Below, in pieces: positions 1-64,000 of a stretch of 64,000 bases of DNA. Within the stretch, counting starts at the first letter, position 1. The number at the start of each line of letters is the position of its first letter. The position numbers and the translations under genes were made by a program. Location: assembly GCA_037447605.1 (NCBI GenBank), contig CM074805.1:806001-870000 (forward strand). Direction: 5' to 3'. Origin of the DNA: Zygnema circumcarinatum SAG 698-1b (lineage: Eukaryota; Plantae; Zygnematophyceae). The notes beneath the pieces were generated by a model. That model worked only from the letters and a program-made list of their open reading frames with translations, searched no databases and was not told the DNA's origin.

Positions 1-608
1 CAAGCTTCAAGCACCTCCACTCAAGCTACGTGAATAAACCACCCACTACAAGCTGAACTCTTCCCACTATCTCCTTGGCCCTAAGCAAGATAGCCTCACC
101 CTGATGTGAGTCACGAGAAGGTTAACTTCTACCAAACAATCTAACCCTTAAATACAATATGGCGCCAATAGTGACATTGTCACGTCACGGCCGCACATGC
201 TACGCCTTGCAAGACCCTTATCCCGATCCTAATCTCGCGCCGTCGGATCCTCGTAGGCTTGCACGGATCCAGCACATTATTGCCGTCAGATCCGCCTCAG
301 CCTTATCTCCATCCGAGTCCTCCACCGTAGGATCTGACTCCTCATTACTTGGCGGCATGTGGGACCCCGTAAGCCTACGAGCGCCACCGACCTAGGCCGT
401 ACAGGCCTTCCCTTTAACCCGACACGTGGCGCCTTCCGATTCGCCACTGTCCTCCAAATGAATCATTGCTGACTTCGCACTTCGTCAATTCTGCTCCGCG
501 CGCTGATTCGCGCCTCGTCACGTCCCGATTTGTCGCGTCGCGCCACGTCACATCTGACTCCGCCACGCCGCGCCTCGCCACCGACCAATGTCCGTACATT
601 CGAGGTCC
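1..608 (-). mobile_element. Partial LTR related to the copia LTR family at 46027-47035
   Basis: Reverse complement of ~200-340 and ~540-600 aligns by eye to 46440-46570 and 46131-46200 (shared blocks CCCTTATCCCGATCCT/GCCGTCGGATCCTCGT/GTAGGATCTGACTCC, GTACGGACATT-GGTCGGTGG). Truncated by the window edge and the N gap at 609. Confidence 0.75.
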
Positions 609-698
609 NNNNNNNNNNCGCCGACGTGGAGGTACAGGCGTAGTTTTGGAGGATGATGTGGCGCCGTCGTGGCGCCGACTAGGACCGACGTGGAGGTA

Positions 699-754
699 CA
701 GGCGTAGTTCCCCAGAACATACCCCCTAAAGTGAGTTCTGGGGAACTACGCCTG
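699..754. repeat. Perfect 20-bp inverted repeat (hairpin) with 16-nt loop
   Basis: CAGGCGTAGTTCCCCAGAAC (699-718) pairs with GTTCTGGGGAACTACGCCTG (735-754). The left arm overlaps the second copy of a 25-bp direct repeat (621-645, 687-711). Confidence 0.9.
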
Positions 755-2232
755 AGTTTTCCAATCGTGCGCCGCCGCGTGGCGTTGAAGATCCGTTCGA
801 GATGCCACGGGGGTACGGCGGCCACGCTGGCGCACAGCCGCCAACGCGCCTTTGGCGACGCACGTACGGTAACCGCGGTGGGCCACGGTGGACGAGTAAG
901 TGTGTCCACGTGGCGTCCGCTGATTGGCTCGCGCGACCTCTGATGGAACCCGCAATTCTCCCTTCATGACTCGTGATCCGATGTGGCGGTACAGGCAAAC
1001 GCTGATGGAATCCCACCCTGAGCCTGGTTGCAAATCGAACGATGATCTGCCGTGGTGCGATCTGCGAGGGAATCGACGGCGCAGATTGAACGCACATGTG
1101 AAGGACGCAGACTCGCGAACGATCTCGTGGCGGACGGATCTTCCGCTCCGAGCGCATTGTGAAATAAAATCTGCCCGCAGCAACAAGTTGTGTATCGATT
1201 CCAAAGAGGTGTGAGAAAAACATTTTTCTTATTTAATCCTCATTGTTCTAAAATAGAATCTGCCCGGCGAAAAAAGGTCTGTGTGTAGACAAAAAAGGGG
1301 GAACTTTCATTGAACTCGCGATGGCGAGGCCATCAAATGTACATGGACAAAGGCAAAATGTGGACAAAAAAGGTGTGAATATAGCATTTTCCTATAGGGG
1401 GCGACTATTTACAGTGTACGGATTCTGAATGTAGTGTACGATTTCGCTGGGCAGCAAAAAAAAGGTTTTTTTTGGCGAAAAATGTTGTTTCACACTTTTC
1501 GTAATAGTGGAGCCAACTCACCACGCCTCGCTGGAATTGAAAGATTCACGCTGAAAGGTATTGGATTTCTACCGCAGACCTGGCCTAAACCGCTCCCCCC
1601 AAACCTCGTCAGGTCCCGGGTCCCCATTTCGAAATAGTTACAAAATGAGATATGTGCCTCTGGGCGCTACCGAGCTCGTCATTAACGCCCACTTTTAAGC
1701 ATAAAAGGCCTGCCGTACAACGCGGAATTGGCCTGACGGGCTCGCAGAATTGGTTTGGCGATGGACAAGGTCTGACTCCCCCTAATAGATACAGACCTTT
1801 TATCGTCGGATGTACGGATGGTGATTTGAAATGTACGAAGTGCGCGCGTCTACAAGGTATAAGGGCACAACACGTGGAAGGCGACATGATTGGCAGCGGC
1901 GACATATGGCGTGTCAAGTATGTTTGGGACCGTGGCGTGATGAAGCGAACTGGCGACAAAGTGGAGTCAGCGGATGGCGGTCGAAATGGCGGGGAAAAAG
2001 CAGCGATTTCAAAAACTCATTTTAGGGTTTGTCAGCGTCTCAGCACCACCTCAGGTATAGTTAAGCGCTCCCTCCCTCGGCGCTCTGCTCTCTCTCTCTG
2101 CACGCTCTACGCTCACCTGCTCTCTCTCTTCTGAGGAGGTGGAGTTAGATTCTGGCGAGGAGGAGTTCATCGATGAAGGAACTTCACAAATGCTTCCTCA
2201 GGTGTCTGGGTGGTTAAACCTAGGGTAATTTT

Positions 2233-3003
2233 ATGCCTTTTATGCCTTTCTTCTTCTTCTCCTTCTCCTTTTGTCTTTTGTCTTTTGTATTTTGTCTTCT
2301 GTCTTCTGTCTCTTTTGTCTTCTGTCTTCTGTCTTCTCCTTCTTTTGTCTTCTCCTTCTCCTTCTCCTTCTCCTTCTGTCTTCTCCTTCTCTTCTCCTTC
2401 TCCTTCCTTCTCCTTCTCCTTCTTCTTCTCCTTCCTTCTCCTTCTCCTTCTCCTTTTGTCTTTTGTCTTTTGTCTTATGTCTTCTGTCTTTTGTCTTTTG
2501 TCTTCTCCTTCTCCTTCTCCTTCTCCTTCTGTCTTATGTCTTATGTCTTCTGTCTTCTGTCTTTTATCTTCTGACTTCTGTCTTCTGTCTTCTCCTTCTC
2601 CTTCTCCTTCTCCTTCTCCTTCTCCTTCTCCTTCTCTTCTCCTTCTCCTTCCTTCTCCTTCTCCTTCTCCTTTTGTCTTTTGTCTTCTGTCTTCTGTCTT
2701 CTATCATCTGTCCTTTGTCTTTTGTCTTCTCCTTCTCCTTCTCCTTCTCCTTCTCCTTCTCCTTCTCCTTCTCCTTCTCCTTCTCCTTCTCCTTCTCCTT
2801 CTCCTTCTCCTTCTCCTTGTCCTTCTCCTTGTCCTTCTCCTTCTCCTTCTCCTTCTCCTTCTCCTTCTCCTTCTCCTTCTCCTTCTCCTCCTCCTCCTTC
2901 TTCTCCTTCTTCTCCTTCTTCTCCTTCTTCTCCTGCTTCTCCTTCTTCTCTTTCTTCTTCTTCTTTTTCTTCTTCTTCTTCTTCTTCTTCTTTCTACTTT
3001 CAT
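2233..3003. repeat. Composite pyrimidine simple repeat (TTCTCC)n / (TTTTGTC, TTCTGTC)n / (TTC)n
   Basis: Directly visible. It explains the poly-L/S/P/F and poly-R ORFs. Confidence 0.97.
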
Positions 3004-3332
3004 CTTCTTCTGTTGTTGACTGTGACTTGAACCCGGTTATTGGTTGTGACGTAAACTGATCAGCAATGCCTCGGGTGGTGTGGTGGATCTCCCAAAGATA
3101 TACGAGCCCCGGGCGGCTACATGCGTGCTTGGATCCCTCACACGCGGAGGATCAACTCGAGACCGCCTCCGATGCAAGTCACTCGGATAGGCTTTAGTAA
3201 TCATTCAGGCATTGGACTAGGCAAGATGTTGAAGAGGGATGATAAAAGCATTCAGGCTGCAGAAAGGGTAGCGGGATGAAGCGAGCAGGATGTTGGACAT
3301 ATGAAATGACAGAATTTTCTTGAAGCATACCC

Positions 3333-3657
3333 TATTGAAAAAGACGGAGTGGACATTGTACGATCAAAGTGAGGACAGAGAGAGTTGACACAAAAAGACA
3401 GATGTGTGATTAACGTGGTAAAGTGTACAATGTCCTAATCTGTTTTATATACATTGCGGCTAGAGCTACGCGACAAAAGAGTGTGGAACTAGCCTGAGCA
3501 AGGGCGTGCGGCCGGTGTGAAGCACAATGTACCGCAGCGCGTACAACTAAAAGCCACCGTAAAAGTACAAGTTAAAAGCACGCCCAGGTGTAAGTACACG
3601 CGGCTGGGAAAACGACAAAATAGTACTCCACAAAATTGTATCGTCGGATTCTCGACA
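3333..3657 (-). repeat. 3' LTR of copia-1 (325 bp)
   Basis: Minus strand TGTCGAG...TTTCAATA, preceded by PPT AGAGAGGAG (3658-3666). Homologous to 14545-14859. Confidence 0.9.
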
Positions 3658-3699
3658 CTCCTCTCTGCTATCTGAAAGTGTGGAGTCCGCGTAAGAGCT

Positions 3700-5128
3700 G
3701 AAGCTCAAAAGCTGGCGATGTAAGGCCTTGGTAAGAAAATCGGGCGGCCCGTTTGCCTAAGTAGGACAAGAGGAAGGGGTAAGGGTGCCGCTTTCTGGAC
3801 CTTGTCCTTTGTGAAGTGAAACTGGGAGTGTCGGCGTAAGTTTGGTACGCTGATGGTGCACGGGGTTTTGCATGAGGGCAAGGGCACCTTGAGAGTCCGT
3901 GAAGACGGTGGTAGCGTGAGGGGGAGGAAAGGTGAGGTTGGAGAGGAGGGATCGGAGCCAAACAGCCTCTTTGGCAGCGGGAGGCCATATACTCGCTTCG
4001 CTGGAGGATGTGGGCCACCAGAGGGTCAGCTCAGAGACCACAAATAAGGCTACACCGCCTAGAGAAAACACGAGCCAAGAACCGAACGCTCGGTGTCGGG
4101 GGCCACACCGCCCCGCCTCAGAGTAAGCAATAGCCAAATTCAGGTGGGGGAGCCGAGGAGTAGCGCTCGGCCTTGGTGCCCCGGCGGTAACGGCGACACG
4201 CTTTGGCGTCACCAAGTGAAAGCGTAAGAGGGCGTGAAGGTATTGGCGCTTAGCCGCCCCCACGCCGCAGCTAGGTCGGCCGGGTACACAACATTGCATA
4301 CATAAGGGATCCCACGATGGATCGGTAAGTGGCATGCTCCGTGGGGTCGGGGGAGCCAGCCACAAGGGAGGTAAGGTGAATGTGGGCGTCCAGGGGGGTG
4401 GAGATGGGGTTGCAAGCGGCCATCCCAAAACGGTCAAGGAGATCGGAAACATACTTTTCCTGACTGAGGTGAAGGGTCCGAGCAGCCCGATCTCGAATGA
4501 CGTGAATCCCGAGACACCATTGCAGTTCGCCGAGGTCCGTCATGTCAAAATGGCTGCGAAGGAGCTGTTTGACATCCGAAATGGGGGAAAGGGAGGGACC
4601 ACAGATAATGAGGTCATCAACGTAAACGGCAAGGATGGTGAGGGTCTGACCGTGGCCACGAAGATAGATGCTGAAATCGGCGTCGATACGAGTGAAGCCG
4701 CTGGCAAGTAGGACAGCATCCAAAGTGCGGTTCCGTGACGCTGCGGTGCCGCTTGAGGTCGTAGGATGGATTTGTTGGAGGCGCGTATAGTGTGCTCGCG
4801 TCGAGTGACATACCCGCCGGTTATGATAAAGATCGTTTTGAAGGTCCCCTCAGAGGAATGCGGTTTTGACATCCATCTGGTGAATTTCCCAATCGTGAGT
4901 GGCGGAGAGAGCAAGGAGGACGCGAATGGAGGTGAATTTGGCCACCGGGGCATAAGTTTCGGTGAAGTCGATGCCTTCAAGCTGAGAGAACCCCTTGGCT
5001 ACAAAACGGGCTTTATAGCGGTCAACCGAGCCGTCGGATTTTTGTTTGATTTTAAATACCCATTTAGGAGTCATGGCGCTGACGACTGGTGGGAGGGGAC
5101 AAGGTCCCGGTGTGTTGCTTCTTCTCAA
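3700..5128 (-). pseudogene. Copia reverse transcriptase + RNase H, multiply frameshifted
   Basis: KWVFKIK..DGSVDRYKARFVAKGFSQ.EGIDFTETYAPV, HQMDVKTAFL, LAVYVDDLII, YRSIVGSLMYAMLCTRP, KEAVWLRSLL...FTDSQGALALMQNPVHHQRTK, spread over several frames. Confidence 0.93.
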
Positions 5129-5921
5129 GGGAGAGTGAATTCAGCATCACGGGCAGCCTTTCCGAGGGCTACGCGCTGTGGGTGCTGTATGGGCGTGCTG
5201 AAAGTAGGGGGGGCGACGAGGAGGGCGGCGAAGGCAGTGGCGAGGAGAGGAGGGTAAGGCTGCAAGCAGTCGAGTACTCTTTCCACGGGTCGCCGATCGC
5301 GAGTCCCGAGGCGGGGGGCAGGGCCGGGCGGACCAGGAGGGGAGAGAGCCGGAGGGCGGTGTGGCGGGGAGGCCGCTACGGGCGAAGTGGAAGGGGAGTC
5401 GGGTAGGCCGGGAGAAGGCGCAAGGGGAAAAAGGGAGGGGGGAGGTCTCAGAAGGAGGGGAGGGGTCCGCTGGCCCCGCTCGCGGAGGGAAAGCTCCTCT
5501 CTCAATCGTAAGAGGAGGGTCGAGCGTGAGAGGACGCAGGGGAGGGGGGGAGCGGGAGGGGGGTCGCATCGAGGGGACGAGACACCGGCGAGGGAAGGGA
5601 GCGCGACGGGGCGGACAAAGGAATGCCCATGGCCAATGGGGAGCCGCCGCTGAGGGGAATGATATCCAACGGTCACGTAGGTGGGGGAATCGTACGGCGC
5701 AAGATTGGGATTCGGCGGGGAGGAAGTCGGCGGGTATACGGCCGTGGGCGGTGGCGGATGAAGCCGCGCGACGAGAGGGGCCTCATTAAATGCGACGGCG
5801 CGCGAAAGGACAATTCGATTTGTCGCACAACACCGTGATACGATAGGCCTTGGACGTAAGCGCCAGAGCCAAGAAAATGCCGCAGACGTCTGGCTGTCCC
5901 CATTTGCCGCAGACGACCGAT

Positions 5922-6640
5922 CTATATCTTTTGTACCAGCCCGCGCTCAAAAAATACGGTGGTGGGAGACGGAGGCTTGCCGCCGCCGCCCTCGCTGTAG
6001 TGGAGTGCCGTGGAGTAAGCGGGCGCAGGTGGGGAAAGGTTCCCGCTGCAAGTGGCCGCGGAGATGGCTTCCGCCCAGAAGGCCATAGGGAGGTCGGCAA
6101 AATGAAGCATAGAGCGAGCCATGTCGAGAATGGTGCGGTTAAACCGCTCGGCGACTCCATTTTGCTGGGGGGTGTAGGGAGCGGTAGTCTGATGGGTGAT
6201 GCCGTGAAGGCGAAGGTATGTGGAGAAGGCGGTGGACATAAACTCGCCGCCGTTATCAGTGCGAAGGGTCTTGATGCGGCGACCGAGAAGGGTCTCTGCA
6301 CGGGCTTTGAACTCTTGGAAGCGGGAGAAAACGTCAGACTTGTGAGCGATGGGAAAAACATGGGAAAAATGAGTCGCTTGGTCAATGAAAGTGACAAAGT
6401 ATGATGCGCCGCCGAGGCTAACATCACGCATAGGGCCACAGACATCAGAATGAATGAGTGCCAGAGGCTCAGAGACAAGGGTGGAGCTTGAGGGAAAAGG
6501 CAATCTGGTCATTTTTCCTTGAATACAGCCTGAACAAAAGTCTAACTTGTCGGTAGAGAAAGAGTCTAAACCTAACACTCAAGCCCTCGTCCGGTGAGTT
6601 CCCCAGGCTACCAAGGTGGCTAAAAGCGTGAGGTGCCACC
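5922..6640 (-). pseudogene. Copia integrase (GAG-pre-integrase + rve core)
   Basis: CSGCIQGK, LIHSDVCGPM, YFVTFID, LRTDNGGEF, TAPYTPQQNGVAERFNRT. Confidence 0.93.
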
Positions 6641-6899
6641 CAGCAAAGGTAAGGGGGCCGGGCAGGTGAGGCATTGGCGCAGCTCGTAGCGAACGGCTAC
6701 AGCCACCATATACTCTCGAGGTGTACTTAGGGCGCTTCCGTCCCAAGAGACTGCCCCGGGCGCCGCCGGTGCCAAGGCGTCGAGGACCACCGGGACCGGA
6801 GTTCTCGGGGACTTAACCTGCGGCGGCCGTAAGGGCGTTCGGCGCGGCGCGTATACCGGCGATATATACGTGAGTCAAGGCCGGCGTGGTCGGTGATCG

Positions 6900-7361
6900 C
6901 GAAACTCCGTAATTGCCATCTTCCCTATTTTGAATGCAACTCGGCCGCCCGCATAACACGGGTGCCACGCTGGTACTACGGATCACGGGGACTCGCGCCA
7001 AGGCCAGGATCCACCGCACCGGACAGATTTAACGCGCGTCGCTAAGCCATGGGCGAAGGCCATGAATGCTACAGCATTCGTATTGTAGCCACCTCAATCT
7101 ATTCGAAGCCGAGGACACGCGGGCGCTTGCCATTGGACAGCCCTGCTTCCAATCCTCCATGCTGGTAGGAGGTTCAACGGGGGAAGCGTATAGGGGCGAG
7201 GGTGACTGTCGTCACCCAACCAACATACCGGCATACGGTTGCACGCCCATCCCGGGCTGCTCCCCACTCTGAAGCGCTTTCTCCCTCTCTCTCTCTCTCT
7301 TAGCTGAACTCTGAAGTGTAATTCCGCGCACGGCTGAAGGGGCTAGATTTCAGTCGTGACA
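6900..7361 (+). repeat. Gypsy 5' LTR (minimum extent; probably starts at ~6650-6720)
   Basis: 7127-7361 matches 12176-12410 at 234/235. 6900-7126 is more weakly homologous to 10787-11030. Confidence 0.8.
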
Positions 7362-7363
7362 TT

Positions 7364-7375
7364 TGGTATCAGAGC
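7364..7375 (+). promoter_or_regulatory. Primer-binding site (initiator tRNA-Met 3' end) of the gypsy element
   Basis: TGGTATCAGAGC 2 nt after the LTR end. Confidence 0.92.
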
Positions 7376-7412
7376 AGGTTTTCGTTTCTTTTTGGGAAGG
7401 AACCTGTTGGTC

Positions 7413-8390
7413 ATGGTGACCACTCGCCGGGCCGGAGGGGACCCGGGGCCCTCGGGGCCGCCACCTCCACCACCTTTCCCCCGGGATGAGGTGATGGAGG
7501 AGAACTCGGAGACGACGCCCGTCCCTATGGAGGGGCCGAGTCCCGAGCCCACGGGTGACCAAGGTCACCCGGAGACCACCGCCCCTCTTCCCACCCAACC
7601 GGAGCCCGTGGCTCCGGTAGAAGCCTCAACTGGGCCCTACCCCATGATCGGGGCCCACATCACCGTGGGCGCGGCCCAGAAGATGAGGAACAGAATTGAG
7701 GATCTGGGGAAGAGTGTAAGGGAGCAGAACGTGAATACGTTGAGCTGCTCAAGGAAGGTGGACGACATGGAGCTCACGGTCCGCCGTCTGGTGGACACGC
7801 TCCAAACGGAGTTCCGGAGCCTTTCGGACAGGCTCCGGAGGATCGAAGAAGGTATGCCCCGAACCCCCCCCCAGGCTGTAGAGGCAGTGGATGCATCAGG
7901 TCCTGGGGAAGGGGTTAGGCAAACCACTCCAATGGCGTCGTCTGTCCCGACGCCCCAACCGGCTGCCGGAAGCAGCCGGCAGAAGTCCGGACCCCCTGGT
8001 TTTTCCACGGGGGGGAGTCACCCCCACGGGGGTGGCGAACCACCCAAGAAGGGACCCTGCCTGGGCAACCGGGGCGGAGGGAGTCCTACCTCGGATCGCC
8101 CGCTAACTCCACCGAGGGATGCCCGGACTTTAATCGGCCAAAGTGGCCCCTCTTTCCTTTTGGGGCGACCATCCTACCACGGACTGCTCGATTGAGCAGT
8201 GGTTGGGTCAAACGAAGGGCTACCTTCTGGCGACCAACTGTCCCCCCCTCCAGTGGGTAAGCTTTGCTTACCCAGCACTCAGAGGAGCCGCATACCGGGT
8301 GTATGAGGGCCTCTCTGATGAGATTGGGGACGATTGGGATAAGTTCAGAGATGAACTTATCAATCACTTTGGGGCCTTGGATCCCGGCTT
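7413..8390 (+). pseudogene. Gypsy gag (frameshift near 8170, runs into a gap)
   Basis: ATG at 7413; coiled-coil then Pro-rich region; IEQWL..TKGYL...WVSFAYPALRGAAYRVY...WDKFRDELINHFG (retrotransposon gag-like). Confidence 0.8.
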
Positions 8391-8910
8391 NNNNNNNNNN
8401 AGTTTAGGAGTCGCTGCTGGTGGAGTAAGCAGGTTAGGGGATGGGAGGACAGTTGCCGTCAATGTTAAGGGACTTTTGTGGCTTAGGTCCACGGACATGC
8501 TTAACTTGTTGGGCAGGCCTTTGGGGGTGCACGATCTCGTTGTGTGTCATGCGCTTCCTGATTCCATGTCCTTTTCCCCTGCCACCGTGGTGACTCCCTC
8601 TAGGTTTATGGATGTATTGATGCGTGGCCAGTGGCATGTTTCAATTCTCAATGTTATGGGGGATGATGTCTTGATGAGATGTGCCATGGATGCCTTGCTT
8701 GTCTTGCGGGATACTTCCCACATACTTGGGCTGCATGTGCTGGTTCCTCAGCACTTGGCAGTTCGCACTTTTCCCAACGCCAACTGGCGGTTGGTGAAAC
8801 AGCTGAGAAAAGGGCACAAGTTAGTGCAAACGATGGAAGGATCCACCAGTTCACTGGTTGGATCCCCCTACACCTTGGTGTGGAGGACGGCTCGTCCTCA
8901 CCCCTCGCAT

Positions 8911-9153
8911 NNNNNNNNNNNNNNNNNNNNNNNNNNNNNNNNNNNNNNNNNNNNNNNNNNNNNNNNNNNNNNNNNNNNNNNNNNNNNNNNNNNNNNNNNN
9001 NNNNNNNNNNNNNNNNNNNNNNNNNNNNNNNNNNNNNNNNNNNNNNNNNNNNNNNNNNNNNNNNNNNNNNNNNNNNNNNNNNNNNNNNNNNNNNNNNNNN
9101 NNNNNNNNNNNNNNNNNNNNNNNNNNNNNNNNNNNNNNNNNNNNNNNNNNNNN
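8911..9153. other. Assembly gap (243 N); further 10-N joins at 609, 8391, 9505, 11119, 12072, 13916, 15714, 45074
   Basis: Directly visible. Confidence 1.
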
Positions 9154-10099
9154 GTTAAGGAAGGTTGCACCTTGTTCATGGTGCATGTCATGGCAGCCAC
9201 TGAGGATGTTCATGACGAAGATCAGGAATGGCAGATCACATCTACGGATGTGCTCTCGGCCGTTCCACCCAAAATCCAACCTCTGTTGGATGAGTTCAGG
9301 GATGTTTTCCCTGACGACCTTCCAAGAGGGTTGCCACCATCGAGAGGGGTGGGGCACACAATCCCTCTTGAGCCTGAGCAAAAGCCGCCTTGGCGGCCGA
9401 TCTATCGGTTAAGCCCGAAAGAAACCGAAGAGATGCGAAAGCAGTTGGCAACTTTACGTGACAAGGGCTGGATAGAACCCAGTCAAAGCCCCTTTGGGGC
9501 GCCCNNNNNNNNNNATGTTAAGGGACTTTTGTGGCTTAGGTCCACGGACATTCTTAACTTGTTGGGCAGACCTTTGGGGGTGCACGATCTCGTTGTGTGT
9601 CATGCGCTTCCTGATTCCATGTCCTTTTCCCCTGCCACCGTGGTGACTCCCTCTAGGTTTATGGATGTATTGATGCGTGGCCAGTGGCATGTTTCAATTC
9701 TCAATGTTATGGGGGATGATGTCTTGATGAGATGTGCCATGGATGCCTTGCTTGTCTTGCGGGATACTTCCCACATACTTGGGCTGCATGTGCTGGTTCC
9801 TCAGCACTTGGCAGTTCGCACTTTTCCCAACGCCAACTGGCGGTTGGTGAAACAGCTGAGAAAAGGGCACAAGTTAGTGCAAACGATGGAAGGATCCACC
9901 AGTTCACTGGTTGGATCCCCCTACACCTTGGTGTGGAGGACGGCTCGTCCTCACCCCTCGCATATAGTGCGATCTATGTTCCATCTTGCCCATCGTGCCA
10001 TGACCTTCATCGGGTCGGCCAATGGCCACCAAATAGCTTCTATCAGTTAGATATCAAAGTAGTGATTCCAACTTGTTAGTTCTCAAGATTCACCAGAGA

Positions 10100-10778
10100 T
10101 TTGATTGACCAATGCATCCCCATTCTAAAGTGTTACTTTCGATGGACGCAAAGGCCAGATCTCCTCGCAGCCACACTCAAGATCAAGCTCCAATCCTACT
10201 CCGGGGCAGTCAAGTGTCTTCTAACACAACTGGCCCCTGGTACTGATGTTATTTTGGGGAGTGCTTGGTTAACCATGGTCAAAGCACAAATGGACTTTTC
10301 TGTCCCACATTGCATTCTGCACAGTGGTGACAGGCGGCTTACCCTGCACCCTGGCAGAGCCACATCCGCTGCTATCAAGCAGCCTGCCACTCCTTATCTC
10401 TGCTCAGCTATGCAATTGGCCAAAGCAGTTAAGGAAGGTTGCACCTTGTTCATGGTGCATGTCATGGCAGCCACTGAGGATGTTCATGACGAAGACCAAG
10501 AATGGCAGATCACATCTACGGATGTGCTCCCGGCTGTTCCGTCTCAGATCCAACCTCTGTTGGATGAGTTCAAGGATGTCTTCCCTGACGACCTTCCAAG
10601 AGGGTTGCCACCATCGAGAGGGGTGGGGCACACAATCCCTCTTGAGCCTGAGCAAAAGCCGCCTTGGCGGCCGATCTATCGGTTAAGCCCGAAAGAAACC
10701 GAAGAGATGCGAAAGCAGTTGGCAACTTTACGTGACAAGGGCTGGATAGAACCCAGTCAGAGCCCCTTTGGGGCGCCC
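10100..10778 (+). pseudogene. Gypsy aspartic protease C-part and RT N-terminus, truncated at SPFGAP
   Basis: TDVILGSAWL, MDFS, DEFKDVFPDDLPRGLPPSR, WIEPSQSPFGAP, then fused directly to partial LTR sequence. Repeated at 11129-11731; a divergent partial copy lies at 9154-9504. Confidence 0.88.
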
Positions 10779-12410
10779 ATGGACATGAATCCCGACCACA
10801 TCTTCCTTACGTTTTGGAACGTAACCGTCGTCCGTACAATTACGGGTTACCGTTGGTACGGACGGACTGTCAGTCGGACCCCGCGCCGCGCGCGTAGGAT
10901 CCGACCGTGCACCGACGTACGGCGAACGCGTCGCGTCGCGGCGCGCGCCGCGGAATGCGGCGAGCATTCGTACGTTGTACACCTCTGACCCATTCGAGTC
11001 AGAGAGGGACACGTGGCAGTTTGCCATTGGACAGCCCTGCTTCCAATCCTCCATGCTGGTAGGAGGTTCAACGGGGGAAGCGTAAAGGGGCGAGGGTGAC
11101 TGTCGTCACCCAACCAACNNNNNNNNNNCTCAAGATCAAGCTCCAATCCTACTCCGGGGCAGTCAAGTGTCTTCTAACACAACTGGCCCCTGGTACTGAT
11201 GTTATTTTGGGGAGTGCTTGGTTAACCATGGTCAAAGCACAAATGGACTTTTCTGTCCCACATTGCATTCTGCACAGTGGTGACAGGCGGCTTACCCTGC
11301 ACCCTGGCAGAGCCACATCCGCTGCTATCAAGCAGCCTGCCACTCCTTATCTCTGCTCAGCTATGCAATTGGCCAAAGCAGTTAAGGAAGGTTGCACCTT
11401 GTTCATGGTGCATGTCATGGCAGCCACTGAGGATGTTCATGACGAAGACCAAGAATGGCAGATCACATCTACGGATGTGCTCCCGGCTGTTCCGTCTCAG
11501 ATCCAACCTCTGTTGGATGAGTTCAAGGATGTCTTCCCTGACGACCTTCCAAGAGGGTTGCCACCATCGAGAGGGGTGGGGCACACAATCCCTCTTGAGC
11601 CTGAGCAAAAGCCGCCTTGGCGGCCGATCTATCGGTTAAGCCCGAAAGAAACCGAAGAGATGCGAAAGCAGTTGGCAACTTTACGTGACAAGGGCTGGAT
11701 AGAACCCAGTCAGAGCCCCTTTGGGGCGCCCATGGACATGAATCCCGACCACATCTTCCTTACGTTTTGGAACGTAACCGTCGTCCGTACAATTACGGGT
11801 TACCGTTGGTACGGACGGACTGTCAGTCGGACCCCGCGCCGCGCGCGTAGGATCCGACCGTGCACCGACGTACGGCGAACGCGTCGCGTCGCGGCGCGCG
11901 CCGCGGAATGCGGCGAGCATTCGTACGTTGTACACCTCTGACCCATTCGAGTCAGAGAGGGACACGTGGCAGTTTGCCATTGGACAGCCCTGCTTCCAAT
12001 CCTCCATGCTGGTAGGAGGTTCAACGGGGGAAGCGTAAAGGGGCGAGGGTGACTGTCGTCACCCAACCAACNNNNNNNNNNCGCGTCGCGTCGCGGCGCG
12101 CGCCGCGGAATGCGGCGAGCATTCGTACGTTGTACACCTCTGACCCATTCGAGTCAGAGAGGGACACGTGGCAGTTTGCCATTGGACAGCCCTGCTTCCA
12201 ATCCTCCATGCTGGTAGGAGGTTCAACGGGGGAAGCGTAAAGGGGCGAGGGTGACTGTCGTCACCCAACCAACATACCGGCATACGGTTGCACGCCCATC
12301 CCGGGCTGCTCCCCACTCTGAAGCGCTTTCTCCCTCTCTCTCTCTCTCTTAGCTGAACTCTGAAGTGTAATTCCGCGCACGGCTGAAGGGGCTAGATTTC
12401 AGTCGTGACA
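10779..12410 (+). repeat. Gypsy 3' LTR (5'-truncated; present as overlapping gap-separated copies)
   Basis: 10779-11118, 11732-12071 and 12082-12410 overlap identically across 10-N gaps; ends GTCGTGACA at 12410. Confidence 0.8.
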
Positions 12411-12760
12411 CGTGCCCAAGGGAGGCTGCAAAAGAGGTAAGGGAAAACAAGCGGCCGGTTTTGCGGCCGTGCCCAACTACAGCGTCTGGGGTGAAGAAAG
12501 TAACCCCGTCTGGCCTAAAAAGAGCTGAAATGCCTAAAATCAGGATGGAGGCTACTGAAAACAGATTCTTCGCGAGGCCATCCACCAGGTAGACGTCATC
12601 GATGATGAAGCGCTGGCCGTCAATTAGAGTGGAAACCTGGCCGACATGCGTGGCAGTCAAGGAGCGGTTATCCCCTAAGAAAATGGTCATGGGGAGAGGG
12701 AGGGGAGAGAGCCGAGAGAACCAGTCACGACGAAAAGTTAGATGATGGGAGGCACCCGAG
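12411..12760 (-). pseudogene. Copia-1 aspartic protease region
   Basis: WLIDSGASHHLT, DVYLVDGLAKNLFSV, GRLFSL. Confidence 0.9.
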
Positions 12761-13122
12761 TCAATAAGCCAAGTGGAGTCAGGGAGAGAAGGGTCATACC
12801 CAAAAGGGTCCGCGGCCAGAAAGGCGTGACCGAACTCGGGAGCACCATAGACGACACCCGGGGTGGGAGGCGGGCCGGCCGGGGGGGGGAAGCCGGGGTG
12901 AAGAGAGGGGGTGTACGCGTGGGCGGCAAGGGCGACCTGGGCGGAAGGGAACGGAGGGAGGGGTGGCTACGAAGCTGCACGGCTGTGTTCGCCGGGGACC
13001 AATCGCAGGGCTGGAATCAGGGCGCCGCTGATATTTACGCGCCAGCCGGCGGAGGTGGTAATGCGGATTTGCAAGGGGTAAAAGTCGGCGCTACTTCGCC
13101 GTGAGCGGGACAGCTTTGCCTT

Positions 13123-14568
13123 TTACGTGAGTCTCGCTCTCGTACCCACAAAAAAGAGGGCGCCGCAGACTTGGGCGGAGGACCAGATCCGCTGACGCCA
13201 TGGGAGGATCTCGAGGGGGGTGGAATCTTTTTCCTCCTCGTTCAAAAGAAGGTCGGTCAGATCAGCGACGGTTAGTGAGATCGAGGCAGCATCAATGGAC
13301 GAGATGAAGGACCGGAAAGAGTCGGGCAGCCCGCCTAAAAGATTACAGATGATCTCATCATCATGAACTACGCAATCAATGCTGCGAAGCCGTCTAGCAA
13401 AGGATTTGACGCGGTCAGTATATGTCAGCATGGTTTCAGAGGATTCCTTTACGCAGTTAGTGAAGGCACGCCGCAAACGGAGTTTGTGAGACCACTTCCG
13501 AGGTTCGTACGCATTGGTCAGAAGAGTCCAAGCGTCGTGGGAGCTGGTGGCGTCACGGACGTGTCCGATGAGACTGCGCTGAATGCCGAGTGTGATGCGG
13601 AGAAACGCCTTCTTGTCGCGTTTTGTCCAATCGGCGATCTCCTTCGCGCGTGCAGCCAAGGCGGCCGCGTCGGCGGTGGAGGGAAGTGGCAAAGGACAGG
13701 TCTCTAGACCAGTAACGACAGACCACAGATTCTCTTCCTCAAAAAGCTGCTGGCACTGAAACTTCCAGTCGTGCCAGTTTGTCCCATCAAATTTTTCAAG
13801 CGCATTTGAGGCATGAGTGGGCCCATAACCTATTGAAAAAGACGGAGTGGACATTGTACGATCAAAGTGAGGACAGAGAGAGTTGACACAAAAAGACAGA
13901 TGTGTGATTAACGTGNNNNNNNNNNTGGAGGGGGTGGAATCTTTTTCCTCCTCGTTCAAAAGAAGGTCGGTCAGATCAGCGACGGTTAGTGAGATCGAGG
14001 CAGCATCAATGGACGAGATGAAGGACCGGAAAGAGTCGGGCAGCCCGCCTAAAAGATTACAGATGATCTCATCATCATGAACTACGCAATCAATGCTGCG
14101 AAGCCGTCTAGCAAAGGATTTGACGCGGTCAGTATATGTCAGCATGGTTTCAGAGGATTCCTTTACGCAGTTAGTGAAGGCACGCCGCAAACGGAGTTTG
14201 TGAGACCACTTCCGAGGTTCGTACGCATTGGTCAGAAGAGTCCAAGCGTCGTGGGAGCTGGTGGCGTCACGGACGTGTCCGATGAGACTGCGCTGAATGC
14301 CGAGTGTGATGCGGAGAAACGCCTTCTTGTCGCGTTTTGTCCAATCGGCGATCTCCTTCGCGCGTGCAGCCAAGGCGGCCGCGTCGGCGGTGGAGGGAAG
14401 TGGCAAAGGACAGGTCTCTAGACCAGTAACGACAGACCACAGATTCTCTTCCTCAAAAAGCTGCTGGCACTGAAACTTCCAGTCGTGCCAGTTTGTCCCA
14501 TCAAATTTTTCAAGCGCATTTGAGGCATGAGTGGGCCCATAACCTATTGAAAAAGACGGAGTGGACAT
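13123..14568 (-). pseudogene. Copia-1 gag (DUF4219/UBN2-like); appears twice because of an assembly overlap
   Basis: EKFDGTNWHDWKFQ..QLFEEENLWSVVTG, WTKRDKKAF..I.LGI, AWTLL..AYE, LLGGLPDSFRSF. 13211-13915 duplicates 13927-14635 across a 10-N gap. Confidence 0.9.
14533..14544 (-). promoter_or_regulatory. Copia-type internal (half-tRNA-iMet) primer-binding site GGTTATGGGCCC
   Basis: Directly abuts the LTR end on the minus strand; same sequence as the start of the Drosophila copia PBS (recalled, not searched). Confidence 0.8.
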
Positions 14569-14859
14569 TGTACGATCAAAGTGAGGACAGAGAGAGTTGA
14601 CACAAAAAGACAGATGTGTGATTAACGTGGTAAAGTGTACAATGTCCTAATCTGTTTTATTTACATTGCGGCTAGAGCTACACAACAAAAAGAGCGTGAA
14701 ACTAACCTGAGCAAGGGCGGCCGGGTGTGAAGCACACAGACGCAAAGGTACAACTAAACTAACAGAAAAGTACAAGCTAAAAGCACAGCCAGGTGTAAGT
14801 ACACGTGGCTGGGAAAACGACAAAATAGTACGACAAAACTGAGTGTCGGATTCTCAACA
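14545..14859 (-). repeat. 5' LTR of copia-1 (315 bp)
   Basis: Minus strand TGTTGAG...TTTCAATA; followed by PBS, flanked by TSD. Confidence 0.9.
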
Positions 14860-15599
14860 TACCCCAGCCATGGTGTCGCTTGTTGGTGTGAGGGGACAGA
14901 AGGAGAGACCTAGTGGAAGGATAAAACATGCTTGAGTGAAACTCCAAAACTTCTTCCACTTCTACTTCGGCCACATACCGCATCCGCCACAGTATGCCTT
15001 CTCTTCCTCCCCTCACCAGGTGCGCACAGCGGATTGCGCCACCTACAAGAACACTTCTTCATCTCCTCCATGGTCTTGGCTCAAATTCTCCACGCCCTCC
15101 AATGGTTCCACGCTGGATTTACACACCCCCATACAATGGTCGCCTCCACTCATCCATCACTCCAATCCAACACAAGGACTCACATGTGACAAATGACACA
15201 AGTATAAGGAGAAAGCCCTCGGCCCTAAAACTCCTTAACATTCATAGGTGTAATACAAGCTCTCTTAGGAAATCTACATATAACCTTATGCCCGATTCTC
15301 CTCCTCTCATGAGCACTACCCTATCCTCTGATAGGCAGCTTACACCCCAACTGCAGTAGCTAAGCACTATATGCTTGCTTGAACTTCTCCTCTACCTCAA
15401 CACGAGAGGGACACATCTCTAACTCTTTCACTAGAGCTAACCATGATGAGAGACAGTTCTTTCACGACCCCCTACACAAGGCCGGACTCCTCAAGGCCTC
15501 AGCCTCTGCCTACTCTTCCTAACACGAAGGTTGAGCAGCATAACGTTCCGAGTGAGTGAGTAAGTGAGTAGGAAGCCAAGCTTGCTCCCTCATATACCA

Positions 15600-15713
15600 T
15601 GGCGGCCTTTGTCACGTGACGCCATCATGTCACGGCCACCCATGCAGCGCCTTGCAAGGGCCCTATCCTGATCTCAATCGTGCTCCGTCGGATCCTCCTT
15701 GGCTCACACGGAT
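15600..15713 (-). mobile_element. LTR fragment of the same family as 1-608 and 46027-47035
   Basis: GCCTTGCAAGGGCCCTATCCTGATCTCAATCGTGCTCCGTCGGATCCTC matches 205-255 and the reverse complement of 46510-46580. Confidence 0.7.
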
Positions 15714-15799
15714 NNNNNNNNNNGGGGCGAATTTCTTGGGGACGCACTGTACAAGGTGGAAAATATTATGGGGGTCCACTGTATCGGCATGGGGGACCG

Positions 15800-16160
15800 G
15801 CAGCAGGGCTGTCCAATGGCAGACTGCCACGTGGCAACCCTTGACCCAAACGGGTCAGGTGAGGACAACTTTTCCGTAGGCTCGCCGCATCTCGCGGGCC
15901 ACGCCGCGATGCGCGACGCCGTACGTCGGTGCACAGTCGGATCCTGCGCGCGAGGCGCGGGGTCCGATTGGCTACAAGATCTCTCCTCCCGAAAGATCCA
16001 AGGGGGGGGGTGATTAGCCAAAAAAAAAAGTACAATTTTTCCCAAAAGGGGGCGCCGATATCCAAAAAGTGGGGCCGCTGTATCATTTTCCTTCCTATAT
16101 TTATGGGCATCGTCCGTACTGTATGACGACGTTCGTACAATCGTAAACGTACGGGTCTAC
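15800..16160 (-). mobile_element. Fragment of the gypsy LTR family in reverse orientation
   Basis: AGCAGGGCTGTCCAATGGCA, CGCCGTACGTCGGTGCAC.GTCGGATCCT and GCGCGGGGTCCGA are reverse complements of blocks in 10870-11040. Confidence 0.75.
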
Positions 16161-18953
16161 GCCCCTATGATCTTAAATTTGCGAACCTTGGTATATTTGC
16201 AATCCTACAACAGCATGTGAAGCTACACTAGAACAACATGTGAAACTGAGGACCACAACATAATTCCTCTCATCTTGTGTGGCAAGAATGTGCATGTGAC
16301 ATTGGTAAATGGTTGCTGGTATTGACTTGCACGGTATTAAGCAAAGGATACAATACAAATTCTAAAACTGACTGTGAGAGTGAGAGAGAGAGAGAGAGAT
16401 GAACGATGCATCCACTCACGACGATGCAGCAACTTAAATCGGACGTCGACAAGGAGACTTCCGAAGAAGAGGGAAACTCTAGACCTAACCCAACCGACGT
16501 TTGTGTCCAGTACTCGCTACTTTAACCAATTCTACCAGATAGCGACTAACTAAACTCTGACAGAGTTTTGCAAAAACGTCAGTATGGCAGGTACAGCGGC
16601 GCCTCGTCGGCAAACACGCCCTCATGGAACCCGTCAACGCGTCGCATGCGACGGCGAAACACTCCATGGAAACCCCACCCTCAGTTGCCTGACGAGTGCG
16701 GCCAGGCCCCTCCCCTCCGCCTCCCGTTCCCAGCCGCAGCCTCCCACCGGTACGGTCCTCCCATAGACCCGCCCCCCCGCCGGTCGGCCCAACCAGGACC
16801 ACGCAAACGCGTCCCCCGCCCCTTCCGTCCACGGTGGCTGGCTGGCCAGTCACGTCACGCCGGCTTGTGGCAACGGATTGAGAACATGTCGGCCGGCGGG
16901 CGGAGGCGGCATGCAGCAACCCACGTGCTGCCACGTGGCAGATGTGACAAAATCGTGGAGCTGAACTGCCTGCCTGCCTGCCACGTGAAAACGTGCTGGT
17001 AGGGGCGATGGTTACACCACGTGGCGGGCAGGGGGACTATCACTTGCCGCGTGGCCGTTTTGGCGGTCAGAATGGCGCGCTAACGAGATCTACCAGATTC
17101 TTCAGATCGGTCCCGTGACGACACGTGTCGCGCCTGCTTTTGCCACTTTTGTCGTTACACGTGACGAGGATCGAACCGCATCTAGAACATAATTTCCGTT
17201 TGTGTACGGCGAGTCAAAATGTCTGAAAATCCTGGAAAACGTAAATTACAAAATAAGTACTCCATTTCTGATACAGTAGTTTTGAAAGTAAGGACCACAG
17301 TACGGCTTCTAGTCACGCCTGGCGTGTGTGTCTTTGGACACTGCCCGACAAAATTTAACTCGAAAAGAGTACCGTAATTCCAGCGACGTCTGTTGCAAAA
17401 GCGCTTCTGGAAGCCAGCCAGCCACGCAAAGCAGACCGACAGTACGTATTCTAAACTCTGACTCCCAACGTGAAATTTCAAAATTCGACACTGTCCCCAA
17501 ATTTCCCGTTAGCCGACCGTTACATGGCCGTCCCGGCCCTCCACCCAATGGCCACACGCCACGTGTCCCTTGATACGGTCCATCTCGTCTGTCCTCGATA
17601 AAGTCAAGCGCCGCTCCCTCCGCTCTCCTCGCGTGACGTGTGTTGATTTTGCCGGCCGACGGCTGACGGCCGCAACGGCCGGCCGCCGGAGCCGTCGGCT
17701 GTCGGCCGTCGGCGAGCAAACCGGTGCCGGCCGGCAGGCCCGGTCGCCGGCTGCGACAGCTCGTCGGAGAGCCCGCCGGCGCCGCCGTGGCGCGCTGACA
17801 GGCGCTCCTTTCTAGGGTTTGGGGTGACGGCCGCCATGGCTTCTCCCCTGAAAGTTCCTCCCGCGTGGAGAAGGCGCAGCTTCGGGAGTCACACCCGCGG
17901 GCGGGGCGGTGCCCTAGGACTTCTTGGAAAAACAAACGAAAAAAAATCTTGCAATGGAAGGGCGTTGGAGGAATATCTCAGAGCCATTTGCGAGGTGTTA
18001 CAGGGGTGGTCTTGCGACAGGCATATCGTGGCCTCTGCTTCGTTGATGCAGACTGATTGCGGCCTGTATGCCTGGCGGTTTCAGCAGGAAAGGGATGACT
18101 TGCTGATTGTTGAAAAGTAAGCAGCTCTACAGGAGTTAGTTTTTCTTACCATTTCCGAGATGTATGACTGGCGTGAGCTTATCAAATAGTAGGCAGAGTG
18201 TCTTGGAGGTTTTATATACATGAACATGTGCTGGAATGAAGGATATGGAATGGAAAGTTTGTGGAGAATGTGTGTGTTGCACCGGAAAGCAACCTATTGG
18301 AACCAAAATGCCGGACAGAATGTAGAATTCAGGTGGCGAAGGTGGACGCGCAGTGTCATTTCCTTTGCAGTTTTTTCAGTTTTTGGCAATGCAACACTGA
18401 CTGTTTGGCTGCTTCGGCTGGCATATATCGCTGATCGCAGAGTCGTGCTTCTAGCAGCTGCTAATTGCTTGCATGGTTTGTGCGTATGATAAGCTCCAGG
18501 TCGTATGTATCTGAAGGAGCGGCTGCTTGAGAGATATTGCAAGTAGGAAATCCAAGGAGGTCGTTTGAATTGCCCACAATTCATGTGACTTTAGTGCTGG
18601 TCTAGTGGGCAAGAATGTTGTGCCAACCGCCTAAAGATAGCATATGGTTGAATGTGAGTGAATCGTTTTTGAGAAGTTTGGAACTACAATAATGCAGTGG
18701 AAAATTATCAGCTTTGAGAACGGGAAATGTTTATGTTGCAAACTGGATGCTCTTCCTTTTTCGCCATAAAGATGTTAATGTGTTAATTGCTGAATGTGAG
18801 ACAGAGTCAGTATAGGCAAATGTGTGTTTACACGCACATAAACCGGCTTTTAACAACTCAAATAATCGTATTTGTTCTGAACGTGCATATGTAATGTTGT
18901 ATTGTATCGCAGGATCAATTTTTTTCGACTCCAGTCAGGGTGCAATTGCTACA

Positions 18954-21900
18954 ATGAACGCTGCCTTCGCCTCTCAAGGAGGCGCATTACAGCTACCGTG
19001 GATTACCGAACCACTGAGTCCCTTGCATGATACTGCCAGTCAGCCCACCCCTCTGCTTCCGTACTTGAACGGCAGTTCCTTCCTTGGGCCTTTCCCCTTC
19101 GACGAGGATGTTGATGGCGTGCTGGACCAGCTCCATCTCAGCAGCAACGTGGATGAGAGTCATTTCAGCGAGTCCTTTTTGTCGACTCCAATCAGCACTT
19201 CACCATCGGAACAGCCTTTCTCCTTGGATGGACTCTGCAGCCCGTGCTCTTTGGCGACATCTTTGCAGGTAGATATTCGATACGCACGTTTAGTCTCTGA
19301 TCTTAAGTGCGGCTGCATGCCCTTCTTGCCTCTTTCCTCCTTGAATTGTTCCTGTTGATCAGTATTGTAGGCTAAGCTAGTTAAGCCACCTCCTTAGATA
19401 TCATTGGAGGCTTGGGTGGACAGGGTTTTTTGGACGAAGTGGAGGGACCCGAAACTCCTCCAAATGAGAAGCAACCTACAAGTCAGCCTTCGCCCTCAGA
19501 AGGCCATGTACCAAGTACTGGCACACATTCCCGTCTAAAGGCTCGTCTACGAAGCAGATCTCAGTCTGCTAGTAGGCAGGATATGCCATCATCACAGGGC
19601 CCATCGTCTCCGCAAATTGATGAGAGGTCCCTGGACGAATCCTTTTCGGAGGCTTCAAAGCAAGAGGTGAATTTTTGGGTTTATCTCGAGTTTGGAGGGT
19701 AGTTGAAATTTTGGAAGTTGATAGTTTCAACTTTCGTTTGGAAGGCTAAGCTGTCTCAATGATGGAGCTCAGATCAAATTTTGGTATTTAATAGTTTCGC
19801 TTTCCTTGGGAGGCAAGCCAGTTCGCTAGCGCTAGCTATGGATGGCAGTATATGGCTGAAAGATGACCTTTTGTCCGATTTTATTTTGGACAGGTATACT
19901 CACTTTTTATGCAATAATTACGAGGAATCGTAGTGCCGCTTAGAGAATTTCTCCACACTGAGCCTTCTGTATTTCTGAAACATTAAAACTGGATGAAGCG
20001 TGGTTCCTGTAGTCATCGCCTGAAGTTCAGATGTTGTCGAACCTTAGACCAGATGTCAAGGGCTTACCGGGTGCTAATGTCCATCTCTTGATCTGTTTGT
20101 TACAGATGTCGTGTACGTCGTTAGATAACACAGACTCCCCCAGCTCTCATCATCTTCGTAAGCAAGAGGTTAGCTTCCTAGCACACTGGTTGTGCTCTCG
20201 TGCTCTTAAAAAAAACCACTCCGTCTCTGTCAACAAACAGAGGATTTGGTAGTTTGGATGTTATTTGTTCAAATCTCGGTCCCTCACGTGAAGTTTATGA
20301 GACTTATGTTTGACACTCTATGGACAACATCCACTAGAAAGGCTAAAGCAATTCTCCATCCTAATACTGTGAAATGACCATGACATGTTCGTGCGTTTGA
20401 TTCACGCAGACCCATCGGCACTTGTCTCCATTTTCCGGTTTGCGAAATCATCGTCATCTCCAGACAAGTTCGTCGGGACAGCCTCGCACCCCTGATCAGT
20501 GGACTTCACGCGAGTACACCTTTGGGAATGGCATGAAGCCGCAAGGCAATGAAGCAACGCAACCAAAGAAACAAAAGATAGGGGACAGTCTACCTGTGAG
20601 CCTTCAACGAGCTGCAGAGAAATTGCTGGCAGCAGAAGCCCAACAGAAGAATTCATCCTGTGGCATTTCGCTTCCATTTGAATGGCACTCAGATAAAGTG
20701 AGGGACTTTCCGCATCTCCCAGTTGACTCTCAAGGCAATGTAAATGGGTTGTCCTCGGTGGGAGTCGGTGCGAACAGTTCCTTCCAGTCCATTGAAGACA
20801 TGTCCCAGTTAGATTCGCTGCAAAGCATGATGGACGACAGCAATATGACAAGGTTCGAGAATTGGAACGGTCTCAATTTCTGCCAAATGCAGAATCCACC
20901 AACTTCTGCAGCCTGTCAAGATGCCAATCTGCTGCAAGGGGTTCAGTCGTTCACAAGTTTGTTGATACAGCACCAACCTCTTTCGCCGATGCAGTTCATT
21001 CAACAGCAAGCTGATGGCCATTTCCCTTCACTGACCCACTCAAGTATGCTCGATCCAAGTAATGCCGGGATGTCATCTGCAACTGAGGGCCTCTTTCCTG
21101 CTCTTGCGACAGTCCCTGATAGGGTACTGGCACAGCCTTCATCTATTAGCTCCCATTCACATCATGAGGGGGGACAGCTCTTGAATCCCGTATCTACTGC
21201 AGCTGCGTCAGCATTGTCCTCTGCCTCAGCTCTGACCACAGCCATAGCATCAGTATCTGAGGACCTTATCCTTCGAAAGAACAACGTAGACACGCAGCAG
21301 CCGGCAATGCACAGCAAAAACCTTCTATCGAAAAGTTCGAGCGCAGATTTCTTATCCTCCAGTCCGAATGAAGTCAGACTCAGCGGCGGAAAGCAGCTGG
21401 GTTGCCAACAGAGTGGAGGCATCAGAATTGTGGAGGGAATTGTGAAGGGATGGCGGCAGCCTTCTGAACTTCTTACCCAGACCTGTAGCCAAAGCTCTGG
21501 GCGGCTCGTCTTTCCAGGCGGCCTGCTTGGAACTGCCCCTGTAGTGAGGGCCACCTTCCTTACAGCTGCTCAAAATCTCCTTCTAGAAGTGTGCCGCTGC
21601 CCGTCCTTGAACTCGCAGCAGAAGAAGGGAGCTTTGAATCGCTCAGGAAGCGTAGTGAGGGGGGGAGGAGAGGCTTGGGGAAGGGAGTGGCCCAAGGGAA
21701 GGGTTGTTGGGTTTCAAAGCGGTGATGCATCCAAAGGATTGTTGGCTCGGGATTTGGTTGCAAGGGGAGGGACGAGGGAGCAGGCTTTGCGCCTTCGGTC
21801 TCTCCTTAATGAGGTATGCTTTGGGTACAGATAATCCTGCCTCGATGCGTTCATGTGAAGTTTCTTGCGACTGGGTGTACTGGGGTTTGCTTAGGAGTGC

Positions 21901-22285
21901 CGAAGTCTTCGTGTTATTTCTGATGAGAGATTGCAGAGTTGTGAACGAGGTAGTAATTATGCGGTTGGCTAGGTGATGTGATCTTTTAAGCCTTCACTCT
22001 TTAGGCTCGTGAAATCCTTTTCATTCTGTCAATTGTGAAACACATGTGCGTAACTTATTTTCATCTGAACTAATGTGGAGTGTGGCTGTTCTTCCTGTTC
22101 AGGTGAATAAGCGATACTCGCGTTACAAGGAGAAACTTCATCCCTTAGTTCTAGCTTTCAGCGCGGTTGCTGGGCACCCTGACGCAGCCACTCCATACAC
22201 CGCTTCATCCCTTCAAGCTATCTCCCTCGCATTTCGAAGGATCAGGGATGCTATCAACGCCCAGCTTCGACTAATGGCTGCATAA
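18954..22285 (+). CDS. BEL1-like (BELL/TALE family) protein with POX domain but no intact homeodomain; 5 coding exons (18954-19268, 19424-19666, 20106-20168, 20410-21813, 22103-22285), ~735 aa
   Basis: FLTAAQNLLLEVC (SKY-like); EQALRLRSLLNEV|NKRYSRYKEKL..LVLAFSAVAG..AATPYTASSLQAISLAFRRIRDAINAQL (BELL domain). All four introns are GT-AG and phase 0. The N-terminal exons are less certain than the POX exons. Confidence 0.82.
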
Positions 22286-23367
22286 CTGGATCCTATCCAA
22301 CCTGCTTGAACCCTTTTAGCCAGAAACTTAGGAGTACCCGCTGCATCTTAATAATCCGCAAAACTTAGGGTCCAACCATGTGCCATGTTCACTCAGACTA
22401 ATTTAAAGTCTAGTTTACTGGGTGGGTTGGAAGACGAGAGAAGCTGTTCGTCTCACGGCTGCTGTTCAGAAATAAGGCTCCATGAAAAAGAAAAAGGCCT
22501 TATACACGGCTTCAACGGATGGAGCCATGGCCATGCCAGAGAAATTTCCCGCAGGGAATGTCTGTAGAGAGGGCTCGCAGCTCGTTTCGATTTAGTGTAG
22601 AATTCAAATTTTTTTTAATGGAGAGAGGGCGAGAGAGGAAAGTCTAATTCTTTAAGTCTTGCAGACTGCTCTGCCTTGTACCTTGCAAGTAGCAGATAGG
22701 AGAAGATGAGAGCGACAAGGGCAATTGTTTTGCTCTGTAAAGAGCAGAACCTTTTTGTGGTCTCAAGAAAAGGCCATTGTGGAATAGCAGTCGAATAATA
22801 AGTGATTTGAGTGAAGAAACTAGCCCAGAGGCCTTTGGATCAAAACCACCCTGAGCCAGCCTGTTCCATGGCGGAAGAGTTCGCAGGCATGTAACGTGTA
22901 CCTACCATTCAAACAATGAAAACATGCTCAAATTTGTGCTTCTCCTTTGCTTTTTCACCGAAAATCTATGTCACCACAATGTCTGATCAATTTCCATCTT
23001 TTTTCCCTTTCTCGTCATACTTCATTTCAATGTGTATCGTATGGTATCGTATCGTATAATATCGTATCGTTACGTGTTGTGGCAATATATCGCAATATAT
23101 GTAACTGTTTATTTACAGCTTCATGTACCAGTTCGCAGTTAAATGACGTCACATGCGTTCTTTCCATACAACTATGTCGTCAGCCTACGCAGCACTACCA
23201 CAGCGACGTGGAGCAGGGCAGGTCGAAGGGGGGAGGAAGCTAACCCGCGTACTTGGTCTCCCACTTCCATCGGTCGCGCTCTCCCGCACCGCTCTCCGCC
23301 TCCTTTTTCTTCGTCTCCGTCCCCCTCTTGTCGCTCCTAGCGCAGGGGCCATACGTAGGGGGAAGCT

Positions 23368-26300
23368 ATGGCTCCTGAAGTCATCGCTTCAGAGGAGAAG
23401 GTGGTTAGCACAATTGTAGTCATTTTTGGTAAGTTCCGTGTGCTCTGTCCTCCTCGCAGCGGCAGATATTTGGAGCAGATGAATCAGTCAATCCGTTAAG
23501 TGCATCTCTATTGCAGCACGTGTCCTGCGTGGAGAATGTTGGAGCTTGGTGCGCTGATGCGAATGGCGACACCTCTCTGATCTCATCTCACAGCACTTGA
23601 CATTTGAAAGCGTGAAAGTCACCTTCTTTAGGTAGCTACAGCCAGCGCTTTTTTTGGTCCAGATGATTGGTTTCACTTTAGTTGAAAGAACCGGTCGGCC
23701 CCTCAACCCCACTTAAAGACGTGCGCTTTCTTGACTTGTGAATGGTCTTTTATCAGAGCGATTGTTCGTGAAGCAGTTTCAGCTGATTACTATATGGATC
23801 TATAATTCTTGTCAGGCGGTGACGCGTTTTCACAGATCTCATGACATTCTAACTTTGGTTCAAGTGTGATCGGACCTGGGGCCTCTCCTGCCTCCCTTTA
23901 AGCTTGCAAAAGTTTTGCTTTTGGAGAGTAGTAGTATTAGAAGTTTCCGTAGAGATCGCAACGGGCGTTTCTGCAACTCCTCCCGCTAGTTTCTTACGTT
24001 TTGTGATGCAATACTGAACTTTGTTTTTAAATGACAGCTGCATTGTGCTTATAATTGTACATTGGACTATGTGCATTGCATTGTGCTCATAAGAGTTGCA
24101 GGAGAGGGAGGAGCTATGTGCATTGCATTGTGCTCATAAGAGTTGCAGGAGAGGGAGGAGCTATGTGCATTGCATTGTGCTCATAAGAGTTGCAGGAGAG
24201 GGAGGAGCTATGTGCATTGCATTGTGCTCATAAGAGTTGCAGGAGAGGGAGGAGCTATGTGCATTGCATTGTGCTCATAAGAGTTGCAGGAGAGGGAGGA
24301 GGTATGTGCATTGCATTGTGCTCATAAGAGTTGCAGGAGAGGGAGGAGAAAGGGCTTTCGTTTTCGCAGCATTGAGTGCAAAAGCTCCTCTTTTGTGTCG
24401 TATTTGAATCATTGAAAGCGTAAGCTATCATTAAAACTTTGAAATAGACAATCTATCGTGACAATCTACCTTCGTTTTATAGCGATTGTGCTGTTTGTTT
24501 GTGGCGGTGAAAATGGAAACAGCAATGGCCGCTGAAGCTGCACCGTTGGTGGAGCATCTTGGTCTGGAGAAATCTGAGAAGCTGAGGTGAAGTTCTGCAT
24601 GCATTGAGACTCTTTTGCTGCACAAACGATCAAAAGGAAAACTCATCCGTTGAAGCTTGCCACTACCTCAGCAGCAAACATCCTCTGTCTCTCTTGAGAC
24701 AAGCACGTATCCTCTTGCTATCATTCAAGTTGTATTCGTCGGAAGGTCATATCGTGGGAGTGCCTGTGCTGCACTTTTCTTACAATAGCTTTCCGTGAAG
24801 TCGTATTCACATAGCAGAGCCGAGGGGTTCTCTTATATCTCTGTCTCGAGCCTCAGTTGTCTCCTTTTCTTTTCTTTCCCTTCCTTGTCAATGCTAACTC
24901 TGTCCGTTTAAATGTATCCTGTTGTGTATCAGTTTTCCTCCAGGCTCTCCGTTTTCTGTATACTCGGGCAGCCATGACGGAATCTCCGTGGATGTGTTGA
25001 CCCCCGGCAAAGATGAAGGCAACGGTGAGCACTCTTCGTTACCAGGACCTCAGATTTTGGGTGGAAATCGTGCACAGCACATGATTTGCAGTTCTTTGTT
25101 GTTGGGATACTATTAACCAAATGATACAGTCAAGCACAGTGAAAGAAAGGACTATAGGTGTAGTTTGGATGTCCTGTAGGTCATTCACACGCCCTGCAAT
25201 TGTGGTCTGCTTTCAGGAGTGGATTGTGTGGGAACTGTACCCTCAGCCGTCCTCACATATGCAGCCATTGCTGCCTTCAAGCCGGACATCATCATCAACG
25301 CAGGAACTGCAGGGGGGTTTAAGGTGCTTATTTCGGTTAACATATGTCATCACTTTGCAGCCCTTCGAGGATTTGGTTCTCCGAAGAGAGAAGTGTCAAT
25401 ACTGAGTTCCACAGATTTGCTTTGAGCCAGAGAAAGGTTGTGTTTTACATGGACCAGGTCTGACGTAATTGATCCCTAATCTCACTCTGTCCTTCCCTCC
25501 TCCCCTCCTCCCTCCCTCCCTCGTTTCCTCTTTCGCGCTTGTGTTGCTGGCTCAATGCGCAGTCCAAAGGAGCAGCTATTGGAGACGTTTACGTAGCAAC
25601 ACATATTGTGAACCACGATCGAAGAATAGCGTTGCCTGTAAGAAACTCTGCAAGTAGAGCCCCACACACTGAAGGGTCTCCACTCCTGGTTATCTTGTAA
25701 AGGGTAATGCCCATTCATTAAGGCTTCTAATTCTAACACTGTTGTCTGCCTTTTCACCCACTCTTCCAAATGTATTCGGAGTTGAAAGTTGACATTGAGT
25801 TGTATGCTAACGTCAGAAGAAAGCGAGTGACATTTGCGTCTAAAAAAGGTGAAATTGAAACCGTTTCCTTGTATGAAATGCAGGGCTTTGATAAATATGG
25901 GATTGGAGAGGTTGCTGCTTTGCATACCCCGGGACTCATTAGTGCAATAGGAGCCAAAGTATGTCAAAAAACTCTCACCCCCCAACAGCATTCCTTCTTT
26001 CTGCTACGTATTAAAGGAATTTCACTTTGGACATTGTTGCTCAACTGTCAATACTTGGATCCTATCCAGTCTCCTACAAATGAGCTGTATTGCTTACAGG
26101 TTCGCTGTGAAACTTTGGTGGTTAAATCGGTGCGATCAAATTATACGTTTTTGGTTTTCATGACATCACAATTCTCACTGTATTTTGGAGTTCTGCAGGA
26201 AGGAATTGTGACGACAGGAAATTCCTTCGACATGAGTGCGGAAGATAAGCAGTACATAGAGGACAGCGGAGCCGTTGTTAAGGACATGGAGGTACGCTGC

Positions 26301-26698
26301 AATGCTTCATTGCTCTACCACTCGCCCAAGTTGTTAATAGTGTGCGCTATTCCCAATTGAAGGAAAAAGGAACTTCATCCTTTCGACATCTTTTACCTTG
26401 CACTTTGCATTGCTTCATCTGCAGTAGGATTGAAGGACCTTAAAGTGAGGCCCATATATTTACCTTTTTATTTATGTATTTCATGTGTGAGTGCTTACAG
26501 TGTGCAGGAGTGGCATGGGTTGCCAAGACATTTGGTGTTCCTGTGATCGCCATAAAATCCGTGACAGACATTGTGGACGGGGGACGCCCAACTCAAGAGG
26601 AGTTTTTGGAAAACTTGCACATGGCGGCCGCTTCCCTTCAAAGGACGGTCCCTCTGCTTGTCAGCTACGTGGGGGGCAAAAAGGTTGCTGAAATTTAG
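23368..26698 (+). CDS. MTN: 5'-methylthioadenosine/S-adenosylhomocysteine nucleosidase, plant type; 8 exons (23368-23428, 24523-24586, 24933-25024, 25217-25323, 25563-25637, 25884-25958, 26199-26291, 26501-26698)
   Basis: IFAMAAEAAPLV, GVDCVGTVPSA.LTYAAI..FKPDIIINAGTAGGFK, IGDVYV...VNHDRRI, TTGNSFDMS, VKDMECAGVAWVA, IKSVTDIVDG.RPTQEEFLENL. Splice phases consistent. Confidence 0.96.
24067..24348. repeat. 47-bp minisatellite, 6 near-perfect copies, in MTN intron 1
   Basis: Unit CTATGTGCATTGCATTGTGCTCATAAGAGTTGCAGGAGAGGGAGGAG starting at 24067, 24114, 24161, 24208, 24255, 24302 (one substitution in the last). Confidence 0.97.
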
Positions 26699-27002
26699 GT
26701 TAGGGCAGGATTTATGATTGGTTTCTAGGGCAGGTAAATAGGGACTCGTAGAGGGCAAAATGTCTAATTGATATTTAAGATGAGGTAGTATCCCTATGAT
26801 TATCGAGCAGTTGCAGATATTATGTTGGGAATAAGAGAACAACCAACGAAGCAAATGACTGCTGACTTTCCATCGGAGCTCCTCGGTTGAATTTTCTGAG
26901 GATTCCATGCTCGCACATTTATTCGTTTGCTTGTGACTCGTTTTGTGGGCTGTATGCGCAAGAAGCCGTGCATCTGTCGCAGAAAGAAAGGGAGGATCCT
27001 TT

Positions 27003-28559
27003 TCAGCTTTGTAAAGAACACTTTGCTGAGGACGAAACTGGACCAGCTTTCTTCCCAGGCTCCTTCCCTTTCTTCGCCTTTTCTTTCGCTGCTTGCAGCT
27101 TCTCCATCTGCTTCGTTAGAAAAGCCTGTTTCAGCCTCTCTCGCTTCTTCTCTGCCTGCAACTGCCTCTGCTGCTTCAACACCGTTGCCTTCTCTCGAGC
27201 CTCCTTGGTCTGCAGGGCCACCTCCCTGTCATGCAGAACAGTCCCCCTCCACTGTGGTCAGGTCTGTGGAGTCGAAGGCCACAGGACGATGACTGACTGT
27301 TCATTCACTACTTGCATGAGAGTTGATATCGAACCATAAAAGTAGTCAATGCAACAAATATATTGGGAGCATTGCCACTCAAAATCTCAAACAAAGGGGA
27401 AAGGTTCAAACCTATCCTGGATGCAATCTTCCCCTCGCCCGGTTAAGTCCAGTAGACATAATGTGTTCCTTAAATACATATTAAGTCTAAAGGATGCAAA
27501 ACTGACCACGTTTTGCTTAACTCCATTATAATGAGACCTTCCACTTGTGGCTAACAACTTTCAACCTGGCTGGGAGATGGCAAACCTTATCAGCTCCTTG
27601 TGATGGGACCCAGCTCGGCCTCCAGATGATACTGGAAACACATTGTCCTCTGCTTCACCACAACTGCTTGACTCTTGCAATCTGCCTCCATCTCTCTCTT
27701 TCTCCATCTCTTCCCTCTCCTCCTCCAGAGAGCCCTTTCGAACAAAATCTACACTGTACTTTTCCAATTCCTCTTCATCAGGAAGCTCCCCTTTAACTAG
27801 TTTTTCATATAGCTGCGCCTTTTTTTCAAGGGCGGCGTAAGAGTCCGCCCCGCTTTCTGCAGATTTCAACTGCAGCCGGTCTCTGCAGATAGAACAGGAT
27901 GGGAAGTGACTCAATAAAACAGGGCGTTATAGAAAAGTACACTCTTCTCCATTCTGCTCATTTCACATCAGAATTGGGCAAACTATCGCATCTACACCAA
28001 GTCCAGCTAAAGATGCGTTTGATGTCCCCTCATTGAATTGTCCAATATTCAATTCTTCGTCGATCAAGCTAGCTCTTTAGAGGTTGGCTGTTGAACCGAG
28101 CAATCAAGAGAAGACAAGAATGGAGAACGAGTGATCGCTTTCCGACCCTAAATTAATGGGCAGGGAAACACAATTCTTTCTCCCTTCTGCCTTCTCTAGC
28201 AAGTGAGCTCCACTGCCAACGCAAACTTAACTGAACTTAGGAAAGAGTCCGACAGTCCTAACGTACCTTTCTGCTCTATCCTCCACTCCCGCATTCCGCC
28301 GCGCAAACAATTCTGCCACATCGCTGCCCCCCTTTCTGTGGGACCGCTGGTCGTCTTCATCAAGGCCTTCTTTATGGCGACTGTGATCCTCCTGTGACTT
28401 GTACAGTTGAGCTCGGAGCTCTACAATAGAAGCTGCACTCACCCCCTCGATGGCGCGCTGTTTCCTCGGCATTACCGTGGACTCGGTGAGCCAACCAAGA
28501 GACTCGACGCGCCGCTTCCTGTCGATGGTGCTCCCGCTGCCACCTCCTTCTTCTGCCAT
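27003..28559 (-). CDS. CCDC174-like conserved coiled-coil protein (plant family like At4g18257); exons 28559-28267, 27882-27586, 27225-27003
   Basis: VESLGWLTESTVMPRKQRAIEGVSAASIVELRAQLYKSQE; RNAGVEDRAERD; SYAALEKKAQLYEKLVKGEL.DEE..EKYSVDF; EAREK...KQQRQ.QAEKKRERLKQAFL. Family recalled, not searched. Confidence 0.85.
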
Positions 28560-28730
28560 GGTGCCGGGTCGTCCTTCTCTTCCAAACGAGAGGCCAGAGA
28601 CGAAAACCAAAGGCGAGAGCAGGTGCCAAGCTGAGCAGAACGACAAGCTTCCGTCAATGGCGGGCCAGTGCAGGAATTAGGTTTGTGCCTGCCTTTCTTC
28701 CCCCGCCCTGAGGCATGTTCGCATGGCGCC

Positions 28731-28892
28731 TGCCATGGCATGGCACGGCATGGGATAGCATGGCAGGGCATGGCATGGCATGGCAGGGCATGGCAGGGCA
28801 TGGCAGGGCATGGCAGGGCATGGCAGGCAGGGCATAGCAGGGCATGGCATGGCATGGCATGGCATGGCATGGCATGGCATGGCATGGCATGG
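28731..28892. repeat. (ATGGC)n / (GGCAGGGCAT)n satellite upstream of the CCDC174-like gene
   Basis: Directly visible; produces spurious CHAMP/AWHGM ORFs. Confidence 0.95.
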
Positions 28893-30557
28893 CCCCGGAA
28901 TGCAAGCGCAGGGCACGGTGATGGCATCGGCGGTCCATGGCGTCGCGTCGCCTCCTCCGGACGAGGAGGGCGGCCATGGCTGGAAGGCCCGCTTGGCTTG
29001 GCTTGGCTTCCAGGCGGGCGGGTGATGGCCCGCTTGCTGCCTGGAGAGGGCCCCGCCTGCAGTCAGTTGAGAAGGCAGGCGCAGAGACGGAGGCAGACTG
29101 TGCTGAGTTTGTGCTCCCATTGTTGCTTGCGGAAGCGGAGTCTGAGCCACCTTGCTTCCTCTCGCTCGGGTCTCGCACCAAGAGCTGCTCTTGGAATATA
29201 CTTGCGAGCGAGAGGAGCGAAGAATGTATGGATTGGCTGAATTATGAGCAGGGTGAAAGATAAACGCTTTTTCGCAGAATTTCAAAGGCGACTTTTTACT
29301 GGACAAGAAAAACTAAGATAGTCCTAACGGATTTTAATGGTTTCTGATTCTTTACAATACTGATCGGATTAAATACGCTAGCTTGAAGCATCGCTTGATC
29401 ACAGCCGCGGAGATGCCATCCTCCAAAGTTGTTCCTGCGCGCAAAATGGAAGGCGAAAATGCCAGTGGGAAGCCCGTAGTTGTCCTCAGCACCTGGCCGC
29501 AGCCCGGCCTTCGCGGGTACGAACTGAACGAGGCACAGCAATAGATGTTTTTTTCATGCTTAGCATATGAGGTCGTGTTTTCAAACAGTCCTGCGTATTA
29601 CAGCCTTGGGAATGATATTGGTGTTTGGATTTCTTGAATGGGGAAGCACAAATTCACGAGTAAATCATTTTCATGGATGCTCATTTCTTTACTTCATCGT
29701 TTTTTCCTCTTACGATGAGAAAAGGCCGAATGTCTTCCCTTTAATTAATCAGTTCGTTTCGCTTGCTTTTTTTTTGGCGAGACCATCGAAAGTATCAGTC
29801 TGAGTATAAACAACGCAGTAGTATTTCCTTTTTCTCTGTCGCCCGAATAAAATTTGCATGTTTTTTAAACTTTGCACAAGATGGCGGTGTCAAGTCTACG
29901 GCTTTTCTTTGATAAGGTGGCCTGAGTTCAAAATGACCATTTTACTTTCTGCAAATATTGCATCTCTAGTTTGGAACACGTAGGCGTTCTATTGAAGAAA
30001 CCGCATGCAGGTGTGCGTTTTGCACACATAAAAACAAAAAATTGGCTTTCTTGTACTTAAATGGCAAGTAAGTAAGCGTCCCAACTTCTTGGGGATGACT
30101 GCCAGCATAGCGTAGAGCACCTTGGGTTATCATGCCTGCCGAAACTTCAAATCATACAAAACTGGGAGATAAGAGCTTACCATGCATGGTCTACACAATC
30201 ACCTTAAAGTGATTCCTTGCAAAATCTCGTTCCACGTGGTCTTTCTAAAGAAAACGAGAGATGCAACATTACTTCAAATGCTTCACTCTCACTTGCCTGC
30301 CTGTAAGTGCAGAGACGAACCTCAGGCAGCCACGTCGAATCAGAACAATCTCAATCAGCTAATGCGAAGCTTTCCCAAAACATTTCCAGCAATTGACATG
30401 TGAGTTTTTTGCACGTTGAATCCATGCAAGTCTTCTGAGATATCCGTCCCGATTGATGCATTGCATACGGAGTACTTGAAGGTACCTGCAACATTTTTTA
30501 TTTTTCGAGTTTGGTGTATTCTGGCCGTGGGAGAGGAGAGATGGATGGTCAGTTATC

Positions 30558-32388
30558 TTGAAGGGCTTTAAGAGCCTGTGCATATGTTTTTCGCGTGGGA
30601 CTTGGTCGCCCAGAAAGAGTCTGGAGCTGCTGGAGAAGGTGGTGATTGTCGGCGACGCGAACGCAGGAAAGACATGTTTGGTACTTCGTTACTGCGATGA
30701 ACATTACAGCCACGACTACAAGGTCAGTCAGCACTTGCATCCACGACTGTCCTTAGTAGGCCCTGTCCTGTTTGCCCTTAGTAAGGTGAAAGCGCTTGGC
30801 GTATGAAGTTGAACATTCCTTGACGATATGCGAAAAAGTTGAGGATGCAAAAGTTGAACCTTTGATACCTATGTTCGTGTCAAGAACCAGATGCGCGAGT
30901 CGTTGTTTTATTTTTCCATTAGTGTCGAGGAATTTAGTTCAGACCATGGAAAAGTTTGGTGTTCACTGGAGAAGCCGAGAAAACATATGTGCCAACCGTC
31001 GTTGCCCGTGCAGTCCACTATCGGAGTCGATTTTTTCTGGCAAAGATACGCTATACAGCAGTTCAAGTTCATTCTTCACATGTAAGTCAGCCAATGACCA
31101 ACATGTGTGGGGCTTGCAGAACAGTCTGAAGCTCGTCCAAAGAAGCGTAAGAAAAGAGAAAGTTCAAACTTTGAACGGCTCAAGACAAAGTAAAGGGCCC
31201 TTGTTCTCTTTTGACTAAAAAATCCCATTCTGTTCTCTCTTCCTGCGCTCCCTTTCCCCTCCCAGCTGGGACACAGCAGGCCAGGAAAGGTTCCGATCGC
31301 TTTCCCAAGCCTACTACAGAGGAGCAGGTGCCTGCATAGTGGCTTTTGATCTTGGAAAGCCCAACTCTCTGCAGACTGCCAAGCAGGTAGGCAGCACTTC
31401 AGGTTTTGGAGTCGAATCACAGCAAGGCTTGAGAAGATAACAGGATAATTGGTAGTGTGCAGGGAAGGTGTTTACTTTCAGTTGACTCCTCTACTGAGGC
31501 TGCAGTGGGTGACAGAGGTCATCAAGGAGAGTCGCAACAAAAAGGAGTTCTCCATGTTTTTGGTCGGTTGCAAGGTGTGGTAATCGCATTCCCTCGCATG
31601 CACCCCCTTACAGACAATTCTAAAGAACAAAAAAACAACTTTTTTTTCACTGTCAGCGCGAACCTGAATCGTCTTGCATGCCAATGTGCAGTCCGACATG
31701 TTTCATGCAATTTCTAAGGAGGACGCATTGAAGGTCGCTAAGGAGGTTAAAGCAGAGTACTTCGAAGTCAGCGCAAAGACTGGTAAGTCTTGCAAGCTCC
31801 TTTTGGCAAGCTATTGGGCGTCAAAGTATCGATTCCTCACCTCCACTTCGTCTTGAAGACAATTTCACTTACGTTTCAGCCATTATTTCCTTGCCCTTCT
31901 CGGACAGGAGAAAACGTGAAGTGGCTGTTTGAAAGAGTGGCCGCAGTCCTCTTTGAGCGAGCTCTTTCTAAAACCGTGGCTTCGCTTAAGGCTGAAGAGG
32001 AAGAAAAAGATGGTACGAAACATTTCCGCCTCTCCCTGTACACCCCGTAAAACTTCATCTCTTTTCTATCTCCACAAAAGCTGCATACTCCTGCAAGCAC
32101 AGAAAGTACCGCTGCGGACATATTCCACTCAAGCTCAAGGTTCTGAACTTTCGTTTGTGTGCAGACGCTTTGACTTTGCCCACAGATCCCAAAGGAGCCG
32201 GTGCGCGGAAAGGCGCGACAAGCATAGGGGGAGGGAGTGGCATAGGCGACACAGGGGGTGGGAAGGGCACAGTGAACTGGAAGAAGGGAGGGGCCGCCAC
32301 GAAGGGGAAGACGGTGACTTTGGACAAACCAAGCGGGCGTCCGCAGCAGATACCCTCGCCCAAGCGAGGGGGTCCTTGTTGGAACTAA
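30558..32388 (+). CDS. Rab GTPase, Rab34/Rab36-like; exons ~30558-30722, 31014-31081, 31266-31386, 31506-31574, 31692-31782, 31908-32012, 32165-32388 (start codon unresolved)
   Basis: KVVIVGDANAGKTCLVLRYC, YKSTIGVDFF, IWDTAGQERFRSLSQAYYRGA, FLVGCKSD, AEYFEVSAKTGENV..LFERVAAVLFE, C-terminal CWN. Rab identity is certain; the subfamily call is by motif recall. Confidence 0.85.
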
Positions 32389-32743
32389 GCCATGGAATGT
32401 AGACTTACCTTGACGGCTGGAAAGGCAATTTTTCCAGTGTAGTGTTTGCAGAGAGGTAAAGGAGAGAAAGGTAGAGAGGCAGAGGGAGGAGGGGCAGCAA
32501 AGTAGGTCCATTGTGCTTCAGGCACCCTGGTTCAGATGGAATACAAGGAAGACATCATCAAGTTTCCTGAATAAAATTGCTTTTTATATCAAACATGGCT
32601 TTACATTTCCTGTGAATAATGAAATCTTTTCCACATTCACAGTTTGGGTTAGCCGCACAGTGCAAGAAACTACGTTCGTAGAAATTTACAGCTCAATACA
32701 TACATGTAGAAGCCTGATGGCTAGACTGAGAAGCATGTACATT

Positions 32744-33330
32744 CTAGTATTCCACTGACAATCTGAGCTCTCCTTTCCGCTTCGCATCAACGTAAATTGC
32801 AGTGGCCAACAGGCCCAGGAAAGCAGGTCCTGTCATCAAAACTGAAAATCCTTCGATGAGGTGAGCAGTATCTATCTTCGGGTTGCGCGGAGGAATGATG
32901 CGGCCTGCAATGAAACCAATGGTGTTGCACGTTCCAACGAACACATTGCCTACGCCTTTGATGGCTCCTACTATCGGTCCCCAAAGGCCTCCATGAGCCC
33001 TTCTTTCCACATCGGACTCTGCCACGGCTCCCTGCAATGGGAAACCAGCAGTTTAGGTTAGCCAACAGCTGCGGTTAATACCTGCAGAGTCGGAGAAACG
33101 ACAAGCAGCTGCGTATGTCCCAGCCAAACCGTTCTTGCCGTCCTAATTGTCATCACGTACGACTTAGCCAACATCCTTCACAAGCTCCCACTTACCCCGA
33201 CTATCTGAGCCACGCCAACAACCGCGGCAACCTTCACGACAAGCGCTGTATAATGCACCATATTTGGTTCCTTTGGAGCCCCTGCATTGTCAAAGGACTC
33301 TCCTGTCAGCCTCCTTCACAACTACTGTAA
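32744..33330 (-). CDS. Unknown small membrane protein (at least 2 exons; upstream exon unresolved)
   Basis: Exon ~33320-33196 (…EPNMVHYTALVVKVAAVVGVAQIVG, donor GTAAGT) and exon ~33034-32744 (GGLWGPIVGAIKGVGNVFVG…LIEGFSVLMTGPAFLGLLATAIYVDAKRKGEL). Hydrophobic segments and an upstream TATA box. Confidence 0.55.
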
Positions 33331-33938
33331 AAATTTGCGGTGAATTACATCGTTAGAAAACTAAACTACCAAAAGAATGTTGTCTCGCTTCTTAATGAAG
33401 TAATAGCCAGCAATGGCACAGGATTGCTTGAACTCTTTTCTCAAACAAATGTTAGTTTCATTACAGCGTCGCATCTTCTTCGAGCGGATACAACTGAGTC
33501 ACCTAGTCTTTTATAACTCTGCATCCTCTTGATGCTAAGGTCATATCCAAAAAAAGCAATGCACATAGCAGTCTCCCCGTAATAACCATCGCGTGACGGA
33601 AAAAGCAAGCAACTGACCCCACCGTCAACCTCTCATTCCAATAAGCCATCGCACCCAAAAAAAACTCCATAAGGTCACACCACCCCCCCTTTCTCATCAC
33701 TCTCAGACCTCCATTCCCCCCAAAACATCACACTCTCTCCCCTTTTCACATCCCTTTCCCCCAACACTGCAACTCACCTTCCTCCCCTCCCTTCTCCCTC
33801 CCTCCTCCTCAGTGCACCAAGACGCCTTCTTTTTAACCCTCCCTCTCTCCCTCTCTCCCTCTCTCCCTCCCTGCCTTCCAAGCCTTCCAAACCGCTCCAA
33901 ATTCTACTGGACGACGTCCTCCTGCACCACTAGCGGCC

Positions 33939-33947
33939 CTATTTATA
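33939..33947 (-). promoter_or_regulatory. TATA box (TATAAATAG) of the minus-strand membrane-protein gene
   Basis: Canonical motif followed by a purine-rich leader; CCAAT at ~34064. Confidence 0.55.
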
Positions 33948-35476
33948 CGGGCGGCGCGGGGCCCTGCGGATAACGGGCCCGGGCGGGCACGCACGCGAGT
34001 GCGCCACTTGGCGGAACCCTAAAGGGGCGGCCGCCGGTCGAGATTGTGTGGAGGACGTAGAGCCAATGGTAGGGCACCGCGTGGTAAAGAAACGGTTTCT
34101 GGGACCGACACGTGGTAGTCCGTGATTTTCCAGGTCAAGCAAACTGTACGAACAGCAACGAGAACGGGCGAGAGGCGGTCTTGTGTCGGTTATGGGGCCG
34201 TACAGTTTGGGTGTTCCATGCAACGCTTCTGCGTAGTCGCGAAAGCTTCCGGATTATAACGGAACTGGAACAGTAACAGAGCAGAATTTTGTCTTCATAG
34301 AGCTCTCTGCCTTTTGTTGGGAGTCTTGGGACCCTTGGCATCTCTACACGGCTTTCTATGGGAAATACGCACAGTATCAATTGACGAGTTTGCTTAGTAA
34401 AAAAGCGGGTCTTCCCACAAGACCCCTCCACAGAGGCTCTGATCAGGCTCTGCGGGAAGCTGGCATTGGGGAGTCAAGGACAAATCCCGATCCCGTTCAC
34501 ATTGGTATTGGTAGAACATCACAAGCTTGTTGCTCTCACTTGTTGCAGTAGCCCCATTGATACATCAAGAGCAGTCCTTGAGACAGAATTAGCCGAGGGG
34601 GATTCCGAAACAGAAGGCGCATAGATGGTGGGTGATGTGAGAAAGGCATGATCCGATGTTGGGATACTTCCGAGTGCATGCAAGCCACCATGGTTCTGTC
34701 ATGCTTAGACTAACTGCCTATGGACCCCTTCTGGCCTACACGGCAACTAGGGAAAGAGATGAATCCGAACCCTATAAGGTTTGCTTGCAGTGTTGCAGGT
34801 GCGGCTTTGTTTTCTTTTATTATCTTATCTAATGTAGACTGATAAAACTCGGACAGATAGACGGCCACAAAAGTAAAAGCACACCTTCCAGCTGAAAAAG
34901 ACACAAGCCCATGTGGTATCACATGTATGAGAATAGAGAATGGAAAAGTAGGGATGTCGAGGGGGGTGGAGGGTAAAAAACCACGAGTGAAAAAGGCTGC
35001 TCGTATTCACAATGAGGTGAACATTTTCAGAGCATCTATTCACAAAAAAAAAAACTACACAGTCAAGTGCCCCCAAAAAGACTGTCCTGCATCTATTCGT
35101 GTTTCGTTGCGCTGAGGGCCTGACACGAAGGGAAGACGAAGCAGAAGGGGCGCTTCTAGATTACACACAGCCCTCACAATGACTCTACAAAAGGCCTTCA
35201 CAGAATCCCTGGCGACCCTCTCACTACCGTGCTATGGCATGCCCCTCCCCCCCCCAAAATCCACTTCTCTAAGGACCTCGCAAGTTCTTGCATACAAGCG
35301 AGCTTGAAGCACACGCCTGCGCCTCAACTATCGTAGTGCCTGTTTTTCAGAGGACTTGGTGAAATGCATTGGCCAATGGAGCGGAAATACACAGCGCATT
35401 CTGCTATGGACCTACACAAACAAGCCAAGAACGATCCTCTGCCAAATGAATTAAGATAAAAGCTAAGGAAGTTGGG

Positions 35477-38400
35477 TCACCTCCCTTGCCGAGGCTCCTC
35501 TTCCATGAGGGGTTTCCTGCCAAGGCTCCCCAAGAGGCTCTCCCACGCTTTCCTCCCCCACTCTGCATCCTTCGCCAGAACGCTCCCTTCTGACGGAATA
35601 CCTCTTTGGACCTTCGGGCGAACAGCTCCATTCCCTTTCTGTACTTCCTCATATTGAATCCCCCGGCCAACCAGCCAACCCATGGCCCGTCACTCCCCAG
35701 TAAGTACAGGAAGGTGGGACGAAGGGCAACCATATCTGCTCATTGGTTAAGGCAAGGACCAAACCCGGCCCACTGAAGGTACAGTGAGTGAGTTCATGCA
35801 AAAAATATCTGCCATTCTTCATACTGGAGGCTGTATCAGGGAAATCCTGCTCGTTCCAAACCGCTAGGGAAGTAAGTGGTTTAGGAAAGTAATACTGGCA
35901 ACGCTGGAGATGTAAGAGTGCGGCAACAAGGAAAAATCCCCGGACAAATACATTAGCTTCCATAAAGAAGCAAGATCCTACTAGACATCAGGAGTTACGA
36001 ATAGGCAGTGCGAAATTAGAATGACGAGGTGGACGAAAAGAGCTAAGAGAATTGAGCTTCCCCACACAGCAGGACTATCAAGTACAGCAAAGGCTTTGAA
36101 CTGTGCAAACACGAGAAGGCTGCAAGTGAATGACACAGAGGCCTTTCACATTCAGTAGGTCTACTGCTGTGCTCCCTGAATCATAATTATAAGGATTCAA
36201 ATGCCAAAAAATGAAGCCACTAGAGCAGCCTTCGCAATAAAAATGAAGTATTGCAATTGATTTCTCAGAGTAGATAGATATCTTTGATCGAAGTTAGCTT
36301 CACGAGTTCTGCAAGTGTGGCCTAAGTCCAAAAAAATGCGCGATCACTTTTGACTCCAAAAGATAGGAGCGCCTTTGACAACAAGAGCCCCAAGGCCATA
36401 GGATACAAAGCCTAACAAAAATGTTAGCGGGGGAAGCCATGATACACGGGCACCTTTCAATGCTCTGCCATTGTTGGAGAGAATTGTCTTTTGGAAAATG
36501 GAATTTCTTTCATTAATGTAGTATCAACCAGTTCTCGCTAAACATTATTCTACAAAATCCTCATCGCTAGAAATAACTGCTGCTGGATAAGGTGCTGCAC
36601 CATAGGCTCTATCCTACGAACCTGGAAACGTGGCTATGGCAACTGAGCTGCTGCGTAGCAACACTAATGGCCGCTTTGATAAAGCCGACCCGCATTGTGT
36701 TGACACAACTATCGAATTTTAAAGTTCGATGGCCGTTCGGTCACTTAGGGTACCAAAATTGAGATCTCACCGAAATAAATATGCTTCTGAGTGCGTGCTT
36801 TAAAAAAGCGGAGATTTTGTCTGTGCTCACCTCCACTACAGCTGACTGCTTGTTTGAAGGTGACAGCGGCGATTTGAAATTGATCGTATTCGGCGCATCA
36901 GACGTGAGAGCAGTATCTTGCTGTCCTTCCTGCTTCGACTGTGAAGCCTCCTCTTCCTCTCCAGGGGCCACACCATTACTGGAGGAACTCTCATTCTCCT
37001 GCGCTCCGCCAGTACCACCTCTAATCTCAAACTTCTCCTCATTATTAACTGCAATCACCTCACTGCCATCCCTAACTTCATGACTGCCTTCATCCAGAGG
37101 TCGACGTTTTTCCAAGTTCTCCACCGTCTCTTCCCCTTTGTCATCCTGCAATCCACTGTGCGCTTCTCCCTTGTTCTCTTCGTCCAAAATCTGGTCAATC
37201 AGCGCAATTGTCTCCTCCAAGACCTCAAGGGCACCTATTGCCTGTCCCTCAGCTTCTACCCCAACATCAATAGCAGCACTTTCATTGGGTGCATTATCCA
37301 CAGCCTCGTCGCTCACCTCCTCCGCTGCACTCTTAGCTGATGCAATCATGGTCGCCTCCTCCTCCATCGTCAGTGGTGGAAGTTCTTCGTCATCCCATGG
37401 AAACCGAAGCAGCTGAGCAGAAGGGCCTGCTGAAATATCAAAAGACTTATTTGGACCAGGGCACCATTCCACTTCCCCTCGCTTTCCGAGGAGGACAAAC
37501 TTGAACTCTGCTTTAGTGCCGGCAGGCACTTCCTGCACAATAGCCAAAAAGATACATCTTCGAATGATTGAAGAATCAAACAGAACCTGATTCACTTCAA
37601 GCACGACAGGCAAGGCATCAAGGATGAAGAATCCTTAAACAGCGATGGCTTGCACTTGAAAGCAATAGAAAATGCAGTTCCTTATGAAAATTGTCCGAAA
37701 ACACAAAACTGATGATCCATGCACAGCACTTTCAGCTAGAAAGCGCTCTCTTTGAGTAAACCAATACTGAAGAGATGACGTCAGGCCAACCCAGCTCTGT
37801 GATATTGAACTAGTTAAGAAGACGCATCGCATTGCCCTTACAATCTGTGTAGTCCATACGTCGCCCTCTGACCATTGCATCTTAATGGCGCTTTCCAGAT
37901 TCCAAAGGCCCAGGATGTCTTGATCGCCGCAGACATAAAACTTCTGACCAAAGTAGCACTGCCTGATCAGCTGAAGTGTCACTTGCACAGTAGAGCCTGT
38001 CGTGGCACAGAGGATCAACAAATGAGTCCTTAGACAAAAATTGGAGTAACTTGACGAAACTGGACGATGAAAAAACGAATTTCTGGAAGCAAGCGGTAAA
38101 CTCTTTCAGCTGCCTCGTACGCTTGACAGAAGTGGTGGTGCTTCCATAGTTCTAAGGAATTCATGCTGTTGAATACGAAGACTGCAAGTCCAACTACAAC
38201 CGCATATGGCGTTAAACATTTGATGTTATAGGGACTGCGGTAAATGCTTCAGATGAGAAACGTCAACAAACCATGTAGTAGGCAGATCAAGGCAATACAG
38301 AAACCGAGAACAAAAGTATGTGTAAGCTGTCAAAAAACAAGTATTTGCACACAGACTGGAAGGGAAACCCATCGAATAAAATAAAGGCTCACCTTTCTTT

Positions 38401-39147
38401 ACCGAGTCAGTAGAATCAGCGGAATCCTCGGCAACCTGCACAACCCATGCCAGCAAGGAGAAAAGGTTCACTAAAGGTCAAGTTTAAATCTTGCCTCAAA
38501 GTGAGTTCAGTGACTATTCTACTATTAGTTAACAAACACTGTCGCAGTTCGTCACGATGCCTTCCGGAAACATGATAGGCCAGTTGTAAAGAGAAAGACG
38601 GCATTGAATTTACATTATCTCAGCCTTACAAAAAGAACACGCAGCAGAGCGGATTTTACCCTCATTCTTGCAGTCGGTGCTTCAGACCAAAAAAAGAAAA
38701 TCCGGACGACCAGCATGCACAGTTCGCACCCGTCGTACATTAGCCCCTCTCAAAGCTCTAACTTGCTGAGCCTATTCGGGACTTCCTACAAATTTGCAAA
38801 CGTTCCATCTCTCGATTTCAAGAAACAGTAACAGATTCTCTCGCCTCCAAAAAGCCCGTTCCCACTGCCAATTTTTTGGTCATTACCTGAGCCACAACAC
38901 GTCCATTCCGCTGCCTGGCCTGCCTGAGCCTTCCCTTCCGTGACTGGCTGCTCCAAAGCCCTTCCGCGCCGAGACCTGCAAGCAGCCTCTGCTTCGAGCT
39001 CCACTTCCCACTTTCCTGCCGCACTTCAACTGCGCACAGAACAGTCTTCGATTCCCCCCGCTTCGAAGACGCGGCCTTATCAGCAGCCACTGTCGCTTCC
39101 GCTGACCTGCAGATTACAGTCATCCGCCAACATTCCGCCGCCGCCAT
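35477..39147 (-). CDS. CBM20 starch-binding-domain protein with probable plastid transit peptide (family like At5g01260); multi-exon, internal exons partly unresolved
   Basis: VQVTLQLIRQCYFGQKFYVCGDQDILGLWNLESAIKMQWSEGDVWTTQI|EVPAGTKAEFKFVL...VEWCPGPNK (CBM20), acidic linker 36780-37400, C-terminal exon VLAKDAEWGRKAWESLLGSLG. Confidence 0.82.
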
Positions 39148-39149
39148 GT

Positions 39150-39345
39150 TTCCTCCTCCTCCTCACCTCCCTCTCCTCCCCTACCTCTCCTCCCCGCCCC
39201 TCCTCCTTCACTCCCTCTCCTTCCACCCCTACCTCCTCCCCCTTCTCTCCCCTCTCCTCTCCTCCCCTCTCCCCTCTCCCCTCTCCCTCTCCCTCGCCCT
39301 CTCCCTCTCCCTCTCCCTCGCCCTCTCCCTCTCCCCCCCCCCCCT
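39150..39345. repeat. CT-rich simple repeat (CTCTCC-type) in the 5' region of the CBM20 gene
   Basis: Directly visible. Confidence 0.9.
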
Positions 39346-40309
39346 GCACTTGGCCCCAGATCCCGTCCCGGCCCGCGGCCGTTGGCTCTGCGGCCAATGG
39401 GCGCCCTCTGCTCTGCGCCATCGAGGGAAAATCGGGACCCCAAATATCACGTCGCGATACCGTCAGGAGGATCCGATATGTTATCCATATTGCGATACCC
39501 GTAATGTCGGTTTGATTCCGTATCGTATCGTTACGCTCCCTGGGAAATTTTAGCGCGGTGTTCCGTTCGCCGTTGAATTCGCAGACGGTGTTGACATGGA
39601 ACCGTTTTGCTTACGGGACTGAATTTGAAGTGTGCTTGTTCGACTGCGACAGGCCTTGTGTGGGAGAGGGAAGCAAGGAGAGGGAGGGGAAGGATTGAAG
39701 GCGTGGAGAGTGGTAGAGGGGCAGGCGAAGGGACGAATGGGTCCGACAAATTGGGGCACGGGGAAATTTGAGGGAAGAAATTGGGGGACGAGTGAAAGGG
39801 GGGACACAGGCTGGGCAGAGGCCGAAGGGAATGGAGGGAGGGAGGGGAGGGAGAGGGAGGAAGGAGGGAGAGAGCGAGAGAACTAGTTAGTTAGGGAAGG
39901 AAAAGGGGGGAGGGGGGTAGTTGGTTAGCTTGTTACTTAGTTGGGTGTGTTAATTAGCTACTTTGCTAAAAATGGAGAGAGGTGAGGTAGGCTTAATGAC
40001 ATGGTCCATGCCATCACTTGACCTCCTTCCAGGATGAACCACTCAATCGTTCAGAGCAGCTGTCATTCTCATAAATCGAGACTATATGACAAAGCTCAGA
40101 TTACAATACACACAATTTTCCTGTATGAACCAGGACCCTGATGGAATCTGCTCCGGTTTTCGCTAAAGGAAAGAGGGTCATAACTTTTGGTTGGACGTGT
40201 GATACTGTATGCGAGTGCAATGACCTTCCACAACGTCAATTTTGGACCTCATCTAAAGCTTTATGCTTCAAAAAGCATAAAGCTTTAGATGAGCTTTTTT
40301 TCGTTGTTG

Positions 40310-42851
40310 TCAGGAATGAGCTTTCATACGAACAAGCGACTCATGAATGTACGCCACTTCAACACACGTCGGGTCGTAGTAATTTGGTTCGCTCTGATAC
40401 GTCAAGTACCCGAGAGCCTCCATCCTCCCAAACAGCAACTCCGCCCTCTGGACGTTGTCTATCCTGCAACAAGGGAGCAAAACTCGAAGGTTCCCATCCC
40501 AAAATACACAAACTGTCAGTAATCATTTTAGCCACAACATACTGCTCTCCCACTGGGAGATTGATGGCAAGCAACTTACTGTTACTGCTTCGGAATCAGC
40601 AACAACAGAAGTTAGAGCTGCTGGGGCTATATATATATATATATATATATATTCTATGACTTACTTTGTTGCCATTCTTATAGTAGTATTTCGTCCATTT
40701 CGTTCCTCCTTACCAGCAAAAAAAAAAAAAAGGGTAGGGTTCTGTGCATACCTCTGCACCTCCATGAGAACTTGGCCAAACAACGGTTTGTTTCGATTTT
40801 GCGTCTTTTCCAGGCGCATTACCACGCTGTACTCGCACCCTTCACAGTCGATCTTGAAAATGTCAACAAACGAATGGTTCAACATGGCCATAACGTTTTC
40901 TATGTACATAAACTTTGCTCCCTCTGAAAGAAACGGGAGGTCCTTAGAGTCCTCGAGCATGTCGTCTGACCCCGAAAGGCCAATATTGTAAAATCGGATG
41001 TGTTTCCGGAGAGACATTCGCTGTGTCTCGTTCACCGTCAAGGTCGGGTCGAAAGTGTATGTTCGCACTTGAAAAAGACTAAAAAGGTCATTTTCAAATT
41101 CAGTCTTCAGCTTTGAACCTACACTGCAAGACCCTCAAGCAACACACGTCAGTGCAATTTTTCTAACCTCAAAACCCCCAAAGTGACATCCTACCTCCCC
41201 CCAAAAAGTCCATCCATGTTCGCAGCTATGGAAAAAGCTGTATCTCTCCTCGAAAAGCACCCCATGGCAAGTTGTCAATACTGAAGAGAATGGCTTTCTC
41301 CTCGCACCTGTACACGACGGGCGGGATGGAGCGATAAGTGCTGTTAATATGACAGATCCACTGTAACCAATACAGAAACAGGAGACATCAACCAGACTGA
41401 CACTGGAACACTGTCCTTTCTCAAGCCGCCTATGTGGAGGCTACTACCACTCAGGCCAACCCCCTCTCCCACTTCCATCCACTAAGTATACATTGGTAAG
41501 GAAAAGTATACTCATGTTCCAAGCCCCCATTCCGATAATGCAAACTTCATCTACTGCTTGCCGGTTTGGAATTTGGAATTTAGCTACATTTTCCAACAAG
41601 GAACAGTCAACAGATCCACAAGCGCTCCTGCTAAACAAATTTGAAAAGAGTGAAGAAGTTCAGCAGAAAAAAACGAAATTCGCCTTTTGTTTAAGCAGAC
41701 AGGGTCTTCCAATAATCTCATCGTAAATGTTCCTCTTTTTCTTATCATAAATTAACCGTAACTTATATAGGCACAACATGCCGATGCTATTCACAAGTCC
41801 GTCCTTCTCCCACACCTCCCTCCCCATTCCCCATCCCCATCCTTCCCCTCCCTCTGCCCCCCTCACCCCGCGTTTGATTCTCAAATTTGAAGGGGAGAAG
41901 AGGGGAAAGAAAAAGAAAGGAAAGGAAAGGAACGGATGAGAGAGAGAGAGAGAGGAAGAGAAAGAAAGAGAAAGATCACCTTGCCACCGTCGGCCCATAC
42001 GCCTATGCGCATGAGACGCGGGCATGGATAGACGGGAAAGAGGTAGCGATTGGCGAGCGATTCCCGCTCCTTCTTAACTTTCAGTCTATCAATGATGTGG
42101 GTGGGGACTAGCTTCCCCTTGTACAGGACGCCCGGCTTCGGCTCCCAACGAGGCCAAGCTTGCCTCCTCCGCCACAACTGTTGCTGCGGTGGAAGGAACG
42201 CGATTCAATTTTAGAGTTTAGCTCCATCTAAACACAGTAAAATTTGTACAGTACAATCAGTTCAGCCCAGCTCAGTTCAATCCAGTACAGGTCAGTCTAG
42301 CTCTCTCTGATTCATGGGACAGCAGACAAATCTAAGATTGAAACTGTCTGAAAATAGTGACCTGATAAACTCAGCGATATTGAGCAAGAAATTCAGGAAG
42401 AGAACTAAGGCGATGCTGACGATACTAGCAAGTGCAGAGACTACGTTCATGACTACGGTGATGCAGCAAATTTACTGATCTAAGAACCGAAAGAACACGA
42501 AAGGCGGAGCGTGCTGACCTTGTAGGTCGTCCATGCGGCGACCAGCGAGGAATCCTGTTCAGAGTTGTTGCCCCCAGCCACGGACAGGTGCTCCTGCTGC
42601 TGCACGCCTGCTCCCGCCTCGAGGTTTGCATCCTCCCTGGCTACCATGGCGGCGCTGCAGATGGGCTCCAGGGAGAGGTACAGGCTGGAGCTGGCGGCCA
42701 CGCCGTACAGCACCACGCAGCCCGCCGCCAGGGCCGCCAGGAGCCACAGCAGGCGGCTGCTGCCCACCTGTGACCATATAGACAGCGCAAAATTCGAGTT
42801 AGTTTTAGGGTTACTATTCAGGACGAGATTTTCACCCTCCGTCATGTCCAT
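40310..42851 (-). CDS. Methyltransf_22/METTL24-like (FkbM-related) SAM-dependent methyltransferase with N-terminal membrane anchor; multi-exon, middle exons unresolved
   Basis: TM segment LLWLLAALAAGCVVLYGVAA; YPCPRLMRIGVWADGGK; TYTFDPT; IRFYNIGL; LNHSFVDIFKIDCEGCEY; FGQVLMEV; YQSEPNYYDPTCVEVAYI, stop at 40312-40310. Confidence 0.82.
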
Positions 42852-43134
42852 GACTTCCTACCTCCCTCCTCCTCTCCTCTCCCCTCTCTCCTCTCCTCTC
42901 CACTCCACTCTCTCTCTTCCCCTCCCTCTTCCTCCCTCCGTACGCTGGTATCAGCCTACGCAAGCGGCGCCGAACGCGTGAATGCGGCCTTGACTTGCGG
43001 GTTGCGACTATAGATCCGTATTATACACTTTGAGGTTGAAAGTTGAAAGAAAAAAGTGAAAGTTAGTGTAAGTGATGAAAGTTTGCTTTTCTTTGATTTT
43101 TTTTTTTTTTTTTTTTTTTTTCTTTTCTTTTCTT

Positions 43135-43866
43135 TTCACAACCTAACCGAATCCGTACGCCACATAAAACACGCCGTCGTACGTACAAAGTGACACGTGG
43201 CAATGACAGAATAAGTACGCGATCTACCCCATTTTCGGCGCATTCGATCCAACGAAAAGCACAACCAGTAAGGACGCGCAACGTGGCAAAGTCAGACTCG
43301 CGGCAACTATACCCCATTTCTTTTCTTTTCTTTGAGGTTTAATACAATGTATAATACAGTATTAATACAGTATTTTACATTGTATAAAACCCAAACGCAA
43401 CTGTTAACACCCGTACAACCAGACATAGAGTCGTACGGAATTTATGTACCATATTTGTGTACGAAACTATACGGCCACACGTGTCACACGTGTGGCCCGT
43501 CACACGTGTTGAGGTGCTGGTTGGCCAATAATCAATCTCCGTTCAATTAGCGAGAAATCAAAAGAAAATACGTTAAATACATATAAAATACACTGTATTT
43601 GCGTTGCCGTAGGCAAAAGCTTTGCGGTCGTTTTGATCCGTACGACGGGTTCGATTATGTTGTCAAAGATTAATTTAATGAAAATGGGGTATAGTTGCCG
43701 CGAGTCTGACTTTGCCACGTTGCGCGTCCTTACTGGTTGTGCTTTTCGTTGGATCGAATGCGCCGAAAATGGGGTAGATCGCGTACTTATTCTGTCATTG
43801 CCACGTGTCACTTTGTATGTACGACGGCGTGTTTTATGTGGCGTACGGATTCGGTTAGGTTGTGAA
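43135..43866. repeat. 185-bp inverted repeat (arms 43135-43319 and 43682-43866, 1 mismatch), 362-bp spacer
   Basis: Arms compared base by base; identical ORF translations on opposite strands (43063-43317 minus and 43633-43872 plus). A diverged tandem copy of the right arm follows at ~43868-44020. Confidence 0.95.
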
Positions 43867-44167
43867 GGATGAATTTAATGAAATTGCGGTATAATTTCCG
43901 CGAGTCTGACGTTGCCACGTCGCGCGTTCTGATTGGTTGTGCGTTTCGTCGGATCGAATGCGTAGAAAATGGGGTATATCGCGTACTGATTTTGTCATTG
44001 CCACGCAAGTCTTTTCTATGCAACGACAGTTTTTGGCTTTGAATGTTTTACGGACGTATTGTTGTAAATAGGGTATTTGCGCAGAGTGTTTAAAGTGGCC
44101 ACGTNGTGCATTNCTATTTNTTANCACGNACGGNATCTGTTATACTNCNTNTCCAGTCAAAAATTGC

Positions 44168-44736
44168 CACCTTGNAAATGTAGTGTGTTTTTGAATGTCT
44201 GTTATCCAGTCAGGTGTTGCCACGTAGCCCTAAAATGGGAAATTAAAAACCACACACAACTGGGTGAAAACAGAATGAGGCTCATTCCTGTTTCGCAGTT
44301 TGTGTGGTTTTTAACAAAAATAAAAAATCAATCTAAATATTACAACATGAGCACGAACGGAATTAGTTATAATTCTTATCCAGTCAGAAATTGCCACGTT
44401 GGTACTGTAGTGTGTTTTTGGATGTCTGTTATCCAATCAGGTGTTGCCACGTAGCCCTAAAATGGGAAAAAAACCAAAAAAAAACCACACACAAACTGCG
44501 CCGACAGAATGTGGACACATTCTGTCTTGCAGTTTGTGTGTGGATAAAAAAAAAACACAATGAATCTAAATATTATTAACATGTGGGTCTCATGTTGTAT
44601 ATATTAGATTTTGTTTGTTTGTAAAAGTCACACACAAAAATACACACACACACAAACACACACACACACACACACACGCCCACACACACACTCACACACA
44701 CACACACACATTCACCCACACACACACACTCTCTCT

Positions 44737-44772
<36 letters not shown>

Positions 44773-44907
44773 TTCACACTCACAGAAAAAGAAAAAAAAA
44801 AACATAATCAATCTAAATATTACAACATGTGGCCTCATGTTGTATTTATTAGTTTGATTTTTTGTTTTTTTTTTTTTTGTTTGTAAAAGTCACACACGAA
44901 AATACTC

Positions 44908-44947
<40 letters not shown>

Positions 44948-44972
44948 TCACCCACACACACACACTCTCTCT

Positions 44973-45014
<42 letters not shown>

Positions 45015-45073
45015 TTCACACTCACAGAAAAAGAAAAAAAAAAACATAATCAATCTAAATATTACAACATGTG
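44168..45073. repeat. Two diverged ~230-bp tandem units (44168-44400, 44405-44600) followed by two ~250-bp (CA)n-rich units
   Basis: TGTAGTGTGTTTTTG.ATGTCTGTTATCCA.TCAGGTGTTGCCACGTAGCCCTAAAATGGGA twice; CA tracts with the shared tail CAGAAAAAGAAAAAAAAAAACATAATCAATCTAAATATTACAACATGTG twice. Confidence 0.88.
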
Positions 45074-46026
45074 NNNNNNNNNNAAGCGAGGCAACGCTGA
45101 AGGGCGACGGAAATACGTTGTCGATAAAAGGTAGCCAAGATCGCCGGAGGAGGGCTTCCGGGGCCGTGCATCTCGAAAGAGCGATGGGCGCACTGGCGAA
45201 GGAAGGTATCCAAACGGGTGTCAAGGCAGCCAAAAATACACTAATTACAGCCATTAATACACGCGTTTGATACATACGGATCTATAGTTGCGACAAAAAA
45301 TGATGACATCATCGAGGACCTCATTTGGGGTGTAAAGATTAGACTTCACAAGCTGAATCCAGAACGCGTACTCCGCTGACATAGCGATCCTGCAGAAGGG
45401 AAGTACCTTATTTCCGTAACTTTCGTTTTCGTAAGATTTTGTTGTCGGGCACCACTTTTACCGTACGTGTCGTACGGCATCTCGCTACAAGACAAACATT
45501 TTAGCTGCGTCGTGTGCACGGAAATGCGTGACGCCGCTCTACGGGGTTCCATGTGTCGCCACGACAGTTCCAGAAGCGTGCGCGGAGCGTCAACCAGTCG
45601 CGCTCCATGCTTACACGTGGGACGTTTTTTTTTTTTTTTACGGTATCCGTCAACCAATACTATACAGCCCTACAGCCAGCCATACAGGCCATAGAGCAGC
45701 CGGTGACCTTCGCGGCTGCTTCTAGGGGCTGCGTTGTTGGCGTAGCTTTTCGCTCCTACCTTCATTCTTTTGTGCTTAGGTCCTTTGCGACCAGTCCCTC
45801 GTGGTTCCTCATGCTGCTGTTGTCCATGTACTAATGATCGCCTTGCCATCGTGAGATCAATGCCACTTTCACTCCATGTACGGCGTACATTGTGTGGCAG
45901 TTAAATTTCCTCCGGTTGTAATTCGTGCATATGTATCCTAAGTGCTGCTCCACCTTTCCGCATGTTCACCTTTGCACTTTACACCTACTACCGTAAAACC
46001 GAACAGGTTGAGAAAACCACTCAACT

Positions 46027-47035
46027 TGTTAGTGTATGATAGTTAGCATGGTTTTGTTGGAACATTAGTTTTGTGTGTTTGTGTTGTGTGTTTCCTTGGC
46101 GGCGGTGCGCGCCTAAGTTAGTAGGCGGCGGTACGGACATTTGGTCGGTGGAAGAGGCGCGGCGCGGCGGAGTCAGAAGTGACGAGGCGCGACGCGACGA
46201 ATCGGAAAGTGACGTGGCGCGGACGCGGCCGCGGAGCGAATTGAAGATGTGGCGCGACGCGCGAATCTGCGCGCGAATCGGAAGTGACGCGGCGCGGCGT
46301 CAACCTTTGGATTGAACGATTCGGACTTGACGCGATGCGGCGTCAAAATGTCGGCGCGCGATTCATCATTGTACGGAGCGGCGTCAGATGTCGGTGGCGT
46401 GCGACGACGCGGAGTTTGACGCGTCATCAATCTTGGAGGCGGAGTCAGATCCTACGGCGCAAGACGTGGATTAGCTTAGAGGCCGAGTCGGATCTGACGG
46501 AGGAAACGTACGGGATCCGTGTGAGCCGACGAGGATCCGACGGCGCAGGATGAGGATCGGGATAGGGCCCTTGCGGGCCGCTAGCCGATGTTGTGAGCTT
46601 CGTTGTATGGTAGTGTCACGGATGTTGTGACATCGTATATAGTGTGTTGTTTTGTTTGGTTGATAATCTTTAACTTCTGGATCACCAGCGTAGCTATTGT
46701 AGACTCTGAGAAGCTGTTGCTCGTGTTGCTTAACACTACACTTGCTTGTGCTGCGAGGTAGTGGGCTTTTGAGTTTATTGGGCTAGTTGAGAGGGGGTCT
46801 CTCAATTGTGGTGTTAAGATCATTATTAAGGAGTTTTAGAGCCGAGAGCTTTCTCCTATCCTTTTCTCTCTGTTATTCCGCTGTGCATATTCTGAGAGGT
46901 TCACTCTGTGAGTAAAATGGGCTATGAGTGAATGTGAGAGTTTGGGAAATGTCATCATCGATTGGAACGCGAACTCCGATGGAAGGTGATGCGAGTGGAG
47001 AAGCCGGCAGCAGTGGAGGAGTCCCTCCACCAACA
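46027..47035 (+). repeat. 5' LTR of copia-2 (1009 bp)
   Basis: Near-identical to 51405-52411. Confidence 0.97.
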
Positions 47036-50000
47036 AGTGGTATCAGAGCTCATGGTGACGCGGAGGACCACGTCAAGTTCAGCATACCGGCGTTCGATGG
47101 GCAGGATTACAAGGCATGGAGATGGAGGTTGGTGCCTTTGCTTGTGGGCAAAGGGTTGCTTGGGTACGTTGATGGCAGCATCAAGGCGCCGGAGTTACCG
47201 GTTGGAGCCTCAGCGGAGCAGCAGTCGGAGCACGACGTGGCGCTCGCACGATGGAAGGCCAAGGACAACAAAGCCCTGACGCAGATTGTTATGAGCGTAA
47301 GAGGAAGTCCATCCTCTATGCTGTATGATCTGAAAACCTCTCATGCTATGTGGAAGTGTCTAGAGGAGATGTATGATGTGAAAGACAATGTGACTATAGT
47401 CAGTCTTTACACTCAGCTAGGCAAGATGAAGATGACTTCAGAGGAGAAACTAGAAGCTTATATGGTCAGATTTGATGCATTGATGGAGAGGTTCATAGCC
47501 TTAGGGAAACCGTTAGATGCAGACCATAAGATAAGCCAGTTTCTAGGGGGTTTGCCCGGGAGATTCGAAGTTTCAGTGGCAGCCTTGAGGACAGTTCTGA
47601 CCAATACCTCTATGACGCTTGAACAAGTTAAGCGTAGGATAAAGGAGGAGGATTCGATTCAGGATGTCGGCGGCCAAGAAGAGAAGGTGCTCGCGTTGCA
47701 CACTCGACCGAATCGAAGAGGAGGAGGCGCCCCGAAGTCAGCCCGAGGAGAACGCTCGAATGTGACATGCTTCACATGTGGCAAGACCGGCCACTACTCC
47801 AGCGACTGTTTCAAGAACAAAAGCAGTCCAGAGAGAAACAGAGAAACCAGTCATCCGGTAAGAAAGGCAGAGAAGGTGTCACCCACTTGTTCAAGTGCAA
47901 GAAGAGAGGTCACAAGAGTTCAGACTGCAAGGTAGCAGTTGAGAGCAACCTCATGTTGGCAGAGAATACTGAGCACGATTTTGTGGGAAGGATTCAGGCA
48001 GAGGACCTGAAGCGGCCGTGGCTGATTGACTCCGGCGCTTCCACGCATATGTGCGGAGACACATCGATGTTCTCCAAGCTCGACAACTTGGAGAAGGCTC
48101 GCTCAGTTCATTCAGCAACCGGTGAAGGAGTCACCGTGACGAGAGGTGGAGCCGTGAGGATGGTCCTCGGAGACGGCTCAGTCATCAATGAAGACGATGT
48201 TCAGGAGAAACTGCACATTGGTGATGTTCTTCACACCCCTGGCCTCATGCAGAATTTCATGTCTGTGAGCCAAGTGTGCAAGAAGGGATACAGTGTTCTG
48301 TTTGAGGAGAAGTCATGCGTGGCTATCCACTCAGAAACTGGGAGACAGCTGTTCAGGGGTTATGAGAGAGGAGGGCTGTATTATCTTGATTATAAGAGGG
48401 AGAATCATGAGGAGGTGAATGCAGTTTCAGAGAATGCCGTAGATGTATGGCATCGTAGACTTGGTCACTTACACCACAGAGGCATGAAGCTGTTGGCTGA
48501 GAGGGGGCTAGTCCGTGGGCTAGACCCGGGTGTAGTGGAGAAGGAGTTGGGGGTTTGCCGTGAATGTGTGGAGGGCAAGGCGCACAGGAGACCATTCGTG
48601 AAGAGTGGAGACGAGTCCTATCGAGCGCGAGAAAAGTTGGAATTGGTACATTCTGACTTGTGTGGCCCGGTTACACCGGCGACCAGTGGCGGAGCGAGGT
48701 ACTTCGTCACCTTCCTTGACGACTATTCGAGGAAGATTTGGATCACACTCCTGAAGAACAAGTCAGAGGCTTTCGGAGCCTTTCGAGACTGGCTGAACCA
48801 GGCGGAGACAGAATCAGGACAGAAGCTGAAGGCTTTGCGCTCAGACAATGGCGGCGAATTCAAATCGAAGGAGTTCGCGGCGTTTCTGAAGAACCGCGGT
48901 ATAAGGCATGAATTCTCAGCCCCCTATTCCCCACAGAGTAATGGAGCAGCTGAACGTGTGAATAGGACATTGGGGGACATGGCCAGGACCATGTTGATTG
49001 ATTCCCCCTTTCCGGCTTCCTTTTGGGGAGAAGCAGTTTCTACGGCTGCTTACATTAGGAACAGATGTCCGTCTTCTGTTCTGAAAGACCAGGTCCCTGA
49101 GCAGATGTGGAGTGGGAGGAAGCCCACAGTTTCCCACCTGAGGACCTTTGGCGCGCGATGCTGGGCTGCACTGCCCAAGGCGCGACAGAAGAAGAAGTTC
49201 GACCCCCGAGCCGTGGAGGGCTACGTGCTCGGCTACAACACCAGCAGCCGCACCTACAGGGTTTGGAACCCTCGACTGAAGGAAGTTCTCCAACACCAGA
49301 CATCACAGGCTGATCAGACAGGAGTGCTCACAGCCACCCACACTCTCACACCTCACCTCCGTCTAGGTCGACCTTGAGATCAAGATTGAGGAGCAGAAAC
49401 AGCTGGAGATAAGGGTGGGTGCTGTGTAGCTGTGCCAGCACGCCCAATGAAGGAGCTGAGTCAATTGGGGAGCCACAAGCTAGCCGGCCATGATGGCAGG
49501 ACGCGCGGAGGCGCATGTGAGGAGCCGGCAGCCAGGCCGGCAGACTGATTCCCCCTTCAGACCCACTCAGGTGCAGGTGAATCATGCAGACGATTCCGTT
49601 TTCACGCTGGGAGACTCCAGGGACTCGAAGCGGCCAGAGGCAGGCAATGTTAGCGAACATGCCCTCAGTGTTTTGTTCTATCACCCACCCGCAGATGTGC
49701 GAAGACAGTCCGAGGAGCAGCCAGACACGAGGCGACCAGCACCGGTCTCCGCCGACCAATCCTATCCAAGAGAGAGTGCCATCAGGTTCACTTGCACCTT
49801 GCTGGAGCTGCCCACCGTTTCATGATTACCGAGCCACAGACCTTTGAGGAGGGCCACGACGGAGTCGATGGCCACAAAGTGGCGAGCGCGACTTGACAGC
49901 GAATGGAGCACCCTGACGAGAACGGCAGCGTGGAGATTGGAGGGGGCTGCTTGTGAAGCAAGGCGAGCTATCGGTGCAAATGGGTCTTTGGAGTCAAGAG

Positions 50001-51385
50001 GAAGGTAGACGGAAGCCGTGGACAGGTACAAGGCGTGGTTAGTGGCGAAAGGATACGGCCAGCAGTATGGGATTGACTACATGGAGACGTTCGCTCCAGT
50101 GGTAAAGTTCAATTCCCTGAGAGCCTTGATTTCCATTGCAGCGGCTGAAGGAATGCACGTCCATCAATTGGACATCAAGACGGCATTTCTGTATGGTGAT
50201 CTCACGGAAGAGATTTACATGGAGCAGCCGGAGGGGAAGGTCGTCCCCGGGAAGGAGCACCTAGTCTGTCGACTGGTGAAGAGCCTGTACGGCTTGAAGC
50301 AGGCGCCGAGAGTGTGGACGAAAAGATTGACGATCTTTTGAGGAGGAATGACTTTGCTCGGTTTGAGACAGATCATTCAGTGTACCGTCAAGGAGAGGGG
50401 GCAGACATCATGTTCGTTGGGATCTATGTCGACGATCTCATCATGGTGAGCCTCTCCCTTGAAAGAATCAGATCTTTGAAGGAATTGCTTCAGGCAAATT
50501 TCAAAATGTCAGATCTGGGAGAGGCGCAGTATCTGCTGGGAATGCAGCTGAAGAGGGGGCAGGATGGAAGCTTGTTTCTATGTCAAAGGAAGGATGCTTC
50601 AAGAGGGCTGCCCATTCTGATGCATGCCAGCCGAGTTCCAGCTCACTGAGATCGGCACTAGGCTTTCGAAAGAGATGTCACCTTCGCCGCATGCGAACAC
50701 AAAAGATGTTTGGAGTGCCATAGAGATCTGCTATCCTGGCAAGTCAATGTACTCAGATGATCGGAACGCGCCCGGACCTGGGCGAACGGTGAGCTCGGCC
50801 AGCTGATTCATGGAGAATCCGGGTCTGGAGCATTGGGAAGCCGTGAAGAGGATTTTCAGATATGTGAAGGGGACGCTCGATTACGGAATCAGGTATGAGA
50901 GGGGGCCAACCAGAGTGATTGGCTATACAGACTCAGATTGGGGAGGAGATGTCGATACGTCACGCTCGACTTCGGGTTTCGTTTACCTGAATGGAGGAGG
51001 AGCGATTTCGTGGAGTTCCAAGTTGCAGGACTCGGTGGCGTTATCGAGCACGGAGGGCGAGTACATGGGTGCTTGTCATGCTTCGAAGGAAGGAGTGTGG
51101 TTCATGCAGTTCTTTGAAGAATGCAAGAGGGACCAACGACCGATTACCTTGTTTACCGACAATCAATCGTCGATTGCCCTGGTGGGAAACCCTGTGTTCC
51201 ACAAGAGGACCAAGCACATTCGGGTGCAGTACCATTATGTACGGGAGTTGGTCGAGGAGGGCTTGATTGAGGTGAAGTTCGTAGGCACCAAGGAGCAGGC
51301 CGCAGATATGCTAACAAAGGGAGTTAGTGGGGAAACACTATTAGTCAACGGGAGGTTGATTGGGCTGGGGCCCGCGCAAAACTAG
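46949..51385 (+). pseudogene. Copia-2 gag-pol (gag with two CCHC knuckles, PR, IN, RT, RH), frameshifted
   Basis: FDGQDYKAWRW, CFTCGKTGHYSSDC, second knuckle split by a 1-nt loss at ~47890, WLIDSGASTHM, WHRRLGH, LVHSDLCGP, LRSDNGGEF, NGAAERVNRT, LDIKTAFLYG, IYVDDL, YTDSDWGG, DNQSSI...FHKRTKHI, QAADMLTK. Confidence 0.95.
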
Positions 51386-51404
51386 AAGTTCCAAAGAGGG
51401 GGAT

Positions 51405-52411
51405 TGTTAGTGTATGATAGTTAGCATGTTTTGTTGGAACATTAGTTTTGTGTGTTTGTGTTGTGTGTTTCCTTGGCGGCGGTGCGCGCCTAAGTTAGTA
51501 GGCGGCGGTACGGACATTTGGTCGGTGGAAGAGGCGCGGCGCGGCGGAGTCAGAAGTGACGAGGCGCGACGCGACGAATCGGAAAGTGACGTGGCGCGGA
51601 CGCGGCCGCGGAGCGAATTGAAGATGTGGCGCGACGCGCGAATCTGCGCGCGAATCGGAAGTGACGCGGCGCGGCGTCAACCTTTGGATTGAACGATTCG
51701 GACTTGACGCGATGCGGCGTCAAAATGTCGGCGCGCGATTCATCATTGTACGGAGCGGCGTCAGATGTCGGTGGCGTGCGACGACGCGGAGTTTGACGCG
51801 TCATCAATCTTGGAGGCGGGGTCAGATCCTACGGCGCAAGACGTGGATTAGCTTAGAGGCCGAGTCGGATCTGACGGAGGAAACGTACGGGATCCGTGTG
51901 AGCCGACGAGGATCCGACGGCGCAGGATGAGGATCGGGATAGGGCCCTTGCGGGCCGCTAGCCGATGTTGTGAGCTTCGTTGTATGGTAGTGTCACGGAT
52001 GTTGTGACATAGTATATAGTGTGTTGTTTTGTTTGGTTGTTTATCTTAACTTCTGGATCACCAGCGTAGCTATTGTAGACTCTGAGAAGCTGTTGCTCGT
52101 GTTGCTTAACACTACACTTGCTTGTGCTGCGAGGTAGTGGGCTTTTGAGTTTATTGGGCTAGTTGAGAGGGGGTCTCTCAATTGTGGTGTTAAGATCATT
52201 ATTAAGGAGTTTTAGAGCCGAGAGCTTTCTCCTATCCTTTTCTCTCTGTTATTCCGCTGTGCATATTCTGAGAGGTTCACTCTGTGAGTAAAATGGGCTA
52301 TGAGTGAATGTGAGAGTTTGGGAAATGTCATCATCGATTGGAACGCGAACTCCGATGGAAGGTGATGCGAGTGGAGAAGCCGGCAGCAGTGGAGGAGTCC
52401 CTCCACCAACA
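51405..52411 (+). repeat. 3' LTR of copia-2 (1007 bp)
   Basis: Preceded by PPT, followed by TSD. Confidence 0.97.
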
Positions 52412-52415
52412 CAAC

Positions 52416-55400
52416 TCTCTCCCCATTTCGTCCTCACTCCTGTCTTTTTTTTTTTTATAGAGTCAAGCTTTATGAACGGAATTTTGGTTTTGTTTGCTTC
52501 ATGAACGTCTTGAAGTACTTTTTTCTGGAGATATTACAGAAGCAATCACGACTCTGCATCCAGCGAAGACCTTCCACAAGTTCTTCCTGAAACCATTGTC
52601 CAGTTCACACATGTTATTGTCTTTGATCTTTCACCTTTGACAGCAGCTTTGCTTACGGGGACTGATGCCCGCGGTTGCTCGCTGTTCGTTCCACGTCTGT
52701 GCTGCACATCCTATTGTTACATGGTCAATCAGAAGACAATTGCGCGCTGCTTCTGCCTGTTTCTCCCTCCACCTCTATCGCTAGCTTTCTCGTTCAAAAT
52801 CGTCTTATCCCCATAGCCCCCGCCCCCCACCCAAAACTTCGCTGCCCCGGGCTCGTTCTGCCCCTTCCCTGTTCCCCACTGCGTCTCTCCCTCGCCATTT
52901 AGTCACCCGCCATTTGTCTCTTTACTGTTCTACCCATTGTGCCACTCCAAGCTCCTCTCTTCCTGCTTCCCTCTCGCACACAAGGCCTTCTGCGGGCGAA
53001 CAGGCCCATTTCCAATCCAGTCCCCTAAACATGTTTTACGCAGCTTACATAGTTGCCCTAAAATCTGATACTAAGTTGTGCCATGATACAACACCCTGCG
53101 GTATCTTCCTGTACAATGGAGGCGACTTTACAAGCGAAAAAAAATTGTTGATAGCCTGAATCTCAGATTCTGCAAGAGATTGGAAAGGAACTCCGGGTGG
53201 TCTTCAATGTGCGATTCAGTTTTCTCCCTTAGTAGTTCGCTGCCTCCCTATTAGATTTGCCGTTCATTGTTTCAAAAATCGGTCCTGCACCCCTCCCTTC
53301 AAGTTCAGGGTACTAGTGGTTTTGAGCACTTCAGAAGAGTTGAGGATCACAAGTACCACTGTAACTACATGAAGCCCATCGTCTCAATAGACTGCCTAAA
53401 CAAAACAAAACAAAACACAGTCCTTATTTTTCACATGAAAAAAAGAGAGATAGTTGGTCGAGTGGGGTATGCTTAACGGACGTAATGCAGCAAAATCATT
53501 AAGTCAGGGACCCACCTTACACACAGTAAAAGGCGGATAAATGTTTCTAGAAATAACAGAAACTCGATGTTTGTTAACTTACTCTGAAGAAGCCTTTTCA
53601 AACCATCTCACTGGAAGCGATAAGCCGATACGACCCCAATAGAACTTCAATGTGGGAGAGTCGGCAGCATCGCGTAGAATGGAGGTAATAGAAACCCAGA
53701 TCAGCGCCTGCGTGGAAAAGTTGAAGACTGGTTTATAACTAGAAAACAGTAACAAATGGAGTAAGAGTATAGAAACATGCTATGGGTTGCTCCATGTCGT
53801 GCACCTTCCCCCCTCCTCTCTTTGCCCTCCCCGTCCCCCTCCCCCTCGCCCTCCTCCTCCAATGAATTTGGTGCAAAGTGTCACATCACGATGGATCAAC
53901 TCGTTTTTTGCTGCTTGAACTATCTCTAATCCTCCAGTTAAGGAAAGGAAAAAGCCATTTGAAACCAGCTAGTGAGGCAAAGTATTGATTAAGCAAAAGC
54001 CTCTTGAAGCCATTCTGGACCTTTTTGGCCTTGACTCCTGTCAAAGAGGTGATTTGGAGATCCTTTATCTTCCCAGTAAGTAAAGTATCGTAAAACACTC
54101 GCTTTGCTCCAGGCTCCCCTTCTCCAAATGTTACGTAAGTCTGTTCCCATAGGTAACACTCAAACTCGCCTTCGTCGTTCATTTCAAAGCCTGTTCACGA
54201 ATGCTCAGTGCCCCAGACGCTACGTATCAGCAAGAAAAACTCTCGAATTTCAAGTTCCTTCAACGACTGGACATTCCAGAAATGCGATGCTGCGAGTGAA
54301 AGAGGCTGTTCTACCAGGATGACGTAATCGTTCAGGAAAATCACGAAATTCTGAATGATCGAGATCATCTGATGGACTTGGCTGACACTTAGAATCCTCA
54401 AATGCATCATCGTGAGAAGCAAACCGTCATCGTCTGTCGCTTTTCCGCATATTCATAGAATTTCATTGACCAAACTGTTGACTCGCTTCTTTCCAATGTT
54501 CTCCTGCGCATGTAAGACTTGCAGCAAGCATACAAAACCATGCAATTCGTTCATGTTTCCGCACCTTTTACGCCCGTCCTAAGCAACTCTCGGTGGTTAA
54601 AAGTGCATTTGCTTCGGAGAACGGACCCTTAACTTCTCGGGAATGAGGCCTGGCGGCAGATGCCTCTCTGTCAGCGCACGGGAGGCGGCGGTCCTCGGCC
54701 ATTCCTTGGCCGGCGAGAGCAGAGAGAGTTACAGCAGGCCGACGATGACAGGAGGGAGGGCAACGCCCGACCTCCAAGACTACCATCAGGAAAACGGTTC
54801 CATGTCATAAATCGTTCGCCAGTTCAACTGGAGCGGGACAGGCCTCGATTTTGGCTTCTCACAAAAAAAAAAAAAAAAACTTTCGAAACCAGTTTCTCAA
54901 AAAAAAAAACCTCCCATTTGTGAACACGATTCATTTTGAGAAATGAGGAAATGACATTGTGAATTCTTTTCTCAACACAATATTTGGGGAGAACCAATGG
55001 AACATTGAACAATCAATTAGCATTCGTGTTCAATTTGCGTCTTCCGCAGGTCCACCAATCAACAATGAGATTTTAGCGGATCGCAAAGTGCATGGACCCG
55101 TCGGTCCGTACAGAAGTTGTTGATCGGCTCGCGGGAAGAGTCGTACGGAAAAAATGAGGCCGGTTTTTTTTTTTTTTGGTTAACCGGATCCCTCGAATCG
55201 CACGGAACTCAACGTGACTAAAATTGGACTCCACACGTGCGACCGAACACATCGAGTCTTTAAACTTTTTCCTTAAAACCTTTCGCCTTCCTAAATCGAA
55301 CAAGTTTCGACCTGGATTGTTCAAAATTCAACCCTATATTCAATAAGATTGAGAATTGAGAAATTAAGGAATATCGTTTCTCAACTCCTCAACCTGTTCG

Positions 55401-58400
55401 GTTTTACGGTTTAGATCAAGCCGCTACAGAAACTGCTCCAGCGCTTTCACGAGGGAGCGAGGGACGCCCTTGTTGGCGAACGTGCGCGCAAGCCCTGTGC
55501 AATGTGCGTGCAATTCCCTCTATGTGAATGCTGTAAACAACTTGCATGCGATTTGTACTTCGCAACATGGAAGTCCCCTCTGCCTGAGGCTGGCCAAGCG
55601 CGGGTGCAAAGGCATCGGCGGCACCTCGCCTCGGGCCTTCCGAGCCGCCGGCGCTGCCCTCTGGTCGGGTCCGTTGCAGCGCCAACAGCGACGGCCGCTG
55701 CGTGTAACTGTAACTGGACTACGTGCGAATATAAGAGCATAGAACGCTGGATTTGAAACTGTTCAGGAGCATGGAGCACTGCATACGTACCGTGGCTTCC
55801 GACGGTCTAGAGTTTGTAACTGTGTAACTGTTCTTTGTGGTTGCGTGTGCCAATACAGAACCATACGACGCGAAACGCAAGCATCGCGTCACGGTCAGCT
55901 CTTCCCCATTTGTGCCCCTAATTGCCGCATCAAATGAACAAATGAAAACATCAAAAATGTGAAATACGGTCCACGAACCGAAATATCATAAATACTGTCA
56001 GTCCTCCCGATATTGAACCGTATTGAGATATCCCTGACGGAGGGTCAATGTCACGCTCCATGGAAAACTTCCAGCGCCTGTCCCGGGCCAGCTGAACCGG
56101 AAAACGATGTATCACATGGAACCGTTTTCCTGCTGTCTTGGAGGGCGGGCGCTACCCTCCCTCCTGTCCTCGTCGCGCTCGCGTGCCCCTTCTCTGCTCT
56201 CGGCGGCCATGGAATGGCCGAGGACCGCCGCCTCCCGTGCGCTGACAGAGAGGTATCTGACCGCCGCCTCCCGGGCGCTGACAGAGAGGCATCTGCCGCC
56301 AGGCCTCATTCCCGAGACAGTTCAGGGTCTGTTCTCCGAAACAAATGCACTTTTAAGCACAGAGAGTTGCTTGGGACGGGCGTAAAACATGCGGAAATAT
56401 GGACGAATTGCATGGTTTTGTATGCTTGTTGCGAGTCTTACATGCGCAGGAAAACATTGGAAAGAACCGAGTCAACAGTTTGGTCAATGAAATTCTATGA
56501 CTATGCGGAAAAGCTACAGATGATGACGGCTTGCTCCTCACGATGATGCATTTGAGGATTCTGATTGTCAGCCAAGTCCATCAGATGATCTCGATCACTC
56601 AGGATTTCGTGATTTTCCTGAACGATTACATCATCCTGTAGAACAGCTTCTTTCACTCGCAGCATCGCATTTCTGGAATGTCCAGTCGTTGGAGGAACTT
56701 GAAATTCGAGAGTTTTTCTTGCTGATACGTGGCGCCTGGGACACTGAGCATTCATGAACAGATTTTGGAATGGACGACGAAGGCAAGTTTGACTGTATTT
56801 TAAGTGGGAATACTTACGTAACATTTGGAGAAAGGGAACCTGGAGCAACGCAAGTGTGTTACGAAGATGTCCTTAGTGGGACGATAAAGGATCTCGAAAT
56901 CACCTCGTTGAAAGGAGTCAAAGTCAAAAAGGTTCGGCTTGGCTTCAAGAGGCTTTTGCTTAATCAACACTTTGTCTCACTGGATGGTTTCAAATGGATT
57001 TTTTATTTCCTTAACTGGACGATTAGAGGTAACCCAGGCACCAAAAGCGAGTTTGCATCGTGACGTGACACTTTGCACCACATTTATTGGAGGGGGAGAA
57101 GGAGGGGAACGGGGAGGGCAAAGAGAAACGGCGGGAAGGTGCACAACATAAAGCAAACCATAGCATGTCTTCATACTTCTAATCCATTTGTACTATTTTC
57201 TAGTATAAACAAGTCGTCATCTTTTCCACGCAGGCGCTGACATGGGTTACTGTTACCTCCATTATACGCGATGCTGCCGACTCTCCCACATTGACGTACT
57301 CTTTGGACCGTAACGGCTTACCGTTTCTAGTGAGATGTTGTGGTCATAACGGCTTCTCGCTTCCTGTGAGCTGGTGTGAACGTGGAGAAATTCAGCGCGT
57401 GGACTGTTCAACCTTCCAGGATATTTTTGGATGTGCACCGGTTCGTGGTCTCTTTGATGGGGAAAACTGGCGGAGCGTGTGCACCGACGATGTGCTGACA
57501 GTGATGCATCTGCCGCTAGGCCTCCTTCCCGGTTCTGTCATAGGTCTGTTTCCGCAGAAAAATGCACTTCCAAGCGCAGAGAGTTGCTTGAGTCGGGCGT
57601 ATAAGATGCGAAATTATGAAAGAAAACATGATCTTGCATGCTTGCGAGTCTTATAAGCGCAAAAAAATACTGGAAAGGAAAGAGTCAATAGTTTGGCCAA
57701 TCAAAATCTATGACTATGCGAGAAGTTACATTAGTGTCAGTTTGCTCCTCACGATGATGCATTTGAGGTTTCTGATTGTCAGCCAAGTCCATCAGATGAT
57801 CTAGACCACTCAGAATTCCGTGATTTCCGTGAGCGGTTTCATCATCTTGACAGAACAACTGTTTGCACTTGCCGCAATGCATTCCTAAAATGTCCAATCG
57901 TTAAAGGAACTTGAAATTCGAAAGTTTTTTATGCTGATACGTGGCGCCTGGGGCACTGAGCATTCATGAACAGGCTTTCAAATGAACGACGAAGGCGAGT
58001 TTGAATGTAACCTATGGGAACAGACTTACGTAACATTTGGAGAAGGGGAGCCTGGAGCAAAGCGAGTGTCTTACGATACTTTACTTACTGGGACGATAAA
58101 GGATCTCCAAATCACCTCTTTGACAGGAGTCAAGGTCAAAAAGGTTCGGCTTGGCTTCAAGAGGCTTTCGCTTAATCAACATTTTGTCTCACTACATGGT
58201 TTCTAATGGATTTTTTCTTTCCTTAACTGACGATTAGAGATAACCCAGGCACCAAAAACGAGTTTGCATCGTGATGTGACACTTTGTACCACATTCATTG
58301 GAGGGGGGGGGGAAGGGGGAGGGGAACGGGGAGGGGAACGGGGAGGGCAAAGAGAAGAGGGGGGAAGGTGCACCACATGGAGCAACCCATAGCATGTTTC

Positions 58401-59753
58401 TATACTCCTACTCCATTTGTACTATGTTCTAGTTATAAACAAGTCTTCAACTTTTCCACGCAGGCGCTGATCTGGGTTTCTGTTACCTCCATTATACGCG
58501 ATGCTGCCGACTCTCCCACATTGACGTTCTCTTTTGGTCGTAAGGGCTTTTCGCTTCCAGTGAGATGGTTTGAAAAGGCTTCTTCAGAGTAAGTTAACAA
58601 ACATCGAATTTCTGTTATTTCTAGAGACATTTATCCGTCTTTTACTATGTGTAAGTTGGGTCCCTGACTTCATGATTTTGTTGCATTACGTCCATGAAGC
58701 ATACCCCACTCGACCAACTATCTCTCTTTTTCCATGTGGAAAATAAGGACTGTATTTTGATTGTTTTGTTTAGGCAGTCTATTGAGACGATGGGCTTCGT
58801 GTAGTTACAGTGGTACTTGTGATCCTCAACTCTTCTGAAGTGCTCAAAACCACTAGTACCCTGAACTTGAAGGGAGGGGTGCAGGACCGATTTTTGAAAC
58901 AATGAACGGCAATTCTAATAGGGAGGCAGCGAACTACTAAGGGTGAAAATTGAATGTACATCGAAGAGCACCCCGAGTTCCTTTCCAATCTCTTGCAGAA
59001 TTTGAGATTCAGGCTATCAACATTTTTTTTTCGCTTGTATGGTCGCCTCCATTGTACAGGGAAGATACCGCAGGGTGTTGTGTCATGGCACAACTCAGTA
59101 TTAGATGTGAGGGCAACTATGTAAGCTGCGTAAAACATGTTTATGGGACTGGATTGGAAATGGGCCTGTTCGCCCGCAGAAGGCCTTGTGTGCGAGAGGG
59201 GAGCTGGAAGAGAGGAGCTTGGAGTGGCACAATGGGTAGAACAGTAAAGAGACAAATGGCGGGTGACTAAATGGCGAGGGAGAGAAGAAGTAGGGAACAG
59301 GGAAGGGGCAGAACGAGCCCGGGGCAGCGAAGTTTTGGGTGGGGGGCGGGGGCTATGGGGATAAGACGATTTTGAACGAGAAAGCTAGCGATAGAGGTGG
59401 AGGGAGAAACAGGCAGAAGCAGCGCGCAATTGTCTTCTGATTGACCATGTAACAATAGGATGTGCAGCACAGACGTGGAACGAACAGCGAGCAACCGCGG
59501 GCATCAGTCCCCGTAAGCAAAGCTGCTGTCAAAGGTGAAAGATCAAAGACAATAACATGTGTGAACTGGACAATGGTTTCAGGAAGAACTTGTGGAAGGT
59601 CTTCGCTGGATGCAGAGTCGTGATTGCTTCTGTAATATCTCCAGAAAAAAGTACTTCAAGACGTTCATGAAGCAAACAAAACCAAAATTCCGTTCATAAA
59701 GCTTGACTCTATAAAAAAAAAAAAGACAGGAGTGAGGACGAAATGGGGAGAGA
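52416..59753. repeat. Large inverted repeat: left arm 52416-54845; right-side copies 56079-57330 (partial) and ~57500-59753
   Basis: Mirror ORFs (52675+/59267-, 52914+/58779-, 53267+/58645-, 53886-/56770+/57982+). Outer ~1.2 kb nearly identical; inner part visibly more diverged. Confidence 0.95.
56200..59699 (+). pseudogene. Degenerate multi-exon coding-like locus (two tandem partial copies here, one inverted copy at 52470-54750); weakly LRR/FBD-like
   Basis: Conserved frames QSLEELEIREFF and TIKDLEITSLKG…FKRLLLNQ; exon-like TTTCAG|EELVEGLRWMQSRDCFCNISRKKYFKTFMKQTKPKFRS* at 59583-59699. In-frame stops present. Confidence 0.35.
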
Positions 59754-61012
59754 AAGACGTTGTACGGTGTATTAGGTTGATTGTATTATCACCTACTGTA
59801 CAGTAAGAGGAGAGCTCAAGGTGAGCGCACAAGTGGATGAACGGGAATCTAACAAACTGAGGCATCAGAAAGCAGCCAGATTAAACGTGTTGTTGTAGAG
59901 TCCTCGTTTCCATTCCATCAACAACACGAGCATCCTCCCATTTCTAAAAAAACTCCGTTTCAGATTCAAAAAAGTGACAGCGATTGTAGAACAGCAGACC
60001 TTGAAAGAAAGTGTACAAGACAAGGCCTGATTCAAGGCAACTCAAGGATCTCAACATGCGTCTAAATTGCCAGTCCCACATCTACGGATGTACCACCACC
60101 CAATTTTGGACCTGGCTCCTCGCCTTTCACGAGGGCATCCTCGACTACCGGCTGCACTTCATCCACAACCTTGTCCTTCCCTTCTTCCAAGAGCCCGCCT
60201 GCCTTCGTTTCTACGCAACTTCCTGACTCCAGAACTTTGATTTCATCCAAATCCCTTACATCATCTCCAAGATCAAAGTCGGGTTGAGGTGAAACCACGC
60301 ACCCATCCCTTCCAGCTTCTTCCAACCCATCCACCGGCTCTGGACCCTCCGGATTAACGGGTATCCCAATTGTGCCTTCAGCAACTGCCCTAACCGCCCT
60401 ACTAGCAAGGTCAAAGGCTTCCTGCACCCATCCAAGTCAGCGCATCCACATTCTTGTCAAAGGTCGGAACAACAATAATAACAAAAATAGCAGATGAAAA
60501 AATATCTCGTCACTAGCCACGCGAAACATTAGGTCAACTTCTGCACAAAATTGAGACTTGAGAGCTCCATCTTTCCAAGCAACATGACTGACGATCATTT
60601 CCTGAAAGCTTCAGAGGAAGAAGTAATGAGGAAAGGACTACTTCCTTCGCACGAACTATAAAGGAAACTCCCTCAAAGCTCGCACAGAAATATAAACACA
60701 CCTTTATAGATTCCACAGGGAGAGCAGAATCTTCCAGACCAGCGTCTTCCAAGCGTGGTGACACGGTAGAAAAGTAAAGGCCCGAATTGTACTCTGCCAT
60801 TGCTGTCGTCAGCCTGCAAGACACTTCCAATAGAATGACTTAAAAGCATAGAAGCTGATAAAAGAAATTATTACCACCACCAAACTACACAAGAAACACT
60901 CGCATGAGCAGAACCATACATCAAACCCGGAGACTCCGAGCTGGTAGCGTAGCTCACCTCCCCTACCCTCCCACTACATCTCCTGCCCTTCACCTCCCAA
61001 AAATCCACCTTT

Positions 61013-61207
61013 TCAACTCTTTTGCGGAAGCTCGAAACGCTTGCGGAACTTCGCCACCTGTCCGACGGTCTCCGAGCGCTTCCCAGGATCCCTCACGAAG
61101 TTGGGCTTCTCCACCTTGAACACCTTTCCGCAGAAGACCTTCACCACACGGCCATGGGGGGAGACGAGGGTGAGCAGCTGCAGGACGGGATGGATACCCT
61201 TCTTCAT
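61013..61207 (-). CDS. bL31m: Mitochondrial ribosomal protein bL31m, plant type, 64 aa, single exon
   Basis: MKKGIHP.LQ.L.LVSPHGR…VGQVAKFRKRF matches the plant bL31m pattern (MKKGIHP…GQIAKFKRRF). Confidence 0.85.
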   Translation of the reverse strand: MKKGIHPVLQLLTLVSPHGRVVKVFCGKVFKVEKPNFVRDPGKRSETVGQVAKFRKRFELPQKS

Positions 61208-62317
61208 CCCCACCAGCTGCGCAGAGAGCCTTCCCCCACCCTCCCCCCTTTCCCAGCTCTCTCCACCGCTCCCTCCAATGAAGAAAATTAGGGTTAGGGC
61301 TGCGACGCATATTGTACCCGGAATCCAGTGTATCGGTCAATATATCCAGTATATCGATCAGTATATACAGGGTGTGTCGAATTTTAGTATGGCTGGTATC
61401 GGGATATCGTCTCAGTGTCAGCTCCTGCCTTGCCCTCTATTTAGACACTAGGGGGCATTAGAGTTGACAAAATTTGACGGAAAGGTACTCCTCTGCAGGG
61501 GGATCGCGATGTGACCGGAGTACTGTACTCGTTCTGGAGGAAAACATACGGTTTGTTAAGTCTGAGACACCATACTTGTGGGTGGCAGAAAAATGTCAAA
61601 GGATGGGGCATGGATCTCACGATGGCGATGATGCCATCACATGGGCATGGCCAACATCAGCATGGGGAACCACGAGGAACAAACCGGTCAAAACAAAAAA
61701 AAACTCAAAGCGGAAAACCACGCCCAGGCTCAACAAAACGTAAGCCCTCCCTCGAAGCAGCCGCGAAGGTCACATCGCGCGTAGGGAGGGCGGGGAGGGG
61801 AGGGAGGGAGCGGCGGAAGGCCAGTAACAACCGCGGCTTCACGCCGAAGGAGCGGAGAAGCGAGGAGGAGGGCACCGCTGAAGGGCGACGGAAATGCGCT
61901 ATCGATAAAGAGTAGCGAGGATCGCCGGAGGAGGAGAGGAGGGCTTCCGGGGCCGTGCATCCATACTTTTAGAAAGCATTGTATTGCAGGTGATGTTTAA
62001 TTTTATGGCAGACACTTAAACAGGTCAAGCAGCATTGTTGGAAAACGTCGAGAGTTCAGACATAACAGCAAGATTCCAGACTATTGTAGGATGGTGACAG
62101 TTTCGGAGAAAACAGCGAACTCGGGGAATAAAACATTTTCAAAAGGAGTTGTACAGATTGATCTACCCCTCTATACAGAAAGAAATCCTACTCTGTCCCG
62201 AACATGCTGAAAAAGTTCTGTAATTACAACTGTACAGTAGATTTTCCAAGAGTTTAGAAACAAACTCAATATGCCTATCTAATTTAAGAGGGGACTCTGG
62301 CTGGAATCCGAAAAACT

Positions 62318-63931
62318 TCAAAAGAAAGTTGCTGTTTGATACCAAATGCTGACGATGTCCGTCACCGTCTCGTCCGTGAAAGACAGTCGATAGTTCGCCG
62401 GCTTAAATACAAAGTCTGCAGGAAATGAATCGTTGTCTCTGCAGTAAGCTTGAGCACCTGTATACCCCACTTCCGCTTGAACAGGAAGAGGCTTTGGGGC
62501 ATCAATGTCATCCGAGAACCCTAAATATCCTATATCATACTCTAAAGCATAAGCCAGAGTGTAGGAATATCCTGCAGACCCCGCACTGTATGCCATTGGA
62601 AGATTAGGGAAACCCCCAACAGCGACAACTCGAACATTCATAATCTCTTGAGCAAGATATGCGAATAGGGAACAGGTTGAGTAGCATCCTCCATTTGAAA
62701 GAATGAGAATATTGGAAGGATCGAAGAGAGCGGAAGTGTCCGCCAACGGTAGGATGAGCTCGTCAATTCCAAGGGGGCTCGGAAGACGGTCAGGGAAGGA
62801 ATAGAGGGAGGAGTATCGAGACGTGGTGTTTCCAAATGTGAGATTTACGGTTGGGAAAAAGTACTCTGAGGATGATGTGAACATTTCATCGTTCGGATAA
62901 GGGTATGTATCAAACGCCCAGTTGTATTGGCTAGGGTTCGAGAGCCAGTACTTGGTCTCCTCCATGAGCGCGTTGGATTTGGCGACCATTTTTCTAATGA
63001 GAGGTGTGGCAGGGTTCTGAATGGGATACTGCGGAAATACGACTCCCGGAAACAAGAACTCGAGGAGAACATATGAGAGGTAAGCATATCCTCCTCCGTT
63101 ATCTTGCAAGTCGATGATCAGCCGCTCTGCTCCGTTGGTCCTGTCGATGATAAGGAAACAGCAATGTCATTAGTGAATCCTTTGACAAAACTAAGGCGCA
63201 AGTTGAATGCCAATACCATACATGGTTTCATCCAAGAGTTTGCAAAATTATTCACTCAAATGCATGGCGTGTATGCACCGTGCACTTATTTGAAAGCGTT
63301 TTGCGTAACTCACAATAGGCTGCTGACACCGTTGTACACATCACTCTGCCATTCAGAGTAGTCTCCGCCGGATCCCTCAAAGTCGGGGAAAACCATAACT
63401 CCCGTAATCTTATCTCCAAGAAGGAATGTCTGTCGGTACCACACCAAGCCCCACAGCCACACCCGCAATGAGTCCGTCTCTGTTTATAAAAATAACAACT
63501 TTACTGCTGCAGTTACTGCAATTCTCACTCATGGTTGATTGTAGATTGCTATCAACCACACGTTTCCGGCTACATACCGAGACATAAGAGTCCACCAAGA
63601 CGGACACCCCCGAGGATGGAGATGCGATGCCACCAATGCGCTGCTGAAGCTTCAATCCATCGCGCTCTTTCTTCTTTGGGTTTTCTTTTCCGGTTGAAAC
63701 AGTCTCCTCCACGGCATGCTTCATATGAGCCTTGTCTTTGTGGGGCATCTTCGCCATCACGTGCTGCTTCTTCACAGTCGCTTTCGTAGCCGTTACGTCT
63801 AAACTTGATGACTCGTAGCAGTAGGTTGACCAATACTCCTCCCCGGATTGGAAGGTCGACCCATAGAACAAGACAAGCAATGGCACCACAATTGTTTCCT
63901 GTGTGGTGCTACCAACCCTGAAAGCACACAC
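62318..63931 (-). CDS. Peptidase S41-like protein (fungal ustP/CPAF-like type), 3' part; gene continues beyond the window. Exons include 63140-62318 and 63430-63314
   Basis: RLIIDLQDNGGG; ILILSNGGCYSTCSLF (catalytic Ser motif); VRVVAVGG.PN.PM.YS.G; TFLLGDKITGVMVFPDF; FQSGEEYWSTYC. Confidence 0.8.
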
Positions 63932-64000
63932 ACACGTTCACTTCTATCAGCATCTTCACACACCGCACACAAAATGATGAAATGTAAGGCTCTGATGACC

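Follow-up and report, generated by a model that had tools for sequence, protein, structure and literature searches.

A candidate transposon relic containing an inverted copy of a neighbouring DUF538-like gene pair in Zygnema circumcarinatum

The locus described here lies on contig CM074805.1 of Zygnema circumcarinatum SAG 698-1b (assembly GCA_037447605.1), within a stretch of 64,000 nucleotides (positions 806,001 to 870,000) that was analysed as a whole; this stretch is referred to as the window, and positions are counted from its first letter. The main components of the locus are two arms of homologous DNA with DUF538-like exons in inverted orientation, a pair of short inverted repeats placed on either side of one of these arms, and a Ty1/copia retrotransposon nested between the left repeat and the same arm (Table 1). 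The arm between the repeats is termed arm A, or the cargo, and the outer one arm B, or the donor. The arms are separated by a spacer of 1230 bp, made up of the segments 54846-55410 and 55411-56075, and the identity between them varies in long tracts, which is the organization of an inverted segmental duplication.

Table 1. Positions of the features of the locus in the 64-kb window
Feature	Position	Strand	Remarks
Left repeat, candidate TIR-L	45990-46012	+	TA at 45989-45990 if the repeat is taken as 22 bp
Gap between left repeat and copia	46013-46026	+	14 bp; contains left TSD CAACT (46022-46026)
Ty1/copia LTR retrotransposon, complete	46027-52411	+	starts 14 bp inside the left repeat
copia LTRs	46027-47035 and 51405-52411	+	ends TG...CA
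copia gag ORF	46928-47935		Pfam
copia PBS	47038-47049		tRNA-Met-type
copia integrase ORF	47767-49377		Pfam
copia RVT_2 pieces	50018-50649		Pfam
copia PPT	about 51393-51404
Right TSD copy CAACT	52412-52416	+	last base (T, 52416) doubles as base 1 of arm A
Arm A (cargo)	52416-54845	-	inverted copy of arm B; single hybrid DUF538-like unit
Perfect-identity run, 461 bp	52416-52876 = 59293-59753		abuts copia and the junction
Second perfect-identity run	53257-53369
Arm A unit	exon-2-like 53889-54194, exon-3-like 53582-53779	-	intron of about 307 bp retained
Non-cargo stretch inside right repeat	54846-55387		542 bp, AT-rich, non-duplicated
Right repeat, candidate TIR-R	55388-55410	-	followed by TTAG, no clean TA duplication
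Gap from right repeat to donor	55411-56075		665 bp, GC-richer, non-duplicated
Arm B (donor)	56076-59753	+	two tandem DUF538-like units and about 1.2 kb of distal DNA
Unit B1	about 56277-57337	+	exon-2-like frame 56758-57060
Unit B2	about 57494-58567	+	exon-2-like frame 57970-58203; exon-3-like frame 58275-58589

The coding content of the arms was assessed by searching the DUF538-like exons one by one. In units B1 and B2 and in the unit of arm A, an open frame matches positions 22-77 of the DUF538 profile (PF04398), with 30.0 bits in B2, 26.9 bits in arm A and 24.1 bits in B1, the last being just under the Pfam gathering score of 25 bits. A second frame, located about 310 bp downstream, gives a weak but collinear match to profile positions 76-112. 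Because these two parts of the profile are found in separate frames about 307 bp apart, we interpret them as consecutive exons with an intron between them. The intron was kept in arm A, which identifies this arm as a copy made at the level of DNA, and the earlier description of the duplicated sequence as intron-containing is thus borne out. The tandem units B1 and B2 are 84% identical and represent an old duplication of about 1.21 kb. The dN/dS ratios among the copies lie between 0.75 and 1.25 (about 1), the differences are evenly distributed over the three codon positions, and all of the DUF538-like copies are, as judged from their sequences, evolving neutrally. Since a word search revealed no close protein for the DUF538-like exon and dN/dS is about 1, the copies are probably a decaying DUF538-like gene pair together with its arm A derivative. 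Scans for Rfam families and tRNAs gave no match.

The original prediction presented the cargo as the reverse complement of 56079-59753, located just outside the right TIR. The inverted homology stands, but its donor end is at 56076, and the donor begins 666 bp past the right repeat. Moreover, the cargo is not a straight reverse-complement copy; it corresponds to a one-unit contraction of a donor with two tandem units. In a three-way alignment of the units, arm A carries the B1-type base proximally and the B2-type base distally at the sites where B1 and B2 differ, with a single switch near 54190-54230. Such a hybrid unit indicates that arm A was contracted from a two-unit template that had already diverged, so that B is assigned as the donor and A as the copy. 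The ends of the arms are devoid of terminal repeats and TSDs, and for the spacer (54846-56075) no second copy was detected in the window. A larger inverted duplication extending into the left flank was considered and rejected: the matches between 45084-45989 and 59754-62000 are short and non-collinear, and they correspond in part to a dispersed repeat that also occurs at 1308-1364.

Of the 2415 sites aligned between the two arms, 140 (5.8%) are different. Transitions and transversions are represented by 74 and 66 of these differences, respectively, which rules out methylation- or RIP-like hypermutation as the reason why arm A seems old. The identity between the arms is very uneven, with perfect tracts in some parts and a divergence of 5-15% elsewhere. 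Against a background divergence of about 7%, the perfect run of 461 bp cannot, on this comparison, be a product of chance, and it points to a recent gene conversion between the arms or to re-copying. The start of this tract at the junction base itself suggests a break, at the junction or to its left, for which B served as the repair template, and such repair may have reset the left junction after the arrival of the copia element. The observation that only about 36 bp precede the cargo, which had been offered as an argument for capture, is correct as a description but loses weight, because in the light of the 461-bp tract the junction may postdate the capture.

The nested retrotransposon possesses the full set of Ty1/copia features: near-identical LTRs with TG...CA ends, an exact 5-bp TSD, a PBS, a PPT, and domains in the order gag, integrase and RT, with the pol region spread over several ORFs. 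Over 1009 bp, the two LTRs show 4 substitutions and 2 gaps of one base, a divergence of 0.4-0.6%. The element is estimated to be much younger than the A/B duplication and about as young as the 461-bp perfect tract. Removal of the element and of one TSD leaves 3029-3031 bp, in agreement with the 3029-bp segment that had been proposed, and its reported location exactly at the cargo junction is likewise confirmed by the A/B homology, which stops at the last base of the TSD, 52416. Compared with Ty1/copia elements in general, the element is unusual only in this position. For random landing in a 3-kb segment, coincidence of the TSD with the junction to the base has a chance of about 0.3%, and the model of transposon repair outlined below would account for it only loosely.

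The short repeats were established by repeat finding and by direct reading. The inverted repeat is perfect, as previously claimed, but extends over 23 bp instead of 22 bp, since one extra A/T pair fits. A chance origin is not expected for a perfect inverted repeat of this length with sharp outer edges, and a search of 100 shuffles for the 23-bp repeat returned 0 matches. With up to 3 mismatches allowed, a third copy is absent from the 64-kb window. The left repeat is flanked by TA and the right one by TT, exactly as first reported. Among alternative TSDs of 2-9 bp, including the 3-bp TTA/TAA and lengths of 4, 5, 8 and 9 bp, none fits; shifting the boundaries of the repeat also gave no fitting TSD.

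The DNA that lies between the repeats and is neither cargo nor copia has a composition of its own. Its main part, 54846-55387, yielded no protein-family match, and TTGAGAAA/TTTCTCAA is present in it five times, with both orientations represented, and CTCAAC four times. The TTGAGAAA motif and its complement occur 8 times in the 64 kb, and 6 of these occurrences fall in the 602 bp that the repeats enclose apart from cargo and copia. Five copies define a domain at 54893-55384, and one at 46008-46015 runs across the inner boundary of the left repeat; the adjoining segment 55411-56075 has 0 copies. When the window was scanned in 565-bp segments, equal counts of a repeated 8-mer were reached only by tandem arrays. 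The GC content, about 34-42% up to 55400-55410, jumps to about 59% there. Motifs scattered through the subterminal regions and reaching into the terminal repeat are a typical feature of TIR transposons. The sharp 23-bp repeat, the strongly enriched 8-mer overlapping it and the abrupt GC change at 55410 give the non-cargo DNA a transposon-like appearance.

The assignment of the presumed element to the Tc1/mariner type, as made in the original prediction, is unsupported. The TIRs of plant mariner elements have the consensus CTCCCTC (PMC4423477, Table 1), unlike the repeat described here, which starts with (A)CCGTAAAACC. A TA duplication on both sides, as in Tc1/mariner and Stowaway-like elements, is not seen, the right flank being TT instead, and among annotated Pack-Mariner elements 98-99% have a TA TSD (PMC8903248). 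It is possible that the TT flank reflects one mutated base in an old insertion. Neither a transposase domain nor a relic of one was found. A scan of metagenomes with the 22-mer gave no match, a result that is uninformative about a family either way. In other respects the locus follows the Pack-TYPE transposons of plants, which comprise Pack-MULE, Pack-CACTA, Pack-hAT, Pack-PIF and Pack-Mariner (PMC8903248; reviewed in PMC13317346): paired TIRs enclose host genic DNA, the cargo has DUF538 matches, and a transposase domain is lacking. Its TSD is imperfect (TA/TT). We regard the locus as a candidate member of the Pack-type and filler-repair kinds, and as one that departs from Tc1/mariner in two tested features. 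Set against a transposon reading are the want of a second repeat copy in the window, the TA/TT flanks, the missing transposase relic and the non-mariner terminus.

Our tentatively favoured explanation is that 45990-55410 represents the relic of a non-autonomous cut-and-paste TIR transposon, which was refilled by repair synthesis from its neighbour. In this explanation we infer both that the repeat pair corresponds to transposon ends and that repair synthesis was the route; the composite is a candidate single-copy relic, and there are no signs that it has moved. About 0.6 kb (45990-46026 and 54846-55410) would be the element's own sequence, and most of its interior would have been replaced by the 2.4-kb inverted copy of the DUF538-like pair located 0.67 kb to the right. 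A break in or at the resident element would have led to synthesis-dependent strand annealing (SDSA), in the course of which the growing strand would have switched template to the nearby arm B on the opposite strand, slipped between the tandem units to give a single hybrid B1/B2 unit, and then rejoined the element. Afterwards a divergence of about 6-7% would have built up between the arms, interrupted by patches of gene conversion. The copia element would have integrated later still, 14 bp inside the left repeat, and a recent break repair or conversion would have produced the 461-bp tract, possibly with renewal of the left junction. Contraction of tandem repeats is a known product of repair synthesis through repeats by SDSA. 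The SDSA route is favoured partly for this reason, and also because filler DNA at transposon breaks has been documented in rice (PMC4423477) and because only two events are needed.

The main alternative, a serious one in spite of being rather unlikely in our estimation, is a duplication without any transposon, generated by template switching of the FoSTeS/MMBIR or polymerase-theta type. Here, an inverted copy of B would have been inserted 1.2 kb upstream of B, and the left 23-mer would be a templated insertion from 55388-55410 accompanied by 13 bp of filler. The geometry of the left end agrees with this scenario: the left repeat measures just 23 bp, a mere 13 bp separate it from the breakpoint of the duplication, the source of the 23-mer would lie within 0.55 kb of the other breakpoint, and the left end has a small snap-back-like hairpin (GTTGAG, 7 nt, CTCAAC). 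It is also consistent with the absence of a TSD, of further family members in the window and of a transposase relic. However, template switching leaves unexplained why the TTGAGAAA domain keeps to the interval from the arm A junction to the right repeat while overlapping the repeat itself, as well as the GC step at 55410, and at 45989/45990 no microhomology is visible. The interpretation given in the original prediction is supported in part: the inverted DNA-level copy from B to A holds and the Tc1/mariner label does not. According to a further reading, which we consider doubtful, the locus would be a TIR capture frozen beside its donor, in which 3.7 kb of the adjacent gene pair were copied in inverted orientation, and with contraction of the tandem repeat, in one Pack-type step by priming from the element end, and the insertion of copia at the junction would have triggered a second B-templated repair that left the 461-bp tract; if this is right, capture junctions are open to renewal by nested insertions.

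The transposon could also have played a passive role, which we hold to be improbable. In one version, an older inverted paralogue, arm A, was situated between the ends of two neighbouring insertions of the same family that lost their inner parts; in the other, an unrelated inverted duplication landed in a resident element. A two-insertion origin has been published as the way in which Pack-CACTA and other Pack-type elements arise (PMC8903248; PMC13317346). It would turn the ends of the A/B homology into deletion endpoints, so that the short distance between the left repeat and arm A requires no special cause. On the other hand, it takes about five events as compared with about two, native intervening DNA is expected as cargo, and no trace of the lost element halves is seen, while in the chance-landing version the position of the breakpoint 13 bp from the repeat is a coincidence of about 5%. 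An origin of A and B as separate insertions of a single mobile element carrying DUF538-like DNA is very improbable: the homology does end sharply on both sides, but the arm ends have neither terminal repeats nor TSDs, only two copies exist, 1.2 kb apart, and A is a contraction of the diverged tandem pair in B. We attach equally little weight to an assembly artefact, with the left arm or the join across copia misassembled. Elsewhere the scaffold has the quality of a draft, with gaps of ten N between tandem blocks of 100% identity at 8.4-14.6 kb and a further gap at 45074-45083, and the 461-bp perfect tract could stem from polishing; nevertheless, N runs are absent from 45084-64000, the arms are distinct with 140 differing sites plus indels, the matching 5-bp TSD on both sides of copia supports a correct join, and a 1.2-kb spacer is unlike that of foldback-read chimeras. 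The least credible proposal, which was rejected, is that arm A arose through retrocopying of an antisense RNA transcribed from B. Poly-A runs are present at 54863-54879 (A17, 17 bp past arm A) and 54899-54909, but the A run stands apart from the end of the homology, the DUF538-like intron is retained in arm A, and the candidate flanking duplication is not significant, 24% of shuffles scoring as high.

The uptake of gene fragments by transposons has been argued to proceed either by abortive gap repair or template switching, or by mobilization of two neighbouring insertions. The donors of captured pieces nearly always lie far away, so that the capture step is rarely visible. If the favoured transposon reading is true, the shell, the inverted contracted copy and the donor 0.67 kb away would amount to a direct footprint of repair synthesis, and its source would be a streptophyte alga instead of a crop. 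Should the repeats not be the ends of a transposon, what is left would be ordinary: a decaying gene pair that was duplicated locally in inverted orientation and underwent gene conversion.

Similar to the Pack-TYPE transposons, the locus contains short TIRs around non-transposase host genic DNA, in this case DUF538-like exons with their intron, and the captured copy is non-functional or neutral. Unlike these transposons, it is present as a single copy, its TSD is not clean, and the donor is found 0.67 kb away on the same chromosome with the copy inverted. The published capture route of the Pack-TYPE elements predicts native intervening DNA, whereas an inverted copy of outside DNA is observed here. 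Internal replacement of the Ac-to-Ds type represents abortive gap repair at a transposon break. The favoured repair synthesis would resemble such gap repair and the rice filler DNA in that nearby sequence is copied by SDSA and the element ends stay intact. The rice excision fillers measure 1-123 bp (PMC4423477), in contrast to the 2.4 kb (3.7 kb before contraction) that the filler would have in the present case. With local inverted duplications and palindromes subject to conversion, the locus shares the inverted arms, the 1.2-kb spacer, the mosaic divergence from 0% to about 15% and the long perfect tracts. It differs from ordinary duplications of this kind in that one arm meets, at its outer edge, a 23-bp repeat whose partner is in the spacer, and in that a copia insertion sits on that same edge. 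The inner end of the repeat also matches the terminus of a foldback-like repeat at 43135-43866 in 11 of 12 bases (z about 2.5), a likeness that arose from four comparisons and was not relied on.

Together with the 1.2-kb spacer between them, arm A (the inverted cargo copy between the candidate terminal inverted repeats) and arm B (its donor, with two tandem DUF538-like units) make up a 7.3-kb foldback, which could give rise to a hairpin RNA if transcribed through. Arm B carries two small tandem arrays, and arm A has one 36-bp unit fewer than arm B; most of the indels by which the two arms differ are therefore explained by these arrays.

Further left lies a foldback-like repeat with a poly-T/CTTTT flank, at which no clear target site duplication was seen. 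Its terminus and the inner end of the 23-bp inverted repeat have 11 of 12 bases in common, a statistically marginal resemblance. It is followed by a satellite in which (CA)n runs are embedded and which also contains single-base Ns and an N10 gap, and the contig holding the left 23-bp repeat begins only ~900 bp to the left of that repeat. N10 gaps also separate 100% identical head-to-tail blocks. These are enclosed by a second copia-type element, which lies on the minus strand and has two gag stretches in its gag ORF. The blocks have the appearance of artefacts of overlap or scaffolding rather than of a biological feature.

Features of the arms and flanks (window positions)
Feature	Position	Details
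Foldback of arms A and B	52416-59753	
Tandem array, arm B	56223-56300	36-bp unit, 2.2 copies
Tandem array, arm B	58304-58347	12-bp G-rich unit, 3.7 copies
Foldback-like repeat	43135-44005	
Its arms	43135-43319, 43682-43866	185 bp, 99.5% complementary
Its partial third arm	43877-44005	87%
Satellite	44100-45100	unit ~230-245 bp
Single-base Ns	44105-44175	
N10 gap	45074-45083	
Head-to-tail blocks	8391-14629	
Identical pair	10176-11118, 11129-12071	
Identical pair	13216-13915, 13930-14629	
Near-equal pair	8462-8910, 9515-9963	
gag ORF	13123-14568	
Dispersed repeat	45806-45862	left flank of element
Dispersed repeat	1308-1364	window start
Dispersed repeat	61607-61677	upstream of bL31-like ORF
Resembling segments	45090-45172, 61871-61961	direct orientation
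bL31-like ORF	61013-61213 (-)	66 aa, single exon

Beyond arm B, at a distance of 1.3 kb, a short ORF matches the whole profile of PF01197 (ribosomal protein bL31) with 23.7 bits, slightly below the cut-off, and is probably an organellar L31 gene. A short dispersed repeat (~79-80% identical) occurs at three sites, and a segment on the left resembles one on the right in direct orientation.
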